From Alphaproteobacteria bacterium CG11_big_fil_rev_8_21_14_0_20_39_49 (lineage in GTDB: Bacteria > Pseudomonadota > Alphaproteobacteria > Rickettsiales > UBA6187), in NCBI GenBank assembly GCA_002787635.1, contig PCXK01000015.1, positions 68,869 to 132,868 on the forward strand: a stretch of DNA of 64,000 nt. Direction: 5' to 3'. The position numbers were made by a program, and so were the translations under genes. The notes below the pieces were generated by a model. It saw nothing but the letters and a program-made list of their open reading frames with translations, made no database searches and was not told the DNA's origin. Positions 1 to 64,000 of the stretch are shown piece by piece; position 1 is the stretch's first letter, and every line of letters begins with the position of its first letter.

Positions 1-657
1 CTTGAGGGAAATTTAGGGCAGTACGATGCACAAATAGCACAGGTTCAGCAGACTATTACCGAAATACGTATGAGTATCAAAAATCAGGAAAGTGATTATG
101 AAATAAAAATTTCAGACGGACTGCACGAGTTGCAATCTAAAATATCCGATATTACCGAACAGCTAAACACAGTCACCGATATTAACTTGCGAACAACAAT
201 CACAACGCCTGTTAGCGGTGTTGTTAACGCATTAAAATTTCATACGGTTGGAGGGGTAATAGCCTCAGGAAGCCCTATAATGGAAATTATCCCGCAAGAC
301 GACCAATTAATTATAGAAGCACATGTAAGTCCGTCAGATATTGACGTTACACATGCAGGTTTAGATGTTAATGTATTATTTACCGCTTATAAATCACGCA
401 ATACGCCGAAAGTTCCCGGAAAAATAATAAATGTGTCTGCCGACAAAGTTACGGATATGTACAAAAATCCTACTGAATCATATTATCTTGCACGTGTTCA
501 GGTGGATAAAAACTTTCTTGAAAATATGAAGAATAAAATCGAATTATATCCCGGTATGCCGGTAGACACTCTTATTCTAACAGGAACAAGATCTTTCCTT
601 AGTTACCTGTTCAACCCGATATCCAATAGTATGCAACGGGCTTTCAGGGAGGAATAA
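1..657 (+). CDS. HlyD-family type I secretion membrane-fusion (periplasmic adaptor) protein, C-terminal part; the 5' end lies outside the window
   Basis: Frame 1 is open from nt 1 (LEGNLGQYDAQIAQVQQTITEIR precedes the Met at 70). The C-terminal region ...ELYPGMPVDTLILTGTRSFLSYLFNPI... is typical of HlyD/AprE-type adaptors. Confidence 0.75.
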   Translation, partial: LEGNLGQYDAQIAQVQQTITEIRMSIKNQESDYEIKISDGLHELQSKISDITEQLNTVTDINLRTTITTPVSGVVNALKFHTVGGVIASGSPIMEIIPQDDQLIIEAHVSPSDIDVTHAGLDVNVLFTAYKSRNTPKVPGKIINVSADKVTDMYKNPTESYYLARVQVDKNFLENMKNKIELYPGMPVDTLILTGTRSFLSYLFNPISNSMQRAFREE

Positions 658-673
658 CTTCCGTACCATCATT

Positions 674-878
674 TATAGAAGCCACTGCAAAAGCTAAAAA
701 ACTACTCTCCCCTTGAGGGAGAGTTAAAAACACAAAGTGTTTTTGTGAGGGGTAAAAACTCGCAAGTGTCTGTTATACGTGCATGTATCGCCCCCTCCCT
801 ACCCCTCCCCCGTAAACGGGAGAGGGGATAAAAAGAACTCAAATTTGAACTTTACTAACTTTTACAGGGACGACAGCA
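674..878. repeat. Palindromic repeat family B, copy B1 (inverted relative to B2/B3)
   Basis: It shares tatagaagcCactgcaaaag...aaaaaactactctccccttgagggagagttaaaaacacaaagtgtttttgtgagggg...ccctccctacccctccc with 29177-29384 and 63617-63816 (reverse complement). The right boundary is approximate. Confidence 0.6.
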
Positions 879-911
879 TTGTTGAAAAGTTAATTTAAAA
901 TACTATAAAGT

Positions 912-1892
912 CTACCCCGCCTTTCTTTGAAAATCAGTATCTAACGCTTGAATCATGCTTGACAATCCTTCGGCAAGTTTTGTTGTTAAATGTATATTCA
1001 AACGTGATGCAAGATATGACGGATCACCTACGGAAACAAAAATATCACCCTGACGGGCAGCTTTATAAATGCGGTGCATTTTGCAACCTGATACTTTTGC
1101 GATAATTTCCGATAGCTGATTTATAGATGTTTTAATACCTGTGCAAAGATTAACTTCATCATGCCCCCGATTATGATTGTTATGCTCTAAATTATGCATC
1201 GCCGTCATAAAACCTTTCACCGCATCGGCAATATAAACGAAATCCCTTATCTGCTCACCGTTACCGAAGATATTAATTATCTTTCCGTTTAAGATATGGT
1301 CTGTAAAAATCGATATAACCCCTGAATATGGTGAATTAGGGTCTTGCCTTGCACCGTAAACATTAAAAGGACGCAATCCTATATTAGGTACTTTATGTAC
1401 ACTCCATGCGACTCTGCCGTGTAGGTCGCAACTGAATTTATCCACGCCATAAGCGGTAATCGGAGAAGCTCTTTCCGTTTCTGCTATAGGTACTGCCTTG
1501 CAATCACCGTATATAGCAGCCGATGACGTATATACCACAGGCATTTTATATCCTCGTTCGCTAATTGCCTGAAAGATATTTACCGTAGCCGTAACATTTA
1601 CAGTATGGGTTTTTGACCATTCTTTTATGGATTTTTCTACAGATGCAACTGCGGCAAGATGAAAACAGCCGTCAATATTTGCAAGAGATTTGTTTACGGT
1701 GTTATAATCTGTAACATCGCCAATTAATAATAATGCTTTAGGATTTGCATTCTCAATTTTACCAGTAGAAAGATTATCAAGTATTACAACTTCATATCCT
1801 TTGTTAATTAGTGCATCTACAAGATGCGACCCTATGAAACCGCATCCGCCTGTTACAAGATAGCGTTTTTGTTTTTTATATGTTGCTTTCAT
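912..1892 (-). CDS. NAD-dependent sugar-nucleotide epimerase/dehydratase (extended SDR); substrate unknown, a UDP-hexose/UDP-HexNAc 4-epimerase is possible
   Basis: N-terminal Rossmann motif GGCGFIGSHLVDAL, catalytic YGVDK (YxxxK), and a 326-aa length typical of GalE/WbpP-type enzymes. It lies 28 nt downstream of glmS on the same strand. Confidence 0.85.
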   Translation of the reverse strand: MKATYKKQKRYLVTGGCGFIGSHLVDALINKGYEVVILDNLSTGKIENANPKALLLIGDVTDYNTVNKSLANIDGCFHLAAVASVEKSIKEWSKTHTVNVTATVNIFQAISERGYKMPVVYTSSAAIYGDCKAVPIAETERASPITAYGVDKFSCDLHGRVAWSVHKVPNIGLRPFNVYGARQDPNSPYSGVISIFTDHILNGKIINIFGNGEQIRDFVYIADAVKGFMTAMHNLEHNNHNRGHDEVNLCTGIKTSINQLSEIIAKVSGCKMHRIYKAARQGDIFVSVGDPSYLASRLNIHLTTKLAEGLSSMIQALDTDFQRKAG

Positions 1893-1920
1893 TTTCTTTA
1901 CTCATTTTAGTGTAAGACGT

Positions 1921-3753
1921 TTATTCCACGGTTACGGATTTTGCTAAATTACGAGGCTGATCGACATCATTGCCCTTTGCTACCGCCACATAGTATGCCA
2001 GCATTTGCAATGCAACCGTATAAATAACCGGAGTTGCAAATTCGTGGCAGTCGGGCATAATTATAACATTAGGTGTTATGTTATGTATTTGCAAAGCTCC
2101 TTTAGAGTCACATAACGCTATAACATTTCCTTTGCGTGCTATTGCCTCATAAATATTTGAACATGTTTTACCGAATAAATTATCAGACGGATTAATTGCG
2201 ATAATGGGAATATCTTTGTCAACAAGTGCAAGAGGTCCGTGTTTTAACTCTCCCGCCGCAATTCCCTCGGCATGGATATAAGTTAGCTCTTTAAGTTTTA
2301 AAGCTCCCTCCATTGCGACCGGATATGATGTTCCACGTCCTATAAACAAAACGCTCTTTGCACTAAATATGCTTTGTGCCAGAAAATATATCAACCTGTC
2401 ATTCATAAGTGTTTGTTCAACCGCATGAGGCAGCTCTTTCAATGCTTTTATCATTTCTATTAAACGGTTTTTTTTCAACACCCCACGAGCAGAAGCTATA
2501 TATATAGCAAGACATGCCATAACTGTAAGCTGTGCCGTAAAAGCTTTAGTTGATGCAACGCCTATTTCAGCACCTGCGAAGATAGGTAATACGACATCAG
2601 ATTCATTAGCCATTGTGCTTTGTGTAACGTTAACAACGCTTATTATGAATTGCTGTTTTTCTTTAGCGAATTTTAAAGCGGCAAGTGTGTCGGCGGTTTC
2701 ACCTGATTGGGAAATAAACAACGCAACTCCCCCTGCTTTTAAAGGAGTTTCCCTGTAACGGAATTCTGATGCGATATCTACACTTACATTAAGTCCGGAT
2801 AGTTTTTCTATCCAGTATCTACTTATCATTCCCGCATAGTTAGAAGTTCCGCATGCAACGATAGTGATTTGAGGCACATCGGCAAAATTAAACGGAAATT
2901 CCGGCATAATAATTTCATTGCCTGCTTCGTTGATATATTTGGAAAATATTCCCGATAATACGCTTGGCTGCTCCAGTATTTCCTTCATCATGTAATGGCG
3001 GTGAATCCCCTTTTCGGTAGTCTCCTGAGAATACCCTGAAATACTTGTGGAGCGGTTTACTATTTTGTTGTCATTGTCATATATCGTAACTACATGGTCT
3101 TCTATGTTAGCAATATCTCCGTCTTTTAGGTAAGAAACTTTAGAAGTAAAGGGTGAAAGTGAAATAGCGTCAGAACCCACATAAATACTTTTATTAGCAT
3201 AACCTATTGCAAGAGGAGAGCCTTGTTTTGCGGCAACCATTAGACTTTTCTTGCCTGAGAATATAACGGCAAGGGCATATGTTCCCGAAAGTTTCTTTAT
3301 TGCGGCTTCTACGGACTTAACGGGTGTCAGTCCTTTTTCAAGATTTTGTGTTATAAGATGTGCTATAACCTCGCTATCTGTTTCGGACTTCATTATTCTG
3401 CCCGACCTTAGAATCTCTTTCCGAAGATGCTGAAAATTTTCAATTATACCGTTATGAACAACCGCAACTTTATCGGTAACATGCGGGTGTGCATTATTTT
3501 CCGTAACTACTCCGTGTGTAGCCCAGCGTGTGTGTCCTATACCTATATTGCCGTTTATAGGGTTATCATATAGCTTTTTTTTCAGGAAATTAAGATTTCC
3601 TGTGCTTCGTACGCATAATATAGAACCGTCGCTTGCAACGGTAGCAATGCCTGAGGAATCGTATCCACGGTATTCGACACGCTTTAATCCGTCCATTAAA
3701 CGAGATGATACATCTATATTCTCATTCGCAACAACACCGATAATACCACACAT
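1921..3753 (-). CDS. glmS: Glutamine--fructose-6-phosphate aminotransferase (isomerizing)
   Basis: MCGIIGVV N-terminus (catalytic Cys2), two SIS domains, C-terminal ...LAKSVTVE. AAGGAGA lies 8 nt upstream of the ATG at 3753. The longer track ORF (to 3837) would bury the catalytic Cys. Confidence 0.95.
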   Translation of the reverse strand: MCGIIGVVANENIDVSSRLMDGLKRVEYRGYDSSGIATVASDGSILCVRSTGNLNFLKKKLYDNPINGNIGIGHTRWATHGVVTENNAHPHVTDKVAVVHNGIIENFQHLRKEILRSGRIMKSETDSEVIAHLITQNLEKGLTPVKSVEAAIKKLSGTYALAVIFSGKKSLMVAAKQGSPLAIGYANKSIYVGSDAISLSPFTSKVSYLKDGDIANIEDHVVTIYDNDNKIVNRSTSISGYSQETTEKGIHRHYMMKEILEQPSVLSGIFSKYINEAGNEIIMPEFPFNFADVPQITIVACGTSNYAGMISRYWIEKLSGLNVSVDIASEFRYRETPLKAGGVALFISQSGETADTLAALKFAKEKQQFIISVVNVTQSTMANESDVVLPIFAGAEIGVASTKAFTAQLTVMACLAIYIASARGVLKKNRLIEMIKALKELPHAVEQTLMNDRLIYFLAQSIFSAKSVLFIGRGTSYPVAMEGALKLKELTYIHAEGIAAGELKHGPLALVDKDIPIIAINPSDNLFGKTCSNIYEAIARKGNVIALCDSKGALQIHNITPNVIIMPDCHEFATPVIYTVALQMLAYYVAVAKGNDVDQPRNLAKSVTVE

Positions 3754-3981
3754 TATAAATTCTCCTTTTAAATTATTCAAAAGTCTGTATTGAGCAGTAT
3801 ATTTACAAGATACGCTCATAATGTTGCGATACCGCATTTTTGAGATATTTATAATATTTTCATATCATTATGGAAATATTATAAGATTGGTGTTTCGCTA
3901 TATAGGATTGTTATATTTTTCCCATTACATATACGTCTTCAGTATGAATTTTATAAATTCTAATTTTGAGGACGTTTATTT

Positions 3982-4839
3982 ATGCGAAAATTCATTGTGG
4001 CATTTGCTTGCGTGCTATTCCTATATGCACTTGCACCGGCACAGCATAGTAAAGATGAGAAATTTGCCGTATACTATACTAATAAACTTCCGGCAGATAG
4101 GTTTACTAAATATGATCTATTGATACTAGATAGTATCCATCACCCCTCTTTAAGGTCTATTTCAGAAAATACCCCTACTATCCTCGGATATATTAGCTTA
4201 GGTGAAGTGGCTGAAAGTAGCTCTTATTTTTCATTGTTCAAAAAAAGCAATCTTTTACTTACTGAAAACGAGAATTGGAAAGGCAGCTATGGTGTGGATA
4301 TACGAGAATCCTTATGGCAAAAAACAGTTATTGAAGAACTGATACCCGAAATATTAAGGAGTGGATTTAACGGTATATTTATAGATACGCTTGATACTCC
4401 GTTAGAAATGGAAAAACAGGATCCTAAAAAATATTTCGGCATGGCGGATTCGGCGATACAAATTATTCAGGCAATAAGATTAAATTATCCTACGATAAAA
4501 ATAATGGTTAACCGCTCCTATGATATTCTTCCCAAAATAGCTAGTTCTATTGATATGGTGCTGGGAGAATCGGTAAATAATACATATAATTTTGAAAGCG
4601 GTAAATACGAGCCTGTAAACGAAATATCTTATAATAATCAGGTTGAATGGTTAAAAGATGCCGTATCTTTTAATAAGTCTTTAAAGATATATACACTTGA
4701 TTACGCTAATAAAAGTGACATTACAAAAATTGCCGACATATACCGCATACAACGTGCCAACGGTTTTATACCTTATGTTACCACTATAGGTCTTGATGAG
4801 CTTATAGCGGAGCCTGTTATCGGCGGGAGTGTTAAATAG
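3982..4839 (+). CDS. Secreted glycoside hydrolase-like TIM-barrel protein (PF03537/GH114-type, PelA-hydrolase/Ega3-like)
   Basis: Signal peptide MRKFIVAFACVLFLYALAPA. Motifs ILGYISLGEV, WKGSYGVDIRESLW and GFNGIFIDTLD match the family pattern as I recall it. GAGGA lies upstream of the ATG. Confidence 0.6.
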   Translation: MRKFIVAFACVLFLYALAPAQHSKDEKFAVYYTNKLPADRFTKYDLLILDSIHHPSLRSISENTPTILGYISLGEVAESSSYFSLFKKSNLLLTENENWKGSYGVDIRESLWQKTVIEELIPEILRSGFNGIFIDTLDTPLEMEKQDPKKYFGMADSAIQIIQAIRLNYPTIKIMVNRSYDILPKIASSIDMVLGESVNNTYNFESGKYEPVNEISYNNQVEWLKDAVSFNKSLKIYTLDYANKSDITKIADIYRIQRANGFIPYVTTIGLDELIAEPVIGGSVK

Positions 4840-7079
4840 TGCGTAGCTTCATTTATAAGATTATTTTCGTATCTTGTGTTTTTCTAAACATATCCGATTC
4901 ATACGCTAAAGAGGTTGTTTTACCTCGCACCGTAATTGCGTTTTATGATTCGAAAATCAGCGAGCTGCATACATCGAATATCCATACTTTGGTGGAGATG
5001 CCGCTAAATCATTTAGGTATTAAGGTTGAATATTACGATATAAACAGCCCCCTTCCTGACATTAAGTCCCGTGAAGATGTCAGGGGAGTTCTAACTTGGT
5101 TTTTCTTTGAAACCAATATGGATAACCCCGAAGAATATCTTAAATGGGCGACCGATGTTGTAAATTCAGGAAAAAAATACGTTATAATAGGAAATTTAGG
5201 AGTAATAGGAGGAAAGAATAAGCCTAACATTATAGCGGTAAATAGTTTTATGGGTACACTTGGTCTAAAAGCCACCCAAGGCTGGACCGAAACCGCTTTT
5301 GACGTATCATATTCATATAATACGCCTTCTATGTTTTTATCGGAAAAGCCGTTTTTCTGGAATAGAACCTCTTATGAAACCGTTACTAACATAGATAATG
5401 AAAATAATAATACAGTACATTTATCCGTAACAAGGGGTAATGCTTTTGAAGAAAGCAGCGATCTTGTGATTACAGGTTCAAAAGGCGGATATGCCTCATC
5501 AGGTTATGCTATAAAAACTAATGTTATTGAGGGTAAAAAAACCCGTCAGTGGGTTGTTGATCCTTTTAAATTTTTACGCTTTGCGTTTGATACGGATGAT
5601 TTGCCGAAGCCCGATACGACAACTATTGCCGGAAGGCGTATCTATTACAGCCATATAGATGGTGACGGACTAAATAACGTAACGCAGCTTGAAGAATATA
5701 AAGGCAAGAACGTGCTATCGGCTGAAGTTATCATGGAAAAAGCTGTAAAACCATATCCGGGCTTACCGGTCACACTTACGGTTATTGCTGCCGATATAGA
5801 TTCTAAATGGATGGCGGCAAAAGACAGTGTAGAGGTAGCAAAAGCGTTTTTTGCCCTGCCACAGGTTGAAGCGGGCAGCCATACTTATAGCCACCCGTTC
5901 ATTTGGGAGTTTTTCAAAGAAGGTGATATAAATAAAGAAAAACCGTATATGCATATATACACCAAAACTACCAAAAATCCGGTATGGAACCCAAATGAAG
6001 ATGAAAATGTTTTGGCAAGCCTTTTTTCAAAAAAACCGCCTGCAAAAGTCATGGTAGACGGTAATAAAACTCCAAGAGCATATGCCAATTTTCCATTTGA
6101 TATTAAAAAAGAAGTTCAAGGTTCGATCGATAAGGTAAACTCAATTTTACCTGAAAATAAAAAAGTTAAAATTATTATGTGGTCGGGTAATTGCAGTCCT
6201 TGGGACGCGGTTATACGTGCCTCCCGTGTTGCCGGTGTGCAGAATATAAATGGAGGCGACACCATGTTTGACCCGCAACACCCTGATTATGCTAACGTAG
6301 CTCCGATTGGCAGACCGGTGGGAAATGAACGTCAGATATACGCTTCAAGCAGCAATGAAATACCATATACAAATGAGTGGACGAAAAACTTTAACTCTTA
6401 CAGTCACTTAAAAGAAACTATGATTAATACCGAACTGCCTATCCGTCTGAAGCCTATTAATATTTATTATCACCTTTACTCCGGAGAAAAAGCGGCGGGT
6501 CTTAACGCTTTACTTACAAATCTTGACTATGCATCAACCCAGAACATAGCTCCGGTTACTACAAGCGATTATACTCATATTGCCGAAGGTTTTTATGATA
6601 CCGTCATTAGCAAAGCCGGTAATGATATATGGAAAATAACAAACCGTGGTCAACTTGCGACCATACGATTTGATAACCTTATGTTTAAATCTGTTGATTT
6701 TATAAAGTCCAAAGGAGTTGTAGGTCAAAGGCGTTTGAACGGTAGTTTGTATGTATATTTAGATAGCAGCCTCCCTACTACATTTATAGCACTGAAAGAT
6801 AACCCGTCTTATTTTACACAGTCAAAGGAAGCCGTCCCATATCTGATTGAAAGCAGATGGTTGATTTCAGGCTTAAGCCGCAACTCAAATTACGTGTCTT
6901 TTAAGACGCATGGTTTCGGTATCGGAACGATGGTTTGGAATGTGCCTAAAAACGGCAATTACCTTGTCCGTATTAACGGAAAGGACTACACAACCGTAGC
7001 CTCGGAGGATAATAAACTTAAATTACAGATAGATATTGATGCTACTGCACCGTTGCAACTTAAAATAACCAGAGTATAA
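4839..7079 (+). CDS. Secreted polysaccharide deacetylase-like protein (CE4/CE18-type metal-site motifs) with an uncharacterised N-terminal domain
   Basis: The GTG start overlaps the upstream TAG (TAGTG), with GGGAG 10 nt upstream. Signal peptide present. SHIDGDG (Asp pair) and GSHTYSHP (H-x3-H) resemble carbohydrate-esterase motifs 1 and 2. Confidence 0.5.
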   Translation: MRSFIYKIIFVSCVFLNISDSYAKEVVLPRTVIAFYDSKISELHTSNIHTLVEMPLNHLGIKVEYYDINSPLPDIKSREDVRGVLTWFFFETNMDNPEEYLKWATDVVNSGKKYVIIGNLGVIGGKNKPNIIAVNSFMGTLGLKATQGWTETAFDVSYSYNTPSMFLSEKPFFWNRTSYETVTNIDNENNNTVHLSVTRGNAFEESSDLVITGSKGGYASSGYAIKTNVIEGKKTRQWVVDPFKFLRFAFDTDDLPKPDTTTIAGRRIYYSHIDGDGLNNVTQLEEYKGKNVLSAEVIMEKAVKPYPGLPVTLTVIAADIDSKWMAAKDSVEVAKAFFALPQVEAGSHTYSHPFIWEFFKEGDINKEKPYMHIYTKTTKNPVWNPNEDENVLASLFSKKPPAKVMVDGNKTPRAYANFPFDIKKEVQGSIDKVNSILPENKKVKIIMWSGNCSPWDAVIRASRVAGVQNINGGDTMFDPQHPDYANVAPIGRPVGNERQIYASSSNEIPYTNEWTKNFNSYSHLKETMINTELPIRLKPINIYYHLYSGEKAAGLNALLTNLDYASTQNIAPVTTSDYTHIAEGFYDTVISKAGNDIWKITNRGQLATIRFDNLMFKSVDFIKSKGVVGQRRLNGSLYVYLDSSLPTTFIALKDNPSYFTQSKEAVPYLIESRWLISGLSRNSNYVSFKTHGFGIGTMVWNVPKNGNYLVRINGKDYTTVASEDNKLKLQIDIDATAPLQLKITRV

Positions 7080-7080
7080 A

Positions 7081-9807
7081 ATGTATCTTAAAATAGCCGG
7101 ATTTATTTTAATAATAATCACCATTGTGGGAGTCTCAAGTTTTTATGCCGCACCTGAAAAAGGCGACATAGCTTTAATGCAGCTTGAAGACAAAAAATTT
7201 AGTAAGTCTATCGCATATTACAAAGAACAGTATTCTTTGAATGAAGATTCTATAAATGTGGTTATACCCCTAATGCGAATTTATGATTATTATGGTCATA
7301 ACCAAGAAAATATAAATATTATGGAATCGTTTGTAAAACGCAATCCTGATTCTGTAGAAGCAGTAAAGCATCTAGCCTCACTTTATAAGGTAGAAAAATA
7401 TTATGAGAAATATTGCAGAAGTCTGGAACAATTGCAAAAAATCGATCCGTCGGTTGAAAGCTTACAAATACTGGTTAATACATACCGTTTTTTAGGAAAC
7501 GTAAAAGAAGAAATGTCAGCACTTGCAAGATTGCTGCAAGATGACTCATATGATGTATTGGAAGAAGATTATATGAGGCTTGCATCGCTATATATGCTTG
7601 ATAACGGAAATTATGCCGATGCATCTGCAACATTGCTGGATTTTTACAACAGGAAACCAAAAGATGTTAGCATAAACTCCGCTTATATGGCGGTACAAAT
7701 ACTCGGAGAACTTGGCGAAACAGATAATGCCGGTAATGTAATAAATTTCTTTTTAAAAACCTTGAAAAAAGAACACAGGCAAGATAGTGCTATCGTATTA
7801 TCTGCCGTTTTGCATCGTGCCGGAGAACTTGCGTTTGCTTATGAGATACTCAGTCCTTACTTGGATAACCTTGATAACTCGCCGGAATTATTGCGACGTG
7901 TTGTAGAAATAAAACTAGCCCTCAAAGGAGAGCGGGAAGTTTTTACCGATTTAGCCGCAAGGTTTGAACAGAAAAAACTACCGAGTGGTTTACATATTCC
8001 GTTGCTTGATCTGGCAATCCAATTTAATGATGATAAATTATTTGAGTCTTTGTTTCAGGAGTCTTTTTTTCAGGACATGGACGAATCATCGCTAGTGCGG
8101 TATGTGGATAAAATATCTCAGATAAAAAAACCTTATCTTGCTTCAATCCTGCAAAAACAACTCGGGCAAGATTATCTGAAGTCCACCCCCTTGCTGACGG
8201 CTTTGTTGAATGTTACGATAAACACCTCCCCTAACTCTATAAACGAGCTTAATAACTTGCCTGCAAAACTAATGGCATCTTCTGATAATAAAAGGATACT
8301 TATTAAGTTTTATTTTCGCCACGGCAAGCATTTACGAGCTTTTTCATTGATTGAAACCATTTCCGTATCCTATATTTTAGATTCGATTAGCCCTTTACAG
8401 TTTGCAGAAATTTATTTGTCGGTAAATAAAGCAGATATAGGCTTGGCACGTATAAATGATGCAATCAAAAAAGAGTCGGGTATCGCCGATAATAAAAAAC
8501 AAATTATGTATGATACGGCACTTTTCTTAGAATCGGGAGCAGGAGACGAGGACGGTGTATTTGCATGGCTTGAAAACCACAAGGAGGCAAAAGCAGGCAC
8601 TCTTTCCGATGCCGCTTACATAGCTAGTAAATATAAGCATTTTTCATTAGCAGTTATAATTTTCGAGCGGTTTTATAAGATTGATAAAAACCCTAAAATG
8701 TTAATAGAACTATCGGAAATGATGATAAGGGATAATCAGTATGCGACAGCTGCCAAACAGCTTGAGCCTCTGGTAGAAGATAATAAGGCGGCAAGAGCCG
8801 CATATATTAATTGTATGGCAGCATGGATACGTTCTACAGGAATAAATTCACGGGATTCAGAAAAAGCACAGCTTGGCGTATTCCTCACCGGAGTAATGAA
8901 AAACCGTGATCTGTCTTTAGATGAAAAGCGTAATGTTGCGTATCTTCTTTTGGGATCGGGTTTTCGCAGAAAAGCTGAAGATATTTTTATAGAACTGGCA
9001 TCCACTCAGCCATTTGCAAGTAATGACGTATCGGAATTACTTGGATTTTGGGGTAATAAATTCTCACCTAAAGCTAAAATCTGGATTGAACGCAGGGCAA
9101 GGCGTGCCGAAGGTCTGGAAAAAGCATTGTGGCTTTCTCATATAAATGATGCCGTATATCCTGAAATTGTAATATCGGTATTCGATAGCGAAGGTACGAA
9201 ACAATATTCTTTGATAACAGATGAATATATAAATTCACTCGTATTAACACAAAACAAAGAGCGTCTTGAAAAACTTATTGCAGGCGAGATAAGCATTGAA
9301 GAAAGCACTAAACGCCTTGAAAGGCTGGCGACCATAGCATATCAGGAAGATTTACCCGAAGTGTCTGTGAGCGGTTGGAAGAAACTTTATAAAATCGACC
9401 CGCAAAATAATGAAGCGGAAAGGGCATTGGGATTAGCAGCATTTAATAAGAACCGTTTTAAAGAGGCGGAATATTTGCTGAAGAAATATTTAAGCAAGAA
9501 CAAGGGCGACCAGCATGTAAACTATGCTTATGGAGAAATACTGCTTCGTAACGGTAAAAATGATAAGGCAGATGAGTATTTTAATCTTGCTTATAAACAA
9601 ATATCCGAAATTAAGAACAAAAATATCTATCAGATGATTACGGAGGCTTCGGTTTTGTACCGCATTAACCGCGTTGAAGACTCATTTGACCTGTACGATA
9701 AACTATTGAAGGAAAATCCTGAAAATAAATCGCTGCGGGTGGATTTTGCCCAAAGACTGATTGAGAATAAGCGATACACCGAGGCATCTTTGCTAATAAT
9801 GAATTAA
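7081..9807 (+). CDS. Large TPR-repeat protein with an N-terminal membrane anchor/signal (PelB/PgaA TPR-region-like)
   Basis: N-terminal hydrophobic segment IAGFILIIITIVGVSSFYA. Repeated about 34-aa A/Y/L-rich TPR-like units run throughout (for example AERALGLAAFNKNRFKEAEYLLKKYL). It starts 1 nt after the upstream stop. Confidence 0.7.
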   Translation: MYLKIAGFILIIITIVGVSSFYAAPEKGDIALMQLEDKKFSKSIAYYKEQYSLNEDSINVVIPLMRIYDYYGHNQENINIMESFVKRNPDSVEAVKHLASLYKVEKYYEKYCRSLEQLQKIDPSVESLQILVNTYRFLGNVKEEMSALARLLQDDSYDVLEEDYMRLASLYMLDNGNYADASATLLDFYNRKPKDVSINSAYMAVQILGELGETDNAGNVINFFLKTLKKEHRQDSAIVLSAVLHRAGELAFAYEILSPYLDNLDNSPELLRRVVEIKLALKGEREVFTDLAARFEQKKLPSGLHIPLLDLAIQFNDDKLFESLFQESFFQDMDESSLVRYVDKISQIKKPYLASILQKQLGQDYLKSTPLLTALLNVTINTSPNSINELNNLPAKLMASSDNKRILIKFYFRHGKHLRAFSLIETISVSYILDSISPLQFAEIYLSVNKADIGLARINDAIKKESGIADNKKQIMYDTALFLESGAGDEDGVFAWLENHKEAKAGTLSDAAYIASKYKHFSLAVIIFERFYKIDKNPKMLIELSEMMIRDNQYATAAKQLEPLVEDNKAARAAYINCMAAWIRSTGINSRDSEKAQLGVFLTGVMKNRDLSLDEKRNVAYLLLGSGFRRKAEDIFIELASTQPFASNDVSELLGFWGNKFSPKAKIWIERRARRAEGLEKALWLSHINDAVYPEIVISVFDSEGTKQYSLITDEYINSLVLTQNKERLEKLIAGEISIEESTKRLERLATIAYQEDLPEVSVSGWKKLYKIDPQNNEAERALGLAAFNKNRFKEAEYLLKKYLSKNKGDQHVNYAYGEILLRNGKNDKADEYFNLAYKQISEIKNKNIYQMITEASVLYRINRVEDSFDLYDKLLKENPENKSLRVDFAQRLIENKRYTEASLLIMN

Positions 9808-9842
9808 GCAGCAACATTTAGAAAAAGCGAGAGGAATATATT

Positions 9843-11093
9843 ATGAATAAAATTAAAGGAGTTATAACCGTACTAATAGTAACGTCCGTTATATTACCTG
9901 CATATTCGAGTAATAATGACGAATCTGACAGGCGACTCAATTTAACAAGGGTTTCATACTACATACAAACCGATGAGCTGAGAAAGGCGTTTAATCTTAT
10001 TGATGAACTGGAAAAAAAATATCCTGACGATGTTCAGCTATTTATAGTTGCGGCAGATTTAAATATACGAGTCAATAACCGAGGCAAGGCTTTAAAATAT
10101 ATTGATAAGGCACAAAAATTAGACCCTTTGAACGAGGATCTTGATTCTATAAAAGCCTCATTAATGCATGAGCATGGGCAATCGGTAAATGCCAGTGCAA
10201 GAATAAAGAAGAGTAGCCTGATAACTGAGCAATTCTTAAAAATGTCAGGCAGAGTTTACGTAAATCCTATTTACAATATTAATATTATTGCAGAAACCGA
10301 TCGTGTAAAAAGTAAAAACGCAATAGTCCGTCAGGACGTAATAGCCGAGAAGTTCGACGGTCAACTTTGGCGGACTAATTTATCACTTAACGGATTATTT
10401 GAAGACGGAGATGAATTTTCAGCTTCACTATATTTAGGTGATGAAGAAACAATCGGTGTGGGTGGAGAATATAGTTTTAGGGATAGGTTTGGAAGCACAT
10501 CTATCGGCGGTAATATTTCACAGCCTGAATGGGAATATATCGAAAGTTTAGTCGGTAACGGAACAAAAGATGACATATATATCGGGCGTAAACAATATGT
10601 CACGAAAAGTGTTAGGGCTTCTTTAAGTACGGGATTAAATAGGTACAACCTTGATGAAGCTTCAAATGTTGCCGAATCACATTCTGTTGACGGTGCTTTG
10701 TCTTATTATTATCCTTACGTTTTGTCGCAAACAAACGATGATATACTTAACTTCGGATTAAATTACTCCCTTGGAGCCGAATATTTTTTAAACAGAAAAA
10801 CAAAAACCGCACCAAACGGTGATAACTTTAAACCGTTCCCTGCCCAAACATATGAAATACATGCTATGACATTTGAAATATCAAGAGACATCAAACAAAA
10901 ATTCCACGCAGGAGCGTTTGCCGGATATGCTAAAGACAGGTTTGGTGATAGCGGTCCTCTTTATGGTACTCAATTACGCTATTCCCCTAGTAAGAAGATT
11001 GATATAGGCATTTATGCATCTGAGGGAATCATCGGAGAAAGCAGGGCGGGTAAAGTAAATCAATTAGGTGTTAATTTTAAATACAAGTGGTAA
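9843..11093 (+). CDS. Outer-membrane beta-barrel protein with an N-terminal TPR segment (porin half of a PelB/PgaA-like exporter)
   Basis: Signal peptide. TPR-like N-terminus (YYIQTDELRKAFNLIDELEKKYPDD...). The C-terminal half has alternating hydrophobic/aromatic beta-strand patterns and ends ...LGVNFKYKW (aromatic C-terminus typical of OMPs). GAGAGGAA RBS. Confidence 0.55.
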   Translation: MNKIKGVITVLIVTSVILPAYSSNNDESDRRLNLTRVSYYIQTDELRKAFNLIDELEKKYPDDVQLFIVAADLNIRVNNRGKALKYIDKAQKLDPLNEDLDSIKASLMHEHGQSVNASARIKKSSLITEQFLKMSGRVYVNPIYNINIIAETDRVKSKNAIVRQDVIAEKFDGQLWRTNLSLNGLFEDGDEFSASLYLGDEETIGVGGEYSFRDRFGSTSIGGNISQPEWEYIESLVGNGTKDDIYIGRKQYVTKSVRASLSTGLNRYNLDEASNVAESHSVDGALSYYYPYVLSQTNDDILNFGLNYSLGAEYFLNRKTKTAPNGDNFKPFPAQTYEIHAMTFEISRDIKQKFHAGAFAGYAKDRFGDSGPLYGTQLRYSPSKKIDIGIYASEGIIGESRAGKVNQLGVNFKYKW

Positions 11094-11098
11094 TATAT

Positions 11099-11138
11099 GT
11101 GAAAGTCAAAACTAATTATTACAAGTTTTGACTTTCAC
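11099..11138. terminator. Perfect 14-bp-stem hairpin between convergent genes (possible bidirectional terminator; no clear U-tract)
   Basis: gtgaaagtcaaaac-(12 nt)-gttttgactttcac, located between the stops at 11093 (+) and 11164 (-). Confidence 0.4.
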
Positions 11139-11163
11139 AACTTAATCTTAGTGCAAATTAGAT

Positions 11164-11550
11164 TTAAAAACCAAATCTGCTTTTTAACCAGTCCATATCT
11201 AGCTTGTCAGGATTTTCTATGTATTCATCCGGCCTTTCCACTACATTTTTCAGGTAACTTAAATTAAACCTCCACGCTTTTTTGATATCCCGCGGAGTCC
11301 CGTTAAAAACAAGTTTCATATCTTTACATTGTATTGAGAAAGCACCTTTTGGCACGTCATCATATATAGCAAGCTCAATAGGATTGCTGTCAACAATTGT
11401 ATGGACAGATGATAATATGTCCTTATATGGAGACTTATCTTTGTGCCTATCAAGAGCCTTGTTGCAGATATCCAAATATTTGTTGAATAGCTCTTCTATC
11501 TCGATTTGTTCAGGAGATTTTTCAGTCGTAATGTTATTTTCCATTTTCAT
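11164..11550 (-). CDS. Hypothetical protein (128 aa)
   Basis: Uninterrupted ORF with AAGGA upstream. I recognised no family. Confidence 0.5.
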   Translation of the reverse strand: MKMENNITTEKSPEQIEIEELFNKYLDICNKALDRHKDKSPYKDILSSVHTIVDSNPIELAIYDDVPKGAFSIQCKDMKLVFNGTPRDIKKAWRFNLSYLKNVVERPDEYIENPDKLDMDWLKSRFGF

Positions 11551-11694
11551 ATTCCTTAAATTTTTTAACTATTGTTAAAGTCTCCTTTTATCCTGATTCC
11601 ACAAGCTATTTCCAATATATTTGAAAGGTACATCAGAAGTTGTTAGTGACAATTCGGTATGATTGATTGCCACTAACAATGAATATTATTTTCT

Positions 11695-11820
11695 TTATTC
11701 ATCTTCCGGTTCTAGTTGTGTCTGATTTAACACAGTTGAATAGTTACGAAACGCAGTAATACGCCTTTCTATCTCTTTAGGTGTTAAAGCGGTTTTTTTT
11801 AGCTGATTATAATCTACCAT
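11695..11820 (-). CDS. Candidate small protein (41 aa), below the ORF-track cutoff
   Basis: Hand translation gives MVDYNQLKKTALTPKEIERRITAFRNYSTVLNQTQLEPEDE. AGGGGG lies 6 nt upstream of the ATG. Confidence 0.35.
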   Translation of the reverse strand: MVDYNQLKKTALTPKEIERRITAFRNYSTVLNQTQLEPEDE

Positions 11821-11919
11821 AATATACCCCCTATTGTTTTGTAAGTATAAATTTACTACGGTTAATTTCTAAAAATATTATCTTAATAACCTCATAGAAT
11901 CACATTCTTAAAGTATTAT

Positions 11920-12081
11920 TCATTCCCATGAGTTGCGTTTGGATTCTTTTTTAGAAACTTCATCAAAATTATCGGATAGTGAAATACTACTGTCTAGTCT
12001 ATCCCAGTTACGTTGGTTAATCAGGCGTTTTTTTCTTATCCTTTCTTTTAACTGAGAGTATTTTTTTTTAAATAATATCAT
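11920..12081 (-). CDS. Candidate small basic protein (53 aa), below the ORF-track cutoff
   Basis: Hand translation gives MILFKKKYSQLKERIRKKRLINQRNWDRLDSSISLSDNFDEVSKKESKRNSWE. GGGGGAA lies 7 nt upstream of the ATG. Confidence 0.35.
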   Translation of the reverse strand: MILFKKKYSQLKERIRKKRLINQRNWDRLDSSISLSDNFDEVSKKESKRNSWE

Positions 12082-12371
12082 AATTGTTCCCCCATTTTAT
12101 TTGTTTTGGTTTAGCTTTAGAAGCACCATGCCTCATATATGAAACATATCTGTTATTTTCAAATAAAGATTTGATAACTATCAATTTTTGCTACTAAACG
12201 TGGCAATAGTCATTATTGTATGCGGCTTAAAAGTATGGTGGAAACCATCGGCATGTTTATCAACTCTTGATTTGATAGCTGTCAAATCATTTTCTTTGTT
12301 AGGGTCTTACTATAAGTTATAGAGGCAGAATAATCTGGTTCTTTAACTTAAAATAAACTTGGAGACATATT

Positions 12372-12548
12372 ATGAATATTCCGGAAAATAAAATTTCACA
12401 AAAATACAGTAGTTCATCTCTTTCTGACAAAGAGCAAAAACAGCAGGATCAGAAAAAACAGGATCAGAAAAAACAAGATGACAAAGAAAAAAATAATCCG
12501 AAGGCTGATAAGAACAACAGCACTTCAGGTAAGAACATCTTTAAATAA
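12372..12548 (+). CDS. Candidate small K/Q/D-rich protein (58 aa), below the ORF-track cutoff
   Basis: MNIPENKISQKYSSSSLSDKEQKQQDQKKQDQKKQDDKEKNNPKADKNNSTSGKNIFK. GGAGA lies 7 nt upstream. A strong hairpin terminator follows directly. Confidence 0.4.
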   Translation: MNIPENKISQKYSSSSLSDKEQKQQDQKKQDQKKQDDKEKNNPKADKNNSTSGKNIFK

Positions 12549-12564
12549 TCCGCTGTATTTAATA

Positions 12565-12600
12565 ATGACGGGCGGTATTTTTTATACCGTCCGTCATTTT
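12565..12600 (+). terminator. Rho-independent terminator
   Basis: atgacgggcggtat-ttttt-ataccgtccgtcat gives a 14-bp stem with one G:U pair, followed by TTTT. Confidence 0.6.
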
Positions 12601-12638
12601 ATTATAATGCAAGCCATAAAAAAACAAGGGTATCGTAA

Positions 12639-12980
12639 ATGAGCAATACAATTGAGGAAAGACTTTTGGCGATATGTGAAATAAATAGCCGCTATAAGCA
12701 TTTTATTAATAATGACCCGATTCTAAAAAACGATTTTGATTTACTGGTAGAATGTTCCCAAACGTCAGATACCATGACACTACAACTATATAAAAAAGTT
12801 ATTAACCATCTAATAGCGGAATCTTATGAATCGATAAAGGATAACCTGCGTATTGCAGATGAGAGTCCGGTGGGGCTGCCCGAAGGCACCGATTATCGCA
12901 AACAGCTACAGCAAAGACGAGGCTTAAGAAAGGCGTTGGTAGATTATAAGGCTAACTATTTAGTCGGTCAAAAACATTAG
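12639..12980 (+). CDS. Hypothetical protein (113 aa)
   Basis: ORF only; weak RBS; no family recognised. Confidence 0.45.
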   Translation: MSNTIEERLLAICEINSRYKHFINNDPILKNDFDLLVECSQTSDTMTLQLYKKVINHLIAESYESIKDNLRIADESPVGLPEGTDYRKQLQQRRGLRKALVDYKANYLVGQKH

Positions 12981-13155
12981 ATTTCAGCCTAATATGATTA
13001 AGTGGTCAAAAGGTACTATAAACGCTAACCAATTAATCTTTATAAAAAATTACACGCGTTTGACTGCAATCAAACAGCTTTCCTAAAATGAGTATAATAT
13101 ACTTAATTAGTAGTATGGCGTATCGCCGACTAATTAATCAACGAGGAGATAAATC

Positions 13156-13485
13156 ATGAACAATAACCTTAAAAAATTACTGATGACAACTGTAATAGTC
13201 GGAACAGTAGGATGTACCGGTCAATCTGCTATGGCAGATATGAACGATGTGGCTAAAATGTTTAATTGGAACGACTTCAGTGACGAGCAGCTTGCAACCA
13301 TTAAAGTCAATATGAACGATGCTATCACAAATGCTAAAGATCAACAAGACGGTACTGTTATAGGTGCTCAATTGGAAAAAGAAGATGGAAAATTCGTTTA
13401 CGAAATAAGTTTCATTGACAAAGGTAAGGAAAAAGAAGTGATGGTCGATGCTTTAAGCGGACAAGTGTTCTTCGGCAAAGAATAA
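13156..13485 (+). CDS. Secreted PepSY-domain-like protein
   Basis: Signal peptide ...GQSAMA. The C-terminus GAQLEKEDGKFVYEISFIDKGKEKEVMVDALSGQV fits the PepSY pattern. GAGGAG RBS. Confidence 0.6.
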   Translation: MNNNLKKLLMTTVIVGTVGCTGQSAMADMNDVAKMFNWNDFSDEQLATIKVNMNDAITNAKDQQDGTVIGAQLEKEDGKFVYEISFIDKGKEKEVMVDALSGQVFFGKE

Positions 13486-13540
13486 CCTTCATAAAGCCTT
13501 ACATTACGCCCATAAACAAATTTAATACAGGATAAAAGCC

Positions 13541-13975
13541 ATGATTGTTAAAGATATTATGACCAAAGAGCCGTTTTTTATAAGCCCTGATGATAGCGTC
13601 AATCAGGCAGCACAGAAAATGGCAGGAATCGAATGCGGTATATTACTCGTAGGAGATGATAAAGAGCATTGCACGGGTGTAATAACAGACCGCGATATTG
13701 TTATTCGTGTGCTTGCCAAAGGTGAGAACCCCGAAAAAACCAAAGTAAAAGATGCTATGACCAAAGAGGTATATTACATATACGAGGAGGATAAGCTTGA
13801 TAAAGCGGCACAGACAATGCGTGACCATGAAATCAATCGCCTTCTGGTTAAAGATAAAAAAGAAAATATTACCGGCATTATCACCTTCGGGGCGATGCTG
13901 TGGAAAACAGAAAGTGCAGCCGAGTTCGGGCATATACTTGACAATACCGACCCTCGTAAAGCTTTGGCATCTTAG
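13541..13975 (+). CDS. CBS-domain pair protein
   Basis: Two CBS repeats (IMTKEPFFISPDDSVNQAAQKM...GVITDRDIV and AMTKEVYYIYEEDKLDKAAQTMRDHEINRLLV...GIIT). Confidence 0.8.
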   Translation: MIVKDIMTKEPFFISPDDSVNQAAQKMAGIECGILLVGDDKEHCTGVITDRDIVIRVLAKGENPEKTKVKDAMTKEVYYIYEEDKLDKAAQTMRDHEINRLLVKDKKENITGIITFGAMLWKTESAAEFGHILDNTDPRKALAS

Positions 13976-14239
13976 CTATAAAAGGTTATAAAGTGCGAAT
14001 TTAAGTCCTTTTTGTACCCTCTCCCTTTTTGGGGGAGGGTAATGACGTTTCTCTTATAGTGCGATTTGTACTAAATATACATTTATTGAATATTCCCCAT
14101 CCTTTCTTGTACGAAAACCCTTGCAAAACATAATAATTAGTATATAAATGCCCTCTTTTTACAGATTAAGAGTACTGCTTGGCGAACATGGCATGCCTTC
14201 AGGCTCAAAATATTAACCCATTTATAAATGGAGATAAAA

Positions 14240-14434
14240 ATGCCTAAACTAAAAACTAAAAGCAGCGTTAAAAAACGCTTCAAGTTTACCGCTTCTGGAA
14301 AAGTAAAACATAAACCTGCCGGTAAAAAACACGGTATGGTTAAGCGTTCCAAGAAGTTTATCAGAAATTCACGTGCTATGGCTGTCCTTTGTAAAGCCGA
14401 TGAGCGTATCATTAAACTGTTCATTAGAAAATAA
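14240..14434 (+). CDS. rpmI: 50S ribosomal protein L35
   Basis: [36 protein letters not shown] lies 5 nt upstream of the ATG at 14240. The track start at 14228 adds 4 unlikely residues. Confidence 0.9.
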
Positions 14435-14446
14435 GGGAGAAATAAA

Positions 14447-14821
14447 ATGCCATTAGCAAAAAACGGAACCGTAAATAAAAAACGTCACAAGAAAATATTA
14501 AAGATGGCAAAAGGTTATCAGGGTCGTAATAGAACCTGTTTCCGTGTTGCCGTTGAAAAGGTGGAAAAAGGTCTGCAATATGCATATCGTGACCGTCGCA
14601 ACAAAAAACGTGACTTCAGAAAACTATGGATACAGCGTATTAATGCCGCTGCAAGATTGAACGGACTTACTTATTCTAAACTGATAAGCGGTCTTAAACT
14701 TGCCGGTATAGAGCTTGACCGTAAAGTTCTGTCTGATATCGCAATAACTGACGAGGCAGGTTTTAAGGCTATTGCTGAAAAAGCCGCTAAAGCCTTAGAA
14801 AAAAATAGCAAAGCCGCTTAA
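14447..14821 (+). CDS. rplT: 50S ribosomal protein L20
   Basis: [60 protein letters not shown] is a canonical L20 sequence. Confidence 0.95.
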
Positions 14822-14854
14822 ACTTAATAATCGGCAATATACAAATTGAAAAAA

Positions 14855-14889
14855 GGGCGAAGTGGTGTTAAAACTGTTTCGCCCTTTTT
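14855..14889 (+). terminator. Rho-independent terminator after rplT
   Basis: gggcgaa-(16 nt)-ttcgccc followed by TTTTT. Confidence 0.6.
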
Positions 14890-14986
14890 AGTGGTTAGTG
14901 AATAGTGGTTAGAGTTCAGTTTAATAATAATTACTATTGAAGATTTTTAATTATAGTTATTTAAAATAACTTCCTTACCATAGGCT

Positions 14987-15069
14987 GTCATCCCTGTGAA
15001 TTTTCGTAGAAAATTATAGGGGGATCTTGTGCAGTTTATAGAAGATCCCCGCACTTAGGCGGGGATGAC
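14987..15069. repeat. Palindromic repeat family C-like element (copy C3)
   Basis: gtcatccc...aaaattatagggggatc...gatcccc...ggggatgac has the same architecture as 28137-28224 and 32110-32196 (outer gtcat/atgac stems, inner aattatagggNNatc). Confidence 0.55.
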
Positions 15070-15167
15070 ATTAATAGGTGGAAGTTAATTTAAAGGATTA
15101 TAAATTCACATTTACTATATACAGATTGGCGACAAATTGACCGCTAGTAATTATAAAAGGATTAAAA

Positions 15168-16238
15168 ATGAGTGAACTGGAAAATATCCAACATCAGGCA
15201 ATAGAATCGGTGGCTAATGCCGCTTCGATAAAAGAGCTGGAGCATGTCAGGGTTGAGCAGCTAGGCAAAAAAGGTGTTATTTCTCAGCAGTTACAAAAAC
15301 TGGGGAAATTGCCGCCCGAGGAACGTAAAGCGTTCGGACAGGAAGTAAATCTGGTTAAGGTTGCGGTCAGTGAGGCGATTGATGTTAAAAAATTTGAACT
15401 CGAAGCACTGGAGCTGGATAATCGCCTGTCTACAGAAAAGGTAGATGTTACATTACCTGTCAGACCTGAAAGTAAGGGGCAGATACACCCTATATCACAG
15501 GTGATAGATGAGTGTGTGGCTATTTTTGCCGACATGGGATTCAATATAGAGGAAGGTCCTGAGATAGAAGATGATTTTCATAACTTCACGGCTCTTAATA
15601 TTCCTGAGAACCACCCCGCACGCCAGATGCAGGATACTTTTTACATGCCTGCTAATGAAAACGGCGACAAGCTTGTATTGAGAACGCATACATCATCGGT
15701 ACAGATAAGGCACATGGAAAACGGCAAGCCTCCGTTCAAATTCATAGCACCGGGAAGAGTCTATAGAAGTGATTATGACATGACGCATACCCCGATGTTT
15801 CACCAGATTGAAGGGCTATATATAGACAAAGATGTTAATATGGGACACCTAAAAGGCTGCCTGCATAATTTCTTAAAAGCGTTTTTTGAACTAGATGATG
15901 TGCCGCTGCGTTTTCGTCCGTCTTTCTTTCCTTTTACCGAGCCTTCTGCCGAGGTGGATATAGGGTGTAGCCGTAAAGAAGGTGAGTTAAAGATAGGCAC
16001 GGGCGATGACTGGCTTGAAATACTTGGCTGCGGAATGGTACACCCGAATGTGCTTAGGAATGTCGGTATTAATCCTACCGAATATCAGGGGTTTGCTTTC
16101 GGTCTTGGCATAGAACGACTTGCCATGCTGAAATACGGCACTCCTGATTTGAGGAACTTCTTCGACTGTGATATAAAATGGCTGGAACATTATGGATTCG
16201 GAGCATTGCACAAGCCGAGTCAGGTTGGTGGTTTGTAG
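15168..16238 (+). CDS. pheS: Phenylalanine--tRNA ligase alpha subunit
   Basis: Class II aaRS motifs (HPARQMQDTFY, LRTHTSSVQIR, FRPSFFPFTEPSAEVD, GFAFGLGIERLAML). Confidence 0.95.
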   Translation: MSELENIQHQAIESVANAASIKELEHVRVEQLGKKGVISQQLQKLGKLPPEERKAFGQEVNLVKVAVSEAIDVKKFELEALELDNRLSTEKVDVTLPVRPESKGQIHPISQVIDECVAIFADMGFNIEEGPEIEDDFHNFTALNIPENHPARQMQDTFYMPANENGDKLVLRTHTSSVQIRHMENGKPPFKFIAPGRVYRSDYDMTHTPMFHQIEGLYIDKDVNMGHLKGCLHNFLKAFFELDDVPLRFRPSFFPFTEPSAEVDIGCSRKEGELKIGTGDDWLEILGCGMVHPNVLRNVGINPTEYQGFAFGLGIERLAMLKYGTPDLRNFFDCDIKWLEHYGFGALHKPSQVGGL

Positions 16239-16302
16239 TATTTTACCAATAAAATCCGAGGGATTACGGTTATTGATTAATTAATATTAGTAAAGATTAA
16301 AA

Positions 16303-18684
16303 ATGAAATTCACATTAAACTGGTTAAAAGAACATTTACAAACAAATGCCTCATTGGAAGAAATAGTTGAAAAGCTTACGGCTATCGGGCTTGAGGTGGA
16401 AGAAGTTACCGATAAGTCAAAAGAGCTGGCTGATTTTAAGATAGCACAGATATTAGAGGCGAAGCCGCACCCTGATGCCGATAAATTGCAGGTCTGTAAA
16501 GTAAATAGCGGTGACGAGGAATTACAGATTGTGTGCGGTGCAGCAAATGCAAGGGCGGGTATCAATGTTGTTCTGGCTCCTGTGGGCAGTGTTATACCGA
16601 CTAACGGTATGAAAATAAAAGCTTCCAAGATAAGGGGTGTTGAAAGTAACGGTATGTTATGCTCGGCGGCGGAACTGGGATTGGGTGATGACCATTCGGG
16701 GATTATCGAGATGCCTGCAAGCAATGATAATATAGCCCGAAAATATGCCGATGTGGCAGGCTTGAGTGACCCTGTTATAGAGATAGCCATAACACCGAAC
16801 AGGGGTGATTGTCTGGGCGTTTACGGTATAGCAAGAGATTTGGCTGCGGCAGGTCTGGGCGAATTAAAAGAGTTGCAGGTAGATAATATAAAAGGCGAGT
16901 TTAAATCTAAAATTAAAATTATAATAGACAATGAAATAGAATGCCCGATGTTCGCAGGGCGTTATTTTAAGGGTGTTAAAAACGGTGAATCACCCGATTG
17001 GTTAAAAAGCAGGTTAACGGCTATCGGGCTTCGTCCTATATCTGCACTGGTCGATATTACAAATTATATCGCTTTTGAGTTTGGTAGACCGCTACATGTA
17101 TATGATGCAAAAAAAATAAAAGGCAATCTTCATGTGCGTTATGCTACTGAGGGGGAGAAAATAGTTGCATTAGATGATAAAGAGTATTTTCTAGACTCCG
17201 AAATGACGGTTGTAGCTGACTCAGATGATGAAAAAGTACAGGCTATTGGCGGAGTTATAGGCGGAACGGAAAGTGGTTGCGATGAAAATACTACGGAAGT
17301 GTTTTTAGAGGTAGCTTTGTTTAACCCCATATCTGTTGCATCTACCGGTCGTAAGCTTGATATAATCACAGATTCACGTTACAGGTTTGAAAGAACCGTT
17401 GACCCTGCCTTTGTGAAAAAGGCGGTGGAGATAGCCACAAAGATGATTCTAGATATATGTGGCGGTGAGGCAAGTGAGCCTGTTGTAGCAGGTGGTGAAC
17501 CAAAATGGCAGCGTGAAATTGAATTTGATTTTAAATATGTCAAACAGCGTGGTGGAATTGACGTTAGTGAAAAAGAGTGTGTAGCCATATTAGAGGCGTT
17601 AGGTTTTGCGGTTAACGGTAACAAAATATCCATACCTTCATGGCGTAGCGATATTGACGGAAAATCAGATATAGTTGAAGAGATAGTACGTATCTACGGC
17701 TATGATAAAATCCCTACACTTGAACTACCAAATGATAATAAGGGCTTTGAAGCTGTGCTCAGCCCACGCCAGCAGCGTGTTTCCGATGTTAGAAGAACGC
17801 TTGCGGCAAGGGGAGTGACCGAGGCTATAACATGGTCTTTCATGAAGTCGGCTAAAGCGAAATTATTCGGGGCAGATAGTGACGAGCTAAAACTCTTGAA
17901 CCCTATAAGCAGTGATTTGGACGTAATGCGTCCGAGTATATTGCCTAACCTTCTTGATGCCGTGGCAAGAAATAATGATAGGGGTCATGAGAACCTGTCA
18001 TTTTTCGAGATAGGCTTGATATTTGAAAATACAACTCCAAAAGGGCAAAGACAGGTAGCATCAGCAGTGCGTTCGGGCAGGACTTCGGCAAAAGATATTT
18101 ACGGCACGTCAAGGGAGGTTGATGTGTTCGACGCAAAAGCCGATTGTTTGGCGGCGTTGGAAACCGCCGGAGTACCTGTTGATAATTTAAGGATAACCAC
18201 TGATGCCGCAAGTTACTATCATCCGGGTAGAAGCGGTGTTTTCAGACTTGGCAAGGCAATATTGGGCGTTTTTGGTGAGATACATCCGAAAATATTGACG
18301 GTACTGGATGTGAAAGTCCCCGCCGTAGGCTTCGAGATTTTCTTTGATAACCTGCCTGATGTTAAGAATAAAGGAAAATCACGCACTAAACTTGAAGTAT
18401 CCGAATATCAAAGCTCAAACCGTGATTTTGCATTTTTGATAGATGCTGATATTGCAGTCGGTGATATACTGCAATCGGTCAGAAGGTGCGATAAGAAGCT
18501 TATAAGGGAAGTTTCCCTATTCGACGTTTATCAGGGAAAAGGTGTCGCTGAAAATAAAAAATCCATAGCCTTCTCGGTAAAGATACAGGCTGCCGACCAT
18601 ACTTTGACAGAAGATGAGATTGAAGGTGTAAGCAAAAAGGTTATTGAAGTTGTTTCACAGGCAGGTGGTGAGCTTAGGGGGTAA
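16303..18684 (+). CDS. pheT: Phenylalanine--tRNA ligase beta subunit
   Basis: MKFTLNWLKEHL N-terminus, tRNA-binding domain (AKPHPDADKLQVCKV), B3/4 and B5 domains, 793 aa. Confidence 0.95.
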   Translation: MKFTLNWLKEHLQTNASLEEIVEKLTAIGLEVEEVTDKSKELADFKIAQILEAKPHPDADKLQVCKVNSGDEELQIVCGAANARAGINVVLAPVGSVIPTNGMKIKASKIRGVESNGMLCSAAELGLGDDHSGIIEMPASNDNIARKYADVAGLSDPVIEIAITPNRGDCLGVYGIARDLAAAGLGELKELQVDNIKGEFKSKIKIIIDNEIECPMFAGRYFKGVKNGESPDWLKSRLTAIGLRPISALVDITNYIAFEFGRPLHVYDAKKIKGNLHVRYATEGEKIVALDDKEYFLDSEMTVVADSDDEKVQAIGGVIGGTESGCDENTTEVFLEVALFNPISVASTGRKLDIITDSRYRFERTVDPAFVKKAVEIATKMILDICGGEASEPVVAGGEPKWQREIEFDFKYVKQRGGIDVSEKECVAILEALGFAVNGNKISIPSWRSDIDGKSDIVEEIVRIYGYDKIPTLELPNDNKGFEAVLSPRQQRVSDVRRTLAARGVTEAITWSFMKSAKAKLFGADSDELKLLNPISSDLDVMRPSILPNLLDAVARNNDRGHENLSFFEIGLIFENTTPKGQRQVASAVRSGRTSAKDIYGTSREVDVFDAKADCLAALETAGVPVDNLRITTDAASYYHPGRSGVFRLGKAILGVFGEIHPKILTVLDVKVPAVGFEIFFDNLPDVKNKGKSRTKLEVSEYQSSNRDFAFLIDADIAVGDILQSVRRCDKKLIREVSLFDVYQGKGVAENKKSIAFSVKIQAADHTLTEDEIEGVSKKVIEVVSQAGGELRG

Positions 18685-19276
18685 TAATCAAAAATAGTCC
18701 TAATAAAATTAATATAACAGCAAATATAATTTCTTTTTCTTTATCATGCGTTTTGCTTTCATTATTGTTTATCTCTTCTTTGAGGTACGAATAAAACCAG
18801 TAGCATATAACGGATGAGAAAAGACCAAAAAGACCAGCTAAAAAGATGTATTTTTCTAATTTATCATTATTTTGAAGAATTGGTGTGTGAAATATCATAA
18901 TACATGATATAAACAAACTTGAAAAAAGCACTGAACAGTCTTCTAATGCAAATACATATCTTTTCTCTTGGCAGTGTTTTTCGTATTCTTGTATATCTTT
19001 GCACCCTTTTACTTCGTGATTTTTTAGAAAGCTACCAATCATAAAAACTTTTAAAGTTGAGTGATACCATAACAAGTCAAAACATATATTAATAAAAGGT
19101 ATCATAATTATACCGATTATTGGTAGTGATTGAAAAATTTCCGATTTCTCCGATCCTGTATTTACTCCAATTCCAAAAGTAATAGAGCCTAAAGCTGTAA
19201 TAGAAATGATTTTCCACTTTAGTAGGTTAGCCTTTTCTTTATATGTTTCTAGTATCTCTTGTCTTAAAGTTTCCAT
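18674..19276 (-). CDS. Hypothetical multi-pass membrane protein (200 aa), very AT-rich
   Basis: About 5 hydrophobic segments. Its 3' end overlaps the pheT stop region by 11 nt (convergent). No family recognised. Confidence 0.45.
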   Translation of the reverse strand: METLRQEILETYKEKANLLKWKIISITALGSITFGIGVNTGSEKSEIFQSLPIIGIIMIPFINICFDLLWYHSTLKVFMIGSFLKNHEVKGCKDIQEYEKHCQEKRYVFALEDCSVLFSSLFISCIMIFHTPILQNNDKLEKYIFLAGLFGLFSSVICYWFYSYLKEEINNNESKTHDKEKEIIFAVILILLGLFLIITP

Positions 19277-19516
19277 ATTTATCTATCTTCTAACATAAAG
19301 TAATTTAAGATGTTATTTTAAAATGATTAAAATAACATTAATTCCTTCATTTGGTATGCGATGAATATTATATCCTTGCCCGATATCGTAACATTTGATA
19401 TATAGTCTGTTATTGTCATGGGCGAATTTATTTTAGCATCTCATTATAACAATAATAGACCCTGAAACTAGTTCGGGGTGGCACTGAAGAAAGTAATTTA
19501 TATAATACAAAAACCT

Positions 19517-21319
19517 ATGTCCAAATTATCCAATATAAGAAATTTTGCGATTATCGCTCATATCGACCACGGCAAATCTACTCTTGCCGACAGGCTTATT
19601 CAGGAATGCGGAGGTCTCGAAGAGCGTGAGATGAGAAAGCAGGTCTTAGATAGTATGGATATTGAGCAGGAACGCGGTATCACTATTAAAGCACAGACTG
19701 TAAGGCTTGATTATAAAGCTCAGGACGGCAATACTTATATACTGAACCTGATGGATACACCCGGACATGTGGACTTCGCTTATGAAGTGAGCCGTTCACT
19801 TGCGGCATGTGAGGGGTCGTTACTGGTGGTGGACGCATCGCAAGGGGTGGAGGCACAAACACTGGCAAACGTATATCAGGCAATAGATAATAACCATGAA
19901 ATAATACCCATACTTAATAAAATCGACCTGCCGTCTGCCGAGCCTGACAGGGTAATCAATCAGATAGAGGAAGTTATAGGGCTGGACGCATCGGGTGCTA
20001 TCGCTACATCAGCTAAAACAGGGCAGGGGATAAAAGAAGTTCTGGAAGCTTTAGTACAAAGGCTGCCTGCTCCCGACGGAGAAATAGAAGCTCCTTTGAA
20101 AGCACTGCTGGTAGATAGCTGGTATGACTCGTATCTGGGGGTGGTTATTCTTATCAGGGTGATTGACGGCGAGATAAAAAAAGGTCAGAAAATAAAAATG
20201 ATGCGTGCAAAAGCAGCATATACCGTTGATAATGTAGGTTATTTCACGCCTAAAAAGGTGATGACGGGCGTTTTAAGTGCGGGACAGATGGGGTTTTTTA
20301 CCGCTTCCATTAAACAGGTGGCGGATTGCAAGGTGGGTGATACCATCACAGATGATAAACAGCCATGTGAGCAGATGCTTGCCGGATTTAAACCTAACCT
20401 GCCTGTGGTTTTCTGCGGATTGTTCCCTGTTGATGCATCGGATTTTGACCATTTGAAAGATTCACTGGGCAAACTTCGCCTGAATGATGCCAGCTTCGAA
20501 TATGAAATGGAAACGTCAGGTGCGTTGGGTTTGGGTTTTAGATGCGGATTCTTAGGTCTTCTGCACCTTGAGATAATACAGGAACGTCTTGACAGGGAAT
20601 TTGACCTTGACCTTATCACAACAGCCCCAAGCGTGGTGTATAAACTCCATATGAAAGACGGTTCGGTTGTAGATATGCATAATCCTGCCGATATGCCCGA
20701 CCCTACCAAGATAGACCATATTGAGGAGCCGTGGATTGAAGCTACTATAATGGTTCCCGATGAGTATCTGGGGAACGTACTTAGCCTTTGTACGGAAAAA
20801 AGAGGTACGCAAAAAGATATGTCCCATGCGGGAAATCGTGCCATGCTGATATATAAACTGCCGTTAAATGAGATTGTCTATGATTTTTACGATAGGCTCA
20901 AATCATGTAGCAAGGGTTATGCAAGCTTTGAATGGCACGTTGATGATTATCAGGAGGGTGATTTAGTTAAGGTAAATATAATGGTAAACGGAGAACCCGT
21001 AGACGCACTTGCCCTTATGACACACCGCAGCCGTGCCGAATCAAGAGGGCGTGAGCTTTGTAAGCGTTTAAAAGACCTGATACCCAGGCAAATGTTCAAA
21101 ATTGCCGTGCAAGCTGCTATCGGGGGCAAAATCATAGCCCGTGAAAGCGTAAGTGCTATGCGTAAGGACGTTACCGCAAAATGTTATGGCGGTGATATTA
21201 CCCGTAAACGTAAACTCCTTGAAAAGCAGAAGAAGGGTAAAAAGAAAATGCGTAGCATAGGCAACGTAGAAATACCGCAAAGTGCCTTTATTGCCGCTTT
21301 GAAAGTTGGTGATGATTAG
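19517..21319 (+). CDS. lepA: Elongation factor 4 (translational GTPase LepA)
   Basis: [35 protein letters not shown] and NKIDL G-motifs; C-terminal LepA domain. The track start at 19478 lies inside an upstream repeat and is unlikely. Confidence 0.95.
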
Positions 21320-21336
21320 GAAAAGAAGGTAACAAA

Positions 21337-21661
21337 ATGTTATATCTTCTGAAATATCCGGTAATTATTTTTATATTGGTAGTTATACCGATAATGTTAT
21401 TTGCCGAAGGTAACGATTCTCCTTCGACCGAGCAGAAAAAAATCCAATATTTGCCGGAAAGAATTGAGGAAAGCCGCTCTATTTTTGTAAGTAACGGCTC
21501 AGAATATAGAGGTAAATAGGCTGCATCTAGAGATTAAGCTGCGAAAAGGCACTAAATACGCCAAAACAGCAGAAGATTTCATAGAGAACATTGCTTCAAA
21601 ATCATCTTTTTCAGGAAAGCCTTATAGAATTAATCATTTTTTAATAAATTGTGTAATATAA
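21337..21661 (+). pseudogene. Frameshifted DUF5329-like secreted protein gene
   Basis: Frame A (21337-21519) encodes a signal peptide plus ...IQYLPERIEESRSIFVSNGSEYRGK*. The +1 frame (open 21491-21661) continues EVNRLHLEIKLRKGTKYAKTAEDFIENIASKSSFSGKPYRIN... Together they fit the DUF5329 pattern as I recall it, with a 1-nt indel near 21505. Confidence 0.45.
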
Positions 21662-22222
21662 TTATTACTTTGAGTGGTTGCTATAAAAGTACAAAATTAT
21701 ATCAAAGGGTAATTTATGGAAAATGATAAGTCATCAAAGAAACCTATAATAAAGAATAAAGGTGAAGAAACAGCTCTGTCCAAAACTGAGAAACGCAGGC
21801 AAGAAAATGTAAAAAAAGCCCTACAAGATGATAGTAGTTTAGATATAGCGGAACTTATAGGTGAAAAAGTTACTAATACTTCAATAAAAGCAGCGGAAAA
21901 AGTTAGTAACAAGGCAAATCGTGAAAGCGAATTAAAAGGTGATAAAAGTAAAATGGCAAGAAGGAATCTTGCAAAGTCTAAAAGTGATGAGAGTTTCTTT
22001 GATGATGAGCCGAAAACACCTCAGCCAAGAAAAGATAAGCGAGGACTAAAATATAGTAAAAGTTCCGAGTTACAGATTTTTAATATAGATAGCCCGTTTG
22101 ATAATTTGAAGAAAAGTGAAGGTGAGGGTAAGGAGAGCAGAAATTTTGAGGTTTCAACTGTTACTATAGCAATTTAAGATAAATTATTTACAATATTATA
22201 GATTTCTACATATTGCTATATT

Positions 22223-22576
22223 ATGTCGAAATCCTACTCATTAGATTTAAGGTTGCGTGTTGTGACTTACATAAAAGAAGGAGGGAGCAAAATATCTGCG
22301 TCTTCAGTTTTTCAAGTAAGCCGCCCGACGATCGACAAGTGGCTTAGCTACGATGATAGCGGCGACTTATCCCCTCGCAAGGCTAAAGGCAATCGTTCGA
22401 AGATCAGTAAAGAACGCCTTGTTTTTGTCCTTAATTCACAACCTGATGCTTATCTCCATGAGATAGCGGAGCATTTTGATGTCAGCTACGTTGCAGTACA
22501 TGCTGCGTTGAAACGGTTTGGTATTACTCGTAAAAAAAACCACGCTTTACAAGGAACGGAACGAAAAAAAGCGTGA
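22223..22576 (+). CDS. IS630-family transposase, N-terminal HTH part (orfA)
   Basis: MSKSYSLDLRLRVVTYIKEGGSKISASSVFQVSRPTIDKWL... is a typical IS630 N-terminus. It ends shortly after the A8 run at 22532-22539. Confidence 0.8.
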   Translation: MSKSYSLDLRLRVVTYIKEGGSKISASSVFQVSRPTIDKWLSYDDSGDLSPRKAKGNRSKISKERLVFVLNSQPDAYLHEIAEHFDVSYVAVHAALKRFGITRKKNHALQGTERKKA

Positions 22577-23087
22577 AGAATTCTTTTTGGAAGTCGATAG
22601 CATCGAAATTTCCAATAGGGTATACCTTGACGAAAGCGGTATCGATAACAATAATTATCGCAAATATGCAAGAAGTTTCAAGGGGAAAAGAGCATTTGGG
22701 GATATTATCGGCGGCAAAAAAGAACGGTATAGCATTATTGCCGCACTTTGCGAGAAAAACATCAAAGCACCTTTTGTTTTCAAGGGAAATACGAATACTG
22801 AAACCTTTAACAAATGGCTGGAAAGCAGCCTGATTCCAGAACTTAAGACGGGACAAACCGTGATTATGGACAACGCTTCGTTCCATAAGTCAGAAAAAAC
22901 AAGAAATTTGATTGAAGGGGCAGGTTGCAGATTGCTTTATCTGCCTCCTTATTCCCCGGATTTTAACCCTATTGAAAATTACTGGGCAATAACCAAGAAA
23001 AGACTAAGGTCAAAAAAATTCAAATATAAAAATTTAATCTCTAATATTTATGCCGCTCTAAAATTAAATGTAAATACCTTACCTTAA
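22518..23087 (+). CDS. IS630-family transposase, DDE catalytic part (orfB)
   Basis: VYLDESGID, VIMDNASFHKS and PPYSPDFNPIENYW give a DDE triad with 34 residues between the second D and E. There is no independent ATG; the track start is TTG within the overlap. Confidence 0.8.
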   Translation: MVLLVKKTTLYKERNEKKREEFFLEVDSIEISNRVYLDESGIDNNNYRKYARSFKGKRAFGDIIGGKKERYSIIAALCEKNIKAPFVFKGNTNTETFNKWLESSLIPELKTGQTVIMDNASFHKSEKTRNLIEGAGCRLLYLPPYSPDFNPIENYWAITKKRLRSKKFKYKNLISNIYAALKLNVNTLP

Positions 23088-23691
23088 GGTGCTATACACC
23101 AACAAATGATAAGGCAAAAGATGACAATAGAACTAAAATTTTAAATGCATTAAAGAACTCTGGTTTGAGACTACCTTTATCTGAAGATGAGCAAGATAAA
23201 GAACCTAAAAATCAAAGTTCAATGGATGGTGGGTTCAAAAATATGGCTTCGAATCAAGCTGATAAGGCATTTAGCATTCCTAGGAGAAGTTCATCACCAC
23301 CACGTATCAACGATAGTAGTGATTCTGCAAAAGATATAGATTCTCCAACTCAACCAAAATCAACCGATGCACCCTCAATACCAAGCAGATGGGAGGAAAG
23401 CCACGATTATGCACCCTCAAGGGAGGCAAGATCCAATGATGCACAACCAAGCAGACCGACAAGAAAGCCTTTTGCAGAAAAAGAAGCTCCTTTTCAGAAA
23501 AAGCAAATTGATGATTTACTTAATAGCGATGAATTTAAAAATGCAAAATATAGCTTAAAGAAGGCAAAAGACGGAAAAAGCGAAACCGAGGGGCAGAAGA
23601 GAGCCACAAAGTGGGTTGATGAGGCTGAGCAGACTAAGCAGGAAAATGCTAAATCAGCTCCCAAACCGCCGAGCAGGGGAGGAAGATAAAT

Positions 23692-24255
23692 TTAAGAAGA
23701 TTCACTTATCCTTGTCATAAACAGGCTGTCGTCACTTTTTAATAACAAAGGCATATTAGAACAAATATTGTCTATTAATTTTTCTACGGTCGGCTGCTCA
23801 TCTTTTGAAAAATTGTTGAGTACATAGCCGGATACCTTGTCCTTATCGCCCGGATGTCCGACACCGATGCGGATGCGTTTATAGTCCTTGCCTATTTTAG
23901 CGTCTATGTCACGAAGACCGTTATGTCCTCCATGCCCACCGCCTATTTTAACCCTTAATTTGCTAAATACCAGATCAATTTCATCATGGAATACTATTAT
24001 ATTCTCTAACGGTATTTTGTAGAATTTTACTATCTCCCCAACACACAATCCCGACCTGTTCATAAAGGTGTTAGGCTTTGCTGCAAGCACTTTTTCCCCT
24101 TCTATCAAGCCTTCGCTTAAAGTGCCGTGAAATTTTGTTTTGGGTGTGGAAAAGCAATAGCTGTCAACCAGCCTGTCAATTACCATGAAGCCTACATTAT
24201 GCCTTGTTTTCTCGTAATCTTTACCGGGATTTCCAAGACCTACAAGCAAATGCAT
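23692..24255 (-). CDS. pth: Peptidyl-tRNA hydrolase
   Basis: LLVGLGNPGKDYEKTRHNVGF...GGHGGHNGLRDI are canonical Pth motifs. Confidence 0.95.
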   Translation of the reverse strand: MHLLVGLGNPGKDYEKTRHNVGFMVIDRLVDSYCFSTPKTKFHGTLSEGLIEGEKVLAAKPNTFMNRSGLCVGEIVKFYKIPLENIIVFHDEIDLVFSKLRVKIGGGHGGHNGLRDIDAKIGKDYKRIRIGVGHPGDKDKVSGYVLNNFSKDEQPTVEKLIDNICSNMPLLLKSDDSLFMTRISESS

Positions 24256-24257
24256 AA

Positions 24258-24986
24258 TTACATCACCGGCATAGTGTCGTTATTGCCGCCGGGTGATTGC
24301 TGACGGCGTCTGCGGTCAGGTTTTACCTTCTTAGGTTTTCTTGCGTCCGTCTTCAAACGGTTTTGTAAATAATCATCAAGATGTGAATTCAGGTCATCCA
24401 TTTTGGTGCGGAAAAAATGGTCTGCACCTAATATAACCCTGTAATCAATACCTGCATTTTTCTGTTTTGCAAGCTTATCGGCAAGCTTGGAAACATCTGA
24501 TTCATTTACTATGCTATCTTCATCACCCTGAATTATCAAGCCATGGGCAGGGCAAGGCGAAAGGAAATTAAAATCATAACTCCCCGCAGGAGGCGATACG
24601 GCAATGAAGCCTTCAATTTCAGGGCGACGCATTAATAGCTGCATACCTACCCATGAACCGAATGAAAAACCTCCCATCCAATATGTAGAAGCGTTAGTGT
24701 TGTTTAACTGAAGCCAGTCAAGAACGGTTGCAGCATCGGCTAATTCACCTATACCCTCATCATATATCCCTTGTGAACGACCTACTCCCCTGAAGTTAAA
24801 GCGTGCCACGGAAAAACCGTTACGGGCAAAAGCGTGATATATATTATAAGCAACCTTATTATTCATAGTTCCGCCATGTTGCGGATGTGGGTGCAATACG
24901 ATGGCAACCGGTGCATTCTTTTCTTTTGACTGGTGATAACGGGCTTCTATGCGTCCCTCAGGACCGTTGATGATTACTTCCGGCAT
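24258..24986 (-). CDS. Alpha/beta-fold hydrolase with a basic C-terminal tail
   Basis: Nucleophile elbow GFSFGS, HPHPQHGG segment, C-terminal DARKPKKVKPDRRRRQQ. It lies 2 nt upstream of pth. Confidence 0.7.
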   Translation of the reverse strand: MPEVIINGPEGRIEARYHQSKEKNAPVAIVLHPHPQHGGTMNNKVAYNIYHAFARNGFSVARFNFRGVGRSQGIYDEGIGELADAATVLDWLQLNNTNASTYWMGGFSFGSWVGMQLLMRRPEIEGFIAVSPPAGSYDFNFLSPCPAHGLIIQGDEDSIVNESDVSKLADKLAKQKNAGIDYRVILGADHFFRTKMDDLNSHLDDYLQNRLKTDARKPKKVKPDRRRRQQSPGGNNDTMPVM

Positions 24987-25050
24987 TAATGTTCCTAAGT
25001 TTAAGTTTGTATTTTAAATAAATATTTATCTGTCTTCTTTTTATTTAATA

Positions 25051-25080
25051 GATGCTGAAATAAATTCGGCATGACAAAAA
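25051..25080. repeat. Core hairpin of repeat family A (partial copy)
   Basis: gatgctgaaataaattcggcatgacaaaaa matches the central hairpin of the full copies at 34751, 37517 and 54952. Confidence 0.5.
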
Positions 25081-25118
25081 GCATAATTTATTATAGCCAA
25101 AATATTTTTGCCAAGATA

Positions 25119-25152
25119 ATACTTGACTAAATTAGTAAGGCATTGTAAAAAT
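25119..25152 (+). promoter_or_regulatory. Candidate isc promoter (-35 TTGACT, 17-nt spacer, -10 TAAAAA/T) overlapped by an IscR type-1-like box
   Basis: ATACTTGACTAAATTAGTAAGGCAT (25119-25143) compared with the type-1 consensus ATASYYGACTRwwwYAGTCRRSTAT, recalled from memory, matches at 23 of 25 positions. It lies about 100 nt upstream of iscR. Confidence 0.45.
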
Positions 25153-25254
25153 ACTCTGTATTAGTATATAATTTAAGCTCAGTACTTATATAAGAATATA
25201 TAAAAAATGCAAGGATTTTGTGATGTTGACGGATTCTTGCGGTAGAGGTTTTAA

Positions 25255-25716
25255 ATGAATTTGACGACAAAAGGCAGATATGCGGTGATGGCGATGGTAG
25301 ATCTTGCTATGAATGCGGACGGTAAACCTGTTTCTCTGTCTGATATTTCGGTACGTCAGGATATAGCTCTTAACTATCTTGAGCAGATATTTATGCGTCT
25401 GAGAAGAGCGGGAGTAGTAAGGTCGGTAAGAGGGCCGGGCGGCGGCTACATGCCTGCAATGGATATAAAAGACATGAATATCGCACTTATTGTTGCTGCC
25501 GTTGATGAGTCGATAAAAATGACTCGCTGTTCCGACAATTCCGAAGGGGGCTGCTCTAAAACCAAAGCTAAATGTATCACTCATGACTTATGGGAAGGAT
25601 TGGGTAAAAAAATAAATGAATATTTAAGCTCCATTTCTTTAGATGATGTTTGCAAACGTAAAGTTTTGTTGGTAAGTTTTCCGACCGAGAAAAAACCGGA
25701 GAACATAAATGCATAA
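25255..25716 (+). CDS. iscR: Rrf2-family Fe-S cluster regulator IscR
   Basis: MNLTTKGRYAVMAMVDLA...SLSDISVRQDIALNYLEQIFMRLRRAGVVRSVRGPGGGY, Cys ligand region CSDNSEGGCSKTKAKCITH, first gene of the isc cluster. Confidence 0.85.
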   Translation: MNLTTKGRYAVMAMVDLAMNADGKPVSLSDISVRQDIALNYLEQIFMRLRRAGVVRSVRGPGGGYMPAMDIKDMNIALIVAAVDESIKMTRCSDNSEGGCSKTKAKCITHDLWEGLGKKINEYLSSISLDDVCKRKVLLVSFPTEKKPENINA

Positions 25717-26824
25717 TATATATTTGGACAATAACTCCACAACTGCGATGGAAGCTAAAGTTGCAGATGCTATGATAGAGGTGCTTGGTCGTCCCCTTAA
25801 TGCATCTTCTACGCATAAGATGGGCAGGGTGGCAAGGTCGATAGTTGAAAATGCCAGACGCAAAGTGGCTGATTTCGTAGGTGCGGGAAGTGATTATAAT
25901 GTAATTTTTACCTCATCGGGAACCGAGGCAAATAATCTGGCGTTAAAAGGTTTTGAAGGACAAAATCTTTTTGTATCGGAAATAGAGCATCCTTCGGTAT
26001 TGAACGTATGCAAGAAGCCTGACAGGATAGTTGTGCCTGTAAAGCAAGACGGGACTGTTAATATAGAGAATCTGGAAAAACTGCTTACCATACATAGGGG
26101 TAAGTCGCTTGTTTCGGTAATGCTTGCCAATAATGAAACAGGTATAATCCAGCCTATGAAAGAAGTGGTTGAGGTTTCTAAAAAATGGGGAGCTATAGTA
26201 CACACCGATGCGGTGCAATGTTGCGGTAAGATAGATGTTGATATAAAAAAGCTGGGGGTCGATATGCTGACTATATCCGCCCATAAGTTAGGAGGACCTC
26301 ACGGGGTTGCCGCACTGGTAGTGAAAAAGGATATCCAGCTTGTTCCGCAAATAATAGGAGGCGGTCAGGAACATAATATGAGAGGCGGAACTGAAAATAT
26401 CGCATCTATTCACGGGTTCGGTAAAGCAGTTGAAATATCCGAAGTAGATGAAGGCATAAAAATGCTGCGTGACGGTTTGGAATCGGAGATAAAAGCTGCG
26501 GTTCCCGAATGTGTTATATTCGGCCGGGAACAAAAACGCCTGCCCAATACCAGCTTTATAGCAATGCCTGATGTTTTGAGTGAAACACAGCTTATACATT
26601 TTGATATGCATGATATAGCAGTAAGTGCGGGTTCTGCCTGTTCTTCGGGCAAGGTTGAGCCTTCACATGTGTTAAAAGCTATGGGTGTAAACGATAAAAT
26701 AGCAAAATGTGCTATCAGGGTAAGCTTAGGTAAGCACAACACTGCCGCCGATATAAATAGTTTTGTAAGGGTCTGGAAAGAGCTTTACAATAATATAAGG
26801 AGTAAAGAGGAAAAGGTGGCTTAA
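25709..26824 (+). CDS. Class V aminotransferase / NifS-like cysteine desulfurase (second paralog)
   Basis: PLP-lysine motif [10 protein letters not shown], active-site SAGSACSSG. It overlaps the iscR stop by 8 nt. Confidence 0.85.
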
Positions 26825-26850
26825 ATAGAGTTAAAAATAGGAAAATAAAT

Positions 26851-28083
26851 ATGACAAATATAAACCAAAATTTAAAATTACCTGTCTATATGGACTATCA
26901 GGCTACTACGCCGATGGATCCTCGTGTTTTCGAGGAGATGATACCTTATTTTGTGGAAAAATTCGGTAATCCTCACTCACGCGGGCATAAATATGGCTGG
27001 GAAGCTGAAGCCGCATGTGAAAAAGCACGTGAACAGGTTGCCGACCTGATAGGTGCAAACCCTAAAGAGATTATATTTACATCGGGTGCGACCGAATCAA
27101 ATAATATGGCATTAAAAGGTATCGCTAAATTTTACGGTGCTAAAAAGAACCATATAATAACCTGCACGACCGAGCATAAATGTGTAATAGATACCTGCCG
27201 TCACCTTGAGCGTGAGGGCATGGAGGTTACATATCTGCCGGTGGATAATGAAGGTATAATCGACCTTGAGAAGCTAAAAAAAGCTATAACCGACAAAACG
27301 GCGATTGTGTCCATTATGGCGGTAAATAACGAAATAGGTGTTATACAGCCTATAAAGGAAATAGGTGCAATATGCCGTGAGCGTGGCGTGTTCTTCCACA
27401 CAGATGCCGCACAGGCATTCGGTAAGATTCCGCTTAATGTTGAGGAAATGAACATTGACCTTATGAGTATATCCGGACATAAGATATACGGTCCTAAAGG
27501 TGTGGGTGCGTTATTTGTACGCCGCCGTCCGAGGGTTAGGCTTGTACCGCTGATAAACGGTGGCGGTCAGGAAAGGGGCTTTCGTTCGGGAACACTGCCT
27601 GTGCCTATGGTTGTAGGACTTGGCAAGGCGGCTGAAATAGCACGCCTTGAAATGGGTGCGGAGAATGAGCGTATAGCTAAGCTTTATGACAAGTTATATA
27701 ACTCACTGGTTTCTAATATAAAGGACGTGTACTTAAACGGTCATGCCGAAAAACGTATCAAGACAAACCTTAATTTAAGCTTTGCTTATATAGAAGGTGA
27801 GTCGATGATAATGTCTATTAAAGATTTGGCGGTAAGTTCGGGTTCTGCGTGTACTTCGGCAAGCTTAGAGCCTTCTTATGTTTTAAGGGCTATCGGTGTG
27901 GGTGAGGATTTGGCACACACTTCGATAAGGTTCGGTATAGGCAGATTCACAACCGAGGAAGAAGTTGATTTTGCTATTGAAAAGGTAACCGGTGCTATAG
28001 ATAGATTGCGTGATATGAGTCCGCTGTGGGAGATGGCACAAGACGGTATTGATATAAGTAAGATTGAGTGGTCGGCACATTAA
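26851..28083 (+). CDS. iscS: Cysteine desulfurase IscS
   Basis: [51 protein letters not shown], and C-terminal ...IEWSAH typical of IscS. Confidence 0.95.
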
Positions 28084-28136
28084 TAGTGTCGGTGTTAAGT
28101 GATGGTGTTTGTAGTAAATTAAGTATATAATTACAC

Positions 28137-28224
28137 ACGTCATTACCCGAATTTGCGAAGCAAATTATAGGGTAATCTCATGATATCGCCCTATAGTTTC
28201 CTACGGAAACTCGGGCGATGACGT
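28137..28224. repeat. Palindromic repeat family C, copy C1 (inside the isc operon, between iscS and iscU)
   Basis: acgtcattacccgaatttgcgaagcaaattatagggtaatctca...cgccctatag...gggcgatgacgt is near-identical in architecture to 32110-32196. Confidence 0.65.
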
Positions 28225-28333
28225 AATTAGATAGTAAAATTACTATAGCTTTGTAACACTTAACACTAAAAATATGGTATAATTAACTTAGGGTCTAAGA
28301 TTATTAGACTCTATAAATTAAGGAGAACTAAAA

Positions 28334-28720
28334 ATGGCGTATAGTGAGAAAGTTATAGATCATTATGATAACCCGCGTAATGTCGGTTCGTTCGACAAGA
28401 GCGAGGAAGGAGTGGGTACGGGCTTAGTCGGTGCTCCTGCTTGTGGTGACGTAATGAAACTACAGATAAAAGTTAAAGACGGTGTAATAGAAGACGCTAA
28501 GTTTAAAACATTCGGCTGTGGCTCTGCTATTGCCTCATCTTCGCTTATTACCGAAATGGTAAAAGGCAAAAAACTAGACGAAGCACAGCAGATTAAGAAC
28601 ACCCAAATAGCCGGCGAGCTTTCATTGCCTCCGGTTAAGATACACTGTTCGGTTCTGGCTGAGGACGCTATTAAGGCGGCTATTGAGGATTATAAGAAAA
28701 ATAATGGAGGAGTAGCGTAA
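28334..28720 (+). CDS. iscU: Fe-S cluster scaffold protein IscU
   Basis: MAYSEKVIDHYDNPRNVGS...GAPACGDVMKLQI...FKTFGCGSAIASSS...LPPVKIHCSVLAEDA. Confidence 0.95.
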   Translation: MAYSEKVIDHYDNPRNVGSFDKSEEGVGTGLVGAPACGDVMKLQIKVKDGVIEDAKFKTFGCGSAIASSSLITEMVKGKKLDEAQQIKNTQIAGELSLPPVKIHCSVLAEDAIKAAIEDYKKNNGGVA

Positions 28721-28809
28721 TAGTAAAATAGTATAACGGTAGAAAAGTTTAATATTAATATGCTTTTCTGTTATACGGTTTTACTTAATTATACTATTAA
28801 ACTAAGAGT

Positions 28810-29163
28810 ATGGCTTTACCACCACCTATCAACATTACCGATAATGCGGCAGTCCGTATAAAGGCACTTCTTGAAAAAAGAGGCAAGCCTTCTGCGGGCA
28901 TAAAGGTTGGTGTGCGTTCGGGTGGATGTTCAGGGCTTTCTTATACGATAGAATATGCCGATGAGATAGAAAAGTTCGATGAGGTAGTGCCTTACCCTGA
29001 CTCTGACCGTGAGGAATTTAAAGTTATCATAGACCCCAAAGCGGTTATGTACCTTATAGGTACTAACATGGACTATGTAGAGGAAAAAATGAAGTCAGGC
29101 TTTATATTCATGAATCCTAATGAGAAAGGCAGATGTGGATGTGGTGAAAGCTTCCACGTTTAA
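28810..29163 (+). CDS. iscA: A-type Fe-S carrier (IscA/HesB family)
   Basis: GGCSGLSY...NPNEKGRCGCGESFHV, the C-terminal Cys motif of the HesB/IscA family. Confidence 0.9.
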   Translation: MALPPPINITDNAAVRIKALLEKRGKPSAGIKVGVRSGGCSGLSYTIEYADEIEKFDEVVPYPDSDREEFKVIIDPKAVMYLIGTNMDYVEEKMKSGFIFMNPNEKGRCGCGESFHV

Positions 29164-29176
29164 TGATAATCTCATT

Positions 29177-29384
29177 TATAGAAGGCTCTGCAAAAGGGGT
29201 GTTTTTGTCGGTATATGGCTTAAAAAGTTCCCTCACCCGCTTGCGGGGGAGGGTTAGGGAGGGGGCGATGACTTGCGGTAAAACAAATAGTTGTAAGTAC
29301 AAAAACCCCTCACAAAACACTATCGTGTTTTAACTCTCCCTCAAGGGGAGAGTAGTTTTTTAGGACTTTTGCAGAGGTTTCTAT
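29177..29384. repeat. Palindromic repeat family B, copy B2 (between iscA and hscB)
   Basis: Termini tatagaaggctctgcaaaag / cttttgcagaggtttctat are inverted repeats. The interior ccctcacccgcttgcgggggagggttagggaggggg...cccctcacaaaacactatcgtgttttaactctccctcaaggggagagtagtttttt is shared with B1 and B3. Confidence 0.7.
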
Positions 29385-29499
29385 GGTAAATTTGAATTTA
29401 ATTTACGCATATATGTCATTCTGAACTTGTTTCAGAATCTGACCGGAATATAAAAGAGGCTGAAACATTTGCCCGTGAAAATTCAGATAAAATGTTAAA

Positions 29500-30096
29500 A
29501 TGACTAAATGCTGGAAATGTGAAAATGAAGTGAGAAAAGGGGGAATGTTCTGCCCTGCCTGCAAGACTGTTCAGCCTACGTCCGATGTAGACCACTTCAC
29601 ACGTCTTGATGTAAGCCGTTCGTTTGAAGTTGGTGAAAAAATACTTGAGCTGGCATATTATTCAAAACAACGCATGCTACACCCTGACATATTTATCAGG
29701 AAAAGCGAACAGGAAAAAAAATACTCCATGGGTCATGCCGTAGACTTAAATAACGCATATGAAACATTGAAGTCACCACTGAAACGTGCCGAGTATCTAT
29801 TAAAACTAGAAGGTATTATTGTTAATCAGGATAATTCTAGCAGTGTTAAGCCCTCGCAGGAAATGCTTATGGAATCTTTACAAATGCGTGAAGAACTTGA
29901 AAATGCGACTAATTCCGACCGGATAAGGAAGTTTATGGTAAATGCCATAGATGAAAGAATGGCGACGATTGATGATATAAAAAAATATTTCGTGAACAGA
30001 CAATTGGATAAGGCTGCACAAAGTACCATAAAACTTAGATATATGGAAAAATATATTGAAGAGATAAAGAAGAAAAGTGTAAAGCTGGCTTCTTGA
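29500..30096 (+). CDS. hscB: Fe-S co-chaperone HscB (J-domain) with an N-terminal Cys4 motif
   Basis: CWKC-x10-CPAC, then a J-domain with HPD (QRMLHPDIF), then a C-terminal helical domain. It sits between iscA and hscA. Confidence 0.85.
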   Translation: MTKCWKCENEVRKGGMFCPACKTVQPTSDVDHFTRLDVSRSFEVGEKILELAYYSKQRMLHPDIFIRKSEQEKKYSMGHAVDLNNAYETLKSPLKRAEYLLKLEGIIVNQDNSSSVKPSQEMLMESLQMREELENATNSDRIRKFMVNAIDERMATIDDIKKYFVNRQLDKAAQSTIKLRYMEKYIEEIKKKSVKLAS

Positions 30097-30118
30097 AGTA
30101 GGAACAAAAGGAAATAAA

Positions 30119-31969
30119 ATGACATTACTACAAATCCACGAACCGGGACAGACTCCAAATCCGCATGAAAGCGATGATGATATCGCTATCGGTATAGATT
30201 TGGGTACTACCAATTCACTGGTAGCCGTATCGGACGGTCAAAAACCGCAGGTAATCGCAGATGATAACGGTAATAAGATACACCCTTCGGTGGTGCAATA
30301 TTTGGCAGCCGGAAAAGTTGTTACAGGATATATTGATAATACCGAAGAAGGGCAAATAATAAGCTCCATAAAAAGATTGATGGGGCGTGGGTCGGAAGAT
30401 TTAAAAAAAACCTCGAACACACTGCCTTTTGAAGTGGTGCAAGGTGAGGGAATGGTGCGTATCCGTGTGGGTGAGAAAGAGTTAACCCCTGTAGAGATAT
30501 CGGCTGAAATTTTAAAAAGTCTAAAAAAAATAGCCAGAAATGCACTTGGAAAAGATGTGAGCAAGGCTGTTATCACAGTGCCTGCATATTTTGATGATTC
30601 TGCCAGAGCCGCCACCAAAGATGCCGCTAAGCTGGCGGGATTGCAGGTGTTAAGGCTCATAAATGAACCTACTGCCGCAGCACTTGCCTATGGGCTTGAT
30701 AAGCAGGCGGAGGGTACTTACGCTATATATGACTTAGGCGGCGGAACGTTTGACATTACCGTTTTAAAAATGGAAAAAGGGGTGTTTCAAGTGCTATCAA
30801 CAGGAGGTAGTACGGCGATAGGCGGTGATGATTTTGACAGGGAAATAGCCGAAATATTCCTTTGGCAGTATAAAGCAAAAACCGATAAGGCTACGGAGCT
30901 AAAACCCGAGGAACTCAGAAAGATATTGAAAGTTGCCAGAACTGCCAAAGAGCATTTGAGCGATGATAGCGATGGTAAATTCAATATTGAAATTGAAGGG
31001 GATAAGTTTGAAGCACAAATTTCTAAAAGTGAATTTGAACGTGTGGCAATGCCTTATGCCGATGCTACTATTGAGCTTTGTAAGCTGGCACTGGACGATG
31101 CGGGACTGACCCGAAAAGATATTGACGGTGTTGTACTGGTGGGTGGTTCTACAAGAGTGCCTCTTATCAGGGAAAAAATAGGGGAATATTTCGGTAAAAC
31201 ACCGCTTGCCGATATCAATCCCGACGAGGTGGTTGCATGCGGTGCGGCATTACAGGCGGAAGGGCTTACTAAAGGTTCGGATAACCTGCTGCTTGATGTT
31301 CTGCCGTTATCGCTCGGTATTGAAACTATGGGCGGAATAGTCGAGAAGATAATCCACAGGAATACCCCGATACCTGTTGCAAAAGCTCAGGAATTTACCA
31401 CTTATAAGGATAACCAGACAGGTATGCCGATACATGTTGTGCAGGGTGAGCGTGAGATGGTAAGTCAGAACAGGTCACTGGCTAAATTTGAACTAAAAGG
31501 TATTCCGCCGATGGTAGCAGGTGCTGCAAGAGTTAAGGTAACTTTTACCGTTGATGCAGACGGTTTGCTTACGGTTAGTGCAAAAGAAGAATTTACAGGC
31601 GAAGAACAGCAGGTTGAGGTTAAACCAAGCTACGGTCTTACCGACGAGGAAATAAAAGAAATGCTTTATGCCTCTATGGCAAATGCTAAAGTTGATATGG
31701 AACAAAGGTTGCTTGCGGAGGCTAAAGTTGAGGCAGAAGGGACTATAGAATCGGTTAAAGCTGCACTTGAAAAAGACGGCGATATGCTTGCGATTGATGA
31801 AAAAGAAAAGATAGATAATGCATTAAAAGCATTACTGGAGTCTATAAAGGGCGATAATCGTGAGGCTGTAAATGATGCCAGAGATGCCCTTGAAAAAGCT
31901 ACCGAGAAGTTTGCCGGACAAAGAATGGATATGTATATAGGCGAGGCATTGAAGGGAAAAGAGGTTTAG
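30119..31969 (+). CDS. hscA: Fe-S chaperone HscA (Hsp70 family)
   Basis: IGIDLGTTNSLVA, DLGGGTFD, VLVGGSTRVPL, 616 aa, follows hscB. Confidence 0.95.
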   Translation: MTLLQIHEPGQTPNPHESDDDIAIGIDLGTTNSLVAVSDGQKPQVIADDNGNKIHPSVVQYLAAGKVVTGYIDNTEEGQIISSIKRLMGRGSEDLKKTSNTLPFEVVQGEGMVRIRVGEKELTPVEISAEILKSLKKIARNALGKDVSKAVITVPAYFDDSARAATKDAAKLAGLQVLRLINEPTAAALAYGLDKQAEGTYAIYDLGGGTFDITVLKMEKGVFQVLSTGGSTAIGGDDFDREIAEIFLWQYKAKTDKATELKPEELRKILKVARTAKEHLSDDSDGKFNIEIEGDKFEAQISKSEFERVAMPYADATIELCKLALDDAGLTRKDIDGVVLVGGSTRVPLIREKIGEYFGKTPLADINPDEVVACGAALQAEGLTKGSDNLLLDVLPLSLGIETMGGIVEKIIHRNTPIPVAKAQEFTTYKDNQTGMPIHVVQGEREMVSQNRSLAKFELKGIPPMVAGAARVKVTFTVDADGLLTVSAKEEFTGEEQQVEVKPSYGLTDEEIKEMLYASMANAKVDMEQRLLAEAKVEAEGTIESVKAALEKDGDMLAIDEKEKIDNALKALLESIKGDNREAVNDARDALEKATEKFAGQRMDMYIGEALKGKEV

Positions 31970-31985
31970 CCGTATTCAAAAATCA

Positions 31986-32218
31986 CTTCCGTACCATAAG
32001 TTATTATCCCGTGTGACAAAAAATAAAGAATAAAAAGTAAAAAACTACTCTCCCCTTGAGGGATAGTTAAAAACACAAAGTAAGACCTCTGCATAATGCA
32101 AATAAAACTCGTCATTACCCGAATTGCCAAAGGCAATTATAGGGTAATCTCACCAGAATCGCCCTATAATTTGTTTCACAAATTCAGGCAATGACGTATT
32201 ATGCAGAGGCTTCTATAG
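31986..32218. repeat. Composite/nested repeat: a short family-B-like element carrying a family C copy (C2, 32110-32196)
   Basis: The sequence cttccgtaccat...aaaaaactactctccccttgagggatagttaaaaacacaaagt is followed by agacctctgcataatgc-[C2]-attatgcagaggcttctatag. The C copy sits exactly between the inverted B-type termini. Confidence 0.6.
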
Positions 32219-32259
32219 TGTTTCTATTTTCTTGGATTTCTAATCAAGTTTGGCATGAT

Positions 32260-32290
32260 AAAAAAAGCCCCGTCAATAACGGGGCTTTTA
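32260..32290 (-). terminator. Rho-independent terminator (bidirectional shape; strongest for the minus-strand BI-1 gene)
   Basis: On the + strand aaaaaaagccccg-tcaataa-cggggctttt. The minus-strand reading has a 7-U tract after the stem. Confidence 0.6.
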
Positions 32291-32316
32291 AAGTATTTTT
32301 GTAATTTAGGTTTTTG

Positions 32317-33054
32317 TTACCTTCTTTCTCCGACAAACTGTAGAATGTGGATAAATATGTTGATAAATTTCAGGTACAATGATAAAGCACCCGATATCGC
32401 AACTTTACCCATCATTTCACTATGTCCGGCTACCTGATGGTATGTATGTTTCAGTCTTTGCGTATCATATGCCGTTAAAGCTGTGAATATCAATACGGCG
32501 ATTACCGATACCGCAAAATGTAAAGCCGAGCTTTGCATAAATATGTTAACAACTGACGCAATAATAATACCTATCAGACCCATGAACAGGAATGAACCCC
32601 AGCCTGAAAGGTCTTTCTTGGTAGTATAGCCGTAAAGGCTCATAGAACCGAATGTAGCGGCAGTTATAAAGAAAGCCCTAGCTACGCTTGTCGGGGTATA
32701 AGCCAGCATTATGGTGGAATATGAAATTCCCATTACTGCCGCAAATGCCCAGAAAAGTGCTTGTAGCGTACCGAATGACAGTTTGTTCATACCGAATGAG
32801 AATACCAGAATAAAAGCAAGCGGAGCAAGCATTACCAACCATTTAAGACCGCTGCCGAATATAGCATTCATCAAAGGCTCACTTGAAGCTACCGCAAATG
32901 CGGTTACGCCTGTTAACGCAAGTGCTAGTGCCATATAGTTATATATCCTCAGCATATATGACCTTAATCCCTGATCATATGCCGCAGAAGAAGTTGAGCC
33001 TACTGTCCTCATGTTATTCTGCGTGTTAAACTCAGACATTTTTTTAAAGTTCAT
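32317..33054 (-). CDS. Bax inhibitor-1/YccA-family membrane protein
   Basis: Seven hydrophobic segments, N-terminal ...YDQGLRSYMLRIYNYMALAL and the C-terminal basic end typical of the family. The start could be the internal Met at residue 6. Confidence 0.85.
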   Translation of the reverse strand: MNFKKMSEFNTQNNMRTVGSTSSAAYDQGLRSYMLRIYNYMALALALTGVTAFAVASSEPLMNAIFGSGLKWLVMLAPLAFILVFSFGMNKLSFGTLQALFWAFAAVMGISYSTIMLAYTPTSVARAFFITAATFGSMSLYGYTTKKDLSGWGSFLFMGLIGIIIASVVNIFMQSSALHFAVSVIAVLIFTALTAYDTQRLKHTYHQVAGHSEMMGKVAISGALSLYLKFINIFIHILQFVGERR

Positions 33055-33283
33055 TTTAGTTACCTTCCTTAAGTTGTTTGTTACTCACATACTATTATAT
33101 AGTAATTTACTAAGGTATTTCAAGTGGAATCGGATTAAAAGTATTTAAGTTGTGTAAAAGTTCATCAATTCGGTTCTAAATTAATTAATCATTTGCACAG
33201 GTATTTTATTTTAAACTAGCCATTATACGGTTATCGGTAGTGCTTTTTGTCTTAACAGGGTAACCTGTCATATCAAGTTCCGA

Positions 33284-34573
33284 CTATGAAATTAAAAGTT
33301 TATTCTGCCTGCTCAATATAACTTTCTCTACTGAACCGGTCTTTTTATGAGCTGCTTTTTTTATTTTGCCTTTTTCTTCGCTGTCTTTAAGCAATTTTTC
33401 ACCGAGTTTTAGGTTATCAAGCGTAGCATCTTTGTCCTCAAATACTTTTTGTCGGGCTTCGTTTTTTTTGCCGTTCTTTAGTATTTCGTCCAGTTTTTTA
33501 CTTAAATATTCTTTCTTAACTATTTCACCGACATGTTCTTGTTGCTTATATTCACCGGTTTCTTTTTCTTTAACATGTCTCAAACCGGAGGCAACGCCTT
33601 CACCTTTTTGTTGTATTTGCTGTGTTGCCGCTTGCTTGTTGTAGTTAGTTTCAGCCGCCTTTGCCAACCCTTTTAATATATTACGTTCAAACTGTGCGTT
33701 ATCGAACTCAGGGTGGAACTGCGTCTGAATTATAGGAGCTCCATATTTTGATTCGTATCCTTCAACTATTTTTTCTTTTGGTTCTGCGGCGGAAATTTCA
33801 AATCCTGCCTTGTCTAATATTTTCTTATTTTCGGGACTTATTAAAACACCCTGAGTATGTATGCTGTTAACGGCTATTGTTGGGTTCGGCGAATCCTTAC
33901 TTAAAGATTTTCTTATGTCCTTGGGCAGGTATCCGGCTAACATGGAGCCTTTATCTACGATAATTTCATGCGAATGTACCTCGCCTGAGCTTTTTCCTTC
34001 AAATTTAGGATTATGGTCATGCCCCGTTCTTTGCTCAACATCATTGACGATTTGAGCACCTGCAAAATGTGCTATATGCTGTTCCGTACCGCAAACACCG
34101 AGGGCAGGTATTCCACGGTCTTTAACGATACTGTAAAAAGCCTTCTCAAAATACATTCTATCGGGGTTTTCATTAATACCCGGTTCAACTACGTTTTTAA
34201 CATCGCCCGGAGCTGCCACAGCGTTAATACCTTGTATAGAGGGGTAGTTAGTCAGAAATTCCTTTAATTTTGCACCCGGACTTTTTGTAGACTCCATATC
34301 AGGCGTTTCAACATCTATATTAGGAGCGGTAACTACACCGTTTATTTCTTTTTTAGGAGGATATTGTTCTAAAAGCTGTGCGTAGGTTTCAGCATTTCCC
34401 TTTTTGAATTCGTCCATTATTTTTTCGACTTCCAAAGGTCTGACTTCGCAATCTACACCACAATCCGCAGCACTTTCCCGCAAATTATCCATATACATTT
34501 GATTAGTTTTTCGACCTTCGATGAACACAAAGCCTATAACAGGTTTACCGGAATTATTTTCTTTCATAAACAA
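33284..34573 (-). CDS. Class I glutamine amidotransferase-like / peptidase C26-like protein with a roughly 110-aa Lys/Glu-rich C-terminal tail
   Basis: Nucleophile-elbow-like LGVCGTEQHIAHFAG, VNSIHTQGV and IQTQFHPEF resemble the C26 motifs GICRGxQ / NSxHHQ / QWHPE. N- and C-terminal extensions are unrecognised. Confidence 0.55.
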   Translation of the reverse strand: MFMKENNSGKPVIGFVFIEGRKTNQMYMDNLRESAADCGVDCEVRPLEVEKIMDEFKKGNAETYAQLLEQYPPKKEINGVVTAPNIDVETPDMESTKSPGAKLKEFLTNYPSIQGINAVAAPGDVKNVVEPGINENPDRMYFEKAFYSIVKDRGIPALGVCGTEQHIAHFAGAQIVNDVEQRTGHDHNPKFEGKSSGEVHSHEIIVDKGSMLAGYLPKDIRKSLSKDSPNPTIAVNSIHTQGVLISPENKKILDKAGFEISAAEPKEKIVEGYESKYGAPIIQTQFHPEFDNAQFERNILKGLAKAAETNYNKQAATQQIQQKGEGVASGLRHVKEKETGEYKQQEHVGEIVKKEYLSKKLDEILKNGKKNEARQKVFEDKDATLDNLKLGEKLLKDSEEKGKIKKAAHKKTGSVEKVILSRQNKLLIS

Positions 34574-34750
34574 GCCATATATAATTAATTTTTTAACTGT
34601 ATATGATTTTGTTTAAAAATTTATTACAAAATATAAAAAGTTAAAGGATTGATTTAAAAAGAAAAGCTTCCCATGTCAATCTAGGGTGATGGAAATATAT
34701 ACGCAATATAATTCTCGGTTTTATCCTGTGAAAATTACTATAAAATATTA

Positions 34751-34884
34751 CGGAATTGTAAGTTTTACGGTTGATGTGTCACCTGTGAACTTGTTTCAGG
34801 GGCGTTGCAAAATAAAATTAGATGCTAAAATAAATACAGCATGACAACTATTTTAGCACTAAAACCAATTAATGGGACATTCCG
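34751..34884. repeat. Repeat family A, full copy A1 (about 134 bp, MITE/RPE-like)
   Basis: cggaattgtaagtttt...gtgtcacctgtgaacttgtttcagg...gatgctaaaataaatacagcatgaca...gggacattccg has two internal hairpins and inverted termini. Confidence 0.65.
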
Positions 34885-34913
34885 AAAATTTATTATATAA
34901 TATACTGAAATTC

Positions 34914-36236
34914 TTATGCTCTTGAATCATTTAGTATTTGTCTGGCAAAAACCTTGCCTTCTTCAACGGCGGGCTGGTCAAAAGGGTTAAGTTCAAGAAG
35001 GTGAGCGGTAATGATAGTCTCAAGCATAAAATGAACCATTATTGTAGACAGTGTCTCCTCATTCATATTGCCGAATTTTATATGTCTTAGCGGACAGTTA
35101 TTCCGAGCTAATGTTTCGGCAGTTGCTTTTTGTAGGGCGGCATTAACATCACCTATGTTTTTGCCTTTTAGATATCTTGTATCATTATTTAGATAATTAC
35201 CGCTTATTTTAAGCCCTTTCTTTTCCGTATCACAGGTTATAAGGTTGAAAAGCTTATCCTTGGGGCCGTCTAAATATAGCTGCAACTGGCTGTGTTGGTC
35301 TAATGCTCCGATTGCCTTTATGGGAGTGTTGCCTTTCCCTTGCTTGCCTAGGCTTTCCGCCCATATTTGCCTGTACCATGTAGCAACCGCCGATAAGCGG
35401 TCAACATAGGGCATAATCACTGTTGCTGCCGTACCTTTTTGCATGAAAGAATACTGCAATGCCGCTCCCTGTACGGGAATGCTATTACTTTTGAAAAACG
35501 CCTCCACCGCAGCTTTGGCAAATTTCCTTATCTTCCTTATGTCAACTCCGGCTACAACGGCAGGTATCAGCCCTACATTGGTAAATGTCGAGAATCTGCC
35601 GCCTATATTTTTTTCGTGGTCGATAACGGTAGCACCTATCTGCTTGCCGATATCACGCAAAGGATTATCTACGGGATCGGATATTATATAAATATGCTTA
35701 CCTATGTCTAAATGCTCTTTTTCCAACGCATCTAAAAAACACATGAACTGTGCAAGAGTCTCAACGGTACTGCCTGACTTACTTGTAACCAAGAATGCTG
35801 TGCCTTCAAGGTCAAGCTGGGCTATAAATGACTCTATAGTATATGGGTCGACACTATCTATGAAATAAACCCTTTTATCTATTCCGTCATGCGGCTGGGC
35901 AAGGCATACCATGCTTTGAGGATTCAGTGTAGAACCGCCCGTTCCAAGCACCACCAACTCATCGAAGCTATCGCGTATCTGACTACCTATTCGTATGATA
36001 TTCTCAATATCATCAGCCTGTTCGATATGATTAAATATCGGAGAGTTGCCTTCATCTTTTTCCCGTCTTAACTTATCAAGAATATCAGATGCTTTTACAA
36101 GGTTCTTTTCAAACTCGTCCCTGCTCAGACCGTTATTACCTATCTTGTCTTCAAAACAATTATCTATATTTTGCTCGTAAGCCATACTATCTTCATGTTT
36201 TTTTAACTTAACTACCTTGTCACTACTCACTATCAC
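34914..36236 (-). CDS. pgi: Glucose-6-phosphate isomerase (short bacterial type)
   Basis: LGTGGSTLNPQ, VTSKSGSTVETL, GGRFS and the IWAESLGK region are PGI signatures. A GTG start overlaps the upstream stop (GTGA); an alternative ATG lies at 36185. Confidence 0.85.
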   Translation of the reverse strand: MIVSSDKVVKLKKHEDSMAYEQNIDNCFEDKIGNNGLSRDEFEKNLVKASDILDKLRREKDEGNSPIFNHIEQADDIENIIRIGSQIRDSFDELVVLGTGGSTLNPQSMVCLAQPHDGIDKRVYFIDSVDPYTIESFIAQLDLEGTAFLVTSKSGSTVETLAQFMCFLDALEKEHLDIGKHIYIISDPVDNPLRDIGKQIGATVIDHEKNIGGRFSTFTNVGLIPAVVAGVDIRKIRKFAKAAVEAFFKSNSIPVQGAALQYSFMQKGTAATVIMPYVDRLSAVATWYRQIWAESLGKQGKGNTPIKAIGALDQHSQLQLYLDGPKDKLFNLITCDTEKKGLKISGNYLNNDTRYLKGKNIGDVNAALQKATAETLARNNCPLRHIKFGNMNEETLSTIMVHFMLETIITAHLLELNPFDQPAVEEGKVFARQILNDSRA

Positions 36237-37684
36237 TTACCCCCGACTACCACAAAGGTCATTTTATTTACGTCCAAAAGGCGTTTAGCTGCTTGTTTAA
36301 TCTGCTGTGTTGTTACGCCTTTAACATAATCGTTCCTTTTTTCCAGAAAATCGATTCCTAAATTTTCCGTTTGCATTACAGATAAGAACTCTGCCAGATT
36401 TTCATTCTTGGTCATTTTGAGCGGAAAGGAATTTATCAGATAATCTTTTGCGTCATCTAGTTCCTGCTCGGTCACGCCTTTTTCCTGCATCTTTTTTATC
36501 TCGGATTTAATAAGGTCTATCGACTGATTGACCTTTGTGCTGTCAGTGCCTACATAACCTGAAAAAAGACCCGCTTCACTATAGATATCAAGAAAGCTGT
36601 ATATAGTATAGGCAAGACCGTTTTTTTCACGCACAACGTCCATAAGGCGTGATTCAAAACCGCCGCCGCCTAATATGTGGTTCATGATATAAGCCGGATA
36701 AAAATCCTCATCGTTACGCTTAACCCCTTTTGCCCCGAAAAGGACGACACTTTGAGTTATGTTCTTAGGTATATCTACACGCTCACCTTTATCGTTTATG
36801 ACGACCTTGGGGAATGTCTTTATTTTCTTACGGGCTGAAGGGATTTTAAGGTATTTATCAAGAAGGTCGGCAACCTGTTGTTTCTTTACGTCCCCCACTA
36901 CACTTATAACTATATTCTCATCGGTAAAGTTATTATTTACAAATGATATAAAATCATCTCTTTTTAAGGATTTTATACTCTCGGGCGTTCCGAATTTTGA
37001 TTTGCCGTAAGGGTGATTAACGAATATAGTTTCATCGAATTTCCTTGATGCTACGTACCTTGGGTTTTCTTTTTGCTTTTCAATTATTACCAGTATCTGA
37101 TTGCGAATCCTTTCGACAACATCAGGTTTAAAATCAGGCTTTGTAAGGGGCAGGTTAACCAGCTTTAGGGATTCTTCCAGATTTTCCTTCAATGTTTTTA
37201 TCGAAATATGAAAATTATCTTTGTCGGTATTAAATGAAATTGAAGTAGCAAGTTCCTCCAGTTTTTTTCTATAATCCAGTGACGATATACCGTCGGCTCC
37301 TTCATCAAGCAACCCTGACACCATATAGGCAAGCCCTTCCTTTCCCTCAGGGTCATATGCCACACCGCTTTTGGTGAATGTTATTTTTACAGATACGATA
37401 GGTAAGTAATCATCTTCTATCACCCATGCTTTATAACCGCCCTTTGAGCTTACTTCTTCCACCTTCGACACTGAAGCTGATGCAGCATTAGCTGTAAAAG
37501 ACATTATAATAAGAATCGGAATTGTACGTTTAATGATTGATGTGTCACCGATGAACTTGTTCAGGGTATTGTGTCCATGTGTGATATGCTGAAACAAGTT
37601 CAGCATGACAAAAACAACTAATTTTAACGACTCAACCATTAAACGTACAATTCCGATAAAAATTAAAGTAAGTAATTTTTTCAT
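36233..37684 (-). CDS. M16 (pitrilysin)-family peptidase-like protein lacking the HxxEH zinc motif; the N-terminal signal peptide is interrupted by a repeat
   Basis: M16 fold signatures (EGLAYMVSGLLDEG at the usual HxxEH position, NPRYVASRKF, GGGFESRLMDVVREKNGLAYTIYS). Residues 11-56 are encoded by repeat copy A2. Confidence 0.8.
   Translation of the reverse strand: MKKLLTLIFIGIVRLMVESLKLVVFVMLNLFQHITHGHNTLNKFIGDTSIIKRTIPILIIMSFTANAASASVSKVEEVSSKGGYKAWVIEDDYLPIVSVKITFTKSGVAYDPEGKEGLAYMVSGLLDEGADGISSLDYRKKLEELATSISFNTDKDNFHISIKTLKENLEESLKLVNLPLTKPDFKPDVVERIRNQILVIIEKQKENPRYVASRKFDETIFVNHPYGKSKFGTPESIKSLKRDDFISFVNNNFTDENIVISVVGDVKKQQVADLLDKYLKIPSARKKIKTFPKVVINDKGERVDIPKNITQSVVLFGAKGVKRNDEDFYPAYIMNHILGGGGFESRLMDVVREKNGLAYTIYSFLDIYSEAGLFSGYVGTDSTKVNQSIDLIKSEIKKMQEKGVTEQELDDAKDYLINSFPLKMTKNENLAEFLSVMQTENLGIDFLEKRNDYVKGVTTQQIKQAAKRLLDVNKMTFVVVGGK
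37517..37655. repeat. Repeat family A, full copy A2, located inside the M16 coding sequence
   Basis: cggaattgtacgtttaatg...gtgtcaccgatgaacttgttcaggg...gatatgctgaaacaagttcagcatgacaaaaa...cattaaacgtacaattccg has 19-bp perfect inverted termini. Confidence 0.75.
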
Positions 37685-37892
37685 GAAACCTATATAGACA
37701 CAGCTTTTATAAGCGGTAAAGCAATTTTTATAGTGTTTTACGGTAAATTTGAATTTATTTCGACTATGGTCAAGCCATAGGTATGACGGGTAGGATACAA
37801 TTCCATATTTTATTAACTTTACCGGCTTTTTTCACTTGAAATTAAATTATTATGCAAATAACATCATTTTATAAATACAAAACGGTTTGATA

Positions 37893-38537
37893 ATGATTGA
37901 AAATAAATCACCGGATAAAACAATACATTGGGACGAGGTAGAAAAAGTGCTAAAAGAAGATTTTTCTGAAGAAAAAATCAGGGATATACTAGGAGAAAGC
38001 ACTGATGAGGTTTTTAGGCAAATAGGTGAGGATTATGAAGGAGGCAAGCTAAAGCCGCGTTCTCCTGATGATGAACACGGTGCGTGGTACGATTCTATGT
38101 TTAATAATATTTATGATAATATTAGAAAGCAGAAAAATCTACAAGAAGACAAAATTTTCAACAAAGTATCCGAATCTATGGCAAATAAAGAACAGAAGAC
38201 TTTTACTGAAAAATATAAGGAACCCTTCATTCCGGATACCGAAGAGTACTATGTTTCAATAGATTATGACAAAATAACCGGACAAAATTATCTGGATATG
38301 GCATTTGATGAGATGACCTCCGAAGAAAAAGCCGTAATACAACAACTTGAAGAAGAAAGCCTTGCCAAATCCGTTCATGATAAAGAAATAAAAGAAAGAG
38401 CTGATTGTGTTAACAAGCCCAAGCCTAAACGAAAATTTGAAATTATCGAAAAAGACCCTAATGTATCAATTGCAGAAGCGGTAACAAGAAGAAGACAACA
38501 GCAGCGAGAAAGCTCTGCTTCAATAGTTTGTCGATAA
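37893..38537 (+). CDS. Hypothetical acidic protein (about 214 aa)
   Basis: ORF only, E/D/K-rich, no family recognised. The ATG at 37893 is preferred over the TTG at 37887. Confidence 0.4.
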   Translation: MIENKSPDKTIHWDEVEKVLKEDFSEEKIRDILGESTDEVFRQIGEDYEGGKLKPRSPDDEHGAWYDSMFNNIYDNIRKQKNLQEDKIFNKVSESMANKEQKTFTEKYKEPFIPDTEEYYVSIDYDKITGQNYLDMAFDEMTSEEKAVIQQLEEESLAKSVHDKEIKERADCVNKPKPKRKFEIIEKDPNVSIAEAVTRRRQQQRESSASIVCR

Positions 38538-38664
38538 GCAATAATTTATTGTAACTTTTCTATTTCTTTGCTAAAAACTATCAAAAATATGAGCCTTTAT
38601 TGTAATGCTGAGTTTATTTCAGCATTTTTTCACAATAAAAGCTTAATAAATGTAGGAGTTACCG

Positions 38665-39765
38665 ATGGGTTTCAATTGTGGTATAGTAGGTCTTCCCAAT
38701 GTGGGCAAGTCAACTTTATTTAATGCACTCACTCAAACCGCTGCCGCAGAAGCGGCTAATTATCCGTTTTGCACGATAGAACCCAATGTTGGGCGTGTCG
38801 GAGTTCCCGATCACAGATTATACGAATTGGCAAAAATAGCCGCTTCTAAAGAAATAATCCCCACCCAGCTTGAATTCGTTGACATTGCAGGTCTGGTCAA
38901 GGGAGCAAGCAAGGGAGAGGGCTTAGGAAACAAATTTCTCTCACACATACGTGAGGTAGATGCAATTGTGCATGTACTGCGTTGTTTTGAAGACGATGAC
39001 ATAACGCATGTTGAAGGCTCGGTCGATCCTTTGCGTGATGCGGAGATAATAGAGACGGAACTGGTTTTAGCCGACTTAGAGTCGGTTGAAAAACGCATAC
39101 CGGCTCTGGAGAAAAAGCTACGCTCGCAGGATAAGGAAGCAAAAATACAGATGGAACTATTACAACGTGTTCTAAAACTTCTGGAAGAAGGCAAGCCTGC
39201 CCGTAAACTGGAAGTATCCGCCGATGAGGAAAAAGCTTTCCGTACTTTACAGCTCATTACTTCAAAACCGATAATGTATGTATGCAATGTGGCAGAGGAA
39301 GACGCTAAAGAAGGCAATGAATATTCTGCTCAGGTTGCAAAAAAGGCAAGTGAAGAAGGTGCGGCTTGTGTCGTAGTATCGGCTCGAATTGAAGAAGAAA
39401 TATCTTCACTTGAAAATGATGAAGAGAAAAAAGAGTTCCTTGAAACTATCGGTTTAGAAGAAGCCGGTCTTAACCGTGTTATAAGGACGGGATATGAGCT
39501 GTTGAACCTTATAACCTTCTTTACCATAGGTCCTAAGGAAGCACGTGCGTGGACGGTTAAAAAAGGCTCTCTTGCCCCTAGGGCGGCAGGTGCTATCCAT
39601 ACCGACTTTGAAAAAGGCTTTATCCGCTCTGAAACTATTTCATACGAAGACTATATTACCAATAAAGGTGAACAGGGTTGTAAGGAAGCAGGCAAAATGC
39701 GTCTTGAAGGAAAGGAATATGTCACCAAAGACGGTGATATAATGCATTTTAGGTTTAATGTTTAG
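38665..39765 (+). CDS. ychF: Ribosome-binding ATPase YchF
   Basis: [30 protein letters not shown], and a C-terminal TGS-like domain ending ...[11 protein letters not shown]. Confidence 0.95.
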
Positions 39766-40505
39766 TCCTTCTCAAGCCAGAAGAGAACCCTGCAATTAGC
39801 ATCAAAGTCCGTAAGTACATATTCTACAGGCGGTGCTTCCGTTCTTTCTTTATCAACGCATTTATCTGCTGTGGCAGCAACATTATCACCCCTGATAGCA
39901 AAAAGGTTACCTGTTCCCGCACTTGATACCCCTTTATCACCGTCATCAATTTTTTTATCAATATAATATGAGTCCGCAGAATTCAGAATACCGTTAAAAC
40001 CGCTACCTTTTTTAACCGCAACATAAACCCCTCCGGTTCCATAACTGTCAGTAATATTGATAAAATATGTTAAATTGTCTATTGCCGAACTTTGCGGTAT
40101 GTTAACGCCTCCCACACCATGACCGTTTGCCGTACCCGTTCCGTCATAATCTCCGGTAATAAAACCTGCTTTTGCCATATGTGACCACGCCTGAAATCTT
40201 TCTGATGCCGTATATAGTTCCTCATCACCGTCACCGTTTAGTACACCTGTCGGATTGGTTGTTGCATTGTAAGCTCCCCAATAATCGGTTGCAGCATTAG
40301 GCAAGTCACCCGGCCAGTAATTATATTTATTGCGGAAATTCTCCACTCCCGTTGCATAGCCCCTTAGCTCCGATATTACGGTATTTAACTTCGCCGTATG
40401 CAACATATGCGAACCACCGGCTATTGCTGCAATAATAAGCCCTATAATTACCAAAACCACTGATAATTCAACAAGACTGAACCCTGAACTTACTTTGTTT
40501 TTCAT
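39762..40505 (-). CDS. Type IV pilin-like protein (prepilin N-terminal methylation motif)
   Basis: MKNKVSSG|[21 protein letters not shown] (G/F cleavage site, Glu5). The C-terminal Cys pair (ADKC...DANC) resembles a pilin D-region. Confidence 0.7.
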
Positions 40506-40830
40506 ATAGTAATATTATCACAGGTTAGTTAATAATTCATTAATTTATGCCATTTTAGCATCTTATGTCATTGTGCATTGCACAGCATTTTTATTACGAA
40601 AACGCATCGGATTTGTTGTATTTTTGACTCTTTTGTGTTAGTATTAAGAATAAGGAAGTAGGATTTTAAGGAAGTAAGTAGCACTACAAACGCTATTTTA
40701 TAAAAACAAACAAAAATCCGGATAATTTAACTCGGTTGTATTTTTTCGAGAACTGAAGGCTATTTTTTATTGAATTTTGAAAAAATTAAAGCGGAGAATT
40801 ATATAAGATATATAAGGACGGTAACAAGAA

Positions 40831-41184
40831 ATGAGAATTAACATATTATTACGAAAACTATTAGGTGTGGCATTATGTATGCCGTTATTTGCCTGTGGTT
40901 CAGGCGATAATATAAATTATGTTTCTCGTGACCTGCTTGATGCCGACCCGCTATATCAAAAAGGCATCTCCGATATGAAAAAACCTACAAATTACGGTGC
41001 TTTGAAGCTTCAAAAAGACGATGATTCGGATCATGAGGGCAAATTATTTGTTATCCAAAAGAAGAAAAAAGTCTATCAACTAGAGACTATGTTCAAAGAA
41101 AGAAATAATAAGAAATACTATTTTGCCGTAGGAATGGACTATAAACAACAAACTCCTCACGTATCTTTCAGGGTAGAGTTTTAA
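40831..41184 (+). CDS. Putative lipoprotein (117 aa)
   Basis: Lipobox LFAC at residues 19-22 (MPLFACGSG). No family recognised. Confidence 0.5.
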   Translation: MRINILLRKLLGVALCMPLFACGSGDNINYVSRDLLDADPLYQKGISDMKKPTNYGALKLQKDDDSDHEGKLFVIQKKKKVYQLETMFKERNNKKYYFAVGMDYKQQTPHVSFRVEF

Positions 41185-41213
41185 TCGGAAACTCATTCAT
41201 TTATTCTTATAAG

Positions 41214-41239
41214 TCCCGTCTATGTGGCGGGATTTTTTT
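41214..41239 (+). terminator. Rho-independent terminator after the lipoprotein gene
   Basis: tcccg-tctatgtgg-cggga followed by TTTTTTT. Confidence 0.5.
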
Positions 41240-41244
41240 GATGG

Positions 41245-42075
41245 TTAATGACGAAATAATGTTGCTTCCATCATCATGTTGCAGGCAGCGGCAATATCAT
41301 ATGTTATCTTGTAGGTAGCCGTAGAACCAGATCCTGACACACAATTTGGATTTACACCTCCGGGAATCTGATATCCGCCATGACTTACCACGATTCCAGC
41401 ATATGGCGACCCGTCATCTATTTTTAAATCAATATTATAAGCGTCATTCGGCTTGAATATCGGAGCATGATAAAGGAAATTAGTACGCTTTGTACCAACA
41501 TTAAAACGGTGTTTTCTGCCTATTGCCGAATCTATATTGTTCGCCCACCAAATATACCTGTTCATATACCATCCACCGTTAAAATACCTAGTTTTCGGGA
41601 TATTAACTCCGGCAGCAACATTAATATGGTGCTGAATTATATATTCTCCCTCAATGAAACCTGCAAGAGAAAGATGTTTCCATGCTTTTATTAGCTCGTA
41701 AGTTTCTGTTACCACATAATAATCATGGGGAATATTGAAGTTACCGTTACCATTACAAAGACTTGCAGATGCGGCACAATCACTTCCCCAATAATCCCAG
41801 GCGTTAGGCATATCACCAGGTGTAGCTTTGAATGTGGCATTGAAATTGTTAAATGCCGTATCATAAAGGTTATACTCTAAAATTATCGAGCGGAGTTTTT
41901 CCTGCTTAATTATCGAAGCACCTGTGACCACACCTGCTGTGATAAGTCCTGTAACGATAATAACTATCGAAAGTTCAACAAGAGAAAATCCTTTTGCTTT
42001 TGGTAATAAACCCATAATTAAACCCATAATAAAGAGTCTTAAGACCATTGTAGTGAAATTTTTACATTCTTGCAA
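41245..42075 (-). CDS. Type IV pilin-like protein, paralog of 39762-40505
   Basis: ...KAKG|FSLVELSIVIIVTGLITAGV, C-terminal Cys pair (NPNC...AAAC). It shares motifs with the neighbour (PGDxPNAxDYWG, AWxHxxxAGFIxGxY, GVNIP, DxKIDDG). The true start is probably an internal Met, for example 42015. Confidence 0.65.
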   Translation of the reverse strand: MQECKNFTTMVLRLFIMGLIMGLLPKAKGFSLVELSIVIIVTGLITAGVVTGASIIKQEKLRSIILEYNLYDTAFNNFNATFKATPGDMPNAWDYWGSDCAASASLCNGNGNFNIPHDYYVVTETYELIKAWKHLSLAGFIEGEYIIQHHINVAAGVNIPKTRYFNGGWYMNRYIWWANNIDSAIGRKHRFNVGTKRTNFLYHAPIFKPNDAYNIDLKIDDGSPYAGIVVSHGGYQIPGGVNPNCVSGSGSTATYKITYDIAAACNMMMEATLFRH

Positions 42076-42087
42076 TATTTTGTTTGT

Positions 42088-43554
42088 TTATAACACCCTT
42101 GCCTCTTTGCCGACTACATCAGCTAATAGCTTAAATTTCTTCTGAACGGACTCCCCGTATATATTTTCAATATCTTTATTTATCGAAAGCGAAAGAACAT
42201 TCTTGCTCATTCTTAATTTTGCTTTTTCCAACACGCCGTACTTGCTGCCTGATATCGTTCTGGCAAGTTGCATTGCCGCCCCTATTGTCTGTGCGTGTTG
42301 AATCTTCTTTGAACTTAGCAGTTGCCCCATTGTCGATAATATATTTATATCAGGGTATGAATCATACCTGAAATATAACGACTTAGCTATAAACAGCCGT
42401 TCCGTGTGATTAAGCCCGGTAAGTGATGAATCCAGTATTTTACGATATGCCATTTCAGCCCTGTACTCGGTATTCTCGTAAGCGGAAATATCGCTCATTA
42501 TACAGGCGGCAAGACGCAGCCTTTTATCATCTACACTATTATTTTTACTGAATAACGGTTGCATCCATTGTGCAAGTTCATAGCCGTATTCACTGCTCCT
42601 TAGCATTCTTGCCATCATCTCGGAAGCACCGCAAAGAAGTGGATCTTGCAGTTTTATTTCATCGTTCAATTGAGAATATAAAAACCCTTCTCTGACACCT
42701 GATGCGGAAAAAACTATGGTCTTGGGCTTTCCTATTTTAATAATATGCTTTAATACCATAGCTGCATAAGGCATTAATTTCATACGCTTTTTCGATATGC
42801 CGGGAATTTTAAGCAGGGATTCTTCCGACATACGGCTTAATATCATGATAGTCGTCATGATATCCTCGGTTTCCACCTTATAATTATGAATTACTTTCAG
42901 CGGGTAGTTTTTCCTTCCCATATGGACTTTGGCAAGGTTACGGAAACTACCGCCGACGGCGTAGAAGTTACTTCCTGCAAGGCTCTCTTTTAAAGGGAAC
43001 TGCTTTATATATTGTTCTATATAGCCGTCAGCTTTACTATGTTTATTGCTTATATTTAAGAGCCTTAACGGACCTATAGGATATGATACGCCTTTTTCAA
43101 GGTCATTGCTCTTAACGCTTACAAGCTCAAGACTACCTCCGCCTAAATCTCCTACAACACCTTTTGGCTTGGTAACAGAAGACATAATTCCCATACCGGC
43201 GTATTTTGCCTCATCTTCTTCTGAGAATATTTCTATCTGAACTCCCAGTTCATCATTTATCCTTTGTACAAAATCCTTACCGTCTTTTGCGTCACGCACG
43301 GCAGCCGTTGCGAAAAGTTTCAGGTTTTTAACGTCCATTATCTTTGCAAGGCTCACAAAACGCTTTATGGAACGTAAAGCCTTTTCAACACCTTTCTTAT
43401 GTAGCTTGCCTGTCGAATCGATATTTTTAGCCAGTCCGCACAACACCTTTTCGTTGAACAACGGCATCGGCGCACGCTTTAGACCGTCATATATAACAAG
43501 CCTTACGGAGTTTGAACCTATATCTATTAAAGCTAACGGGTTAGAATGAGGCAT
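42088..43554 (-). CDS. ppx: Exopolyphosphatase / Ppx-GppA family phosphatase
   Basis: ALIDIGSNSVRLVIY and DLGGGSLEL are ASKHA-fold motifs of the Ppx/GppA family. It lies 5 nt downstream of ppk. Confidence 0.85.
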   Translation of the reverse strand: MPHSNPLALIDIGSNSVRLVIYDGLKRAPMPLFNEKVLCGLAKNIDSTGKLHKKGVEKALRSIKRFVSLAKIMDVKNLKLFATAAVRDAKDGKDFVQRINDELGVQIEIFSEEDEAKYAGMGIMSSVTKPKGVVGDLGGGSLELVSVKSNDLEKGVSYPIGPLRLLNISNKHSKADGYIEQYIKQFPLKESLAGSNFYAVGGSFRNLAKVHMGRKNYPLKVIHNYKVETEDIMTTIMILSRMSEESLLKIPGISKKRMKLMPYAAMVLKHIIKIGKPKTIVFSASGVREGFLYSQLNDEIKLQDPLLCGASEMMARMLRSSEYGYELAQWMQPLFSKNNSVDDKRLRLAACIMSDISAYENTEYRAEMAYRKILDSSLTGLNHTERLFIAKSLYFRYDSYPDINILSTMGQLLSSKKIQHAQTIGAAMQLARTISGSKYGVLEKAKLRMSKNVLSLSINKDIENIYGESVQKKFKLLADVVGKEARVL

Positions 43555-43559
43555 AACGG

Positions 43560-45728
43560 CTATTCCTTTTTATTATCGAACGGGAATAGTTGATAGATTT
43601 TCTTACGCTGCTTTTCCGACTCCGCTTCGGTAATAGCGTTCCCCCTTCCTGAAAGGCTTGGGTTGGTCATGAAATATTCATGTGCCGAAAAATCGTTCGG
43701 TGAATTTGACTTACGTATATACCGCCCGTCAGGTTGCAGATACCAGCTTTGTTTTTCATCTTTTAGGTTAGCTATCATAATTTGTTCTAAAACCTGCTGA
43801 TGTACCGTTTTATTAGTTATAGGAACCATCACTTCCACCCGTCCGTTTAAATTTCTTTGCATCCAGTCCGCAGAAGATATATAAACTTTAGCATTTTCCG
43901 AAGGTAGTGCCGAACCTCCCCCGAAACATAATATCCTTGCATGCTCAAGAAACCTTCCTACTATACTTTTTACCCTTATATTTTCAGAGAATCCTTTAAT
44001 ACCCGGACGTAATCCGCAAACACCCCTTACCACCAGATCTATAGATACTCCTGCTTGCGATGCTTTATATAACGCATCTATTATGTCGGGGTCAATAAGA
44101 GCGTTCATTTTTGCCCATATTGCCGCAGGCAAACCTTCTTTTGCGTTTTCTATCTCGTTTTCTATATGCCACATTACGGTGTTCCTAAGGGAAGATGGCG
44201 AAACGGCAATTGACGCAAAATTATCAGGCGACGAGTAGCCGGTCAGGTAATTAAACAGATAAGCCACATCGTTGCATAATATCGGGTTACATGTAAAATA
44301 TGATAAGTCCGAATATGTCCTTGCAGTTACGGGGTGATAATTTCCCGTTCCAAAATGCACATATGATTTTAATGAATCATTCTCACGCCTTACAATAAAT
44401 GATACCTTCGCATGGGTTTTCAGGTCAACGAATCCGAACACCACCTGTGCACCGGCTCTCTCTAAGTTCCTTGCCCATCTGATATTGGACTCCTCGTCAA
44501 AACGGGCTTTTAGCTCGACAACTACCGTTACCGACTTTCCCGCCTCGGCCGCCTCAATCAGTGCCATAACGATAGGTGAATCGTTACTTGTTCTGTATAA
44601 GGTCTGCTTGATAGCTACAACATTAGGGTCTCTTGCCGCCTGTTGCAGTAGCTTTACTACCACATCGAACGTTTCATAGGGGTGGTGTATCACAATATCC
44701 TTGGCAGCTATTGCCGCAAAACAATCACCGCCAAAATCATTTATCCTTTCAGGGAATCTTTCTTCATAAGGTTTAAATTTCAATTTAGGCTTATTTATAA
44801 AATGCAGTTCCATAAGCCTGTCCATACCCGGAACTTCATCGACCTCTATAACATCGGCTGCACTAACGCCCAGACCTTTCATGAGAAAATTGTCAAGGTC
44901 GTGGTTCTTGGATAATTTTAGTTTAAGTTGAATCACCTTTCCCCTACGGCGTTTTTTTACTACGGTTTCAAAGTGATTCATCAAATCTTCGGCTTCTTCC
45001 TCTATCTCAAGTTCACTGTCACGGGTTAGGTGCAATACGCCATATCCGGTTATGTTCTTTTCAGGAAAAATATCATCTTTATAAATCTCAATAACATCTT
45101 CTAATAATATATAGCGTTCCTTATTACCGGGAACTCTGACGAACCTATTCAGCTTTGACGGCAGCAGCACTATGGAATATTGTTCTTTTTTCTCATCTTC
45201 ATTATAAAACTGCGAAACTACTGCCAGTCCCATATTAGGTATAAAAGGAAAAGGGTGTGCAGGATCAACTGCTATAGGTGAAAGCGCGGGGAATATATTC
45301 CTTAAAAAATAAGTATTTAACTCCTTAATATCTTTTCGGGACAGATTTTCTTTACTTACTATATACACACCGGCTTTTTTCATATCTTCTTTAAGATGTA
45401 TCCAGCATTTTTGCTGCTCCACAACCAGATTTTCGGATTTTTCTCGTATCTTTTCCAGTTGTTGGGCTGCGGTTAATCCGTCCTGACTTACCTTTCCGAT
45501 ACCGCTGCGTACCTGTTCTTTTAATCCTGCCACCCTGACCATGAAAAACTCGTCCAGATTACTCGCTGATATTGCAAGGAACTTTACCCGCTCAAGCAAC
45601 GGGACATTCTTGTTATTTGCTTCCTCCAACACACGGCAGTTAAATTCCAGCCATGAAAGCTCACGGTTTATGAACCTCTCGGGAGGGTGTTTAAAAAAGG
45701 GTTTTGTATCTAGAATATTTTTTTGCAA
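43560..45728 (-). CDS. ppk: Polyphosphate kinase 1
   Basis: FINRELSWLEFNCRVLEEA, LDEFFMVRVAGL, two PLD-like HKD-type segments (KTHAKVSFIVRRE; GRFLEHARI), 722 aa. Confidence 0.95.
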   Translation of the reverse strand: MQKNILDTKPFFKHPPERFINRELSWLEFNCRVLEEANNKNVPLLERVKFLAISASNLDEFFMVRVAGLKEQVRSGIGKVSQDGLTAAQQLEKIREKSENLVVEQQKCWIHLKEDMKKAGVYIVSKENLSRKDIKELNTYFLRNIFPALSPIAVDPAHPFPFIPNMGLAVVSQFYNEDEKKEQYSIVLLPSKLNRFVRVPGNKERYILLEDVIEIYKDDIFPEKNITGYGVLHLTRDSELEIEEEAEDLMNHFETVVKKRRRGKVIQLKLKLSKNHDLDNFLMKGLGVSAADVIEVDEVPGMDRLMELHFINKPKLKFKPYEERFPERINDFGGDCFAAIAAKDIVIHHPYETFDVVVKLLQQAARDPNVVAIKQTLYRTSNDSPIVMALIEAAEAGKSVTVVVELKARFDEESNIRWARNLERAGAQVVFGFVDLKTHAKVSFIVRRENDSLKSYVHFGTGNYHPVTARTYSDLSYFTCNPILCNDVAYLFNYLTGYSSPDNFASIAVSPSSLRNTVMWHIENEIENAKEGLPAAIWAKMNALIDPDIIDALYKASQAGVSIDLVVRGVCGLRPGIKGFSENIRVKSIVGRFLEHARILCFGGGSALPSENAKVYISSADWMQRNLNGRVEVMVPITNKTVHQQVLEQIMIANLKDEKQSWYLQPDGRYIRKSNSPNDFSAHEYFMTNPSLSGRGNAITEAESEKQRKKIYQLFPFDNKKE

Positions 45729-45912
45729 TTGATACCTTATAAATTATGTGCTTATAATAGATATTATATAGTGATTAGAGTCTAAGAGTCTAGTATTTAG
45801 TATAAGCATATCGAGTGTAGTTACAGAACGTATAAACCGTAAATTTTCTAAGCTTAATTCAAAAGCCTAACCGAAAAATAACGGTTTCAATATAATAAAC
45901 AAAATTATAAAA

Positions 45913-46431
45913 ATGAAAAAATTATATATATTAAGGCATGCAAAATCCGATTACCCTGAAGGAGTACAAGACCATGCACGCCCTCTTAATAAAAGGGGAA
46001 ATTCAGCCTCCGTCGCAATGGGGAAATATATCAGTTTAAACCGGATAAACCCCGATGTTATATTATCATCTGATTCTACAAGAACCACACAAACCATTAA
46101 TAACATAGTAAGGGAAGCCGCTATTGAAACTAAGGTAGATTTTATAGGCAGGCTATATCTTGCAACTCCGGGAGAAATATTAAAGGAACTTGCCAAGCTT
46201 GATGATAGTTTTTCTTCTGCGATGGTAGTATGCCACAATCCGGGAGCCGAGATGCTTACCGCCATACTGGCGGGAAACGGTAATAACGGAGCATTGCAGA
46301 ACTTAAAAAAAGGTTACCCTACATGTTCTCTGGCATGCCTTACCGTAAATTCGGATAGCTGGAAAAATATAGATGCAGGCAGTGCCTATCTGGACGAATT
46401 TATTACCCCTAAAATTTTAGTAAACATATAA
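45913..46431 (+). CDS. Histidine phosphatase superfamily protein (SixA-like)
   Basis: LYILRHAKS (RHG-type motif) and a later CHNPG segment; 172 aa, typical SixA size. Confidence 0.7.
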   Translation: MKKLYILRHAKSDYPEGVQDHARPLNKRGNSASVAMGKYISLNRINPDVILSSDSTRTTQTINNIVREAAIETKVDFIGRLYLATPGEILKELAKLDDSFSSAMVVCHNPGAEMLTAILAGNGNNGALQNLKKGYPTCSLACLTVNSDSWKNIDAGSAYLDEFITPKILVNI

Positions 46432-46433
46432 CC

Positions 46434-47102
46434 ATGTCAGGCAATCCGTTTAAGTCCTACCGTGATTCATACGCTATAAATATGCGTCTTAACCACCCCA
46501 AAATAATAGTAGGTCACAGAAGCTATTATTCGGGTTATTACCATGGTTTACATTTTGAAGATTGCGTCCGCTATTTAGATAATGCCGATAAAAATAAAGA
46601 CTGCGATAAACTTATTATCGGAAAATATTGCTCTATAGCAAGTGGTGCTGTCTTTATGATGGGCGGAAATAACGGACACAGGCATGATTGGCTCGCCTCT
46701 TATCCACTTGATATAATAGAAAAAACCAGAAAGCCCGGCAAAAAAAATCTGGAAGGCTATCGCAAAAAAGGCGATACCGTAATCGGCAATGATGTCTGGA
46801 TAGGAACGGAAGCCATGATAATGCCGGGAGTCCAAATAGGTGACGGAGCGGTAATAGGTGCAAGGTCGGTAGTAACTAAAAATGTCGAGCCATATAATAT
46901 AGTAGGCGGCAACCCTGCCAAAGTTATAAAAAAACGCTTCACCGATGAGGAAATAAAAATCCTATTAAAAATAAAATGGTGGAATTTAGAAGAAGAAACT
47001 ATCCTAAAAAATATCGACCTGCTTAGAAGCGGTGATGTGAAAAGGCTGGAAGAAAATTTACAAAACCATCATAACAAAAAAAATCATAAGTACAAAAAAT
47101 GA
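46434..47102 (+). CDS. vat: Vat-family xenobiotic (streptogramin A-type) O-acetyltransferase, left-handed beta-helix
   Basis: It aligns by eye along its length with VatD as I recall it: GNPFKSY, IGKYCSIASG, GGNNGHRHDW, KGDTVIGNDVWIGTEAMIMPGVQIGDGAVIGARSVVTK, GGNPAKVIKKRF, IKWWN. Confidence 0.85.
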   Translation: MSGNPFKSYRDSYAINMRLNHPKIIVGHRSYYSGYYHGLHFEDCVRYLDNADKNKDCDKLIIGKYCSIASGAVFMMGGNNGHRHDWLASYPLDIIEKTRKPGKKNLEGYRKKGDTVIGNDVWIGTEAMIMPGVQIGDGAVIGARSVVTKNVEPYNIVGGNPAKVIKKRFTDEEIKILLKIKWWNLEEETILKNIDLLRSGDVKRLEENLQNHHNKKNHKYKK

Positions 47103-47139
47103 TACGATATTTTGCATTTTAATACTGAACGTAGTATGT

Positions 47140-48180
47140 TTAGTCACTGATTAACAATTTCAATAAGTCGTTTTTGTATCTTGGATATATTTGCGAGTTG
47201 TTTACTACCAACCTAGTCCACAATTCAATTTTATTCTTATTTGACACTTCCTCACGCCAATATCGGCTTAACTCAATCACATTCTTTGATTTTATAAGAC
47301 GTTTAATATCTTTGATATTTTCAACCAAATGACCATAAATTCTTGGGAGTTTAATGTCATTGCCATTTAAGTTTATAAGTATTTGTCCACCTGCACTAAA
47401 AGTATCACGTAAAGATGGCGAAACAATACCGTACTTTGACACCAACCAAGATGATAACTGCAAGTATTTTTTAGGACTTGCACCAAACAACTCAGGAAAC
47501 AAAGCAAAAGCCTCTATCCTTTTTTGCCTTTTCTCACTTTCATTTAAATTACTCCATTGAGTGACCGTTAGATTGGAGGTCTTTTCACTATCCATCCACC
47601 ATAGCTCATCACCTTCTTTTAATTTAGACCTGTAATAATCAACAATAGGTTTTATAGGGTTTTTTCTGGTTCTCAGGTCATCATAGCTAATGCCAAGCTT
47701 ACTAAAAATAGTATCTTCTTCACACAAATTCATGTCAATTAAATATCTGGGCGAGTGAGTTACCGCCACCTCATATAAGCAATCCTCATATTTACGAAAT
47801 TTAAAATCAACGGGATTGGATAACTTACCGAATAATAGATATATTTTTTCTATTCCATCAACTCTTGAGCTTTCTAAAACACTATTTCCCGTACTCTTCC
47901 AATCTTTTCCTTTTGAGGTTTTAACCTCAACGCCATAATATTTATTAGCAATAATATCAGGAAATTTTTGTCCGGAAATTCTTTCTATAGAGCCTTCAAA
48001 TTTAGTTCCCTTAGCATGTTTGACCATAGAGTCTAAAACATCTTCTTCCAAAGCTATACCGCCTCTTGAAAGGTAATAACTTTTCTTAGACTCCGACTCT
48101 TTTTTGAGGTGTGTTTGCGTAGCCTCAAGTAGCGACACAAACTGCTCTTCCGGAGCTTGTTTGTTCTTTGATATAATCAT
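47140..48180 (-). CDS. Putative type II restriction endonuclease (PD-ExK)
   Basis: FPDIIANKYYGVEVKTSKG contains a PD...ExK-type catalytic motif. It lies immediately downstream of, and overlaps by 56 nt, a C5 DNA methyltransferase gene. No family-level match recognised. Confidence 0.55.
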   Translation of the reverse strand: MIISKNKQAPEEQFVSLLEATQTHLKKESESKKSYYLSRGGIALEEDVLDSMVKHAKGTKFEGSIERISGQKFPDIIANKYYGVEVKTSKGKDWKSTGNSVLESSRVDGIEKIYLLFGKLSNPVDFKFRKYEDCLYEVAVTHSPRYLIDMNLCEEDTIFSKLGISYDDLRTRKNPIKPIVDYYRSKLKEGDELWWMDSEKTSNLTVTQWSNLNESEKRQKRIEAFALFPELFGASPKKYLQLSSWLVSKYGIVSPSLRDTFSAGGQILINLNGNDIKLPRIYGHLVENIKDIKRLIKSKNVIELSRYWREEVSNKNKIELWTRLVVNNSQIYPRYKNDLLKLLISD

Positions 48181-49429
48181 TTGTTGTTACTTCACTTTTA
48201 AAAACTTCATTCCAAATTTTTTGTATTCTTTGTGCTAAATTATAGGCTAACAAAGGGGGAACTGCATTTCCAATTAATTTATAAGCCTCTGAAGCACTTA
48301 GGCTGGCTTTTCCATTATTAAACACAAACTCATAGTCATCCGGAAATGTTTGTATTCTGGCACACTCCCTAATAGTTAACCGCCTTTCCTCTAACCCTTT
48401 ATTTAATTCATTTTCTATCTTTCCACCATGTTCAAGGGAAAGTCTTCTGAACTCAATATTTCCATGATGCTCCGACCTTATAGTGGGGGATACACCATCT
48501 AACTTAATCTCAGTTTGTCCCTGACAGTGCTTACCCATCCATTTTGCTTTTGAGTATTTCTTTTGAGATAAGTCTTTTTTTTCAATTTCAGGCTCATTCA
48601 ATTCATTAAAAATCTTATCCAAGGTTACATTAGGCAATAATATATTAGATATGCTATCACTTCCCAAATAGTGAGTTGGCTTAGGAAAAGGAAAAAGCGG
48701 CGAGTCGTGAAACTCTATTAGCTCCTCGACACCATCCTTTAAAGCCTCTTTTAAAAAACCGATAAAAAATACTCTTTCCCTGTTTTGTGGAACTCCATAA
48801 TTAGCGGCATTTAATAATTTAGCCTCAACAACTAAATAACCATTACCACCGATAGAAGAAAAATCCTTTTGAATTATTTCTTTAGCATCACCAAGAGTAA
48901 GCAACCCTTTTACATTCTCGGCTATAAAAACTTTGGGCTTTACTATATCTATAACCTCTCGCATCCAATAGTAAAGCATTCCACGGCTTTCTGTTGTAGC
49001 CTCATCAACATGCTTGTTGTTATGGCATTTGTGGGAACTAAATCCTTTTCTTTTTCCAGCTAAACTAAAATCCTGACAAGGAAATCCACCAGTAACAACA
49101 TCAATGTTTTTAGGAAACTCGAAAATTCTACTTCTAGCCGCTTTTACTAAGTCAACTATGCTATTCGAATAAAACTTCGATTTTGTGCTTCTGGAGTTAA
49201 AATAATTTTCCCAAGCCACTTTTGCACTAGGCTTAATATCATTTGCAAAAACAGTTTCAAAACCAGTTGGTGCAAGCTTTACAAATCCATTTTTATTGGA
49301 CTTTCTGACCCAATCGGGGTATAAGTTCTTATTAACACAATCCTCTAAAACGTCAAAATTTCCTTCAAAGCCTAAATCCATCCCTCCGCAACCGGAGAAT
49401 AACGACAATACTTTCTTACTTTTTTTCAT
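48125..49429 (-). CDS. DNA (cytosine-5)-methyltransferase
   Basis: Motif I LFSGCGGMDLGF, IV GGFPCQDFSLAGKRKG, VI ENVKGL, VIII QNRERVFFIGF, IX RECARIQTFPDDYEF, X GNAVPPLLA. Confidence 0.9.
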   Translation of the reverse strand: MKKSKKVLSLFSGCGGMDLGFEGNFDVLEDCVNKNLYPDWVRKSNKNGFVKLAPTGFETVFANDIKPSAKVAWENYFNSRSTKSKFYSNSIVDLVKAARSRIFEFPKNIDVVTGGFPCQDFSLAGKRKGFSSHKCHNNKHVDEATTESRGMLYYWMREVIDIVKPKVFIAENVKGLLTLGDAKEIIQKDFSSIGGNGYLVVEAKLLNAANYGVPQNRERVFFIGFLKEALKDGVEELIEFHDSPLFPFPKPTHYLGSDSISNILLPNVTLDKIFNELNEPEIEKKDLSQKKYSKAKWMGKHCQGQTEIKLDGVSPTIRSEHHGNIEFRRLSLEHGGKIENELNKGLEERRLTIRECARIQTFPDDYEFVFNNGKASLSASEAYKLIGNAVPPLLAYNLAQRIQKIWNEVFKSEVTTNDYIKEQTSSGRAVCVAT

Positions 49430-49613
49430 AAAATTACTTTTTTATATTGTAAATATGAATCAACTAGGCATCTAGCTTAGATTAATACCTCTTTTTGTAA
49501 AGTCATTCAATATATTAAGAAGCGATAATATAACAGCATTGAAAAAAGCAATAATTGCCGAATAAAACTATTTTCTGTTTTTATTTGTCGGATTAATATA
49601 AAATATAAAGATA

Positions 49614-49685
49614 TTTTGTCATGCTGAATTTATTTCAGCATCTTTAAAAAAACAAAAACAGATCCTGAAACAATGATGACATCAT
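49614..49685. repeat. Repeat family A, internal part only (reverse orientation, lacks the termini)
   Basis: ttttgtcatgctgaatttatttcagcatc...agatcctgaaacaatgatgacatc corresponds to both internal hairpins of family A. Confidence 0.5.
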
Positions 49686-49722
49686 CTGTAAACTATACTC
49701 AATAAATATAAGGTTAAAAAAG

Positions 49723-50775
49723 ATGAAAAAAATAGTAGTTCTGGGGCTTGGGAAGGTAGGGACTTTAGTTGCAACTTTACTGCACGAATCAGGTTTTGAA
49801 GTGACCGGAATTGATATGGTCGCTAAAAAGCAGAAGTTCAAAACCTTGAAAGCCGGTGTTACGGAGTATAAATCACTCCTGAAAATCCTGAAAGAAAATG
49901 ATGCGGTTGTTTCATGCCTGCCCTACAACCTGAATGAGAATGTGGTAAAAGCGGCATATGAGGCAGGCATACATTATTTTGACCTGACCGAAGACGTGCC
50001 TACCTCCGAATATATCAAGAAGCTATCTAAAACCGCAAAAGGCGTTATGGCTCCTCAATGCGGATTGGCTCCGGGTTTTATAGCAATAGTGGGGGCAAGT
50101 CTGGCAGCAAAATTCTCAAAACTGCGTTCTATAGAACTGCGTGTAGGTGCGTTGCCTCAACACCCAAAAGGCGAGCTTGGCTACGCTTTTAACTGGTCGC
50201 CTGAAGGAGTTGTAAACGAATATCTGAACGACTGTATTGTAATTCAGGGAGGGAAAATTAAGAAAGTTCCGGCGTTGCAATATCTTGATAAAATAGTAAT
50301 CAAGGGTGATACGCTTGAATCCTTCACTACGTCGGGCGGCTTAGGCACTATGTGCGAAACATATGAAGGCAAAGTTGACGAACTATTTTATAAAACCATG
50401 CGTTATCCGGGGCATATGAAACTTATGCGTTTTTTCTTTCATGAGCTATTGATGCGTGAAAACAGAAAAGAAGCCGGTGAAATACTAACAAAAGCAAAAC
50501 CCCCTGTTAATGATGATGTAGTTTATGTCCATGCCGCAGTTGAAGGCTATAAGGGAAAGCAACTATCACGTGATGAATTTGTAAAGGCATATTACCCGAA
50601 AACTATTGCCGGCAAGCAATGGCGTGCCATTTCATGGACAACTGCATGTTCCATTGCCGCCACCATTGAGATGGTTGCAAACGGTGAGTTGCCTGATAAG
50701 GGATTTTTAAAACAGGAAGATATTCCGCTGGAAAAATTCCTGAAGACAAAGAACGGAAGTTACTATAATGACTAG
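49723..50775 (+). CDS. Saccharopine dehydrogenase-like NAD(P)-binding oxidoreductase
   Basis: Rossmann N-terminus MKKIVVLGLGKVGTLVA. The central and C-terminal regions (GLAPGF..., NWSPEGVVNEY, TSGGLGT) are typical of the Sacchrp_dh family. Confidence 0.7.
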   Translation: MKKIVVLGLGKVGTLVATLLHESGFEVTGIDMVAKKQKFKTLKAGVTEYKSLLKILKENDAVVSCLPYNLNENVVKAAYEAGIHYFDLTEDVPTSEYIKKLSKTAKGVMAPQCGLAPGFIAIVGASLAAKFSKLRSIELRVGALPQHPKGELGYAFNWSPEGVVNEYLNDCIVIQGGKIKKVPALQYLDKIVIKGDTLESFTTSGGLGTMCETYEGKVDELFYKTMRYPGHMKLMRFFFHELLMRENRKEAGEILTKAKPPVNDDVVYVHAAVEGYKGKQLSRDEFVKAYYPKTIAGKQWRAISWTTACSIAATIEMVANGELPDKGFLKQEDIPLEKFLKTKNGSYYND

Positions 50776-52094
50776 TCTTCTTCCAGCTCAAACACGGTTT
50801 TTCCACCAACAATAGTGCGAACTGCTCTACCCTTTACTTTATATCCGTCAAAAGGAGAGTTCTTTGACTTACTGCTAAATTCACATGATTGAATTTCCCA
50901 ACTTGCATATACATCAATTAATGTCAGGTCGGCAGCTAAGCCTTCTTTAATTCTGCCTACAGGCTTACCGATTACATCGGCTGCCTTATATGTCATCTTC
51001 CCTAAAACCTCAGGCAAACTCATATACCCATTATGGTAAAGCTCCAAAGAAAGCGGCAGCATGGTTTCAAGCCCCACAATACCGAATGCCGCATCCGATA
51101 TATGCACGCATTTTGAATCAGGCTCGTGCGGAGCATGGTCGGTAGCTATAACATCTATAGTGCCGTCCTTTAATCCCTCGATAATGGCAAGCTTATCTTT
51201 TTCCGCTCGAAGAGGCGGGTTCATTTTAGCCAGAGTGTCCCATTGCTCTACCGCATGGTCGGTCAACACAAAATGGTGCGGTGCTGCCTCACATGTAACA
51301 TTGAAGCCTTTTGCCTTGGCACGTCTTACCGCTTCAATTGCCTGATGTGTAGAGATGTGCAATACATGGTAATGCCCTTTGGTAAGTTCGAGCAATAGCA
51401 GATCACGCTCAACTATAATTGCCTCTGATGCGTTCGGTACACCTTTTAAACCTAATTTTTGCGATATCTCACCTTCATTTATACAACCGCCGTCAGAAAG
51501 GTTTTTGTCCTCAGCGTGTTGTGAAATTAATATACCGAGTTCTTCGGCTTTTTCCATCGCACGACGCATGGTAAGCGAGTTCATCACAGGCAGTCCGTCA
51601 TCACTGAAACCGATTACCCCCGCTTCTTTTAACGCCTGCATATCGGTCAATTCCTGACCTTTTAGCCCTTTAGTGATAGATGCGTAGGTATATGTATTTA
51701 CATAAGCGTCTTTTTGTATTGCCTTGTATAACTCATTGACCACTTCTACGGAATCTATTACCGGGGAAGTATTTGCCATACATACACATGTCGTAACCCC
51801 TCCTGCTGCCGCTGACTTTGTTCCGGTTATGATATCTTCCTTATATTCCTGACCGGGAGTTCTGAAATGCACCTGTATGTCAAGTAGACCGGGGCAAAGT
51901 ACACACCACCGGCAATCAATTATTTCCATATCGTCAGACGGCACGATGTCGGAGCCGAACCGGCTTATCTTTCCATCTTTTACTATTAAAGTCCCCACTT
52001 CGTCATATCCTGATTCGGGGTCGATTATCCTTGCATTTATAAATGCGGTATCTTTAAGTTCGATTTCTTGAGGGCGGTAGAATATCTGTGGCAT
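50772..52094 (-). CDS. pyrC: Dihydroorotase (amidohydrolase, long type)
   Basis: PGLLDIQVHFRTPG (HxH metal site), AAAGGVTT, HVLHIST, IATDHAPH. Confidence 0.9.
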   Translation of the reverse strand: MPQIFYRPQEIELKDTAFINARIIDPESGYDEVGTLIVKDGKISRFGSDIVPSDDMEIIDCRWCVLCPGLLDIQVHFRTPGQEYKEDIITGTKSAAAGGVTTCVCMANTSPVIDSVEVVNELYKAIQKDAYVNTYTYASITKGLKGQELTDMQALKEAGVIGFSDDGLPVMNSLTMRRAMEKAEELGILISQHAEDKNLSDGGCINEGEISQKLGLKGVPNASEAIIVERDLLLLELTKGHYHVLHISTHQAIEAVRRAKAKGFNVTCEAAPHHFVLTDHAVEQWDTLAKMNPPLRAEKDKLAIIEGLKDGTIDVIATDHAPHEPDSKCVHISDAAFGIVGLETMLPLSLELYHNGYMSLPEVLGKMTYKAADVIGKPVGRIKEGLAADLTLIDVYASWEIQSCEFSSKSKNSPFDGYKVKGRAVRTIVGGKTVFELEED

Positions 52095-52271
52095 GGTCTT
52101 CTTTTATATAGTTTTTAGCAAGACTATAGCTTCTTTAGAAGAAGAAAACCATATTTTTTTAGTATAGTGTTTCGGAGGAGTGTTCAATAACAATATATTT
52201 GTCATGCATCTTATTTCAGCATCTACTTTAGTTAACCTCGGCTATGTATAAGAGTTTTGTAAAAACAAACA

Positions 52272-52380
52272 GTCCGTCATACTCCGGCTTGACCGGAGTA
52301 TCCAAGAATATAAATAATGCACGCACTTTGTGCGTACTTTTTTTATTTCTCTTGGATTCCGGCTTTCGCCGGAATGACAG
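52272..52380. repeat. Palindromic repeat family D, copy D1
   Basis: gtccgtcatactccggcttgaccggagtatccaag...aatgcacgcactttgtgcgtac...cttggattccggctttcgccggaatgacag contains three nested hairpins. The first two-thirds recur at 63934-64000. Confidence 0.65.
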
Positions 52381-52436
52381 CTTAAGTAAAAAACAAATAG
52401 TTATATAATTATATAACATCTTAAGCGTAGTTGAGG

Positions 52437-53174
52437 TTACTTTGTAAAATCATAAAAAATAGTGGCTAAATAAGATCCTATAGCCCCAAGAACGATAGCT
52501 GAAATCGAGGTAATAACTATTGACCATAGGGGGTGTTTCTTTACAAAACCCGCAATTCGGTAGAACATTGGTTTTTTAATTCGTGAAACTTCATTCTGAA
52601 TTTTACTAATGGCCTCCTCTGATATGCGATCGTTTTTCATTCGTTCTACACATTCAAAGCATATTCTAGGTTTGTGACAAGAGTATATGATATCATATTT
52701 GTATCCAGCCATATCGAATAGACATCCACGAGTTTCGTCATGCGTGTATCTTGTAGTTTCCTCTCCTATTGATGGAATATTACCCCATCTTTTAAAAATG
52801 ATTGTATAGGCATAAATTAAACGGTAAATAACATTCTCTAGCGGTATATTTTCACGTAACAATAGATGCTTTATCTCATGAAAGGTTATAACTGCTGTAT
52901 TATCACCCAAGCCGCGAGCATAATAATTACCTTTAAGGGGAACATTAACAATTACTAATAAGCAATCACCCCTATGTTGTTTAGGGAGTGTTTGCCGAAT
53001 AATTTCATCAGTATATTCCCACGAACCACCATCAGAATCACCATTAAGACTGTAACTTTCAATGTCACCAAGAATATTAAAGACTTTTGATTTCCATGAT
53101 TTAATTTTCTTTCTATCAAACTCGGCAGGCATCTGACCAATTGTTGCTATAGTTACCTGAGTTGAATTTGTCAT
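52437..53174 (-). CDS. Hypothetical tail-anchored membrane protein (245 aa)
   Basis: Single C-terminal TM (LWSIVITSISAIVLGAIGSYLATIF). It contains HEIKH and a Cys cluster (GCLFDM...SCHKPRICFEC). No RBS seen; AT-rich. Confidence 0.4.
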   Translation of the reverse strand: MTNSTQVTIATIGQMPAEFDRKKIKSWKSKVFNILGDIESYSLNGDSDGGSWEYTDEIIRQTLPKQHRGDCLLVIVNVPLKGNYYARGLGDNTAVITFHEIKHLLLRENIPLENVIYRLIYAYTIIFKRWGNIPSIGEETTRYTHDETRGCLFDMAGYKYDIIYSCHKPRICFECVERMKNDRISEEAISKIQNEVSRIKKPMFYRIAGFVKKHPLWSIVITSISAIVLGAIGSYLATIFYDFTK

Positions 53175-53285
53175 AATTATATTCTGAAAATTTCTAACGT
53201 AGGTAGTGTAATTTGTTTGTTTAATACAGTCAATTAAAATTGAAAATACCCACTGTTTCGGAAATGCTAATATTTTTGAACAACA

Positions 53286-53498
53286 CTATTCTTTTTTATC
53301 ATCATCGGTCTTATCTTCACTTTTTAAGGGCTTCGATGTTACCATGGATATTGAAACACCGGCTATTACGGCTATGAACATGGTTAGCAGCACCTTGAAA
53401 AACATTTCGGTTGAAAGATAATTTGTCCAAAGCCGGTCAACAACCAATACACCGACAACCAATATAACAATTAGCCAAGTAATATTTTTTAGGTTCAT
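53286..53498 (-). CDS. Small two-TM membrane protein (70 aa), hypothetical
   Basis: Two hydrophobic helices, acidic/lysine tail, AAGGT RBS-like sequence upstream. Confidence 0.35.
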   Translation of the reverse strand: MNLKNITWLIVILVVGVLVVDRLWTNYLSTEMFFKVLLTMFIAVIAGVSISMVTSKPLKSEDKTDDDKKE

Positions 53499-53611
53499 GA
53501 TTTTTACCTTATTAATTTATATTTAACAGACTTTAGTATTAATATTCATTTATCACAAACTGTAAATAAAATATCATAAGTTTTCATTATTATTAATAGT
53601 GGATTTACTCC

Positions 53612-53639
53612 TTGCTTTTTAAAGAAAAACTCATATAAT
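53612..53639 (+). promoter_or_regulatory. Candidate sigma70-type promoter for ilvC
   Basis: TTGCTT, 16-nt spacer, TATAAT, ending about 30 nt upstream of the ATG at 53672. The AT-rich context makes chance matches likely. Confidence 0.35.
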
Positions 53640-53659
53640 TTGCGTTCTTTCCCGAATAA

Positions 53660-54739
<1,080 letters not shown>

Positions 54740-54765
54740 AAAGCAGATTTAGGATAAAACCTTTT

Positions 54766-54799
54766 AAAAACCCCGTTCTTTTACAAGGCGGGGTTTTTT
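54766..54799 (+). terminator. Rho-independent terminator after ilvC
   Basis: aaaaaccccg-(13 nt)-cggggtttttt. Confidence 0.6.
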
Positions 54800-54951
54800 G
54801 TTGAGAGTTTCAATATGAAAAACATCTTTATAAACTTTACAAATAAAAGCTTAACAATATACTTTGCACGTTGGTTTAAACGCTCATGCGAAAATTTTCT
54901 GCTCTGTGAATATTAACAAGATGTTAGGTATAATATAGGTGCAAAAAAATT

Positions 54952-55086
54952 CGGAATTGTAAGTTTTGTTTTTGTCACCCTGAACTTGATTCAGGGTCTT
55001 TTAAAAGTAAAATGAGATGCTGAAATAAATTCAGCATGACAAAAACAAATAAATTTTAACGGTTTAACAGTTAAACGTACAGTTCC
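54952..55086. repeat. Repeat family A, full copy A3 (27 nt upstream of leuA)
   Basis: cggaattgtaagttttg...gtcaccctgaacttgattcagggtc...gatgctgaaataaattcagcatgacaaaaa...ttaaacgtacagttcc. Confidence 0.7.
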
Positions 55087-55112
55087 TAAAAAATTTAACG
55101 GAAAAAAACAAA

Positions 55113-56651
55113 ATGACTAAAGACAAGATAAAAATATTTGATACTACATTGCGTGACGGTGAGCAATCACCCGGTGCAACAATGAATATGGACGAGAAGA
55201 TATTAATAGCTGAAACTCTTGATAAGATGGGCGTTGATATAATTGAGGCAGGTTTTGCCATTGCGTCAAAGGGAGATTTTGAAGCGGTAAATAAAGTTGC
55301 CAAGAAGGTGAAGAACGCCACCGTTTGCTCGCTTGCAAGGACTGTGAAGGCTGACATTGAAGCTGCGGCAGAGGCTATAAAGCCTGCAAAAAGAGGGCGT
55401 ATCCACACATTCATTTCAACCAGCCCTATTCATATGAAGCACAAGTTGAATATGAACGAGGAGCAGGTTTTGGAACGCACCCGTGATATGGTAAAATTAG
55501 CCCGTAATTTATGTGATGATGTTGAGTGGTCGGCGGAGGACGCTACCCGTACAGACCATGATTTTTTATGCAAAACTGTTGAAGCTGCTATTGCCGCAGG
55601 TGCTACCACTATCAATTTGCCTGATACGGTAGGGTACACCACCCCTTTAGAATATGCAGGTTTGATAGCTATGATAAAAAACCGTGTACCCAATGTTGAC
55701 AAGGCCGTTTTATCGGTACACTGCCATAACGATCTCGGCTTGGCGGTTGCTAATTCATTGGCGGCGGTTAGTGCCGGTGCAAGGCAGATAGAATGCACTA
55801 TCAACGGGCTTGGTGAAAGAGCGGGAAATGCTGCCATGGAAGAAATAGTAATGGCAATCAAAACCCGTAATGACATCATGCCTTATGACACAAATATTGA
55901 CACCACCCAGATTATGCGTGCATCAAAATTAGTATCTACCGTTACAGGCTTTGTAGTGCAGAACAACAAGGCAATAGTAGGTGCAAACGCCTTTGCACAT
56001 GAATCGGGCGTACATCAGGACGGCATGTTGAAAAACGCCTCCACCTACGAGATAATGACACCTGAATCTGTCGGCTTGCACAAATCAAAATTGGTTATGG
56101 GTAAATTATCAGGTCGTCATGCCTTTAAAAATAAACTGGAAGAATTGGGTTTTGAGTTGGGAGATAACGCTTTTGAGGAGGCATTTAACAACTTCAAAAA
56201 CTTAGCTGACAAAAAGAAAGAGATTTATGATGAAGATATTATTGCACTTATTGATAATAGTGCTATTAACAATAAAGGGTTGGTCGAACTTTTAAGTTTG
56301 CAGGTTCATTGCGGTTCTGTTGATGACCCGAAAGCTGTTATAAAACTTGCAGTTGAGGGCAAGACCAAAGAAATAGAAGCAACGGGTGACGGTCCTGTTG
56401 ATGCTATTTTTAATGGAATAAAAAAATTAGTTACGCATGACGCAAAACTGGAATTATATCAGGTTCATGCGGTAACAGGTGGAACCGATGCACAGGCTGA
56501 GGTTACGGTAAGGCTGAATAAGGATGGAAAAATAATTAGCGGTAATTACCGTGATACGGATACTTTGGTTGCATCGGCAGGAGCTTATATTGCTGCTGTA
56601 AATAAACTAAAGAAGCTTGACGAGAATGCAAATAAAGAGCATGTTGTTTAA
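55113..56651 (+). CDS. leuA: 2-isopropylmalate synthase
   Basis: IFDTTLRDGEQSPG, HCHNDLGLAVANSLAAV, GLGERAGNAAMEE, and a C-terminal LeuA dimerisation/regulatory domain. Confidence 0.95.
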   Translation: MTKDKIKIFDTTLRDGEQSPGATMNMDEKILIAETLDKMGVDIIEAGFAIASKGDFEAVNKVAKKVKNATVCSLARTVKADIEAAAEAIKPAKRGRIHTFISTSPIHMKHKLNMNEEQVLERTRDMVKLARNLCDDVEWSAEDATRTDHDFLCKTVEAAIAAGATTINLPDTVGYTTPLEYAGLIAMIKNRVPNVDKAVLSVHCHNDLGLAVANSLAAVSAGARQIECTINGLGERAGNAAMEEIVMAIKTRNDIMPYDTNIDTTQIMRASKLVSTVTGFVVQNNKAIVGANAFAHESGVHQDGMLKNASTYEIMTPESVGLHKSKLVMGKLSGRHAFKNKLEELGFELGDNAFEEAFNNFKNLADKKKEIYDEDIIALIDNSAINNKGLVELLSLQVHCGSVDDPKAVIKLAVEGKTKEIEATGDGPVDAIFNGIKKLVTHDAKLELYQVHAVTGGTDAQAEVTVRLNKDGKIISGNYRDTDTLVASAGAYIAAVNKLKKLDENANKEHVV

Positions 56652-56779
56652 AAATAGAAATTTTAATTTTTTATGACGGTGCGGTAGTAGAAGATTTTTC
56701 GAGTCCGTTAATAATTCGTTAAGATTTAATAGTTATATTCCGGATTCCAAATAGTTAGGTTATTAAAGTTTTAAGATAG

Positions 56780-57835
<1,056 letters not shown>

Positions 57836-57838
57836 TGA

Positions 57839-58486
57839 TTACCCTATTGCCGTAATACGGTTAATAGCTTGCTCCTTAACCATTGAAGAATAATTATTAT
57901 AACGGCTAATTGTTGCCGAGTTACTGCCAATATAATTTTTATTGAGGTTTTTTGTAATATCATAATTTTTATTATTATATTTTTCATATGCAGTCGAAAT
58001 TGTTTGCATGGTTTGTTGAGAAGGAACCCAATTAATTTGTAAGCCGATAGCATCGCTCACTTCTATTATCTTATCTTTATAAAAAGCCGACTCACGCTCT
58101 CCTTTAGTGATTCCACTGAAGTGATGCTTGCTATAATATTCTATATCAGATTGATTGAATCCTGAGGCTACTCCGTTTACAAAATTAACAAGCTCGGCAT
58201 GATCTTCTTTATTTATCTTTGCGTACAAGCTTTTAAGTTTGGGGTTTGCTTTAACCATATTATTAGCCAAATGCAAATAATCACTATTCACATCGGTAAT
58301 AGGTCTATCTTCTCCTTTGCTATCTACATAAATAGATTTAAGGTGTTTATTAAGCCCTTCTATACTATCAAAACCATCAGGTAAATTATAGTCCTCACTT
58401 ACCTTTAAATTAGTACCGTATTTTTTATTGAAAGCTCTTTCAAACCTGACTGAAGGGCAAAACTGCAAGTCCTTTTCTCTAAGCAT
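57839..58486 (-). CDS. Hypothetical protein (215 aa), AT-rich orphan
   Basis: ORF only, N/K/Y-rich, no family recognised. Convergent with mreB, 3 nt from its stop. Confidence 0.4.
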   Translation of the reverse strand: MLREKDLQFCPSVRFERAFNKKYGTNLKVSEDYNLPDGFDSIEGLNKHLKSIYVDSKGEDRPITDVNSDYLHLANNMVKANPKLKSLYAKINKEDHAELVNFVNGVASGFNQSDIEYYSKHHFSGITKGERESAFYKDKIIEVSDAIGLQINWVPSQQTMQTISTAYEKYNNKNYDITKNLNKNYIGSNSATISRYNNYSSMVKEQAINRITAIG

Positions 58487-58560
58487 TATATAATCCCGAC
58501 AAAATTGTTAATTTTTTTATTCTTATATCGCAAATATAAAAAAATCAATAAATTGTTGAG

Positions 58561-58782
58561 TTACAACAACCAAAGCTCGGTTGTTTTAAGATTATCGTCC
58601 ATTTCATATTCAACCACGTCCTGATCTATAAGGCTAACTATTGCAGCACTTACCTTCTCACCGTCAGTAATTCCTTTTTCTGCACATTTAGCTATCAGAT
58701 CGTCAGGTCTTATCATATTTTCCTGACCGTAACATTTTGCTTCTTTCATTATCCGGACGATTAACTCTTCACCATTATCCAT
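58561..58782 (-). CDS. Small acidic hypothetical protein (73 aa), translationally coupled to mrp
   Basis: The ATG overlaps the mrp stop (ATGGATAA, 8-nt overlap), with GGAGAA 7 nt upstream. Confidence 0.5.
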   Translation of the reverse strand: MDNGEELIVRIMKEAKCYGQENMIRPDDLIAKCAEKGITDGEKVSAAIVSLIDQDVVEYEMDDNLKTTELWLL

Positions 58783-59863
58783 TTAATTTCTCCAGTTCTT
58801 TCTTAAATTTTAATGCTATTTTATCAAGCAAAAGCAGGTTATCCGCAGGCTTTCCTATATCTGCCGATTCCCTTAAATTCTGGTCGATAGGTATTTCACC
58901 CAAGAAAGGTATATCCATATCTTTTGCCAGATTTTTAGCTCCGCCTTCACCGAATATATAATTTTTTTTACCCCTGTCATCTTCAAAATAGCTCATATTC
59001 TGCACTATTCCTAAAATCGGGACATTTATTTTCCTGAACATGGTAATAGCTTTTTTTACATCTATAAGTGCCACCTCCTGAGGGGTGGAAACAACTACCA
59101 CGCCGTTTATATCATAGCTTTTGCAAAGACTAAGCTGTATATCACCCGTACCCGGAGGGGTATCTACTATCAGATAGTCAAGCTGCCCCCAGTTAACACC
59201 CAGCATAAGCTGGTTCATGGCTTTTATTGCCATTGACGCACGCCATACTAAAGCATTATCCTCTTCTATCAGATAACCTATTGATACGGACTTTATACCT
59301 TCGGATTCTTTAGGGATTATTTTATTCTTATCGTCAAGGCTCGGCTTGCCTTTAAGTCCCAGCATCTTAGGTATGGAAGGGCCGTAAATATCGGCATCAA
59401 CCAAGCCGACCTTATGACCGAGGGAGCTTAGTCGCCTTGCAAGATTAACCGCAACCGTAGACTTCCCGACTCCTCCTTTACCCGATGCTACAAGAATAAT
59501 ATTTTTTACGTTCGGTATATTTTTACCGACAGGTAACTGAGCATTATTATTTTGCACCTTCTTTGCCGATGGCGAAGGTCTGGGAGAAGAAAAAGCCCCC
59601 GGTTGCGAGGAGGTCATAACAACCGTAACGCTGCTGACACCGTCTATCTTGCGGACGGCGTTTTCACATGTTTTCCTCAAGGCTTCCTTTTCCTCTGCCT
59701 TGTTTATGTCTACTTCCAGAGCAAACCCTACAGAAGATTCTTTGATTACAATTGAAGATACTATACCCGATTCAACGACACTTTTGCCCGAATCAGGATC
59801 GATTATCGGTTGTAATGCCGATAACACCTTGTCTTTACTTATTTCCAGTTTTAATTTTGACAT
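58775..59863 (-). CDS. apbC: Fe-S cluster carrier ATPase (Mrp/ApbC/NBP35 family)
   Basis: N-terminal DUF59-like domain (ALQPIIDPDSGKSVVESG), deviant Walker A ASGKGGVGKST, DTPPGTGD, CxxC-free bacterial Mrp layout. Confidence 0.9.
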   Translation of the reverse strand: MSKLKLEISKDKVLSALQPIIDPDSGKSVVESGIVSSIVIKESSVGFALEVDINKAEEKEALRKTCENAVRKIDGVSSVTVVMTSSQPGAFSSPRPSPSAKKVQNNNAQLPVGKNIPNVKNIILVASGKGGVGKSTVAVNLARRLSSLGHKVGLVDADIYGPSIPKMLGLKGKPSLDDKNKIIPKESEGIKSVSIGYLIEEDNALVWRASMAIKAMNQLMLGVNWGQLDYLIVDTPPGTGDIQLSLCKSYDINGVVVVSTPQEVALIDVKKAITMFRKINVPILGIVQNMSYFEDDRGKKNYIFGEGGAKNLAKDMDIPFLGEIPIDQNLRESADIGKPADNLLLLDKIALKFKKELEKLNG

Positions 59864-59971
59864 TCTCTTGAAATATTCCGTATATTGTTTATATTCTGTT
59901 TTATGACTTTTAACTCACATTCACGCTTATTAATATTAATATAGTAATTTTTTTCAAAAAGGGAAGACATT

Positions 59972-61195
59972 ATGCCTTGGGATGATGATAATCACAACGA
60001 TAAGGGACCGTGGGGACAAGCTCCGGGCGGTAAGAAACCGCAGGATAACAATCCCCAATCATCGAGGCAACAGCCCGATGACATAGACGAGATTATTCGT
60101 AAAAGTCAGGAGAAGATACGTGATATATTCGGTGGAGGCGGTAATCGTGGCGGCGGCGGCAAGGGCGGCGGTCGTGCAACTCCTCCTATAAACAGCAACA
60201 AATTAATCGGAGTAATAATCGCCATAGTCGGTTTGTTCTGGATAGGTTCCGGTGTTTATACGGTTAACACCAAAGAGGTGGGAGTAGTCCTAAGGTTCGG
60301 TGAGTTCGTGGGTACTACAAATCCGGGTATCAACTACCATTTACCGTTCCCCATTGAAAGGGTGATAAAACTAAAAGTAACCGACCGTTACCGTACACAG
60401 ATAGGAAATAATTCAACAGGCGGTACGGAACAACGCTTCGCTAATTTAAAGGATAACAGAAATTCTCGTAAGGAAATATTAATGCTTACCGGTGACGAGA
60501 ATCTCGTAAGCGTAGAGTTTGTCGAGGTTCAGTGGCAAATTGAAAACCCTGAAAAATTCCTGTTCAATGTATATGACCCCGAGATAACCGTAAGAGATGC
60601 GGCAGAAAGTGCTATACGTGAAGTTGTGGGCAAGACGAGGTTAAGTGAAATCCTGTCCGAGGGACGTGAAAAGCTACAGCTAGACACGGAAGAGCTTCTG
60701 CAAAGCATGCTTAGCTCATATGATATAGGAATAACCGTTGAAGATGTAAATATAAGTGCCGTTCCGCCTAAGACTACTATAGAGGTTATGAACAAGAGTA
60801 TTAACGAAAAAGGCGAGATAATCGACAAAGCCATAATTACCACAATTGATGAGGCGTTTAAGGACGTACAGGCGGCAAAAGCCAATAAAGAAGCCGCAAT
60901 CAATGCCGCACAGGCAAGGGAAAACGAGATAGTTCCTATTGCGCGCGGTAGGGCTGAGAAGTTGATTCAGGAAGCACAGGGTTATAAAGAGCAGATAATC
61001 GCTAAGGCGGAAGGTGAGGCGAAGCGTTTTGTGTCCGTTTATGATGAGTACCGTAAGGCAAAGGACGTGACCAGAAAACGTATATATCTTGAAACTATGG
61101 AAGAAGTTTTAAAAGGTATGAACAAAATAGTTCTGGATTCTAAAGGCGGTGTAGTTCCGTATCTTCCTCTTAATGAATTAAACAAAAAAAGGTAG
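59972..61195 (+). CDS. hflK: FtsH modulator HflK (SPFH/band-7)
   Basis: Gly-rich N-terminus, a TM segment, an SPFH domain (VYTVNTKEVGVVLRFGEF...), followed by hflC. Confidence 0.9.
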   Translation: MPWDDDNHNDKGPWGQAPGGKKPQDNNPQSSRQQPDDIDEIIRKSQEKIRDIFGGGGNRGGGGKGGGRATPPINSNKLIGVIIAIVGLFWIGSGVYTVNTKEVGVVLRFGEFVGTTNPGINYHLPFPIERVIKLKVTDRYRTQIGNNSTGGTEQRFANLKDNRNSRKEILMLTGDENLVSVEFVEVQWQIENPEKFLFNVYDPEITVRDAAESAIREVVGKTRLSEILSEGREKLQLDTEELLQSMLSSYDIGITVEDVNISAVPPKTTIEVMNKSINEKGEIIDKAIITTIDEAFKDVQAAKANKEAAINAAQARENEIVPIARGRAEKLIQEAQGYKEQIIAKAEGEAKRFVSVYDEYRKAKDVTRKRIYLETMEEVLKGMNKIVLDSKGGVVPYLPLNELNKKR

Positions 61196-61198
61196 GTC

Positions 61199-62095
61199 AT
61201 GAATAAAGGTTTGTTCGCAATAGTCGGCGTATTTATAGTACTGTTATTATTAAATTCATTTTTCATAGTTAACCAGACCGAACAGGTTATCGTACTGCAA
61301 TTCGGAAAACCCGTAGAATTTAGCGATGGCGGTGAGAAAGTCTCTTATATTAACAATCCGGGGCTTAAATTTAAGATACCTTTTATTCAGCAGGTAGTAA
61401 GGTTTGATAAGCGTGTTTTATATTTTGAAGCTGCGGACAAGGAGATATTGGACTCTGAGAATAAGACTCTTACCGTTAGTGCTTTTGCAAAATATAAAAT
61501 AACCGATCCCCTTACATTCTATGAAAAAGTTACCGACCTGAGGGGCATTAATTCAAAGCTTGATAAGATATTCGAATCAAGCCTGCGTGATGCTATAGGT
61601 AAAGCTCCTCTTCAGACCCTGCTTACGGATAACAGAAAAGGGATAATGAAAGAAATTAACGATAGCGTTGTTGAAAAGTCTTTAGCATTCGGGATACAGG
61701 TGACCGATGTAAGGATAGTAAGAGCCGATCTGCCTAAAGAGAACTCCGACGCTATTTTCCAAAGAATGTACACCGACCGTAACAAAGAGGCACGTGAATA
61801 CAGGGCACAAGGTCAGGAAGAAGCTCAGAAGATAGTTTCAAAAGCTGAAAAACTGGCGACAATAATCATTGCCGAGGCGGAGCGTGACTCACAGATAATC
61901 CGAGGTGAGGGTGATGCTAAGGCAACAAAGATATTTGCCGATGCTTTTAACCGTGACTCGGAATTTTTCAGTTTTTACCGCTCAATGCAGGCATATAAAG
62001 GAAGTATCAATAAAGACAGCACGAGTATGGTGTTGTCTCCTGACAGTGAGTTTTTAGGTTATTTCGGTGACATAAACGGTGTGCGGAAAAGATAG
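61199..62095 (+). CDS. hflC: FtsH modulator HflC (SPFH/band-7)
   Basis: N-terminal TM, an SPFH domain (FIVNQTEQVIVLQFGKP...), C-terminal ...AEAERDSQIIRGEGDAKATKIFADAF. Confidence 0.9.
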   Translation: MNKGLFAIVGVFIVLLLLNSFFIVNQTEQVIVLQFGKPVEFSDGGEKVSYINNPGLKFKIPFIQQVVRFDKRVLYFEAADKEILDSENKTLTVSAFAKYKITDPLTFYEKVTDLRGINSKLDKIFESSLRDAIGKAPLQTLLTDNRKGIMKEINDSVVEKSLAFGIQVTDVRIVRADLPKENSDAIFQRMYTDRNKEAREYRAQGQEEAQKIVSKAEKLATIIIAEAERDSQIIRGEGDAKATKIFADAFNRDSEFFSFYRSMQAYKGSINKDSTSMVLSPDSEFLGYFGDINGVRKR

Positions 62096-62122
62096 TAAAT
62101 ATATTTTGTATTTGAGGGATTT

Positions 62123-63616
62123 ATGATTAGAAATAATGCTATTACAAGATTACTTGTAGCTATTACGGTTTTCATCTTATTTGCGGTAAAAGCCACAGCG
62201 GCAAATGCCCCGCAGAGCTTTGCCGATCTGGTGGAGAAGCTAAACCCTGCCGTTGTTAATATATCGACCACTCAAACAATAGAAGGATCATCTTTAAGTC
62301 CGTTCGGTCAGTTCTTCCACTTTGAAGGTCCAAACGGTGATAATCTTGGCGAGTTGCCCGAACTGTTCAAAAAATTCTACGGTGAGCCTTTCGGCAATTT
62401 AGAAGGCAACAAACAAAAGCGTGAAACAACATCATTAGGCTCCGGTTTCGTTATATCTGAAAAAGGTTATATAGTTACCAACCACCATGTTATAGATAAA
62501 GCCGACGAGATAACTATAATATTTAATGATGATACGGAAGCTACCGCAAAAGTAGTAGGTTCCGATGCTAAAACAGATATTGCGGTATTAAAAATAGAGA
62601 CGGATAAAAAATTGCCGTTCGTAAAATTCGGTAACTCCGACAAAGCAAGAGTGGGGGACTGGGTAATAGCTATCGGTAATCCTTTCGGGCTTGGCGGCTC
62701 GGTATCGGCAGGAATAATCTCTGCCCGTGCAAGGGATATAAATGCAGGTCCTTTCGATGATTTTATACAGACCGATGCGGCGATAAACAGAGGCAATTCA
62801 GGCGGTCCTATGTTTAATGTCGAAGGGGAAGTAATCGGTGTTAACTCGGCTATATTTTCGCCATCGGGCGGTAACGTAGGTATCGGCTTTGCCGTACCGG
62901 CTAATCTTGCGGAACCTGTTATAAATCAGTTAATTGAAACAGGTCATATCGAGCGTGGTTGGCTGGGTGTTAAAATACAGACGGTAACAGATGAGATTGC
63001 CGAAAGTATAGGAATGAAAGATTCCAACGGAGCTTTGGTCGTAGATGTTCAGGCAAAAAGCCCTGCCGATAAAGGCGGTTTAAAAGCCGGTGATGTCATT
63101 ATCAGCTTTGACGGCAAGGACGTTGAGACAATGAGGAGGTTGCCGAGGATTGTTGCGGAAACTCCGGTAGGTAAAAAAGTGCCTGTAGTAGTTTGGAGAA
63201 AAGGGGAGAAGAAAACCGTAATTGTTACTATTGCGTTGCTTGATGAATCAGATGGTGATGCTTCCAAATCAGCAGATGGAAAATCAGATGGTACGAAAGA
63301 CTCTAAAAAAGCAGATGTGGCAATTGCAGGTATCGGGATACAGGATATTACAAAAACGTACCGTGATACATATAATATTGATGCGAACACCAAAGGCGTT
63401 GTTATCACCGATATAGACCCTAAAAGCGAGGCATCTTCAAAGCCGATAAAAGCAGGTGATGTTATTACGGCAATTAACCAGACTCAGGTTAATTCGGTAA
63501 AAGAAGCTAAGGAAGTTTTTGATGCTGCCGTTTCAAAAAAACGCAAATCGGTATTACTATTGATTAACAGAGGCGGTGACACTTTATTCATTGCCGTTCC
63601 GATAGAGAAGAAATAG
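62123..63616 (+). CDS. degP: Periplasmic serine endoprotease DegP/HtrA (Do family), two PDZ domains
   Basis: Signal peptide, catalytic TNHHV / DIAVLK / GNSGGPMF triad contexts, two PDZ-like regions. Confidence 0.9.
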   Translation: MIRNNAITRLLVAITVFILFAVKATAANAPQSFADLVEKLNPAVVNISTTQTIEGSSLSPFGQFFHFEGPNGDNLGELPELFKKFYGEPFGNLEGNKQKRETTSLGSGFVISEKGYIVTNHHVIDKADEITIIFNDDTEATAKVVGSDAKTDIAVLKIETDKKLPFVKFGNSDKARVGDWVIAIGNPFGLGGSVSAGIISARARDINAGPFDDFIQTDAAINRGNSGGPMFNVEGEVIGVNSAIFSPSGGNVGIGFAVPANLAEPVINQLIETGHIERGWLGVKIQTVTDEIAESIGMKDSNGALVVDVQAKSPADKGGLKAGDVIISFDGKDVETMRRLPRIVAETPVGKKVPVVVWRKGEKKTVIVTIALLDESDGDASKSADGKSDGTKDSKKADVAIAGIGIQDITKTYRDTYNIDANTKGVVITDIDPKSEASSKPIKAGDVITAINQTQVNSVKEAKEVFDAAVSKKRKSVLLLINRGGDTLFIAVPIEKK

Positions 63617-63816
63617 CAAGCTACGGGAAGGGGGGCTTTACCTCTTTCCGCTAATTAGTCCCTTCACTCGCTTGCGAGGGAGGGTTAGGGAGGTGGCTAT
63701 AACTTGAGGCAAAACAAATACTTGTAAGTAAAGAACCCCTCACAAAACACTATCGTGTTTTAACTCTCCCTCAAGGGGAGAGTAGTTTTTTAGGAATTTT
63801 GCAGAAGATTTTGTAG
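63617..63816. repeat. Palindromic repeat family B, copy B3 (starts directly after the degP stop)
   Basis: cccttcactcgcttgcgagggagggttagggaggtgg...cccctcacaaaacactatcgtgttttaactctccctcaaggggagagtagttttttaggaattttgcagaag is near-identical to B2 over the right about 110 bp. Confidence 0.65.
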
Positions 63817-63933
63817 CATTTCCTAGTGAAAAGAAAATTATAAGGGGATCTTATATAACCCTAACTATGGATAAGAACTGCCGTAACCGATTGAAAAAGA
63901 AGTAATACACGACAAGCTCGTTTACGTATAAAA

Positions 63934-64000
63934 AGTCCGTCATACTATGGCTTGACCATAGTATCCAAGCTTAAAAATAATGCACACACTTTGTGTGTAC
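63934..64000. repeat. Palindromic repeat family D, copy D2 (truncated by the window end)
   Basis: gtccgtcatactatggcttgaccatagtatccaagcttaaaaataatgcacacactttgtgtgtac parallels 52272-52338, with compensatory changes in both hairpin stems. Confidence 0.6.

Follow-up and report, generated by a model that had tools for sequence, protein, structure and literature searches.

The window analysed here is a stretch of 64,000 nucleotides from an uncultured alphaproteobacterium, of which the part between positions 912 and 11,093 carries six ORFs in two divergently transcribed groups (Table 1). The coordinates and junctions which an earlier note had given for these ORFs are exact, and the motifs quoted there (ILGYISLGEV, WKGSYGVDIRE, GFNGIFIDTLD, SHIDGDG, GSHTYSHP and a C-terminal NFKYKW) are all present in the translations. 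The four plus-strand genes are closely packed: the TAG stop of the first and the GTG start of the second have base 4839 in common, a single base separates the second from the third (7079/7081) and 35 bases the third from the fourth (9807/9843). On the source contig (JGI Ga0210050_1000030), gene calling yielded the same four products, of 285, 746, 908 and 416 aa. Upstream of this operon, the divergent intergenic region of 228 bp contains a promoter-like site, which is a consensus match only, of a kind barely enriched over shuffled sequences.

Table 1. Features annotated in the first 11,093 positions of the window
Feature	Position	Strand	Evidence
HlyD-family type I secretion adaptor, 3' part	1..657	+	TIGR01843, 213.7 bits, above cutoff
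pelX-like UDP-GlcNAc/UDP-GalNAc C4-epimerase, extended SDR	912..1892	-	PF01370, 1.6e-53
glmS, glutamine--fructose-6-phosphate aminotransferase	1921..3753, ORF open to 3837	-	TIGR01135, NF001484
Sigma-70-like promoter match, weak	3840..3868	+	TTGAGA-17-TATCAT, 10/12 positions
PelA_H, predicted GH166-like endo-alpha-1,4-N-acetylgalactosaminidase, periplasmic, N-terminal signal peptide	3982..4839	+	PF03537, 5TCB
PelA_DA, PelA minus hydrolase domain, signal peptide	4839..7079, GTG start	+	9CGY
PelB N-terminal part, membrane-anchored periplasmic TPR scaffold	7081..9807	+	TPR models, colinearity
PelB C-terminal part, signal peptide + TPRs + outer-membrane beta-barrel	9843..11093	+	AlphaFold2, Foldseek

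PelA and PelB as two genes each

Neither PelA as one bifunctional polypeptide nor PelB as one TPR-porin polypeptide is encoded here; each is represented by two ORFs. The product of the first gene, PelA_H, is a TIM barrel of the PelA-hydrolase type and matches PF03537, the Pfam model bearing the GH114 name (1.5e-17, 64 bits), and its closest solved relative is PelA's hydrolase domain from P. aeruginosa (5TCB, E=1.2e-15, residues 27-274 against 26-269), which bears out the similarity to PF03537/GH166 folds expected for this ORF. D135 and E196, both conserved, align with the catalytic D160 and E218 of PaPelA, the residue numbering of which is fixed by the E218A variant 5TSY. The GH191 TM1410 chains and 9EP5, an entry deposited under the GH114 name, are matched at about 5e-6, and the PDB sequence matches do not include Ega3.

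PelA_DA (746 aa) is matched by no Pfam or NCBIfam model, the PgaB and CE4 models included, and its sole PDB match at E<=1 is PelA of P. thermotolerans (9CGY, E=1e-60, chain residues 254-818); Agd3 gives no match among PDB sequences at this threshold. The protein comprises a mixed alpha/beta domain, a CE21-type de-N-acetylase and a beta-rich C-terminal domain. All seven CE21 active-site positions are conserved, with H272, D274, D276, H348, H352, E507 and H545 aligning with H515, D517, D519, H589, H593, E712 and H750 of PtPelA, which were defined by mutagenesis or structure, and the catalytic positions are invariant or nearly so across 20 homologues. In CE18 (Agd3), an arginine in motif CM3 activates the catalytic base. 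PelA is the founder of CE21, a family distantly related to CE18 and CE4, all of which act on alpha-1,4-GalNAc polymers, and in motif 1 it has a CE21-specific His where CE4 and CE18 have arginine (PMC12022489). H272 of PelA_DA is this CE21-type His. The carbohydrate-esterase identity earlier assigned to this ORF is retained on the strength of the PelA match, but as CE21 rather than CE4 or CE18.

The 908-aa TPR protein, through its residues 9-906, runs colinear with positions 10-890 of a PelB-like fusion protein of 1302 aa (E=1.7e-67), and fused PelB-like proteins of 1279-1617 aa occur elsewhere in the same family. For the following porin, an AlphaFold2 model built from 85 sequences (pLDDT 94.8, pTM 0.87) places about two and a half TPRs (27-110) before a 16-strand barrel (114-415). 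The best Foldseek match of this model is chain M of 9H80, PelB of the P. aeruginosa PelBC complex (E=9.4e-15, TM 0.65/0.69), followed by BcsC and PgaA, and the outer-membrane barrel proposed in the earlier note is thereby upheld. The match to solved PelB is one of structure, similarity at the sequence level being undetectable, and the PgaA and BcsC sequence models reach 15-18 bits on the porin (PgaA models 15.6-18.2) against cutoffs of 367-1043. An HMM of the stand-alone porins also finds PelB-like fusion proteins, matching their C-terminal 370-460 residues with E-values of 1e-49 to 1e-108. Homology, fold and residue conservation together support the four plus-strand genes as PelA-like and PelB-like, both of them split.

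Precursor genes, synthase genes and synteny

The identities proposed for the divergent pair are supported by NCBIfam models and by the match to 6WJB. The closest solved relatives of the epimerase, ahead of other 4-epimerases, are 6WJB, 6WJ9 and 6WJA of P. protegens (E=2.4e-62 over the full length, residues 9-316), structures which belong to PelX; a pelX divergent upstream of pelA is seen in 24% of pelX-containing loci (bioRxiv 10.1101/2020.05.26.111013). GlmS scores 741.9 bits with TIGR01135 and 753.7 bits with NF001484, both above cutoff. As both matches begin at residue 29-30 and the JGI call is 610 aa long, the start of glmS is most likely the Met before MCGIIG, giving 1921-3753 and 610 aa.

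According to the earlier note, these genes have no linked gene for a glycosyltransferase, a synthase or a c-di-GMP receptor. This holds for the 64-kb window but not for the locus, since the same contig carries pelD, pelE and pelF in the stretch 5.9-9.8 kb upstream of window position 1 (starts at 5.9-8.3 kb; 17756-20981 of the contig stretch L167), and the missing synthase is a window-edge artefact. PelF (L167 20166-20981), in Pel systems a GT4 glycosyltransferase with an N-terminal DUF3492 domain, matches PF11997 at 1.2e-72 and the NF038011 equivalog at 184.6 bits (cutoff 100) over its N-terminal half, whereas its C-terminal GT1 half is carried by contig L169, which is 100% identical to L167 in DNA across an overlap of about 565 nt. 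Directly after pelF, L169 has the start of pelG, the gene of a polytopic inner-membrane protein (PF16933, 1.8e-27, model positions 1-95), so that the evidence for PelG consists of its first 95 residues, from a different assembly. PelE of Pel systems is an inner-membrane protein with a TPR-like domain, its gene standing between pelD and pelF. The PelE-like product (L167 19091-20158) is assigned by position and similarity, no curated model existing; all 40 of its matches are PelE-position proteins, the best at 32% identity (E=2.7e-64).

The PelD-like protein has a TM region and a GAF domain (PF13492, 1.8e-7), and all 42 of its BLAST matches are PelD-cluster proteins. It ends after the GAF domain, without the C-terminal domain of about 130 residues which bears LRxxDLAF in longer homologues. 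As this PelD is without a GGDEF-type c-di-GMP-binding domain, control by c-di-GMP through PelD is unlikely. In the 64-kb window and the contig stretches L001 and L167 (about 25 kb of contig) no ORF resembling PelC, the outer-membrane lipoprotein ring, was found. P. aeruginosa requires both the c-di-GMP-binding domain of PelD and PelC. The absent pelC and the shortened PelD count against reading the locus as a complete Pel system.

The pelDEFG genes are on the strand opposite to the pelA and pelB genes and about 10 kb from pelA_H. Between pelDEFG and pelA_H stand glmS, pelX and a cassette for type I secretion, which consists of an RTX-fused GH191-like hydrolase, a PrtD-type ABC exporter and, last, an HlyD gene which starts outside the window and is complete on the source contig. 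Also between the halves lies a small ORF whose zinc-ribbon and HTH motifs are transposase-like. Any co-regulation of the two halves would have to bridge these roughly 10 kb of other genes.

A scan of genomes yielded 376 confirmed stretches coding for a deacetylase relative, and 80 loci were fetched from GTDB genomes labelled Alpha- and Gammaproteobacteria, Nitrospinota, Acidobacteriota, Chlamydiota and others. Their usual order is GH, DA, TPR, (POR), (PelC), PelD, PelE, PelF, PelG, with curated models reaching 1e-133 for PelF and 2e-117 for PelG. The four-gene order of the window is recurrent, pelDEFG normally following directly, and pelD, pelF and pelG are carried by 27 of the 29 loci having at least 9 kb on both sides. 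In 64 of the 80 loci the TPR gene keeps its place, flanked by PelA_DA and by the porin or pelD; a separate porin gene is present in 34 and PelC-like genes in 7; a short PelD and the lack of pelC are common to several relatives with otherwise intact loci. Intermediate rearrangements are found among the closest relatives: in one of them (L166) the two pel units stand back to back, and in the P0004/P0125 contig about 5.5 kb of unrelated genes lie between pelDEFG and pelX-glmS-pelA/B.

Interpretation of the locus

We consider it probable, at roughly 85%, that positions 912-11093 constitute the precursor-supply, modification and export half of a complete but rearranged Pel locus. What is demonstrated for this locus is homology, fold, synteny and the conservation of catalytic residues. 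Its polymer chemistry, enzyme activities, protein contacts and regulation would be those suggested by analogy with the characterised Pseudomonas and Bacillus systems. GlmS would supply the hexosamine pool, from which the PelX-like epimerase would convert UDP-GlcNAc to UDP-GalNAc, and PelF (GT4) would polymerise and translocate the chain together with PelD, PelE and PelG of the inner membrane. Periplasmic steps would follow: PelA_DA, docked as a stand-alone enzyme on the TPR scaffold protein, would partially de-N-acetylate the polymer and the likewise stand-alone PelA_H would trim or degrade it, while the separate TPR and 16-strand-barrel protein would carry it across the outer membrane. The product would be a Pel-type alpha-1,4-GalNAc/GalN biofilm exopolysaccharide.

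The headline of the earlier note, a new architecture or action on a foreign polymer, amounts to a modification and export module without its own synthase, the polymer coming from an unlinked synthase, another organism or a host. The window itself agrees with this, as genes for a glycosyltransferase, a PelG-like protein or a c-di-GMP receptor are found nowhere across it, and a metagenome scan by PelF patterns missed this contig. That scan, however, used exact patterns, and PelF here reads FIDYFWSW and not LDYFWSW; pelD, pelE and pelF on the contig, with pelG on L169, contradict the proposal, as do the adjacent pelD/F/G genes of relatives with full flanks, and it is very improbable. Just as improbable is a bacterial version of the fungal cluster for galactosaminogalactan, with an Agd3-type CE18, an Ega3-type GH114 and a Uge3-type epimerase. 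The GH114 name of the Pfam model and the remote kinship of CE21 with CE18 and CE4, all on alpha-1,4-GalNAc polymers (PMC12022489), lend it some plausibility, but these likenesses are more remote than the direct matches to PelA (CE21, GH166). Among PDB sequences the deacetylase finds PelA and not Agd3, H272 stands in place of the CE4/CE18 arginine, the hydrolase prefers the PelA domain (1e-15) to 9EP5 with Ega3 absent, and the partner genes are PelB, PelD, PelE, PelF and PelG, not a Gtb3-type synthase.

The locus could also be a decaying, non-functional pel remnant broken up by insertions, an explanation which we regard as unlikely. The secretion cassette and the transposase-like ORF do split the two halves, PelD is truncated relative to most homologues, no pelC lies nearby, and pelE and pelG look fragmented in L137, a low-GC locus which may or may not be related to this organism. 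Against this, all ten pel-related ORFs seen are intact, each catalytic residue checked is conserved, the porin is modelled with high confidence, and the short PelD and missing pelC are shared with relatives whose loci are otherwise intact. Moreover, the same protein sequences recur across different samples, the identical deacetylase on 7 contigs and the identical epimerase on 11. The Pel gene cluster is, in our reading, ordinary though rearranged, with PelA and PelB each split in two genes; what is unusual is the absence of a nearby pelC, a PelD without the c-di-GMP-binding domain and a type I secretion cassette between the halves.

Comparison with known systems

The locus shares with pelABCDEFG (+pelX) of P. 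aeruginosa and P. protegens the same protein families, namely the PelA hydrolase and CE21 catalytic sets, the PelB TPR scaffold and 16-strand porin, PelD with GAF, PelE, the GT4 PelF, PelG and the PelX epimerase, as well as a pelX divergent upstream of pelA. It differs from them in the splitting of PelA and PelB, in a pelC not found in the stretches examined, in a PelD without the GGDEF-like domain and RxxD c-di-GMP site, and in the opposite strand and distance of pelDEFG.

Bacillus cereus ATCC 10987 has pelDEA_DAFG with accessory pelA_H and galE (Whitfield et al. 2020, PMC7112168). As in that strain, PelA_DA and PelA_H are separate here and a GalE/PelX-type epimerase is a divergent accessory gene; streptococcal PelD is also without a GGDEF domain (PMC7112168). 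Unlike B. cereus, however, the present organism is diderm and retains a PelB-type TPR and porin export route, and its pelA_H, which in B. cereus is flanking and divergent, is adjacent to pelA_DA and translationally coupled with it through the TAGTG overlap. The periplasmic TPR scaffold, outer-membrane barrel and periplasmic deacetylase/hydrolase follow the logic of PgaA/PgaB (PNAG) and BcsC (cellulose), but the deacetylase is CE21 and not a PgaB-type CE4, and the linked synthase is PelF/PelG and not PgaC or BcsA.

Three of the features, namely a PelB split in two, PelA hydrolase and deacetylase encoded by separate genes, and a divergent pelX, have each been published already. A survey of pel operons reported pelB fission, and pelA/pelB rearranged with respect to the synthase genes, in aquatic thermophiles and a few further taxa (Bundalovic-Torma et al. 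2020, PMC7112194, Fig 5 ii-iv), whereas the split form is found here in many lineages, as the 34 loci with a separate porin indicate. Set beside these systems, the locus is a variant pel locus with split PelA and PelB.

Synthase genes linked to the pelA/B unit

The four forward-strand genes of the pelA/B unit, encoding a hydrolase (PelA_H), a deacetylase (PelA_DA), a TPR scaffold and a porin, together with the divergent pelX-like epimerase and glmS genes, form one half of a variant pel locus of modest interest; the other half, the synthase module pelDEFG, lies upstream of window position 1. The epimerase was located on the source contig with 10-kb flanks (locus L167), where the window coordinate equals 11893 minus the L167 coordinate. 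The PelF fragment encoded there scored 184.6 bits against the PelF equivalog model (cutoff 100) and matched PF11997 at 1.2e-72, and the PelD and PelE candidates matched only proteins occupying the PelD and PelE positions of related loci. L167 ends within pelF. A PelF fragment returned by homologue searches (P0172) is 100% identical to the L167 PelF, and the 1.6-kb contig on which it lies (L169) has the same DNA as L167 across an overlap of ~565 nt; this contig carries the end of pelF and then pelG, which overlaps the pelF stop codon and is represented by its first 95 residues (PF16933, 1.8e-27). With pelD, pelE and pelF on the source contig and pelG on identical DNA, the synthase module is therefore linked, its start being 9.8 kb from that of pelA_H.

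Coordinates of the features of the locus in window numbering and orientation (negative positions precede the window)
Feature	Window position	L167 position	Strand	Basis
pelG	from about -9811		-	upstream of window position 1
pelF	-8273 to about -9811		-	NF038011 (PelF equivalog model), PF11997
pelE	-7198 to -8265		-	similarity to PelE-position proteins
pelD	-5863 to -6900	17756-18793	-	TM region and GAF domain
Small HTH/zinc-ribbon ORF	-5672 to -5208	17101-17565(-)	+	weak motifs
Type I secretion cassette, whole	about -4779 to 657	11236-16672		
RTX protein, 654 aa	-4779 to -2815		+	GH191-like domain and RTX repeats
PrtD-type ABC exporter	-2458 to -761		+	TIGR01842
HlyD adaptor	-740 to 657		+	followed by pelX, glmS and the four genes
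Epimerase (pelX-like)	912-1892		-	ORF list
glmS ORF	1921-3837		-	ORF list
PelA_H hydrolase, 285 aa	3982-4839		+	ORF list
PelA_DA deacetylase, 746 aa	4839-7079		+	ORF list, GTG start
TPR protein, 908 aa	7081-9807		+	ORF list
Porin, 416 aa	9843-11093		+	ORF list

The earlier note had proposed an export and modification operon with no synthase linked to it. Inside the 64-kb window that absence holds, as the remainder (11-64 kb) contains housekeeping genes such as pheST, lepA, two cysteine desulfurases, hscA, ppk, ppx, ilvC, leuA, hflK and degP, and no polysaccharide synthase was found there. For the locus it does not hold: the window begins too late to show pelDEFG, the synthase-less architecture is a window-edge effect, and we reject it. 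A PNAG-type or cellulose-type system was likewise rejected, since the corresponding models scored far below cutoff, as was a fungal GAG-type cluster. The surprising part, Pel-type modification and export without a synthase, is thus not real, and the variant pel locus that remains is chiefly of value for annotation and for comparisons.

A scan of metagenomes with PelF patterns did not recover the organism's own pelF, because FIDYFWSW stands where the pattern has LDYFWSW; the scan did show that loci with pelDEFG only exist. A homologue search with a low-GC PelF did not list the organism's full PelF and returned the fragment P0172, through which the pelF-pelG junction was found. Over its first ~35 bases (L169 1-35) the P0172 contig reads ...AGACGTGTGCTCTTCCGATCT, an Illumina adapter remnant in a public ENA assembly; beyond it the JGI contig has exactly the same sequence. 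One low-GC locus from a metagenome (L137 7633-10909) has pelDEFG without pelA/B nearby; its pelE has only 126 codons and its pelG is divided into two ORFs of 105 and 343 codons, which are either frameshift errors or pseudogenes.

All six gene coordinates of the earlier note were reproduced in our ORF list, as were the junctions between the four forward genes (the TAG stop and the GTG start share base 4839, a single base, 7080, parts the second gene from the third, and 35 bases, 9808-9842, part the third from the fourth), and every peptide motif it quoted was found in the translations. For these four genes, gene prediction on the source contig yielded identical products. The glmS model match begins at ORF residue 29-30, so that 1921-3753 is the probable extent of the gene. 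No matches were obtained when the window was scanned for Rfam families and tRNAs, including in the ~1.5 kb downstream of the porin gene (11094-12638; G+C 0.346), which holds only a 128-aa ORF without family match (11164-11550, minus strand) and very short ORFs. Elsewhere in the window, at 47140-49429 (minus strand), a 346-aa ORF without family match has its start within a C-5 cytosine DNA methyltransferase gene (PF00145, 2.5e-59); the stretch in which they lie also has lower G+C (0.35-0.36), and the two are possibly a restriction-modification pair.

PelA and PelB as separate proteins

The 285-aa hydrolase matched PF03537 at 1.5e-17, and among solved structures the P. aeruginosa PelA hydrolase domain (5TCB, E=1.2e-15) was its best match. 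Its residues D135 and E196 align with D160 and E218 of P. aeruginosa PelA, the two residues mutated to obtain hydrolase-dead PelA; matches to TM1410 (GH191) and to 9EP5 (deposited under a GH114 name) reached only ~5e-6. Scans of Pfam and NCBIfam gave no match for the 746-aa protein, which was identified through a PDB sequence search and not through family models; a few of its homologues are tagged DUF2194/PF09960. Its sole PDB relative is full-length P. thermotolerans PelA (PtPelA; 9CGY, E=1e-60), the match spanning the mixed alpha/beta, deacetylase and beta-rich domains and leaving out the hydrolase domain. On comparison of the two, H272, D274, D276, H348, H352, E507 and H545 correspond one-to-one to PtPelA H515, D517, D519, H589, H593, E712 and H750, which Van Loon et al. 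describe as base activator, catalytic base, metal triad, acid activator and catalytic acid of CE21, a new family in that work (PMC12022489). Among 20 homologues these residues vary little or not at all. The PDB matches and active-site residues bear out the idea of a PelA split in two, with a GH166-like hydrolase and a CE21 deacetylase.

PelB is divided in a comparable manner, as had also been supposed. Residues 9-906 of the 908-aa TPR protein are colinear with residues 10-890 of fused 1302-aa PelB-like proteins, and an HMM of 36 stand-alone porin homologues matches the extreme C-terminal 370-460 residues of fused PelB-like proteins (E 1e-49 to 1e-108). Searches of the PDB with the porin as single sequence, full profile or barrel-only profile gave TPR noise or nothing, and its likeness to solved PelB was seen at the fold level only. 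AlphaFold2, with an alignment of 85 sequences built from representative-library matches, gave a model (pLDDT 94.8, pTM 0.87; pLDDT only 32.6 from the single sequence alone) in which residues 27-110 form TPR helices and residues 114-415 contain 16 beta strands, so that the outer-membrane barrel on which the earlier interpretation hinged is indeed predicted. On Foldseek comparison the first match of this model was PelB of P. aeruginosa PelBC (9H80 chain M, E=9.4e-15, TM 0.65/0.69), with BcsC and PgaA next. The barrel alone retrieved 483 cluster representatives at E<1e-3 from a library of 1.84 billion proteins, stand-alone and fused forms being mixed.

The assignment of glmS is unambiguous (TIGR01135, 742 bits). 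For the epimerase, the best solved relatives are three P. protegens PelX structures (E=2.4e-62, full length), in agreement with its earlier PelX-like reading; the PelX paper confirms these PDB codes as PelX and reports that pelX adjoins 136 pel loci, in 24% of which it lies divergently upstream of pelA (bioRxiv 10.1101/2020.05.26.111013). The contig of a close relative (P0004/P0125; JGI sample 3300050046, 34 kb; 61% identity in the deacetylase) carries a second glmS in addition to the one adjoining pelX, which suggests that the pel-linked glmS is perhaps an extra, dedicated copy. The pel genes of this contig are bordered by ankyrin-repeat and leucine-rich-repeat genes, hinting at a host-associated lifestyle.

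A secretion cassette between the pel halves

The two pel halves are parted by a type I secretion cassette, of which only the 3' end of the HlyD gene (1-657) falls within the window. The gene for a 654-aa RTX protein is followed by those for a PrtD-type ABC exporter (655 bits) and the HlyD adaptor. The N-terminus of the RTX protein is a TM1410/GH191-like TIM-barrel (9EUZ, E=3.6e-33; TIGR01370, 168.7 bits; PF03537, 1.9e-22), and two blocks of RTX nonapeptide repeats are present (PF00353, 6.6e-48). One GH191 enzyme has been reported to cleave Pel (PMC12054363); the 654-aa protein looks like a secreted Pel/GAG-degrading enzyme and is a candidate anti-biofilm enzyme. We found no report of GH191 linked with RTX repeats or type I secretion in the literature searched.

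In two related loci, the immediate neighbour of pelG encodes a homologue of the GH191-like domain with 50-55% identity (L091 14186-15463 and L087 10951-12213, both minus strand), L091 also having an HlyD/ABC pair. These homologues are devoid of RTX repeats and carry a Ser/Thr/Gly-rich linker and a ~100-residue C-terminal module, which resembles a module repeated in the RTX protein and is possibly a signal domain for type I secretion. In L104, L110, L112, L119, L122, L138 and L160, the gene after pelG encodes a more distant GH paralogue (24-31% identity). The 154-aa ORF between pelD and the RTX gene shows an IS1595-like Zn ribbon and HTH_23/HTH_7 matches, all of them weak, and may be a remnant of the cassette-insertion event or a regulator.

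Distribution and comparison with known Pel systems

The deacetylase alignment was scanned against one genome per GTDB species, where 376 stretches encoding a relative were confirmed, and 80 loci were fetched. On clustering of their ORFs the recurrent order was found to be GH, DA, TPR, (POR), (PelC), PelD, PelE, PelF, PelG (hydrolase, deacetylase, PelB N-terminal scaffold, PelB C-terminal porin, then the remaining Pel genes), with PelF and PelG of related loci reaching 1e-133 and 2e-117 against curated models. The hydrolase gene immediately precedes the deacetylase gene in 40 of the 80 loci; a separate porin gene occurs in 34 and a PelC-like gene in seven. At least 9 kb was available on both sides in 29 loci, and pelD/F/G were present in 27 of these. 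Where no separate porin gene exists and pelD comes directly next, the TPR gene is longer (1279-1617 codons) and ends in the porin domain. The nearest deacetylase homologues belong to MAGs labelled Rickettsiales or Alphaproteobacteria, the closest having ~60% identity. In L166 the pelA/B unit stands back to back with a divergent pelDEFG; L002 has a divergent pelDEFG upstream and an HlyD gene beside pelG; on the P0004/P0125 contig, unrelated genes fill ~5.5 kb between pelDEFG and pelX, which is followed by glmS, an ankyrin-repeat gene and the pelA/B unit. Such arrangements illustrate how the present order could have come about.

Each element of this finding is known on its own. In their operon survey, Bundalovic-Torma et al. 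described split PelB and a pelA/pelB rearranged with respect to the synthase genes (PMC7112194), and Gram-positive pel loci as a rule have separate PelA_DA and PelA_H and a divergent galE-like epimerase (PMC7112168). The PelA structure paper analysed full-length homologues alone (177 of 1000 BLAST matches), so that the stand-alone diderm form was seen and not discussed. In the literature searched, we did not find a description of the combination of a diderm host, four separate PelA/PelB genes, no pelC, a PelD ending after GAF and halves parted by a secretion cassette. A GenBank MAG labelled Alphaproteobacteria bacterium holds the exact proteins, of which at least the hydrolase (PIR38690.1/COV35_05885) and the porin (PIR38693.1/COV35_05900) are named "hypothetical protein". 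Given the 376 stretches with the stand-alone deacetylase family, many pel loci are probably under-annotated, and a model for stand-alone PelA_DA, for which Pfam and NCBIfam have none, would improve their annotation. The natural splits of PelA into hydrolase and deacetylase and of PelB into scaffold and porin are also ready-made constructs for studies of the PelA-PelB interaction.

A search of the PDB with the organism's PelD gave no PelD match, and domain loss was seen instead by alignment of 29 homologues: the PelDs of the organism and of its nearest relatives (L002, L006, L007, L166 and L162) end just after GAF and have no ~130-residue C-terminal GGDEF-like domain, in which LRxxDLAF (the RxxD c-di-GMP site) is conserved in most other homologues. 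This alignment suggests that Pel control in the clade may be independent of c-di-GMP. In ~86 kb of source contig examined, no PelC-like gene was found. We tentatively extend these observations, at a probability of about 0.3, to a Pel system in this clade that would depend on neither c-di-GMP nor PelC and would possess locus-dedicated type I secretion of a GH191-like endo-galactosaminidase, here RTX-fused, acting as a built-in, extracellular, calcium-dependent remodeller or disperser of its own Pel matrix or as an attacker of competitors' Pel or fungal GAG matrices; on this view the form in wide use would be that with four separate PelA/PelB genes, and the fusions of Pseudomonas would be the special case. 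With no pelC seen on the contig stretch examined and a PelD devoid of its c-di-GMP domain, two components that P. aeruginosa cannot do without would be dispensable or replaced in other bacteria. In streptococci, too, PelD is without a GGDEF domain and c-di-GMP-independent Pel control has been proposed (PMC7112168). Compared with the P. aeruginosa-type system, the short PelD and the fact that no pelC was seen lower the strict membership of this locus, but not its functional reading.

Follow-up and report, generated by a model that had tools for sequence, protein, structure and literature searches.

An M16-like gene has almost certainly been hit by a palindromic element of 139 nt (copy A2), which entered 29 nt from the gene start, midway along the hydrophobic core of the Sec signal peptide, when the sister lineage had already diverged. 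The element belongs to a family that is a classical MITE, i.e., a non-autonomous cut-and-paste transposon. Features of the window, by which we mean the whole 64,000-nt stretch of DNA analysed (host genome with 39% GC, carrying pgi and ppk), are collected in Table 1.

Table 1 Features of the element family and of the interrupted M16-like gene (window coordinates).
Feature	Position	Strand	Description
M16-like (pitrilysin family) gene	36233..37684	-	483 aa; Pfam; frame open through the element, otherwise intact
Native start codon, MKK n-region and first h-region half LLTLIFI	37655..37684	-	Alignment to sister genome
TSD, native copy, ATTTTTAT	37656..37663	-	Codons I8-F9-I10; single copy in L001 empty site
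Copy A2	37517..37655	-	Only open frame gives residues G11-P56 of the M16-like protein
5′ TIR (gene orientation), CGGAATTGTACGTTTAATG	37637..37655	-	Encodes (I)GIVRLM
3′ TIR (gene orientation), CATTAAACGTACAATTCCG	37517..37535	-	Encodes IKRTIP; K52 and R53 would form a new basic n-region
Sigma-70-like motif, outward-facing, 3′ TIR	37521..37548	-	GTGACA, 16 nt, TACAAT; 10/12; a lead only
TSD, second copy, ATTCTTAT	37509..37516	-	7/8 match; encodes I57-L58-I59; re-creates part of hydrophobic core
Second half of native signal peptide, I60-A70 IMSFTANAASA	37475..37507	-	AXA-type ASA|S aligned with ALA|A of ortholog
Copy A1	34751..34884	+	134 nt, degraded; intergenic, 30 nt past pgi stop; TSD 6/8
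Copy A3	54952..55087	+	136 nt; intergenic, ~25-27 nt upstream of start codon at 55113; perfect 8-bp TSD AAAAAATT
Core-only relative (two internal hairpins, without TIRs)	19405..19484	-	Family HMM
Further core-only copies	29412-29482 and 49614-49681		Similar to 19405..19484

An empty site in the sister genome

The syntenic ortholog P0002, at locus L001 of the sister genome GCA_027621865.1, is 93% identical to the M16-like protein and uninterrupted at the site (...TTAATTTTTAT|TATAATA...), which bears out the insertion that the first-pass annotation had proposed. Relative to this empty site the filled site holds 147 extra nt, made up of the 139-nt element and an 8-bp target-site duplication (TSD) and equivalent to 49 codons (G11-I59), while the first 29 nt of the gene are the same as in the sister genome and base 30 (37655) is the first base of the element. 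Because 139 + 8 = 147 = 3 × 49 and the element lies in its sole stop-free orientation and phase, the gene remains open with 49 additional residues. The insertion had earlier been given as 46 residues, which is right for the element-encoded part but falls short of the 49 found once the TSD is included. Likewise, the product of in silico excision does read as a Sec signal peptide by hand rules, although the version then claimed was 3 residues longer than the signal peptide before insertion, MKKLLTLIFI-IMSFTANAASA, which is equal in length to that of the ortholog (MKKLLTLIFIIISFATNFALA).

Ahead of the conserved motif the insertion-bearing protein has 86 residues, compared with 34-58 in other homologs, which have ordinary signal peptides; this comparison covers the homologs in which the motif could be located, the exceptions being a truncated entry and another whose start was mis-called. 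At least eight contigs, taken from several assemblies, share an identical insertion allele, with JGI, ENA and NCBI (MAG entry PIR38719.1) as independent sources. Since A2 differs from the intergenic copy L007 at only 3 of 139 nt, we regard the insertion as recent.

A classical MITE that is mostly intergenic

The first-pass annotation had described a palindrome of about 140 bp with perfect 19-bp termini, entirely within the 5′ end of ORF 36233-37684 and leaving its frame open. Reading of the sequence and of the ORF translation agreed on every point, with a length of 139 nt and no mismatches between the two 19-nt inverted termini (TIRs), for which 0.03 matches per window are expected by chance. 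The hairpin predicted for A2 has −52 kcal/mol (z = −7.6 relative to shuffled sequences), and in the folds its TIRs are part of a 24-26-bp stem. Only one of the six reading frames is free of stops (the others contain 1-5), and this longest open frame of A2, 46 codons, is the one read through in the gene; there is no transposase gene.

The alignment of A1, A2 and A3, suggested as a check at the outset, gave one family with a mean column identity of 81% and family HMM E-values of 1e-32 to 1e-43. Full copies are 134-141 nt long with TIRs of 19-24 nt and AT-rich targets; three lie in the window and four in related metagenome contigs, where one truncated copy was also found. The metagenome scan returned only four true extra copies, together with three chance matches (L003, L005 and L008), and did not return the window's own contig. 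The TIR arms of L004, L007 and L009 differ at 0-1 positions. Across seven full copies, 51 of 56 positions of the 8-bp TSD match (8/8 in three copies, 7/8 in another three and 6/8 in one), against a mean of ~2.2 of 8 and a maximum of 5 in flanking controls, and the 8-mer is present once in each of two empty sites, those of the M16-like locus and of a lipoprotein locus. It is on account of these TSDs in seven full copies that we class the family as a MITE.

The family does not habitually insert within ORFs: coding insertions account for two of about eight full copies, both of them inside signal peptides, and the remaining six full-length copies lie between genes, as do all the truncated and core-only copies examined. 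The intergenic copy L007 also has one open frame out of six, the same one as A2, whereas variants of 134, 136, 140 and 141 nt contain stops or are of the wrong length. As L007 is open in this frame outside any gene, the frame of A2 needed no repair after insertion, and post-insertion repair was rejected on this basis.

In line with the first-pass annotation, no sequence relationship of the family to the Rickettsia palindromic element RPE-1, or to anything else catalogued, was detected in Rfam, Pfam or NCBIfam. At the gathering threshold Rfam gave no match over the whole window, in which no tRNAs were found either, and the 46-aa insert peptide, searched in both orientations against NCBIfam and Pfam, matched no family and gave only noise at E ≤ 10. 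Exact-pattern scans of 185,579 reference genomes returned nothing for the TIR plus internal motif or for the 24-nt TIR consensus, a TIR-based scan of viral contigs was equally empty, and a solitary TIR, which would be a sign of a cognate autonomous IS, was found in none of the sequences examined. Plasmid blastn gave only a 26-nt inner-hairpin match in a Treponema plasmid, and the 46-aa peptide, put through a word-index search of proteins, returned nothing, even though P0001 contains it. Literature searches for RPEs in connection with signal peptides, and for the MAG and metagenome accessions, retrieved nothing.

A second insertion in a lipoprotein signal peptide

At positions 507-645 of L010, a 139-nt variant of the MITE with a perfect TSD (TTAAGTAT) and with the orientation and phase of A2 interrupts a lipoprotein gene (P0125), where the 139 + 8 nt split the signal peptide MKRLILS|IALIILASAC. 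The orthologs P0128 (88%, with L012 as the empty site, again in the sister genome) and P0129 (69%) are uninterrupted, and this insertion is an independent event that involved a variant different from A2. Both insertions are young, with about 2-5 private substitutions each, and neither the M16-like gene nor the lipoprotein gene contains stops or frameshifts elsewhere. P0125 was found by an exhaustive phmmer search with the translated open frame of the element, and since the query was that frame, its being in frame is not independent evidence; the independent part is only its signal-peptide location, with n = 2. The other phmmer matches were spurious, P0124 being an unrelated repeat protein and P0126 and P0127 ORFs that run across hairpin arrays. 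P0125 has no ATG, GTG or TTG in the stretch from the element to the lipobox Cys, so that a lipoprotein can be made only if translation begins at the ATG upstream and reads through the element. A non-canonical internal start (ATC/ATT ahead of IKRT), which would yield a textbook signal peptide, was likewise considered and rejected, as the lipoprotein copy reads ACC ATA there.

The M16-like protein

The assignment to M16 peptidase-like genes made in the first-pass annotation was upheld by Pfam, with 40.3 bits for PF00675 (Peptidase_M16, cut-off 22.3) and 139.5 bits for PF05193 (Peptidase_M16_C). The HxxEH zinc motif is absent from the protein, the corresponding stretch being GLAYMVSGLLDEG, which points to a non-catalytic, subunit-type member; within the first 200 residues the motif occurs in one of 120 homologs. 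The dN/dS of the gene relative to L001 (0.117 overall and 0.086 in the mature part, with 0.086 for pgi) indicates purifying selection, and that of the lipoprotein gene is 0.27, but both mostly reflect the time before insertion, as the insertions are far younger than the measured divergence; dN/dS was dropped as a test of post-insertion function for this reason. The AF2 model (pLDDT 90.6) has the M16 fold starting at residue 75, with a helix predicted at residues 2-35, disorder at 36-50 and a further helix at 51-65. Divergence within the gene peaks in the c-region beside the insertion (13/30 over a 30-nt window), and this c-region is without the A-IP motif that orthologs conserve.

Architecture of the interrupted signal peptides

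By hand rules, a Sec (SPase I) signal is present in the orthologs and in the excised protein (MKK / LLTLIFIIMSFTA / NAASA|S). The insertion-bearing protein, judged in the same way, begins with an n+h unit (MKK + LLTLIFIGIV) and has an n-h-c unit further inside (KR + TIPILIIMSFTA + NAASA). Its uncharged hydrophobic runs comprise residues 4-13, 22-28 and 54-65, and AXA sites lie at 67|68 and 70|71. The loop of residues 32-53 carries K43, K52 and R53 against D47, that of the lipoprotein R, K, K, K and R against one D, and in both genes IKRTIP is encoded by the end of the element. The first hydrophobic block is broken by R14, E18 and K21. Summed without weights over 19 residues, the Hessa scale gives +3.6 kcal/mol for this block compared with −1.2 for the signal peptide of the ortholog, and the block might fail to enter the membrane as a clean helical hairpin.

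We propose that signal-peptide cores may be targeted because their Ile, Phe and Leu codons give AT-rich 8-mers resembling the intergenic targets, and that an insertion could be tolerated there, the encoded peptide being well suited to membrane targeting, with IVRLMV and LVVFVMLNLF followed by a polar, positive loop that ends in IKRTIP. The K-R pair and the hydrophobic residues duplicated with the TSD would then rebuild a complete n-h-c signal immediately before the native cleavage site. The outcome would be a bipartite N1-H1-N2-H2-C presequence of ~70 residues, which most likely still works in Sec export, with cleavage at the native position, so that the mature protein would be unchanged. Going by the hand rules, export is probably, though far from securely, retained despite the insertion. 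Several considerations run against retained export: if residues 4-31 spanned the membrane once, the third segment would be reversed and the mature domain cytoplasmic; the diverged c-region could equally reflect relaxed constraint on a dead signal peptide; and the perfect RNA stem of 24-26 bp in the mRNA could lower expression.

As a wider generalisation, which we offer tentatively and lean against, the 139-nt variants might be signal-peptide-compatible coding cassettes, for which signal-peptide cores are a privileged safe harbour in coding DNA. The open frame, with its hydrophobic helix, basic loop and K-R, and the 8-bp hydrophobic duplication would together turn a Sec or lipoprotein signal into a functional bipartite N1-H1-N2-H2-C presequence, and if this were true it would offer a route to extended signal peptides or to new N-terminal membrane anchors.

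Alternative explanations

It is rather unlikely, but deserves serious weight, that the insertion is harmful or neutral-null, i.e., that the split signal peptide does not support correct export owing to a wrong topology or a failure of cleavage. In that case both the M16-like subunit and the lipoprotein would represent very recent loss-of-function alleles that have yet to decay, with the open frame a one-in-six accident. The youth of the insertions fits such null alleles (A2 is 3/139 nt away from L007, with one change in the TSD), as do the poor conservation of the open frame across the family, the charges within the first hydrophobic block with its poorer apparent insertion energy, the divergence of the c-region together with the lost A-IP motif, and the missing HxxEH, since the loss of a non-catalytic partner might be tolerated. 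However, both coding insertions fall in a signal-peptide core of ~12 codons, a remarkable coincidence if unselected; neither gene has a further stop or frameshift, and the M16 allele is the same in all the contigs counted above. The N terminus keeps the native n-region and a 10-residue uncharged stretch, and both genes encode an unbroken n-h-c unit ahead of the native cleavage site.

Translation, and perhaps transcription, might instead begin within or after the element, at residue M16 or M61, in which case the element would serve as 5′ leader or as promoter and the protein made would be cytoplasmic or differently targeted. This we consider improbable. Gene callers differ on the start, IMG/Prodigal having picked residue M16 (468 aa) and NCBI M1 (483 aa); the N terminus from M16, MVESLK-LVVFVMLNLF, looks signal-like, and the promoter-like motif of the 3′ TIR lies ~17 nt ahead of the ATG of M61. 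Yet promoter-like matches are common in the AT-rich region containing A2 (7 found against 2.4 expected), no Shine-Dalgarno-like purine run precedes M16 or M61, and M61 would leave MSFTANAASA, with neither an n- nor an h-region. The upstream ATG and the first 29 nt are also identical to the start of the ortholog, which makes the downstream start that the first-pass annotation had named as a refuting condition unlikely, and P0125 offers no start codon of the three kinds sought after the element. An origin of the segment as an ancestral part of the gene, or as an artefact of assembly, has a negligible probability: the open frame speaks for it and nothing further does, and it conflicts with the single 8-mer in the empty site of the sister genome, with the finding of extra residues at the site in no other homolog, with near-identical intergenic copies that have TSDs of their own, and with the same junctions in the independent JGI, ENA and NCBI assemblies.

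Implications

The two genes with their empty sites constitute natural experiments in which a 49-residue, transposon-encoded hydrophobic segment has been placed in an SPase I-type and in a lipoprotein-type export signal. If export is retained, signal peptides tolerate much larger interruptions than commonly supposed, and a TSD can repair the very feature that it disrupts, which would be a mechanism for the birth of long bipartite signals. If export is lost, the M16-like and lipoprotein cases represent the earliest stage of gene inactivation in a reduced genome. For annotation the conflicting start calls are a warning, and signal-peptide predictors will probably place proteins of this kind in the wrong class.

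Comparison with known systems

The kind of event is already known, a small transposon being read as protein; its location is unusual. In-frame selfish DNA within genes is best known from the RPEs of Rickettsia, whose insertions lie in the body of conserved proteins and, by prediction, can be accommodated in the fold. RPE-1 and related families (Ogata et al. 2000) are palindromic repeats, summarised in PMC10969869 and PMC2229807; in R. conorii nearly half of the RPEs lie in coding sequence (PMC10969869), and a Rickettsia guanylate kinase bearing an RPE is translated and active (PMC2229807). RPEs and the present MITE family are alike in being palindromes of ~105-150 bp with a long stem-loop in a host labelled Rickettsiales, and in having both intergenic copies and in-frame insertions in conserved genes that are read as protein with the ORF kept. 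They differ in that the MITE family showed no sequence relation to RPEs in NCBIfam, Pfam or Rfam models (assuming that the NCBIfam release includes the TIGRFAM RPE-domain models), has clear 8-bp TSDs and sharp TIRs, and inserts into coding sequence exceptionally (2 of about 8 copies, against the proportion in R. conorii; PMC10969869). Its peptide is hydrophobic, both coding insertions lie in cleavable signal peptides and not in a folded body, and the hosts are the groundwater MAG Alphaproteobacteria bacterium CG11_big_fil_rev_8_21_14_0_20_39_49 and 'Rickettsiales bacterium' MAGs, not members of the genus Rickettsia.

The family also resembles ERIC/YPAL-RU-2 (Yersinia), BOX and Correia MITEs, which are small and multicopy, with TIRs and TSDs but no transposase, and which give occasional in-frame fusions. 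Correia elements have a long mRNA hairpin and outward promoter-like motifs. The TSD is 8 bp in the present family and TA in Correia and many others. Bacterial MITEs with open frames have been reviewed by Delihas (PMC2229807, PMC3184786), and a hydrophobic YPAL peptide is reported in these reviews as part of the predicted signal peptide of YPO1552, so that the contribution of a MITE to an export signal has a precedent. In YPO1552, however, the MITE helps to create a putative new exported ORF, whereas here it splits pre-existing conserved signal peptides, and does so twice.

Long Sec signal sequences of the N1-H1-N2-H2-C type are functional in autotransporters (PMC2805444). The bipartite signals of autotransporters and two-partner secretion share with the presequence proposed here a length of >50 residues, a charged-hydrophobic extension, a second charged region and core, and a normal cleavage site. 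This likeness is a functional analogy and not homology, as the extension described here is transposon-derived, more hydrophobic than the conserved extension of autotransporters and ~49 residues long.

An in-frame element inside a signal peptide

The palindromic element copy A2 lies at the 5' end of a minus-strand gene whose 483-aa product contains Peptidase_M16 and Peptidase_M16_C domains. On the gene strand, the coding sequence enters the element at ATG AAA AAA TTA CTT ACT TTA ATT TTT AT/C GGA ATT GTA CGT TTA ATG and leaves it at ATT AAA CGT ACA ATT CCG/ ATT CTT ATT ATA ATG TCT (slashes mark the junctions), with no stop codon across A2, as the first-pass annotation had observed. Its further observation that the 19-nt termini are perfect inverted repeats (chance expectation 0.03 matches per window) was likewise confirmed, and the three copies that it named, A1, A2 and A3, can be aligned (family HMM, E = 1e-32 to 1e-43). 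In folding calculations the 139-nt hairpin reached −52 kcal/mol (z = −7.6), and within the mRNA context its stem comprised 26 bp, with the start codon region outside the stem. The start calls disagree, with NCBI (PIR38719.1) placing the start at M1 (483 aa) and IMG/Prodigal at M16, inside A2 (468 aa). The HxxEH zinc-binding motif is absent from the protein (GLAYMVSGLLDEG in its place), as it is from 119 of the 120 closest homologs; the protein is probably a non-catalytic M16 subunit without an adjacent catalytic partner.

The closest non-identical homolog, P0002 (93% identical, 434 aa, N terminus MKKLLTLIFIIISFATNFALAAIPKVEEV), belongs to a ‘Rickettsiales bacterium’ MAG (GCA_027621865.1, locus L001), in which ychF, a hypothetical gene, the M16 gene and pgi are arranged as in the window. 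In this sister genome the site is uninterrupted (ATGAAAAAATTACTTACTTTAATTTTTAT/TATAATATCT), and the extra DNA in the window is exactly 147 nt, made up of the 139-nt element and a duplicate of the 8-mer ATTTTTAT that now reads ATTCTTAT. The empty site bears out an in-frame insertion, while the 46 residues originally assigned to it are corrected to 49 codons (G11-I59; 147 nt including an 8-bp target-site duplication, TSD). Before insertion the signal peptide read MKKLLTLIFIIMSFTANAASA, equal in length to that of the ortholog. In agreement with the earlier reading, none of the other M16 homologs in which the conserved W-x-x-E-D motif could be located has the 49-residue insert. Except for a truncated entry and another whose start was mis-called, all have ordinary signal peptides, with 34-58 residues preceding the motif vs 86 in the window protein. 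At least eight contigs of JGI and ENA assemblies share the identical insertion allele, as does the NCBI MAG of PIR38719.1 (‘Alphaproteobacteria bacterium CG11_big_fil_rev_8_21_14_0_20_39_49’), which rules out an assembly artefact. The insertion mechanism is essentially shown, and the original interpretation is supported within the amended boundaries. The spacer upstream of the gene is conserved in the sister genome only for the ~50 nt before the start codon; farther upstream the two genomes carry different hairpin repeats, indicating rapid repeat turnover there.

A second insertion in a lipoprotein gene

An exhaustive search of 1.84 billion representative proteins with the 46-residue element peptide returned a single real match, the 214-aa lipoprotein P0125 (N terminus MVKMKRLILS-IRILRLMVESLKLVVFVMLNLFQHLTRGHKTPKQVQGDTSTIKRTIPLS-IALIILASAC-APKP...). 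The search was free of bias towards signal peptides, but it could find only copies in this frame, and the in-frame position at P0125 is therefore not independent evidence. The P0125 contig, L010, contains a 139-nt family member in the orientation and phase of A2, with an 8-bp duplication free of mismatches at its ends (TTAAGTAT). Two orthologs, P0128 (88% identical, from the same MAG as P0002; N terminus MKRLILSIALTILASSC) and P0129 (69% identical), are uninterrupted lipoprotein precursors, and the sister DNA at the P0128 locus has the 8-mer once. The L010 element is 93% identical to A2, with offsetting 1-nt indels that alter the mid-peptide sequence, and since the two are different sequence variants the insertions are independent. 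About five substitutions are private to the L010 element, four of them in its terminal inverted repeats (TIRs). Its two arms have come to mismatch at 4 of 20 positions with the reading frame intact, and the copy is probably immobilised. In the sister MAG, a terminase large-subunit-like gene (Terminase_6C) is found roughly 1 kb away from the lipoprotein gene and may be what is left of a prophage or gene-transfer agent.

The element family has the features of a MITE

A metagenome scan recovered four additional true copies, on contigs L004, L006 (truncated), L007 and L009. Across the seven full copies, 51 of 56 flanking positions match as TSDs (8/8, 8/8, 8/8, 7/8, 7/8, 7/8 and 6/8 per copy), against a mean of about 2.2/8 and a maximum of 5 for displaced 8-mers, and all seven insertion targets are AT-rich. 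The elements are small, have 19-24-nt TIRs and an 8-bp TSD, are dispersed in multiple copies and lack coding capacity apart from one accidental open frame. These are the defining features of a MITE, a non-autonomous TIR transposon, and every testable characteristic was found except an identified partner IS. Neither a partner IS nor a solitary TIR was found in any sequence examined, two TIR-based scans over 185,579 reference genomes came back empty, as did one over viral contigs, and there was no match to the element in Rfam or to the encoded peptide in Pfam and NCBIfam.

Of the six frames of A2 a single one is free of stops, and it is the one in which A2 is read. The intergenic L007 copy, with three differences from A2 over 139 nt, also has this frame open; the A2 insertion was therefore without stops from birth and needed no repair. 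In the variants of 134, 136, 140 and 141 nt, either every frame contains stops or the length, with 8 added, is not divisible by 3. Coding capacity is therefore accidental to the 139-nt variants, and the family as a whole does not conserve it. A2 and the L010 element aside, all copies and all other repeat families of the window are intergenic. Four of the seven full copies have a start codon no more than about 30 nt away. The start codon at 55113 follows copy A3 by about 25-27 nt.

The interior of the element consists of two hairpins, CCCTGAA..TTCAGGG and ATGCTGAAA..TTCAGCAT. This core also occurs without TIRs, and the second hairpin by itself in four more places. The family looks as though it may be modular; alternatively, the TIR-less cores may be decayed or ancestral forms. 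The inner hairpin GATGCTGAAATAAATTCAGCATGACAA also stands alone between genes, in the sister genome as well, and seems to be a small palindromic repeat in its own right, with a wider spread, that was taken up by the MITE. A Treponema saccharophilum plasmid shares a 26-nt identical stretch of it. At least four more hairpin-type repeat families (copies 83-95% identical) occur in the window, all in intergenic spacers, and the window is densely seeded with palindromes resembling Rickettsia palindromic elements (RPEs). Two short database ‘proteins’ of about 104-108 aa, P0126 and P0127, each with FVMLNLFQHL...ETLKQVQGD twice, are likely spurious gene calls, i.e., translations across tandem hairpins of the same kind.

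Table. Positions of the elements, related repeats and gene features (window coordinates unless a contig or locus is named).
Feature	Position	Strand
M16-like gene	36233-37684	-
Copy A1	34751-34884	
Copy A2	37517-37655	
A2 terminal inverted repeats	37637-37655; 37517-37535	
Copy A3	54952-55087	
Element in lipoprotein gene	L010 507-645	
Two-hairpin core without TIRs	19405-19484; 29412-29482; 49614-49681; L009 3271-3382	
Inner hairpin alone, window	25051-25077	
Inner hairpin alone, window	29413-29439; 38600-38626; 49616-49642	-
Inner hairpin alone, sister locus	L001 9089-9115	
Further hairpin repeats	29221-29380 + 63652-63810; 52267-52337 + 63930-64000; 689-738 + 32032-32081; 28129-28180 + 32101-32152; 37770-37800	
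Differing start calls	37637-37684	
Spacer upstream of M16-like gene	37685-37886 (L001 9757-10000)	
Diverged c-region	37475-37504	
Promoter-like motif before M61	37521-37548	-
Promoter-like motif, other TIR	37624-37651	+
Terminase-like gene	L012 655-2067	

A proposed bipartite presequence and the fate of export

Both insertion-bearing proteins begin with the native n-region and half of the h-region (MKK-LLTLIFI in the M16-like protein, MKR-LILS in the lipoprotein), followed by the element-encoded (G/R)I(V/L)RLMV-ESLK-LVVFVMLNLF and a polar loop of net positive charge (K43, K52 and R53 vs D47, plus three His; R, K, K, K, R vs one D). After the loop come TIP, TSD-encoded hydrophobic residues (ILI; LS-I), the untouched remainder of the native h-region, the c-region and the cleavage site (ASA/S, aligned with ALA/A of the ortholog; lipobox ASA/C). 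By hand rules, the M16-like protein has uncharged runs at residues 4-13, 22-28 and 54-65 and AXA sites at 67/68 and 70/71. Its AlphaFold2 model (pLDDT 90.6) has a helix at 2-35, disorder at 36-50, a helix at 51-65 and the M16 fold from residue 75, which places the insert wholly outside the folded domain. In both proteins the arrangement, N1-H1-N2-H2-C, is the one described for the long signal sequences of autotransporters, and those sequences are competent for Sec (PMC2805444).

We propose that the TIR-encoded K-R and the TSD-duplicated hydrophobic codons would together restore a full signal immediately in front of the native cleavage site. By the positive-inside rule the loop, being basic, would remain on the cytoplasmic side, and the mature protein would be exported and cleaved as before. 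On balance, the sequences lean towards export being retained through such a bipartite presequence. A rebuilt signal would also explain why coding insertions were found only in signal peptides, a 49-residue hydrophobic segment presumably being far less tolerable within a soluble domain. Target choice probably contributes as well, because the h-region codons ATT, TTT, ATA and TTA resemble the AT-rich intergenic targets.

Against retained export, the first hydrophobic block is broken by R14, E18 and K21, and a crude estimate of its insertion energy is less favourable than for the ortholog signal peptide (+3.6 vs −1.2 kcal/mol, on an unweighted scale). If residues 4-31 crossed the membrane once, the third segment would be inverted and export would fail. 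The dN/dS ratios (M16 0.117 overall and 0.086 for the mature part; pgi 0.086; lipoprotein gene 0.27) indicate that both genes are constrained, but with both insertions young (A2 has two private substitutions plus one in the TSD) the ratios mostly predate the insertions. The c-region just 3' of the insertion (codons M61-A70) is the gene's most diverged stretch relative to the sister genome (13/30 nt vs 7.4% gene-wide). Relative to the gene background this gives p = 2e-7, weakening to p = 0.03 when the synonymous rate is the reference. The ortholog-conserved A-IP motif has become S-VS there and hydrophobic residues have become Ala/Ser, which could reflect compensation (more AXA sites) or relaxation. 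Retained export would also be weakened if an outward-facing promoter in the TIR drove an internal start at M61; the sigma-70-like motif GTGACA-16-TACAAT (10/12) lies 17 nt before that ATG, but promoter-like matches are common in this region, a product begun at M61 would lack any targeting signal, and in the lipoprotein copy the stretch from element to lipobox contains no start codon. The other TIR has an outward-facing sigma-70-like TTAACG-16-TACAAT (9/12).

Comparison with known systems

There is ample documentation of MITEs being read in frame, among them RPEs, ERIC/YPAL and BOX (PMC10969869, PMC3184786, PMC2229807), and a guanylate kinase with an RPE is translated and active (PMC2229807). 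In Yersinia, the predicted signal peptide of YPO1552 has been proposed to derive in part from a MITE (Delihas reviews PMC2229807, PMC3184786). A limited literature search turned up no MITE described as interrupting a conserved signal peptide that was already in place. The present element behaves like an RPE, but showed no sequence relationship to RPEs in the Rfam, Pfam and NCBIfam searches and has a different host. What sets it apart is its recurrence in signal peptides, with TSD- and TIR-encoded residues that would rebuild the signal.
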